From Microthyrium microscopicum (Eukaryota): a DNA stretch of 20,000 nt. The position numbers and the translations under genes are program-made. The notes beneath the pieces were generated by a model that did no database searches, had not been told where the DNA came from, and worked only from the letters and a program-made list of their open reading frames with translations. The DNA lies in NCBI GenBank assembly GCA_010405405.1, contig MU004231.1, forward strand, positions 2,762,751-2,782,750. Reading direction: 5' to 3'. Of the stretch, positions 1 to 20,000 are shown piece after piece. Each line of letters begins with the position of its first letter. Within the stretch, counting starts at the first letter, position 1.

Positions 1-187
1 TGAAGGCGGCTGCTTTGGCGGGTGTGTCGAGGGTCGATTTTCCTTCATATTTTGCGAAGAGGGGCTCGTTGAATAGTTTCACTAGGAAGGCGGTGTGGAT
101 TGGGTTGTCGGGGTCGATAAATGTTAGATATGTCCTAGGTGTGGAGAGGAGAAAGGGGGGGATTGGTTTGGAGGCCGGTTCTGTCAT
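1..187 (-). CDS. GNAT-family N-acetyltransferase (RimJ/RimL-like), N-terminal part; runs off the left edge of the window
   Basis: Not in the ORF track. Manual translation from ATG at 187 gives MTEPASKPIPPFLLSTPRTYLTFIDPDNPIHTAFLVKLFNEPLFAKYEGKSTLDTPAKAAAF..., open to position 1. The 'L.TPR.YL...H..FLV.L.N.P' start resembles fungal RimJ/RimL-type GNATs. Family call is by recognition only. Confidence 0.65.
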   Translation of the reverse strand, partial: MTEPASKPIPPFLLSTPRTYLTFIDPDNPIHTAFLVKLFNEPLFAKYEGKSTLDTPAKAAAF

Positions 188-395
188 GGTAGTGATTATC
201 GATGGTAGTGGCGTTGCCGTGTCTAGTTCTTAGGAGCTGGGGAGAATGCGAGTTATATCAACTTTCCAGCTTTATATGGGACGATACTTGTGTGGCCGAG
301 AGTTATACCGAGATTGTGGACGTAGAGCGATTGGGAGGGGGATGGCACCAGGGCTTGATCGTTATTCACAGGATATGTTACCTGAAAGTGACTTA

Positions 396-424
396 GAAAT
401 CCTTCGAAATCCTTCGAAATCCTT
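396..424. repeat. Short tandem repeat (GAAATCCTTC) x ~2.9
   Basis: Reads gaaatccttc gaaatccttc gaaatcctt, between the kelch gene stop and the GNAT start. Confidence 0.85.
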
Positions 425-497
425 TCTTTCGTTGGTCCTTCATGTAGTGCAAATCGTGCACGTTATTATTAGATATGTGGTGTGACGGTACCTTTAC

Positions 498-2738
498 CTA
501 CATGGCTGATCCTGGAGGCAGATCACCAGAAGTCTGGCGACTAGGAGCCTTTTGCACTTTCAGTGGTTGTGGAATGAGATATCCAGTAGTCGGACTGTCT
601 ACTGTTTCAGACAATCGAGTTTCCTCGGAAAGCTCGCCATAGTCCGAAGGGCTCCGTATAGGTGCCATGTCCTTGGACTTTGTATCAGTGTCTTGAGAAT
701 ATGCTTGTGGTTGTGAATAGGGACATGGTGCTTCTTGAAGACCTTGAGGTGACGGGATCTGATAATACCCTTGCAGTGGAGAGATAAGGGGAACTAATGC
801 GGAGGGCGATTGTGGTCCTCCTGGAACCTGATAAGCTGGATGTGTATAAAATTGCACCAGAGTGCCATTGGGTGGTGGGTTCTGATGGTCGAAAAGAATG
901 CGGTTTGGAATGTTCTGCGGCTCTGGTGGACGATTGTCTGGAGAGTCGGACTGATCCGAATTCAGTGACGGATATGCCGCGGACGGCGATTTCTGTTCCA
1001 TTTCCACTGGCGGCTTCCCATCTTGTACCTGAACTAGGTTGTTGATATCAGGTGTAATGCTGGTTGGCAATTCTTGCCTAGAGATATGCCCTGATCTCAA
1101 GAATTTGGATGGCCTCCGGCGACACAGGCAGCAAACCGCCAAAGTTATAAGGGACAGAAAGAGTATTCCGCCTATCACTGATCCGGCAATGACTCCTGAT
1201 CGTCTGGATCCTGTGAGAGCTGCATGATCTGACGTACCAGTTGCTGAGGGTATGACACGAGTTGCTGTCCTGCTTGCAAAATGAGGTATTCGCGAGAAAT
1301 ACGCACCCAAATCTCGATTATCCCAGTTCAGCGGTTTTTGAAGAGTAGCGCCTCCTGAAGGCCTGTTCGTGTTAGCCATTGATCACTTCTTAAGTGAGTG
1401 ATGAACTCACCCGCCCCCAATCTTCGCTATGACTTCTGAAGGGACATGATACTCAGTAAGATTAGGATAATACAAGTCCCATACACTATCGCCAGGGCCG
1501 TTCTTTCCAAGATTGAGATTTCGTGTACCCCAAATATTTGGTAAGTCACAGGACGTTGGATCAGCGTCTGGTAACTGACCGCCGATGACAATCATCTGGA
1601 AGGGTTAGACAGGAACTCCGAAGCATATCGATTTCAATTACCTGTGTACGATTGATGACATTACAACTCATGCTGTGACGCGGATTACTCGGAGAGTTGG
1701 ACCACCATTTTACCCAAGTGAAAGAAGGAAGCGAAAGAATATAGACATCGTCAAAGCCAGCTCCGTTTGGAGGTATGCCTAGCCCGCCATAGAGATATAT
1801 ATTGTACGAGCTGTGATCATTTGCCCAGGTGGCCCCAGCACAGAACCGTCTCCTCATATCTGGTATGTCACCAGAGGCGTTTTGAGAAATCCATTTGGAT
1901 GTGATCAGGTCATAAACCCATATCGTATTCATTGGCGATCCGACCATTGTACCATTTCGGAATTGGTCAATGATCCCACCAAAATGAATCAGCATGCCAT
2001 TGTCAGAGGCGGGAATGAATACCAAAACACCTTCAGCTCGAGCGTTCATGTCGGGTCCGGAAGTATTTGTCATTTTTCCAGTATTGAAGTCAAAGCGAAT
2101 CAATCCTGGAGTCGCCTGCTGGCCAACAAAACCTGGATTTGTGCCGTTGTTGATCCATCCCCCTAGATAATAGCCTTCTCCTCGCTCTTCTGCAACTGCC
2201 GATGCTCCCCAAGACGTTTGACGGATAGACCATGGTGCTTTGGTATGATTCCATCGGTTCAATACCAAATCATATATCGACAGACCATCTGCAGCCGTTA
2301 CAAGGTCTTTACCGGAAGATTCGCCTCCAAATTGATATAGAAATTTGTTAACGCTGTCACCCCATAGCGCTCCACCTGTTACGGACAAGTCGGTCCGGTT
2401 TTTGGTAAGGTTACTGTATAGTTGTGGCATGCCATTCGCAGAGTTCATCGTAGTAAGGTCATTGTATAGAAGATATCGATCTGTTATAGTTAGCATCTGA
2501 GAACAAGAACATCAGGACTCTAACTGGTCATATTTCGGAGAACGCCATTGCTTTGTGGCGAATAATTAACAATACCCCCATTGATGTACAGCTTATGGTC
2601 GACGACCGAAGTTGAATGACCAAATCTTCTGCAAAAGCTGCTCAACGGGTCTCCTTGCCACCCCCGGCCTCGATCGTTTCCATCGCATGATATCAAAGTA
2701 GATAGAACCAAGAATACAAGAGCGGAAAAAAGCATCAT
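498..2738 (-). CDS. Kelch/beta-propeller type I membrane protein ('cell wall anchored protein'-like), ~700 aa, 4 exons: 2525-2738, 1642-2480, 1411-1595, 498-1362
   Basis: Four ORF-track fragments join in frame across three GT-AG introns with CTAAC branch sites (2481-2524, 1596-1641, 1363-1410); total 2103 nt. Signal peptide MMLFSALVFLVLSTLISC. Kelch-like motifs: FCRRFGH..LYINGG, LYQFGG, YYLGG, IHFGG, IYLYGG, DDVYILSLPSFTW. One TM helix (VIAGSVIGGILFLSLITLAVCCLC-RRR) and a Pro/Ser-rich cytoplasmic tail. Confidence 0.9.
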
Positions 2739-3798
2739 GCTCTATACATGACCAGATCACACTGTCGGCGAAGAGAATGCCAGAAAGCTGCGCAGGGTCA
2801 CTCAGAAGAAGTTGGCGTTCGGAAAGTGAGGACATGTCGAAGCCATCTCCAACGTGCAGAACGGGAGGCGCCATACTGCCGGGAAATCATAGGTAGCACA
2901 GTTAAGATAGACAAGGCAGGACCAGAAATTTGTCGGACTTCTGTGCTCTAAACGATTCGGTCTTCGCCGTGCAAGTTACACAAAAGCACCACCATCGGAG
3001 CAGCAATTGGCCTAGATTGCTTCACAGGGTGGTTCGTAACACTCGCTTAGAGAAGTGCCGTGGTAGTGTTCAACCTGTCCGTTCCACTGGAATGTGGTGT
3101 TAAGCGATGTACTTGCGTTATGCTTATAATACTACCAGGACTACCCAACTGGTGAAGAAGTTGAAGGCTTTAGCCGTTGTGCCTTCCATACCAAACAATA
3201 GGATTGTTGAGGCCACGTCTGATGGGGTAAACTTTTCTGATTAGCCTTGTACAAATATCTCTAACCACTTTTTACTGAATACGGATCTTGGCCGCCTTAC
3301 AATTACAACCTGAGTTGACTTGGAGCAAAGAGGCTTAGAGATGAGTGTGATGTTTCCGGTAGTCTTGTGTGAGGACATTAAACTTCGCCCCGTAAGCATC
3401 TTCGTCATCTTGATTCATAAGCACGAAGTGCTCGAGGTTTCAACATGGGATGTAATCTCCAAAGTAGCCAAGTGCCCGTCCCGTGGTAAGAATCCGTACT
3501 TGACACAGCAATTCTGCCATCGAAAGCCGCCCCTGTAGAGCGATGTACCCCTCTTCTCTCAGTTGCCACTAATTGCGCAGTATAACCTGCTGAAGAGACA
3601 ACCTGGATTACAGCTGTTGTGTGCGATGTAGTTCATGAGCAGTTCCTTGCCGAAATTAATAGGGTTGATAGCGTTATGACAAGTTCGATTAGGGGACATC
3701 CCAGTTAGATATATTTTGTCCTTGGGGAACCGAAGAATGAGCCTAACAGCCGGATGTTATAGCCATTGATTGGCTATGATACTGGATGGCAGGTCTAT

Positions 3799-5091
3799 TC
3801 ATGGACTCTGCAACAGTGGGACGGGTAGCAAACAGTCCAACTCATGCGCCAACTCTGCTATAGGTGCTGCTTCTAATTGTGGATCAAGTCGAGATGCGTT
3901 CTGAAGTAACTTTTCCCAACTTTCAATTCGGTGTAGCTCTAGTTCCTGAGAGCTGAGATCCAAGGCCACGTAGCTGGTATTCGATGGGATCCATTGTAAG
4001 TCCACGACAACGCCGTGCTTCACGCCAAGCTTAAATTCACCCTTCATAGGTTAATAAGGTTTTCTTATGGCACGCGGCAGAGAAGCACTTACCATGGCTT
4101 TGGGATTTATTTTCAACCAAAATTGCGGTGTTTGCAAATATCTCCAGCTGTCCGACTTGACAAAGGTTAGTAAACGAGTAAACGTGATACTTGCCGTGTA
4201 TACCTTGAGCTCTCCATAACCCTTCTCCACGCCCTCGATTGAGAGGCAACTGTCATCGACATCAATAACAGGACTATCTGTCGTGCTGACTTCGTGTTGC
4301 TGACGAAACTCTGCTTCTACGATCTGAGAAAACAGTTTCCCATCCATTCCAATATTGGTAACCGGGGACCTCACACTGTCTATGCCCTTCGCTTCAATCC
4401 ATCCTTTCGCTGGAGATCGCAAAAACCAGGATATTTGTCCGAGATTTTTTGAGTCAAGCAGAGCAGTCCCGTGATGAAGCGCACGTTTTCGGGCAATTTT
4501 GAATGCGGAACCAGAAACCTTAAACGGTGTCGCTTCGGATCCAGTATATCTTGTGACGTGTGTGTCGTCTGCGTCCACGAGTTGTGCAGATTTGCCTTGA
4601 TCCAAAACAATATCGTGCCTTTCATTCACGCGAGAACGTTCGATTCCTTGTCGTCGGAGAGCTCGAACAACCATCTCGGCGGAGGTGTCGCGAGTGAAAT
4701 CTTCAATATCGCAGGTCACGCTCCAATTGACATTTCCATGGTCGTGGAATACTGCTCCACCGCCAGATCTTCGACGAACAAAATCAAAGTCCATTCCATG
4801 TGGAAGCTTGCCTTCTCGGTATGCGTGCAGGTTGATCTCAAGCCATGGGTTCTGATTTCTGCCGATGATCACACAAGGTCTGTTGACGTAGAGAAAAAGA
4901 ACTCTTGTGCCTCTCGGCGCATTTTGAAAAATGTAATGTTCAATGGAAAGATTGAGAAATGGGTCATCAGAAAAAGATCTGAAAACAAGTCCAGACAGCT
5001 TTGTCTCACTAATTGATGACAGGGAGGAGCTATAGCGCACCCTCTGGCGCAAGGAGATCGTTTTCACATTCCGAAGTATCGATGGAAACAT
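3799..5091 (-). CDS. Lipoate-protein ligase A / lipoyltransferase (LplA; Aim22/Lip3-like), ~397 aa, 3 exons: 4204-5091, 4093-4155, 3799-4041
   Basis: Motifs DPFLNLSIE, IIGRNQNPW, RRRSGGGAVFHD, KVSGSA, LHHGT, DSVRSPVTN and W.YLQTPQF. Introns 4156-4203 (GTATAC..CTAAC..AAG) and 4042-4092 (GTAAGT..TTAAC..AAG) join the ORF 3799-4047 in frame. The Arg/Ser-rich N-terminus resembles a mitochondrial presequence. Confidence 0.93.
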
Positions 5092-5411
5092 CTCATCCTG
5101 CTTGCCGACCAGTAAAATGTTTGATTAAGAGACGTTGAAAAAAGTCAACGCGATTGACATTGAACTGGAACGGGATGTGCACGGGCTTAACGTGGCTCAT
5201 AAGCGCTAGCCAATCAGATCGAACCCTAGCCTTTTTTTCAGCCTTATTGACAAACGCATCTAACAGCCTCGAGAACCGCAGCCTCGCGATGCACCTTGGT
5301 CTAGAATCGGAGCATAAAGCGGTCAAATACGGTTATGAATCCAAAAGCTTTACATTATATTCAGGATATCTATCATTGGACTCATAGAGGATATCATTAG
5401 ATATCCTCCAA

Positions 5412-5873
5412 TCAAGAGGGAGGAGCTGCTGCTGGTGCTGGCGCAGCTGGAGATGGGGCTGATGCTACTCACGGATCATTAATACTCTTCAGTGACTTAG
5501 GTAATGTGGATGTAGAAGAGGCTCTTACCAGCGTCTGCGCCTGGTGCTTGTCCTTTTCCATGGCGCTTTCCCTTGCCATGCTTTCCTTTGCCGTGCTTCC
5601 GGTGTCTCTTGCCCTTGCCTTTGCCGTGTTTCTTGCCAGTGAAGCCGCCTGGTGGGCCACCAGCAGCTCCAGCGCCTGGAGCGCCGAGACCAGCAGGGAC
5701 AGTGGGGGTATCTTGACGCTTCTCGATGGTTTGGCTTGTCATTTCGTCCCGGGCAACAACGTTACCTACACAGTCGATCAGCCTTCCGATACAGCCTGTC
5801 AAGTTTAACCAGAGAACATACCAGCGATGACAGCTGAGGCCAAGATGGCGAGAAGGAATGATTTAGCAAGCAT
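5412..5873 (-). CDS. Small secreted Gly/Lys/His-rich protein, ~113 aa, 3 exons: 5822-5873, 5529-5765, 5412-5464
   Basis: Spliced translation: MLAKSFLLAILASAVIAGNVVARDEMTSQTIEKR-QDTPTVPAGLGAPGAGAAGGPPGGFTGKKHGKGKGKRHRKHGKGKHGKGKRHGKGQAPGADAASAPSPAAPAPAAAPPS*. Introns 5766-5821 (GTATGT..TAG) and 5465-5528 (GTAAGA..TAG) keep the frame (342 nt). Signal peptide followed by a propeptide ending in KR. Confidence 0.8.
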
Positions 5874-7057
5874 GTTGATGGTTTGAAATGACTGTGATGG
5901 AAATAAAAAAGAGTGACTGCGCTTGAAGGGAAACTTTTAACAGTTGCCGAGTCGTAAGCATACACTTTATACTATTTTTCTGCAAACTATGAACGTAACA
6001 ATTTCTCCCACTAACGATCAACTCCCGCAAAAGCTTTTGACAGCAGTCTGAATCTGCTGATCCCCATCTGGGGATGAAAACCCGTCGCCGGGATCTTTTG
6101 ATATGTTCCATTAACAACATATTAACTACAGATGCCTGCTAATGATGAAGCAAACCCTTTAAGCAGGCTGCCAGCTCAGTGATTGACGGGAGTAAGGTGG
6201 CTGCGTTTCAAAGTTCGTTCCGCCCCCCCTTTAAGCAAGGCATGGACATTCCGAATTCCTGGTATAAATTTAACAGGCCCTTACCAAAGTGCTCATTTCG
6301 TGCAGAAATAGGCCTGAGGACCTGCTTTATTGGAGCAAATGAAAGACTCTAGCCCTACGGGCCTTATGCCAAGTATCTATTTTAACCTATATACCACTCG
6401 AAAAGATAAATAACAGTCTGTGACTGGTGGGTCAACACTGGAAAAACTATATTACAACCGCCTACCTGTCCTCCGATCACCAAAACCCGGCTCTCATCAT
6501 GCACTGCAAACTATTGAGCTTAATAAAACTTTGGCTCGTGGCAGCTCTTGTACTGTTCAGGAAACTTTTCAGTTATATTAAATTCACAACCCTCTAAAGC
6601 GAATCTAAGCCTGTCTTCTAGACCAGAACCACAGGCGTCGGGATATAAAGACATAACAAGCTTTAATGAACGTTAGCTGTCTAATCAAAAATAGATCGCA
6701 CGAGACAATATCTAGTCCGACGAATTCTGGTTCAGCCTATGATATCAACGATACTATAGCTTTAGTATACAGTGTTCAACATCGTATCGTTAAGATGACT
6801 ACTATCAGCAGTAAAACAAGTACCCCAAAGATCTACGCTACAGTGCACATCTCTGTTCATGCTGAAGCTATATACTATTCAATAATATGATTTTGCGACC
6901 TGGGGAACATACTATTCGGAGTTCCCTACAGATAAATCCACCTGTTGAAACCCTGGCCATACACCTTTTGCTAAATCCAAATGCCTCCTGGATATGCTAA
7001 TCTCGGTTCAGATAAAGTGAAACACAAGAGAAAACACTAGATAACGCATAATTTCTG

Positions 7058-8020
7058 TCAAGCTTCTATCAGATCTGGCACCGGAGGTCCGACCCCTCGT
7101 AAAAGAACAATTGTGTTTCCGGTCTGTACAACATCCCCAAGCTTCTCTGAAAAGTCGACAAGTCGCCCACCTTCCACATGGAAGACTCGTAACCTCTCCT
7201 CCTCTCCAACGACCCGATTATTGATATTTTCAACCTGCAGTGCCTTAGCCGCCACATCCAAAACTCGGCCTACACTCCATTCCTTGGAATAGAAAAATTT
7301 GCCAGTGGGGTATTTGGCCTTTGTTGTATCCGCCGAGGCTTCGACATGCAAATATACGCGCTTGTCGACTGGCACTTTGGCATCACCTTTGGCAGCAGTC
7401 TTCAAGGCGTTGGTCGCAGCAAGATTTGAAGCTGCGGACTTTCTGGAGGTTGACTTTGATAGAATAGGAAGGTTGGTAGTGTTGGACATGGCGGCTTTCT
7501 TATTCAGACCCCACGACTTAAGCTTGGTCAGTGCTGCCATACCTTTTTCCTTCTGTGCCGATGAAAAGGTTGGCGGTCTTGCGCCCAGTGGTGTGAGTTT
7601 AGAGCAGCCATGGTCCTCTTTCATTCGGTGTTTTAAACAATATCTCCGGTTACAAGTTTGGCAATGCACTCCGGGTGTAAGTGGAGTATCTACCAATGTC
7701 TTGCAAGTTGTAGCGGCGCATTGCTTTTCATGATTTAAGATGTTGGGCTTTGGACTGCTGCTGGTGGAAGAAACGGTGCTTCGCCCTGTTCTCGCCTTTG
7801 CCCACGCGCCGGCTTTTGAGCATTTGTGGGAAGTCTCTAGTCGATGATCCAGACAGTATGTCCCATGGCAGGAATCGCAGCGGAATGGGAGAAAGTCCAG
7901 CTGGTTGCAGTACTCCATCTGGCAGTGCGCGCCAACCGCTTCAACATCTCCAACGGCCATGGCGGTGTAGCTTGTTCCTTCAGAGTTCTTGTCTGGGAGG
8001 TTGGAAGCGTTGAAGGCCAT
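7058..8020 (-). CDS. AN1-type zinc finger protein (Cuz1/ZFAND1-like): two AN1 fingers plus C-terminal ubiquitin-like domain, ~320 aa
   Basis: VGAHCQMEYCNQLDFLPFRCDSCHGTYCLDHRLETSHKC and CAATTC...HCQTCNRRYCLKHRMKEDHGC. The C-terminus WSVGRVLDVAAKALQVEN...VQTGNTIVLLRG is UBL-like. First ATG is at 8020; the ORF track starts at an upstream non-ATG codon. Confidence 0.92.
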   Translation of the reverse strand: MAFNASNLPDKNSEGTSYTAMAVGDVEAVGAHCQMEYCNQLDFLPFRCDSCHGTYCLDHRLETSHKCSKAGAWAKARTGRSTVSSTSSSPKPNILNHEKQCAATTCKTLVDTPLTPGVHCQTCNRRYCLKHRMKEDHGCSKLTPLGARPPTFSSAQKEKGMAALTKLKSWGLNKKAAMSNTTNLPILSKSTSRKSAASNLAATNALKTAAKGDAKVPVDKRVYLHVEASADTTKAKYPTGKFFYSKEWSVGRVLDVAAKALQVENINNRVVGEEERLRVFHVEGGRLVDFSEKLGDVVQTGNTIVLLRGVGPPVPDLIEA

Positions 8021-8225
8021 GGTAATGCTTTTGCAGCCCTTAAAAGGGCACACACGGTTGACGAACGTTGGCGTTAGGCTGACGAGAGGCGTCACTGTCG
8101 CGAAGGAAGAGTGATAATCAATGTAGAAGATGCTAGCAACGGCTACAACGGTCTAAGCCCGCACTGATCTAGCGCCAAACTTGGCCAAAGAAGGTGCGGG
8201 CCGAAAGCTTAGTCAGGTCTTACAG

Positions 8226-8523
8226 CCAATCAGCGATGGTTTATTGCTTCGACAAGGCTGAATTATCTTGATTGAATGTACATGGAATCTTGCGCTCTTT
8301 AACTATTACTATAGAATAAAATCTTATGTATTGAGTGTATGTGGAGCGTGGTGATCAGAAAATGACCAATCAGAGTCTCCGATAAGCGAAGCACGACCAA
8401 TTGTTCGCTTTCAGCTGTTATTCTACTTATGTTATGAACATCAGCTCCACATCTCTAACAAATGTCGAGACCTAGGCTTTTTCAATCCAAAGTTTAAGCC
8501 GGAGATGTGGGGAAGTAGCCAAT
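8226..8523 (+). promoter_or_regulatory. Cluster of four CCAAT boxes in the divergent promoter between the AN1 gene and the membrane protein gene
   Basis: CCAAT at 8226, 8366, 8397 and 8519, the first two in the extended RCCAATCAG context. Function is not shown by sequence alone. Confidence 0.35.
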
Positions 8524-8743
8524 GGTATCTGAGGAATGCCACATCTAACAATCCGAATCCTCAGGCCACCATGGACTGTCACACAAAGCTGCGGAATGCA
8601 TTGTCATAAAGTTGTTATGCATGTCTCATAGCTCGGGGCCCCATCTCAACCCATCCTCAACCTTCCTCCGAATATCCTCGATGTGACATCGATTTTGTTT
8701 TTACGTTTCTCACCCTCGACCACCTTATCGCTATCAGATCAGG

Positions 8744-9965
8744 ATGGCCGATAACAACCCCTCTAGCTTTGGCATGGGAAATCTGGGTCTTATTACGACT
8801 GTTTATATCGCCGAGATCCTCTTTACGTTTGCTGGAATAGCTCTTTACAACACTCTTGAGCTAATTGTACTGATTCTGGTCACCTTCAAGCGATACAATG
8901 GCATGTACTTTTGGTCATTGCTGCTGGCAACGGCGGGCATCATCCCATACACTCTATCTTTACTCTTCAAGTTCTTTGAGGTGATCAAAATCAACATGTT
9001 GACAATTGCATTTGTTGCTCTTGGCTGGCAAATGATGGTTACGGGACAGTCACTTGTCATGTACTCAAGGCTTCATCTGGTCACGCAAAACCGGAAGTAT
9101 ACTCAATATGTGCTTTATATGATCATTGCCAACTGGTTCATCAGTAATGTTCCAACCACGGTTTTCGTTTTTGGTGCCAGCAGTAACAATCCCGCACCGT
9201 GGTCCAAGATATATGCTGTCTGGGAGCGCCTGCAACTCTGTCTGTATTTTGTCCAGGAGTCCGTTATTTCCGGTCTCTACGTCTGGTCTATCATGGGCAT
9301 GCTATCAGACACCCACAGTCACGAAACCCATATACGTAAAATGGCGTTTTCATCCAGGAGACTTTCAATGGCAGACAAGTCGAAACGGGTACTAAAGCAT
9401 CTCATCTACGTCAACGTCATCATGGTCCTGCTCGACATTTCTTTGCTTATCACCGAATTCATTGGACATTATGAGATACAGGTTCTATATAAGGTTAGTT
9501 GTGGTTTCCAGCTTGGCGTTGCTCTCTCACATACTCTAGGGAGCTTTATACAGTGTAAAATTGAAGATGGAATTTTGGATCCTCAATCAGCTCACGGACA
9601 TTGCCTCCTCAAAATTGAGGCAGTCTCAAATGGAGTCTGGATTTTCGGGCGAAGTGTTCTCGCCAGTGGGGACAGTCCAGCCGCATAGCCCCTTAGCAAG
9701 CCCGTTTGCAAGCCGAATGTCAAAACCAGAAACCGAGGGTAGCGATTATATCACTTTTAAGAGCCCGTGGATGAATGCTGAGGGAGGCCACCGCAATACG
9801 CTAGTTCCTGAAGACTCCCATGGCCAGTCACATACCAGCTTGAAGACGGAAATGCTCTCTCTAGATCCTCTGGCTCCCAATGGCGTCGATATAGGTATGA
9901 TCGCACATGAAAGGGAACAGTCTTCGCAATCTGGCAAGCAAAAGCTCTCTTTGGATCCAACCTGA
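8744..9965 (+). CDS. Uncharacterised fungal multi-pass integral membrane protein, ~391 aa, 2 exons: 8744-9493, 9540-9965
   Basis: Six to seven hydrophobic segments. Motifs TFKRYNGMYFWSL, MVTGQSLVMYSRLHLV and QESVISGLY. After intron 9494-9539 (GTTAGT..TAG) comes GALYSVKLKMEFWILNQL, typical of a common ascomycete membrane family. Polar C-terminal tail. Confidence 0.88.
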
Positions 9966-9972
9966 TAATCTA

Positions 9973-10548
9973 TTAAATCTTGGGTAGCGACGTCAGAACA
10001 AAGATTGCACGACACTCTGCTAGAGTATCTCCTTTGCTATTCTCCAATCGCGCATTCAGGAACTTTTTCCGGGCTTCTTGCTTGACTGGTAATACCACCA
10101 CACAAACGGTCTGAGGAGTCAAGACCGGACGGCGATAAATGGTCGTCAGCTCGACTGTCATGGCAGCGCCCTTGCTTGGAGCCTCGACCTTCTCTTTTGC
10201 CAGCTTAATCTGTCGTGCCACGAATTGGGAACCGGCGACGCCCATGACTTCATCAAACAGCAAAGCTATTAAACCGCCATGACAGACGGCCGGATAGCCG
10301 TTGAGACCAGGCTCCAAGGTGACTAGACAGCGGACCTCCTCGATCAACTTGTTTGGTGCGGGCTTCTTTATGAAGGACAGACATCTAGAGATGGTTTCAT
10401 GCGTGTTGAGAATTCTGCCAAACAACTCGTCCTCCGTTGATGGCTTTGGAGTCCTGGATCCTGTGGGAATGACTTGCCATTCTGGGTCGCCGATCCATTT
10501 GTTGCACCACGATAGGGACCGGAAGTACTCGAGATCAGGTTCCGGCAT
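9973..10548 (-). CDS. Hotdog-fold thioesterase (PaaI/THEM4-like), 191 aa
   Basis: GLNGYPAVCHGGLIALLFDEVMG motif, then MTVELTTIYRRPVLTP and a C-terminal beta-strand pattern. Intronless. Confidence 0.9.
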   Translation of the reverse strand: MPEPDLEYFRSLSWCNKWIGDPEWQVIPTGSRTPKPSTEDELFGRILNTHETISRCLSFIKKPAPNKLIEEVRCLVTLEPGLNGYPAVCHGGLIALLFDEVMGVAGSQFVARQIKLAKEKVEAPSKGAAMTVELTTIYRRPVLTPQTVCVVVLPVKQEARKKFLNARLENSKGDTLAECRAIFVLTSLPKI

Positions 10549-11121
10549 GACTGAAAGCCTGAAATTGATGTCCAGGTAGGAATGAAGTAAACTTTAACAC
10601 GAGACTTAATTGGAAAATCTTCCCTCCAAGTTTCCCTTGAGATACCGATGGTAGTCTTTGAAGTGTAAGCGGTACAAGAAAATCCACCCGTACCTAGAGT
10701 CGATCTTACCTCGGCATAACAGGTACTCTTGGCTCAGATAAGAGTACTTTCCATCTAATCTGATCGAAGAAGATGCGACTCCAAAACGCGTTCCCTCAAA
10801 TATCTTTTCTCTCTCTGATGCAACGACCGCACTTACAAATGGCTCCTTTGAAGTAACCTTCATCATAATAAACTCTTGCACAATCACATATCCTCCATCA
10901 AGCGATTTCGACGATCCGGGTCGCGCTTGCGCAGGTACCACTCGCTGATATGGCTCTTAGTTTTGGCATGCCGAACTCCTCATGTCACTCTGCTCACGCC
11001 AACGATTATGTGTCAAGAGAGTCCAGGATCTATCATGAGTTTAGTTCGATGCGTACAACTTCTTTGACCGTTTTCTGGCATTCCATGAGAAGGTTCTTAT
11101 TTATGTTATTTACGTGTTTAC

Positions 11122-12117
11122 CTAGTCTGTCAATACCACAAGCTTCCCTCCTGCTTTGTTGGAATCCATTAACTCATGAGCCTGCACGATCTCATCAATC
11201 CTGAACACCTTGCCAATCGGCACCTTGATATCTCCGGACTCAATATCCTTCAGGAGTTGCGTGAGTGGAGTCTTTTGGAAATCCGTTATGCCTCCAGAGT
11301 ATGCCGTCAGCTTGACGGCATGAGGAATCAATTCCATCGGATTCACTCCATCCATCGTCCACTTGTTGCCGACGATGCCAGTCATACACACTGTACCACC
11401 CTGTTTGGCGCATTTTAGAGAGTCTTCGAGTGTAGTGACCCCGATCAGCTCCAGCACCTTGTCGACACCACCACTTGTCGCTGCCTTGACATCATCCGCG
11501 ATGCTACCATTGTCGACAAAGACTGTGTCCACGCCATTGGCCTTGAGCAGGTCCGATTGCGCTTCACGGCGTGTAGTAGCTGAAACGCGAGCACCCAGCT
11601 TATGGGCTATATTAGCTGCAGTCAAGCCAACGGAAGTAGTCCCGCCTCTGATAAGCAAATGCTCGCCTTTCTTCAGATCGAGAGCCGTGAAAAGAGAACC
11701 CCAAGCAGTCTGGAACATTTCCGGAATGGCACCAACAGTCTCCCAAGGAAGGGTCGTCTCGATCTTCTGGACATTTTCTGCCGAGACACAGGTGTATTGT
11801 GCATAACCACCGTCAAAAGCTCGACCCAGACCACCCATGACTGTAGCGACTTTCTGGCCCTTGTTGAATTCGCCGCCAGGAGCGCTTTCAATTTCTCCAA
11901 CTGCTTCGATTCCTAAAACTCTGGGAAACTTGACATCGGGAGAGGCACCTTGCCGTGTGAACATTTCTGATCGATTGATACCGAAAGCTCTCACTCGGAT
12001 GAGGACTTGGCGTGCTGCTGGGGTTGGGATTGGAATATTCTCGAGTTTGAGAACCTCAGGACCTCCAGCCTCATAGATTCTGACCGCTTTCATAAGAGCC
12101 ATTTTGATGCTTGTCAT
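11122..12117 (-). CDS. Zinc-independent MDR-superfamily NADPH:quinone oxidoreductase-like protein, ~323-331 aa (start may be the MKAVRI Met at 12093)
   Basis: [57 protein letters not shown] and [16 protein letters not shown]. No Zn-ligand Cys/His pattern. Intronless. Confidence 0.93.
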
Positions 12118-12728
12118 GAAGTAATCGGTACAAATAAGTGTTCGGAGGAAGATAGTATGTTATCTGATCTGTTGTTGGTTTAGTTCCAAACAGTGCCTGC
12201 CAAGCGGACTTTATAGTGTAATTACCTGGCATCAAAAAAGGGTTGGCGGAATCTATTCCTTACCCGGGTAAAGAGTAGGTTGTCAGCGTTGGTAATCGAC
12301 GTCTCTTGTATAATATGTCGGTTTCAGCGAATTAGCCTTACAGAAACGACCTTAGCTGCAGGATGGAGAACCTCAAAATTGACTCAACCATTAGGCTGCG
12401 ACTGTTGATAAGCAGGTATGCATATGTCGGGAGCCAAAAGATACAACGTTTTGAGAGTCAGCGAGGCTGGAATTATTCAGCCGGCCTTGTGTATGAAAAA
12501 TGGCACTAATCTCCGGAGTGGAGTGTATTCCGCGATTGCTAAAAAAACAGAGCTCCGCTTGATAACACCAACCACAAATCTGAAGCTCAACATGAGCGAT
12601 AATTTTAACTGCAAGAGTCGTCACGCTACTCTATTGCTTCAAGCCTTCTAGTAAATTACGAAGCTATTTTGCGGTTCACATAACTCTTTTGATGTAGAGA
12701 GCAGTGAAACGACTTATACCGTATTTCT

Positions 12729-12866
12729 TATTAAAGGTGCGATGTGAAGGGATGGCAGCCGCATAATGGATTATGTAATCAGATGGGGTTAAGACCTACT
12801 ACCTAACGGTAGGACTCTATCGCTTCTAATCTAACTTTGTTATCCTAAATATTTCCTTTATTAATA
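12729..12866 (+). repeat. Probable 5' LTR (138 bp) of the copia element
   Basis: Starts TATTAA and ends TTAATA, the RIP-mutated form of TGTTGA...TCAACA copia termini. Immediately followed by a PBS-like GGTTATAA. No second copy is visible in the window to confirm it. Confidence 0.55.
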
Positions 12867-12880
12867 GGTTATAATAACCC
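12867..12880 (+). other. Putative primer-binding site (half-tRNA-iMet type, GGTTATGA... after de-RIP)
   Basis: GGTTATAATAACCC directly after the LTR end. The first 8 nt match GGTTATGA(GCCC) with one G>A; the rest does not match exactly. Confidence 0.45.
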
Positions 12881-13162
12881 TTTTGAGCCTCTTCTATTAA
12901 TAAATTATTAGATTTATATTTAATCTATTAATTTTCTATTAGCTACTACTAATTTATTATAAAAATAAGCTTGCTAATTATCTACCTAGCTCTAATTATT
13001 AAAACTTAACCCTATAAATTAATAGCTTATTAACTAATATTAATTTTTATTAAAGTTCTATTATCTATTAATAGTTTGCCTTATTTTATTAGTAAGTAAC
13101 TATCGTAAGTAATTATACCCTATTATCTTTACTTTATCTTATTCCCTTACTACTCTACTATT

Positions 13163-16100
13163 ATATTAATATTTAGAGTTAACTAGAGTAGTATACCTAA
13201 GCTATTAGCTAATAGTAATAACTTTATTAAATAGTATATATCCTAAATATATATTCTTAAGTATAATAAGTACTTTAATATTATTAAGAAAAAGCCTACT
13301 AATCTTAATAACGTTATTAATAATAATATTAATACTAAAGCTATAATAATACTACTTAGTAGCATATATAATAAATACTAGCTAATAATTACTAGCTTTA
13401 AGTTTGCTACTAACGCCTAGTAATAGCTAGTAGCAAAATATAATTAAGATACTAATAATAATACTATCTTTTAATTTTGTACGCTTACTAGCCTACGTTA
13501 TAAAGATAGTAAAAACTTAATAGACTACCTTAATAACTTCTATTAAATCTAGACTTACTTATATAAGAAATGTATTACCTTATTATAGCTTGTTACTAAA
13601 GCTATAAAAGCAATTTTTAAAAGCAATAAGGTAAAAGGCTTATTCTTTCTAATAATACTACTAGATACTATAAACAACGTTATTAATAACTTTAATATAA
13701 AGAATATCTTAAAGTTTACTACTATTAAGCTAAAGATCCTTAATATTACTAAATGCTACTTTTTTAACTTTATTTAGAGTATAGCGTACTATAGTAAGAA
13801 GACGCTTAAAAGCTTATTATTTAGTAAGTAAAAAGTCTATACCTAGTACTAAAGTAAAGGTTTTACTTTTATTAGCTACTTTTACTTAGATTATAAATAT
13901 TTTACTAAGTATAAGAAAAAGAAAGACGTCTTTAATAATAGTAAATTAAAGACCCTTGCTAATAAATCTAAAGCTTCTAGTAAGATAAAAAAACTATTAG
14001 AAAATTGCTAAAAGAAGCCTAGAGCCTTAGTAAGGCTTACTAAGGATTCTAATATTAAAAAGGTCTATAGGAACGACTCTAAAAATAATATCTAGATTGT
14101 TACTACCTTTAGCGTAGTAATATATATTAACGTAAATAGTAAACGCGTATATATAAGTTTTCTTCCTAGTAATAAAATTAAAATACTTTATCTTATTAAA
14201 CTAATAATAATTCTACTAAAAGCTACTACCCTAGCTATATACCTTTATATAACGCTATAAATTTTTAATATAGGCGCATTTAGATATATATTTAGATTTA
14301 TTAAAGATTTTAATAGTATAAGAAAGTATACTAGTATAGTACGTATTATTAATAGTATTAAACTACTAATCTAAGAAATTAAAAATATCTTACTATATTA
14401 TTATTTACTTAATAGGTTAATATCCTTTATTAAACTAACTAATACTATCTATAGTTATAAATTTATTAATACTAGATTACTAAGCTAGACTTACGTCTAT
14501 AAAAACTTTTGCCTAATAGTAGAGAATAATAACCTATTTATTTTCTTTCTTACTAGAATAGTAGTTTAGATAAAGTATAAGGCTAAATCTCTATAGATCT
14601 AGCTTTAGTAAGAGACGTATACTACTATATAAGTAGTAATATAACTATTCTTATTATACTAGGAATTTTATAAGGCTATTAAATATTTAAATATTAGTAA
14701 TGCTAAACGCCTATATAGTAACTTTAAAGCTATCCTAAAAATACTATATAAGTTTTACTATAAAGCGTATATTACTATAAACTTAAAGCATATAATACTA
14801 AAATTGTTACTAGAGTAACTAAGCTCTAAACTATTTAACTTTATCTATTCTAATCTATTTAAATAACTTCTAAAGTCTATTAGTAGTAACTAGTACTTCT
14901 TTATCTTTATTAATAACTATATATAATACTCCTAAATCTTTTTTATTAAGAAAAAGTCTAATATTATAATAATTATAGCTTACTTTATTACTTAAGTAAA
15001 AACCTAATTTAGTATTAATATCCTAGTATTTATTAGTAATAATAATAGTAAATATATTAATATAAAAACTATAACTATAATTAAGGATAAAGGAATTAAA
15101 GTTATCTATTTACTAACTTACTTCTATAAAAGTAATAGCTTACTAGAATAATTTATCTAAATAGTCTAGAATACTACTAGAATAATGCTATTAGATAATA
15201 TTTTACTAACTCTCTAGGGCAAAGCTATTATAATAGTAAACTACCTTTATAATAGATAACCTTATACCTTACTACTAATAAAGATAACGCTATATAAAGT
15301 ACTATATAGAGAGAAACTAAAGATCTTATATCTTTATTTATTTAAATAGAAAGTCTATGCTTATATGCTAAAAGAGACTTATGCTTTAGTAGCTAAATTT
15401 TTAAACTATATAGAATAAAGCTACCTTATTAGCTATACTAAGAGTTCTAAGATTTTCTAAATTTTTATTCTAACCTATAGCAAAGTTATTAAAATATAAT
15501 AACTAAAGTTTGCCTCCTATAACCTAGATAACTAACTAAATAGTAAATTTAAATTTAATCTAGGCTTAGGAAAGCTAACTACCGCTAGATCCTTACTAAA
15601 ACTATTAATAAATAAAATATTTAATAATTTAGATTAATTAATACTATCCTTAGTACTAACCTTAGTACTACTAAGTTTACTAACTACTATCTTATTACTA
15701 CTTATAACTCTCTAGCTTCTACCTATAGATATAGCAATAAGAAGCTTAGTAATAGTAAGACGTATTTTAGTAACTACTAGCGTATTATAATAATAGATAA
15801 CTTATACTACGAGACCTTCTACTACTTTAATAACTCTCTTAGCCCCTATTATAACTTATAGTAGCTACTAGCTTAGTTCTATCTTATCTTTTTAAGGACG
15901 TAGCACTACTAGCTATAGTTTAATTAAATATACTAAAATAGTACTAATTAATAATAATATACCTAATAAAGATTAGGACATTATTATTACTATAATAATA
16001 GCTAGTTTACTAAATATACTTAGCTACTTTAACACTACTAGAAAATTCCTATATTAGAATAACTAGAAAGTAGTAATAGACTAAAAGATTCTTTTATATA

Positions 16101-17542
16101 AAGAAAATAGTACTTAGACTTTTATTAAGAAATCTAATATTTCTTTAAAAATAAATATTATTAGCTACTAATAGGTCTTTAATATTAAGATCCTTACTAA
16201 TAATATTAAAAGATATAAAGTAAGACTTATTATTTAAAGCTTCTTATAAATCCTTAGAATTAACTTTAATAAGACTTACTCTTTTATTACCTACTATAAT
16301 AGCCTATGCCTCTTAATAGCACTTATGTATTATAGATAGATTATATATATAATTAATTTTGATACTATATATCTTAATTCTTTACTTAAATAAATAATAT
16401 ATATAAAACTACTACTAGGCTTTAACTTAGCTAATAAGATCTTACTACTTAATAAAGCTATCTATAGCCTTAGATAATTTAGTAGATACTAGAATAGTTT
16501 ATTAACTAATAAACTACTAAAGATTAGCTTCTAGTAAGTAGAGTTTAATCTATATATCTTCTTTAAATAAGAAATCTATATTAGTGTCTATATTAATAAC
16601 GTACTTATTATTAGCAAAAAAAAGTAAGTTTATAATTTTAAAATCGCTACTATAAAGCGTTTTAAATATAAAGACCTTAGTAAAATAAAGCTTCTTCTTA
16701 GCATTAAAATAAAAGTAATAACTAACGCTATTATATTATTATAAGAACGCTACTATAATATAATTCTTTAATATTTCTAAATAGAAAACTATATACTACG
16801 TTAGACTTTAATAAATTTAAACACCTACTTAGAAGTAAGCTTATTATAATCTACTAATAAGTTTTTTATTAAAGAGTACTAGTTTATTATTAGATTATTA
16901 AACTACCTTATTACTAATATAAGACCTAATCTTACCTTTATAATCTCTATACTTAGAAAATTTAACGCTAACCCTTTATAAGAATATTAGCTTTTAATAA
17001 AATAAGTCCTTAAATACGTTAAAGCTATAAGATTATTAAAACTATATATTTACTACTTAGCAATAGATATCCCTATTTAAATTAATCTTTTTAGTAACAC
17101 TTCCTAAGGTTTCTATCTTATTACTATAAAGTCTACTAGTAGATATATTATCTAGATAAATAGCTCTATAATTGCTTAGTTATTAAAATAATAAAGCTAT
17201 ATTACTAAATCTACTACTAAGATAGAATATATAGTAAGCTCTTACGCCGCTATATATCTTATCTAGATAAGAAAAGTATTAATATAACTATATATTAATA
17301 TTACGTATAAACTCTTAATTAATAACTAAGTAATACTAAATATATTACTTAATAATAAGATTAATATATAAATAAAATATATTATAATATATTTCTATTT
17401 TATATATAACTATTTCCTTTAAGGTAGCTATAAATTAGAGTAGGTATCTATTAAGGAAAATATTACTAACGTTTATACTAAAGCTCTTCTACTACTATTT
17501 CTTACTTTTTTTAAAATAATAATAAGCTTATGCCCTTATTAA
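13163..17542 (+). pseudogene. Copia gag-pol polyprotein fossil (~1460 codons, one reading frame)
   Basis: All motifs lie in frame +2 after restoring G/C. Gag PKL..DGDNF.EW (~13196-13235). Zinc-knuckle-like C..C...H....C (~13838-13900). Protease W-I-F-D-T-G-A-S-R-H-M (taa att ttt aat ata ggc gca ttt aga tat ata, 14258). Integrase H..GH/C..C, IHSDL (~14843), SDNGGEY (15035), SNG..ER, LWGEA. RT RYKARLV.QGF.Q.PGIDF.ETYSP (16211), LNKAIYGLRQSG, YVDD (tat att aat aac, 16589-16600). RNaseH SDASW, KST.EAEY, DNQAA, RTKHI, ADV.TKAL (~17465). The start codon position is a guess. Confidence 0.93.
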
Positions 17543-17909
17543 AAAGAAAATAGTTAAAAATACTCTTTTAAAAACTTAAAATTACTACGCTTACTAGCGT
17601 GCTTATTACTAAATTAGTTAGATTAAGTCTCTTACTTATAATATTAATAATTAAAGTTTTATTAACTCGTTTCGTTATAATGTTAACTCTTAATTAACTT
17701 AAGATTTACCCTTCTAGAATCTTTACTACTTAAAAAATAGTAAACCTTTATCTATTTAACTTTTTAATTTAACTACTTCCTTTATCTTTTTTATTTACTA
17801 CTCTTCTACTAAATATTTTTCTACCTTTACTATTCTAAGCTACCCTCTTATAATTTAATTAATCTAAATACTTCTATATATACTATATATATTATTACCT
17901 ACTATTAGA

Positions 17910-19273
17910 ATATCTTTAAACAACAAAATCCTTACTACTATTAAGGAAGTAAATAATAACTTACTTAACTAGTCTAACGCTAAAGTCTTACTTATAGCTT
18001 ATATCTAGAATAGTCCTAAAGCTATTAACTCTACTACTACTAAATCTAGAAGTAAACATATCTATAAAAAGACCCTAAAGGCTAATAATACTTAGCGTTA
18101 TAAATACTACTATAATTAATCTTTAGTCCTAGAAATTAATAATATAAACATTAAGTCTAAGCCTTATAATAACAATTATAACTTTAGCTTTAACATTAAT
18201 AATAAAGTCTTCCTCTTAGACTCTAATAGTAAGTTTAAATACATATATACTAAGAGCTATTATAGTACTACTACCTATTTCTAGGTAAATATAAATACTA
18301 CTAGTCTCTTAACTACTACTACTAATTAACGTACTACTATACGCTATATTCTTAAATTATTTCTTAATATAACTAATCTTATTATTATTAGAAATCTAAA
18401 GGTATATAGTATATTAATTACGTTTAATACCTATTATATTCCTAGCGCTATCTTAGTCTTTATTATAATTATTTATAACTACGTTATAACCTATAGCTAT
18501 ATAATTAACTTTTAGAAGAAGTATAATAATATTAAGTACGTCTATAATAACTTTACTAAGAAACTTAAGAACTAGACTTATTATAAGAACCTCTATAATT
18601 ATTTCTTAACTTATAAAGATATTATTTATATTAAAACTTTTAGTATTATAAAATACTTTAAAGACTCTAAGGCTATTAAATTATCTAATAACTTTATATA
18701 ATACTACGCTAAACTAAAGTATAAGCTTTTTATTACTAACTTTAAAGTTCCTTATTTAACTAATTATAAACTTACTATTTATATTAAACTAATTAACGAA
18801 CGTTAGTTAATAAATATTAACTTTAGTAGTACTAGCTAAACTAATGCTATTATTATTACTAAAGCTACTATAAACTAAGCTACTACTAATACTACTACTA
18901 TTACTACCTCTATTATAGTTACTACTATAGCTCTACTTACTATAGTCCTAGCTCTAGCTACTACTATTAAATCTAGCTTTATTTAGTTGCCTTAACTTAG
19001 CTTAGATCCTAGCTATGCTACTACTAATATAATACTCTAAGTTACTTATACTACGTAATCTATTAACTTATCCTAGATTATTAGAGATAAGTAGATCTTT
19101 AACTACGTAGCTCTATTAGTTACTAATACTAAACTAGTATCTATTCTTTATAAGCTTAACTCTATTATTAAGAAGAATAAAGACCTAAAATTCTTTATCT
19201 TTTAGGGAAAACTCTAAAAAAAGAAGAAGTTAGGTTAGATCTTTCTAATTAAAGTACTTATTAAGATTATTAG
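17910..19273 (+). pseudogene. RIP-degraded second ORF of unknown function downstream of copia pol (~435-455 codons)
   Basis: Frame +3 from ATA (probable ATG) at 17910 reads as codon-like sequence. I counted about 19 stops up to 19217, all TAA/TAG and explainable as RIP of Gln/Trp/Arg codons. Many act/aat/aac/att codons would derive from GCT/GAT/GAC/GTT. The ORF ends at 19217 or runs on to the insertion at 19273. No domain recognised. Confidence 0.65.
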
Positions 19274-19498
19274 TATAACGAGCTGCGGAACTCAGAGCAA
19301 GCAGATAATTAGATTGTATTCTAGAATCTACGAATAGGAGAGAGAGAAGAAGATCTAGAAGAGCTATAGATCTATAAGGGATATAAGTCCGCTCGGCAGA
19401 TCCTTAGGCGCGCTAACCCCCTTAGGTCTAGCGCATAATCTTATAATAAGATCTCTCTCATAACACTACTATAAAGCCTATAAAGAGGAATTATTATA
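19274..19498 (-). repeat. Probable 3' LTR (~225 bp) of a minus-strand Ty3/gypsy element
   Basis: On the minus strand it begins TATAAT (RIP of TGTAAT) 3 nt after a polypurine tract and ends CGTTATA (RIP of CGTTACA). It contains a CT-rich tract and AATACA. An alternative boundary at 19465 (TGTTAT on minus) is possible. Confidence 0.55.
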
Positions 19499-19501
19499 TA
19501 A

Positions 19502-19512
19502 CCCCCTCCTTT
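19502..19512 (-). other. Polypurine tract AAAGGAGGGGG of the gypsy element
   Basis: The plus strand reads ccccctccttt, next to the LTR-like terminus and downstream (on minus) of a chromodomain tail. Confidence 0.7.
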
Positions 19513-19570
19513 AGTATAGCTCTTTAGGCTATAAATTGCTAATTATAACTACTTTCTTAATCTATTTCAT

Positions 19571-19620
19571 TCTAATCTAGTCTAGTCTAGTCTAGTCTAG
19601 TCTAGTCTAGTCTAGTCTAA
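19571..19620. repeat. Pentanucleotide microsatellite (TCTAG)8 flanked by TCTAA units, 10 units in total
   Basis: Read directly. Lies in the gypsy 3' untranslated region. Confidence 0.97.
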
Positions 19621-20000
19621 TAAACTTTTAGTAATAAATAATATTTTAATCCTTCTATAGTATAATACTAACCTTACTAGTTATTTAGAGTATCTTAACC
19701 TCTAGCCTATTAAGGCAACTATTAAGAAGTATTAATAAACCCTAAGATATTCTTAGAATACTCTAGTTCTTAAGTCTTAATAGTCTAGTAGTTAGTAATT
19801 CTATTAGTATAAAGGAATTAGTAGTATAATTATTTACTTCTCCTAATTAGTAAGAACGCTATTAAAGTTATAATTAATACTATCGCTAGTAGGCTTTAGT
19901 ATTAATAATATCTAGGTAGGATATAAGCCTAGCTTACTAAGATACTAAGTATAAAACTTAGTAATAAGCTCTAGTACGTTCTTAGTAGCTATTTAATTAT

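What the first reader, a model, noticed from the sequence alone, without database searches (positions are those of the whole stretch)
17543..19273. Copia retrotransposon with an unexpected long extra ORF after RNase H
Seen: pol ends at 17542, but no PPT plus copy of the 5' LTR follows. After a ~370-bp spacer, frame +3 stays coding-like for ~435-455 codons in the same orientation. It has about 4% stops, all TAA/TAG, which looks low for such TA-rich DNA, and no evident frameshift. ORF finders miss it because RIP removed the start codons. Established: canonical Ty1/copia elements end with PPT-LTR shortly after RNase H; extra 3' ORFs are known mainly from plant Sireviruses (env-like). Inference: restoring G/C suggests an acidic N-terminal part (e.g. 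..EIDD.DVES...DDDYDFGFDIDGEVFL..), a central globular-looking part with aromatic residues (..IDFWKKY.D..Y...DF.KKL.NW..) and an Ala/Pro/Thr-rich linker near 18850-18970. I see no clear signal peptide and no domain I recognise. It could be an undescribed accessory or cargo gene of a fungal copia lineage, for example one involved in targeting or anti-silencing, or a captured host gene.
Basis: partly seen in the sequence, partly recalled or inferred. Interest (0 to 1): 0.8.

Follow-up and report, generated by a model that had tools for sequence, protein, structure and literature searches.

The report
Dead unidentified gene beside RIP-killed copia
Just after a mutation-riddled copia retrotransposon in a fungal genome lie the remains of a second gene of about 410 codons with no known relatives, and the data cannot show whether the transposon carried it or it is only a neighbouring relic.

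Summary
Window 12865-19277 is one block mutated to saturation by repeat-induced point mutation (RIP): about 21% GC, with CpA and TpG almost gone. It holds a full-length Ty1/copia gag-pol in frame +2 that really ends at 17542.

About 215 bp further on, frame +3 is coding-like for about 408 codons (17760-18983). Stops make up 3.4% of codons there, against 7-30% in the other five frames, and 0 of 2000 Markov simulations reached so low a value. There is no frameshift and no tandem repeat. A codon model trained on the copia favours the + strand.

What the gene was stays open. I found no Pfam, PDB or sequence relative, including 0 hits among 1.84 billion representative proteins. RIP also hides the copia's own integrase from Pfam, so only a strongly conserved enzyme is unlikely.

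The block ends at about 19277, where an unrelated high-copy repeat begins. The same sample's contigs hold no other copy at 80% likeness or more, so linkage to the copia could not be tested.

Odds: neighbouring relic of another repeat about 0.45, true copia accessory ORF about 0.3. Either way it is dead today.

The parts
12865..13261 (+). RIP-mutated leader upstream of the copia gag. This is where a 5' LTR, PBS and UTR would sit, but no LTR was demonstrated.
   Evidence: CA and TG dinucleotides are present up to about 12843 and nearly absent afterwards. There is no frame periodicity, with stops at 9-21% in all six frames. No downstream counterpart was found.
13262..17542 (+). Ty1/copia gag-pol relic in frame +2, full length but with about 6.5% stop codons. 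Weak gag match at 13265-13558, integrase at 14822-15436, RT-RNase H at 16070-17530, stop at 17540-17542.
   Evidence: Pfam RVT_2 E 2.4e-21, and Retrotran_gag_2 E 0.005-0.025, which is below the curated cut-off. BLASTP to P0003 gives 115 bits for RT-RH, reaching residue 1321 of 1325, and 66.6 bits for integrase. Stops: 102 of 1558 codons.
17541..17550 (+). 10-nt purine run (polypurine-tract-like) overlapping the pol stop.
   Evidence: One of only three + strand purine runs of 10 nt or more in 12867-19277.
17543..17759 (+). Pyrimidine-rich, non-coding-like spacer.
   Evidence: Frame +3 has 9 stops in its first 72 codons counted from 17544. Stops are 5.6-25% across the frames. No similarity to the 5' leader or to the tail.
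17760..18983 (+). The finding: RIP-inactivated relic of a gene of about 408 codons, in frame +3, of unknown family.
   Evidence: 14 stops in 408 codons (3.4%) against 6.9-29.7% in the other frames; 0 of 2000 simulations were as extreme. Frame +3 is best in all sliding windows. Codon-position composition is strongly periodic. A codon model favours +3 over the codon-aligned antisense frame -1 by 59.9 log units. No homologue found.
18984..19277 (+). Tail with a weak or absent coding signal. It holds a 14-nt purine run at 19216-19229.
   Evidence: Frame +3 has 9 stops in 98 codons, and the purine run is listed. The coding log-odds fall to 2-5. No similarity to the spacer or to the 5' leader.
19278..20000 (.). 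Start of an unrelated high-copy repeat that bounds the block. It is not part of the finding.
   Evidence: Summed contig depth in run X2 is 64375 (19258-19511) and about 11500 (19512-20000), against 322.8 for single copy. Loose ends lie 'before' 19276, 19278 and 19338, and the unique contig stops at 19315. No Pfam hit in six frames.

Best explanation
**What it is.** 17760-18983 is the dead remnant of a protein-coding gene of about 410 codons on the + strand. It once belonged to repeated DNA and was destroyed by repeat-induced point mutation (RIP). C-to-T and G-to-A changes at CpA/TpG turned Gln and Trp codons into TAA/TAG and erased ATG codons. It makes no product today.

**Most likely origin.** It is a fast-evolving, non-enzymatic gene of a second, unrelated repeat, for example a gag-type or other structural ORF of another mobile element. 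That repeat abuts a copia relic which has lost its 3' LTR. This would be an ordinary mosaic of TE relics in an AT-rich RIP block, later bounded or interrupted by a high-copy repeat at about 19277.

**Shown:** the coding nature, the frame, RIP, the complete pol, the absence of an LTR pair and the high-copy boundary.

**Inferred:** the strand (from a codon model), the non-enzymatic nature, and above all independence from the copia.
For: **RIP signature.** CpA is at 0.08-0.09 and TpG at 0.07-0.16 of expectation, and TpA is at 1.5. All 21 stops in frame +3 are TAA or TAG.

**Coding register.** Established.

**Strand.** The codon model gives +59.9 log units for +3 over -1. Held-out copia blocks gave +21.8 to +33.3.

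**No LTR pair.**
- None links the 5' leader to anything after pol. The scores of 51 and 74 compare with nulls and controls of 46-65.
- None flanks the ORF itself (score 46, controls 37-52).
- The copia therefore appears as an LTR-less relic.

**Composition.** GC skew changes at the pol end, from about -0.2 to about -0.4.

**No conserved enzyme.**
- phmmer found 0 hits among 1,835,955,588 proteins.
- The equally mutated copia RT and integrase still score 115 and 66.6 bits against a distant relative.
- The copia's gag is barely detectable at 14.5-16.7 bits.
- The ORF therefore behaves like a gag-type, fast-evolving gene.

**No precedent found.** My literature searches found no fungal copia with a 3' ORF.
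Against: - Pol is complete to its last codons, and the next coding signal starts only about 215 bp later on the same strand. For a random breakpoint or insertion this is a coincidence of a few percent.
- About 215 bp is little room for the copia's 3' end plus another element's LTR and leader.
- Copia and ORF are both single copy at 80% likeness or more, while the neighbouring repeat is high copy.
- Copia and ORF share a similar dinucleotide profile that differs from the neighbour's. One co-mutated unit would explain this more simply.
- A 14-nt purine run lies near the end of the block, where a polypurine tract of a longer element would be.
- No second element was actually identified. No LTR, PBS or domain was found for it.
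Confidence: 0.45

Rival explanations
1. The ORF is a genuine third gene of this copia lineage, placed between pol and the polypurine tract and 3' LTR. This is the layout of plant Sireviruses and of fungal gypsy elements with extra ORFs. The element would run from about 12865 to an LTR starting near 19230. That LTR would be cut after about 47 bp by the nested high-copy repeat, with the rest lying beyond the window.
For: - Same strand.
- It starts about 215 bp after a complete pol.
- No LTR lies between pol and the ORF.
- The ORF ends about 230 bp before a 14-nt purine run at 19216-19229, one of only three such runs in 6.4 kb.
- The whole 6.4 kb is uniformly saturated by RIP, with a sharp left edge about 400 bp upstream of gag.
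- The whole block is single copy.
- The 7-mer TAGGTTA sits both at the left edge (12865) and 1 nt after the purine run (19231). It occurs 3 times in the RIP block.
Against: - The sequences after the shared 7-mer do not align. The 48 nt after the purine run find no better match at the 5' leader than elsewhere (scores 32-37, all noise).
- No second copy shows the linkage.
- GC skew shifts at the pol end.
- I found no precedent for a fungal copia with a 3' ORF. Searches. Donnart et al. 2017, PMC5445492, section 10 and supplements 1 and 3 as I read them, describe a single large ORF for fungal GalEa copias.
- None of the 11 metagenome copia loci fetched resembles the ORF.
Confidence: 0.3
2. The ORF is a former cellular or orphan gene, not a transposon gene. 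It was duplicated together with, or next to, the copia by a segmental duplication, and RIP then destroyed it.
For: - Single copy now.
- No transposon domain in any frame.
- RIP mutates both copies of a duplication, so no intact parent need survive. This fits 0 hits even though proteins of this or a very close species are in the searched collections. A flanking gene is 95% identical to a named protein.
Against: - A conserved cellular gene would probably still have detectable orthologues in other fungi. The copia RT and integrase remained detectable after the same mutation load.
- The left RIP edge coincides with the copia's own 5' end. That fits duplication by transposition rather than a segmental duplication.
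Confidence: 0.12
3. The true reading is the minus strand (frame -1, the codon-aligned antisense of +3). The stretch would then be the start of the internal region of a minus-strand element whose LTR is the high-copy repeat at 19278 and onward.
For: - Frame -1 also has few stops (6.4%).
- A purine/pyrimidine codon model cannot separate -1 from +3. The difference is 5-11 log units and its sign depends on the training set.
- The stretch directly abuts the high-copy repeat.
Against: - The 64-codon model favours +3 by 59.9, and all three sub-segments are positive.
- Frame -1 would have 0% Pro, 14% Ser and G at 3.4 times C in the second codon position, unlike the copia control.
- The stretch is single copy while the repeat is high copy.
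- The -1 translation has no homologue.
Confidence: 0.06
4. The stretch was never coding. The periodicity would be a by-product of composition or of a cryptic repeat.
For: The DNA is very AT-rich and of low complexity. A short (CTA)n lies at 18880-18907.
Against: - 0 of 2000 dinucleotide-matched simulations give such frame contrast.
- One register holds over 1.2 kb.
- No tandem array explains it.
- Non-coding RIP DNA next door shows no periodicity, with stops at 9.6-15.4% in all frames.
Confidence: 0.02

Closest known systems
RIP-degraded LTR-retrotransposon relics in AT-rich blocks of Pezizomycotina genomes (general knowledge, recalled). Copia relics with lost or altered LTRs are discussed in Donnart et al. 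2017, PMC5445492 (passages read).
   Same: Saturating loss of CpA/TpG, 21% GC, only TAA/TAG stops, a sharp edge against unmutated genes, nested or abutting repeats, and missing LTRs.
   Different: The second coding relic has no assignable family, and it follows a complete pol on the same strand at short distance.
Sirevirus-type Ty1/copia elements of plants, with an env-like ORF between pol and the 3' LTR
   Same: A long extra ORF downstream of pol on the same strand in a copia-type element, and purine runs at both ends of the extra region.
   Different: The host is a fungus. No 3' LTR is seen, no env-like features can be read from the mutated sequence, and the linkage is seen in a single copy only. 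RT clade membership was not tested.
Fungal gypsy elements with an additional ORF, for example brtn of BcGypsy1 (Boty) in Botrytis cinerea (bioRxiv 10.1101/2021.04.13.439636, passages read). Also LTR elements of bdelloid rotifers that captured extra ORFs (PMC5408684, seen only in a search listing).
   Same: They are precedents for LTR retrotransposons that carry lineage-specific ORFs without known domains.
   Different: Those are gypsy or rotifer elements, and their ORFs recur in many copies. Here the element is a copia and no second copy exists to show recurrence.
Fungal GalEa (FunCo8) copias, 5.4-7.0 kb with one large ORF (PMC5445492, section 10 and supplement 3 read).
   Same: A fungal copia with a total length near 6-6.4 kb.
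   Different: The window's RT has Y-I-N-N (from YxDD) where fungal GalEa has QTDD, so it is not GalEa. GalEa is described with a single ORF.

Membership tests
Ty1/copia LTR retrotransposon (upstream element, 12865-17542) | RVT_2-type reverse transcriptase | tested here: met
   Pfam RVT_2, E 2.4e-21, 76.9 bits (cut-off 31.6), nt 16160-16789.
Ty1/copia LTR retrotransposon (upstream element, 12865-17542) | Integrase upstream of RT-RNase H within one polyprotein | tested here: met
   BLASTP to copia polyprotein P0003: integrase at residues 653-857 (66.6 bits) and RT-RH at residues 1069-1555 (115 bits), ending 4 aa before the subject's end.
Ty1/copia LTR retrotransposon (upstream element, 12865-17542) | Copia-type gag | tested here: inconclusive
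   Retrotran_gag_2 at E 0.025 and 0.0053, with 14.5 and 16.7 bits, below the cut-off of 27.
Ty1/copia LTR retrotransposon (upstream element, 12865-17542) | Pair of long terminal repeats | tested here: not met
   Transition-tolerant Smith-Waterman alignments of 12650-12950, 12838-13300 and 12650-12866 against 17400-20000 or 12900-20000 stay within nulls and controls. A 3' LTR beyond the window is not excluded.
Ty1/copia LTR retrotransposon (upstream element, 12865-17542) | PBS after the 5' LTR and polypurine tract before the 3' LTR | tested here: inconclusive
   Purine runs lie at 17541-17550 and 19216-19229. The FunCo1 PBS motif from PMC5445492 matches only with 2 mismatches at 13067, among 24 such matches in the window.
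Copia with a 3' accessory ORF (Sirevirus-like architecture) | ORF lies between pol and the polypurine tract and 3' LTR of the same element | tested here: inconclusive
   The ORF follows pol on the same strand, but no 3' LTR is visible because the block is cut at about 19277 by a high-copy repeat.
Copia with a 3' accessory ORF (Sirevirus-like architecture) | The ORF recurs in other copies or relatives of the element | tested here: inconclusive
   No other copy at 80% likeness or more in the same sample's contigs. 0 of 11 metagenome copia loci resemble the ORF. No viral-contig relative. No whole genome is held.
Copia with a 3' accessory ORF (Sirevirus-like architecture) | Env-like features (signal peptide, transmembrane segment, coiled coil) | not testable with these tools
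   RIP converts Pro, Ser, Ala and Thr codons into Leu, Phe, Val and Ile codons, so apparent hydrophobic stretches in the translation cannot be trusted.
Fungal GalEa (FunCo8) copia | QTDD in place of YVDD in the RT | tested here: not met
   The window has Y-I-N-N aligned to the YVDD of P0003. The motif definition comes from PMC5445492, section 10.
Ty3/gypsy-type gag (Retrotrans_gag, zinc knuckle) for the extra ORF | Pfam gag domain or a CX2CX4HX4C knuckle | tested here: inconclusive
   No Pfam family at E up to 1-10 in the whole stretch or in segments. No knuckle-like pattern allowing Y for Cys/His. The same test also fails on the copia's own gag, and Pfam misses the copia's own integrase, so both tests are insensitive here.
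RIP-mutated repeat | CpA/TpG depletion with TpA excess, restricted to formerly repeated DNA | tested here: met
   Observed/expected values: CA 0.08-0.09, TG 0.07-0.16 and TA 1.47-1.54 in 12867-19273, against CA 1.11, TG 1.17 and TA 0.72 in 1-12700.

The most novel reading that the evidence does not exclude
A Dothideomycete Ty1/copia lineage carried a third gene of about 410 codons, with no detectable family, between pol and its polypurine tract and 3' LTR. It would be a fungal counterpart of the plant Sirevirus layout. This window preserves its only, RIP-killed, copy in this genome.
Probability: 0.3. Interest if true: 0.55.

Novelty: new member of a known kind. Interest (0 to 1): 0.3.

Why it matters
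**If the ORF belonged to the copia.**
- It would be the first fungal copia I could find in print with an accessory gene (searches).
- It would point to intact relatives in fungi with weak RIP, where the gene's role could be studied. Targeting, silencing evasion and an env-like function are the possibilities.

**If it is a neighbouring relic, which is somewhat more likely.**
- It is an ordinary piece of a RIP-degraded repeat mosaic with no present function.

**Practical lessons.**
- Stop-density periodicity can reveal dead genes that ORF finders miss in RIP-mutated DNA.
- After saturating RIP, Pfam and phmmer recover only the most conserved domains.

Tried and rejected
- **Earlier findings of this scan.** Nothing for this genome, for look-alike stretches, or by words.
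- **Homology of frame +3.**
  - Pfam on the whole stretch and on five segments gave nothing.
  - PDB gave one E=2 match and otherwise nothing.
  - The exhaustive phmmer search gave 0 hits.
- **Homology of frame -1.** Pfam, PDB and the word-indexed search (8000 candidates scored, none at E 0.1 or better) gave nothing.
- **Duplicated copia part.** BLASTP of the ORF against the copia's own polyprotein had a best E of 4.9, so it is not one.
- **Protein atlas.** I dropped the step.
- **Contig collections.**
  - Metagenome contigs, searched with a copia alignment, gave 11 copia loci. All are unmutated and CpG-poor, and none is similar to the ORF (best E 2.8).
  - Viral contigs gave none.
- **LTR searches.** All were at noise level: 5' flank or leader against everything downstream, the 48 nt after the second purine run against the block, and spacer against tail.
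- **PBS motif of FunCo1 copias.** Only 2-mismatch matches, so not diagnostic.
- **tRNA genes and Rfam families** in 12000-20000: none relevant.
- **Zinc-knuckle pattern.** Absent, but the control on the copia's own gag also failed.
- **Run X5 (organism B).**
  - It holds a 0.09 share of the sampled words.
  - The longest pieces listed include four that are 100% identical to 12400-19315, at depth 2.5-3.2; 2076 further pieces are not shown.
  - 81% of what was laid runs on into unlike sequence. I draw no conclusion about a relative or a habitat from it.
- **Contig joint 15509 to 18632** in organism A (table 5c). The window's own 15432-15504 and 18571-18638 are weakly alike, so the joint is probably an alignment artefact of AT-rich DNA. 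I gave it no weight.
- **Steps not run.**
  - Structure prediction, because about half the residues are altered by RIP and no alignment exists.
  - A purine/pyrimidine-degenerate pattern scan of public contigs.

Full report
**Setting**

The first 12.7 kb of the window is ordinary fungal DNA at 43-50% GC. From about 12.9 kb to the end the GC content falls to 20-29%.

One flanking gene, 4051-5091 on the minus strand, encodes a lipoate-protein ligase. It is 95% identical to a protein that a source names as Microthyrium microscopicum, and the next best hit is 58%. The window is therefore from that Dothideomycete or a very close relative.

In 12867-19273, CpA and TpG are at 0.07-0.16 of expectation and TpA is at about 1.5. 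The left part of the window shows 1.11, 1.17 and 0.72 for the same dinucleotides. This is the signature of repeat-induced point mutation (RIP; mechanism recalled from general knowledge), here close to saturation. No ORF of 80 aa or more is called anywhere beyond 12117.

**The copia**

- The frame +2 translation of 12866-17542, with X at stops, matches Pfam RVT_2 at E 2.4e-21 (nt 16160-16789). It matches the copia-type gag weakly.
- Against an intact 1325-aa copia polyprotein (P0003) it aligns over integrase (66.6 bits) and over RT-RNase H (115 bits).
- The second alignment ends 4 residues before the subject's C-terminus.
- The RT has Y-I-N-N where P0003 has YVDD. This is not the QTDD of fungal GalEa copias (PMC5445492, section 10).
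- Calibration: Pfam does not detect this copia's own integrase at E up to 5. Negative Pfam results on this DNA therefore mean little.

**The observation**

*Stop density.* In 17911-19273, frame +3 has 21 stops in 453 codons, all TAA or TAG. The other frames have 6.4-29.5%. The low-stop zone is 17760-18983, with 14 stops in 408 codons (3.4%).

*Test against chance.* In 2000 Markov simulations with the same dinucleotide content, no frame fell below 6.1% or rose above 21.4%. The observed extremes are 3.4% and 29.7%.

*Controls next door.* RIP-mutated DNA at 19278-20000 and at 12867-13261 shows no such contrast between frames.

*One register, no repeat.*
- Codon-position composition is strongly periodic: A is 55% at position 1 and T is 54% at position 3.
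- One register is best in every sliding window from 17630 to 18980.
- No tandem repeat explains the pattern.

The stretch is therefore a real, decayed coding sequence without a frameshift.

*Flanks.* Before it lies a non-coding-like, pyrimidine-rich spacer of about 215 bp. After it lies a tail of about 290 bp with a weak signal.

**Strand**

- Frame -1 is the codon-aligned antisense of +3 and also has few stops.
- A purine/pyrimidine codon model, which RIP cannot distort, fixes the register but not the strand.
- A 64-codon model trained on the RIP-mutated copia prefers +3 by 59.9 log units. Held-out copia blocks of similar size prefer their true strand by 21.8-33.3.
- Frame -1 would also give a protein with no proline and 14% serine.
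- I take the + strand as likely, at roughly 0.9. The model rests on one element.

**What the gene was**

The + frame gave no match in three kinds of search:
- No Pfam family in any of six frames, or in five overlapping segments of +3.
- No PDB relative.
- 0 hits at E 0.001 or better for +3 among 1,835,955,588 representative proteins read in full by phmmer.

Other checks:
- Frame -1 gave nothing in the word-indexed search.
- The ORF does not resemble the copia's own proteins.

The copia's RT and integrase carry the same mutation load and are still found. A strongly conserved enzyme such as a transposase, RT, integrase or helicase is therefore unlikely.

The copia's gag is almost invisible after RIP. 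A fast-evolving structural or accessory protein would thus escape every search I could run.

**Is it part of the copia?**

This is the key question and the tools could not settle it.

*Other copies.*
- No whole genome is held.
- I laid the contigs of three runs of one sample (coded organism A) on 12400-20000 at 80% likeness.
- 12400-19315 appears as one contig at single-copy depth, with only scattered short extra matches.
- From about 19276-19278 the summed depth jumps about 35- to 200-fold, and many contigs have loose ends there.
- The block is therefore bounded on the right by an unrelated high-copy repeat, and no second copy exists to test linkage.
- These runs may be the source of the assembly, so they are not independent.

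*LTRs.*
- Transition-tolerant alignments found no counterpart of the 5' flank or leader anywhere after pol.
- No repeat pair flanks the ORF.
- The 48 nt after the second purine run have no match at the 5' leader.
- A roughly 106-bp piece of that flank has one other copy in the genome. The meaning of this is unknown.

*For one unit.*
- Same strand.
- A complete pol followed at short distance by the ORF.
- Uniform RIP saturation, with a left edge about 400 bp upstream of gag.
- Both parts are single copy.
- Their dinucleotide profiles are similar to each other and unlike the neighbouring repeat.
- A 14-nt purine run at 19216-19229 is one of three runs of 10 nt or more in the block. Another overlaps the pol stop.

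*Against one unit.*
- No LTR evidence.
- GC skew shifts at the pol end.
- I found no precedent in print. Searches. Donnart et al. 2017: passages, section 10 and supplements 1 and 3 read. Extra ORFs are reported for a Botrytis gypsy element in bioRxiv 10.1101/2021.04.13.439636 (passages read).
- None of the 11 metagenome copia loci resembles the ORF. Those loci are distant, unmutated copias.

**Verdict**

The interpretation cannot be decided.

My odds:

| Reading | Odds |
|---|---|
| Relic of a non-enzymatic gene of another repeat, abutting an LTR-less copia | about 0.45 |
| True accessory ORF of the copia | about 0.3 |
| Duplicated cellular or orphan gene | about 0.12 |
| Minus-strand reading tied to the neighbouring repeat | about 0.06 |
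| Not coding | about 0.02 |

In every case the sequence is dead today. Its interest lies only in what intact relatives elsewhere might show.

Noticed in passing
window 19278-20000: A high-copy repeat starts at about 19276-19278. Summed contig depth is about 35-200 times single copy, and many contigs have loose ends at 19276, 19278 and 19338. Its first roughly 200 bp are only lightly RIP-mutated (about 40% GC) and the rest is 26-29% GC. Other copies often carry C or G where the window has T or A. No Pfam hit in six frames. It may be an LTR or another repeat end.
   Followed up: partly
window 19571-19619: A (TCTAG)n microsatellite of 9.8 copies lies inside the high-copy repeat.
   Followed up: no
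window 12762-12867: The unmutated flank just left of the RIP edge has one other contig copy in the same sample, with 3 differences and a depth about 1.6 times single copy in run X2. What this short repeat is remains unknown. It is not a tRNA gene or an Rfam family.
   Followed up: partly
window 12843-12866: The transition from unmutated DNA to RIP-saturated DNA is very sharp, taking less than about 25 bp. It lies about 750 bp from the nearest long host ORF (11122-12117, minus strand).
   Followed up: no
window 15509 / 18632: In all three runs of organism A, one contig lies on the window up to 15509 and again from 18632, with 8 other letters between (table 5c). The window's own 15432-15504 and 18571-18638 are weakly alike. 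It is probably an alignment artefact, but a deleted second copy is not excluded.
   Followed up: partly
window 4051-5091 (minus strand): A lipoate-protein ligase A gene, 95% identical to a protein named as Microthyrium microscopicum. The next best hit is 58%.
   Followed up: no
window 16110-16127: Another contig of the same sample lies on the RT region with several small insertions, at a depth about 2.5 times single copy in run X2 (table 4). Other copia-like RT sequences therefore exist in the genome, although none matches this element over any length at 80% or more.
   Followed up: no
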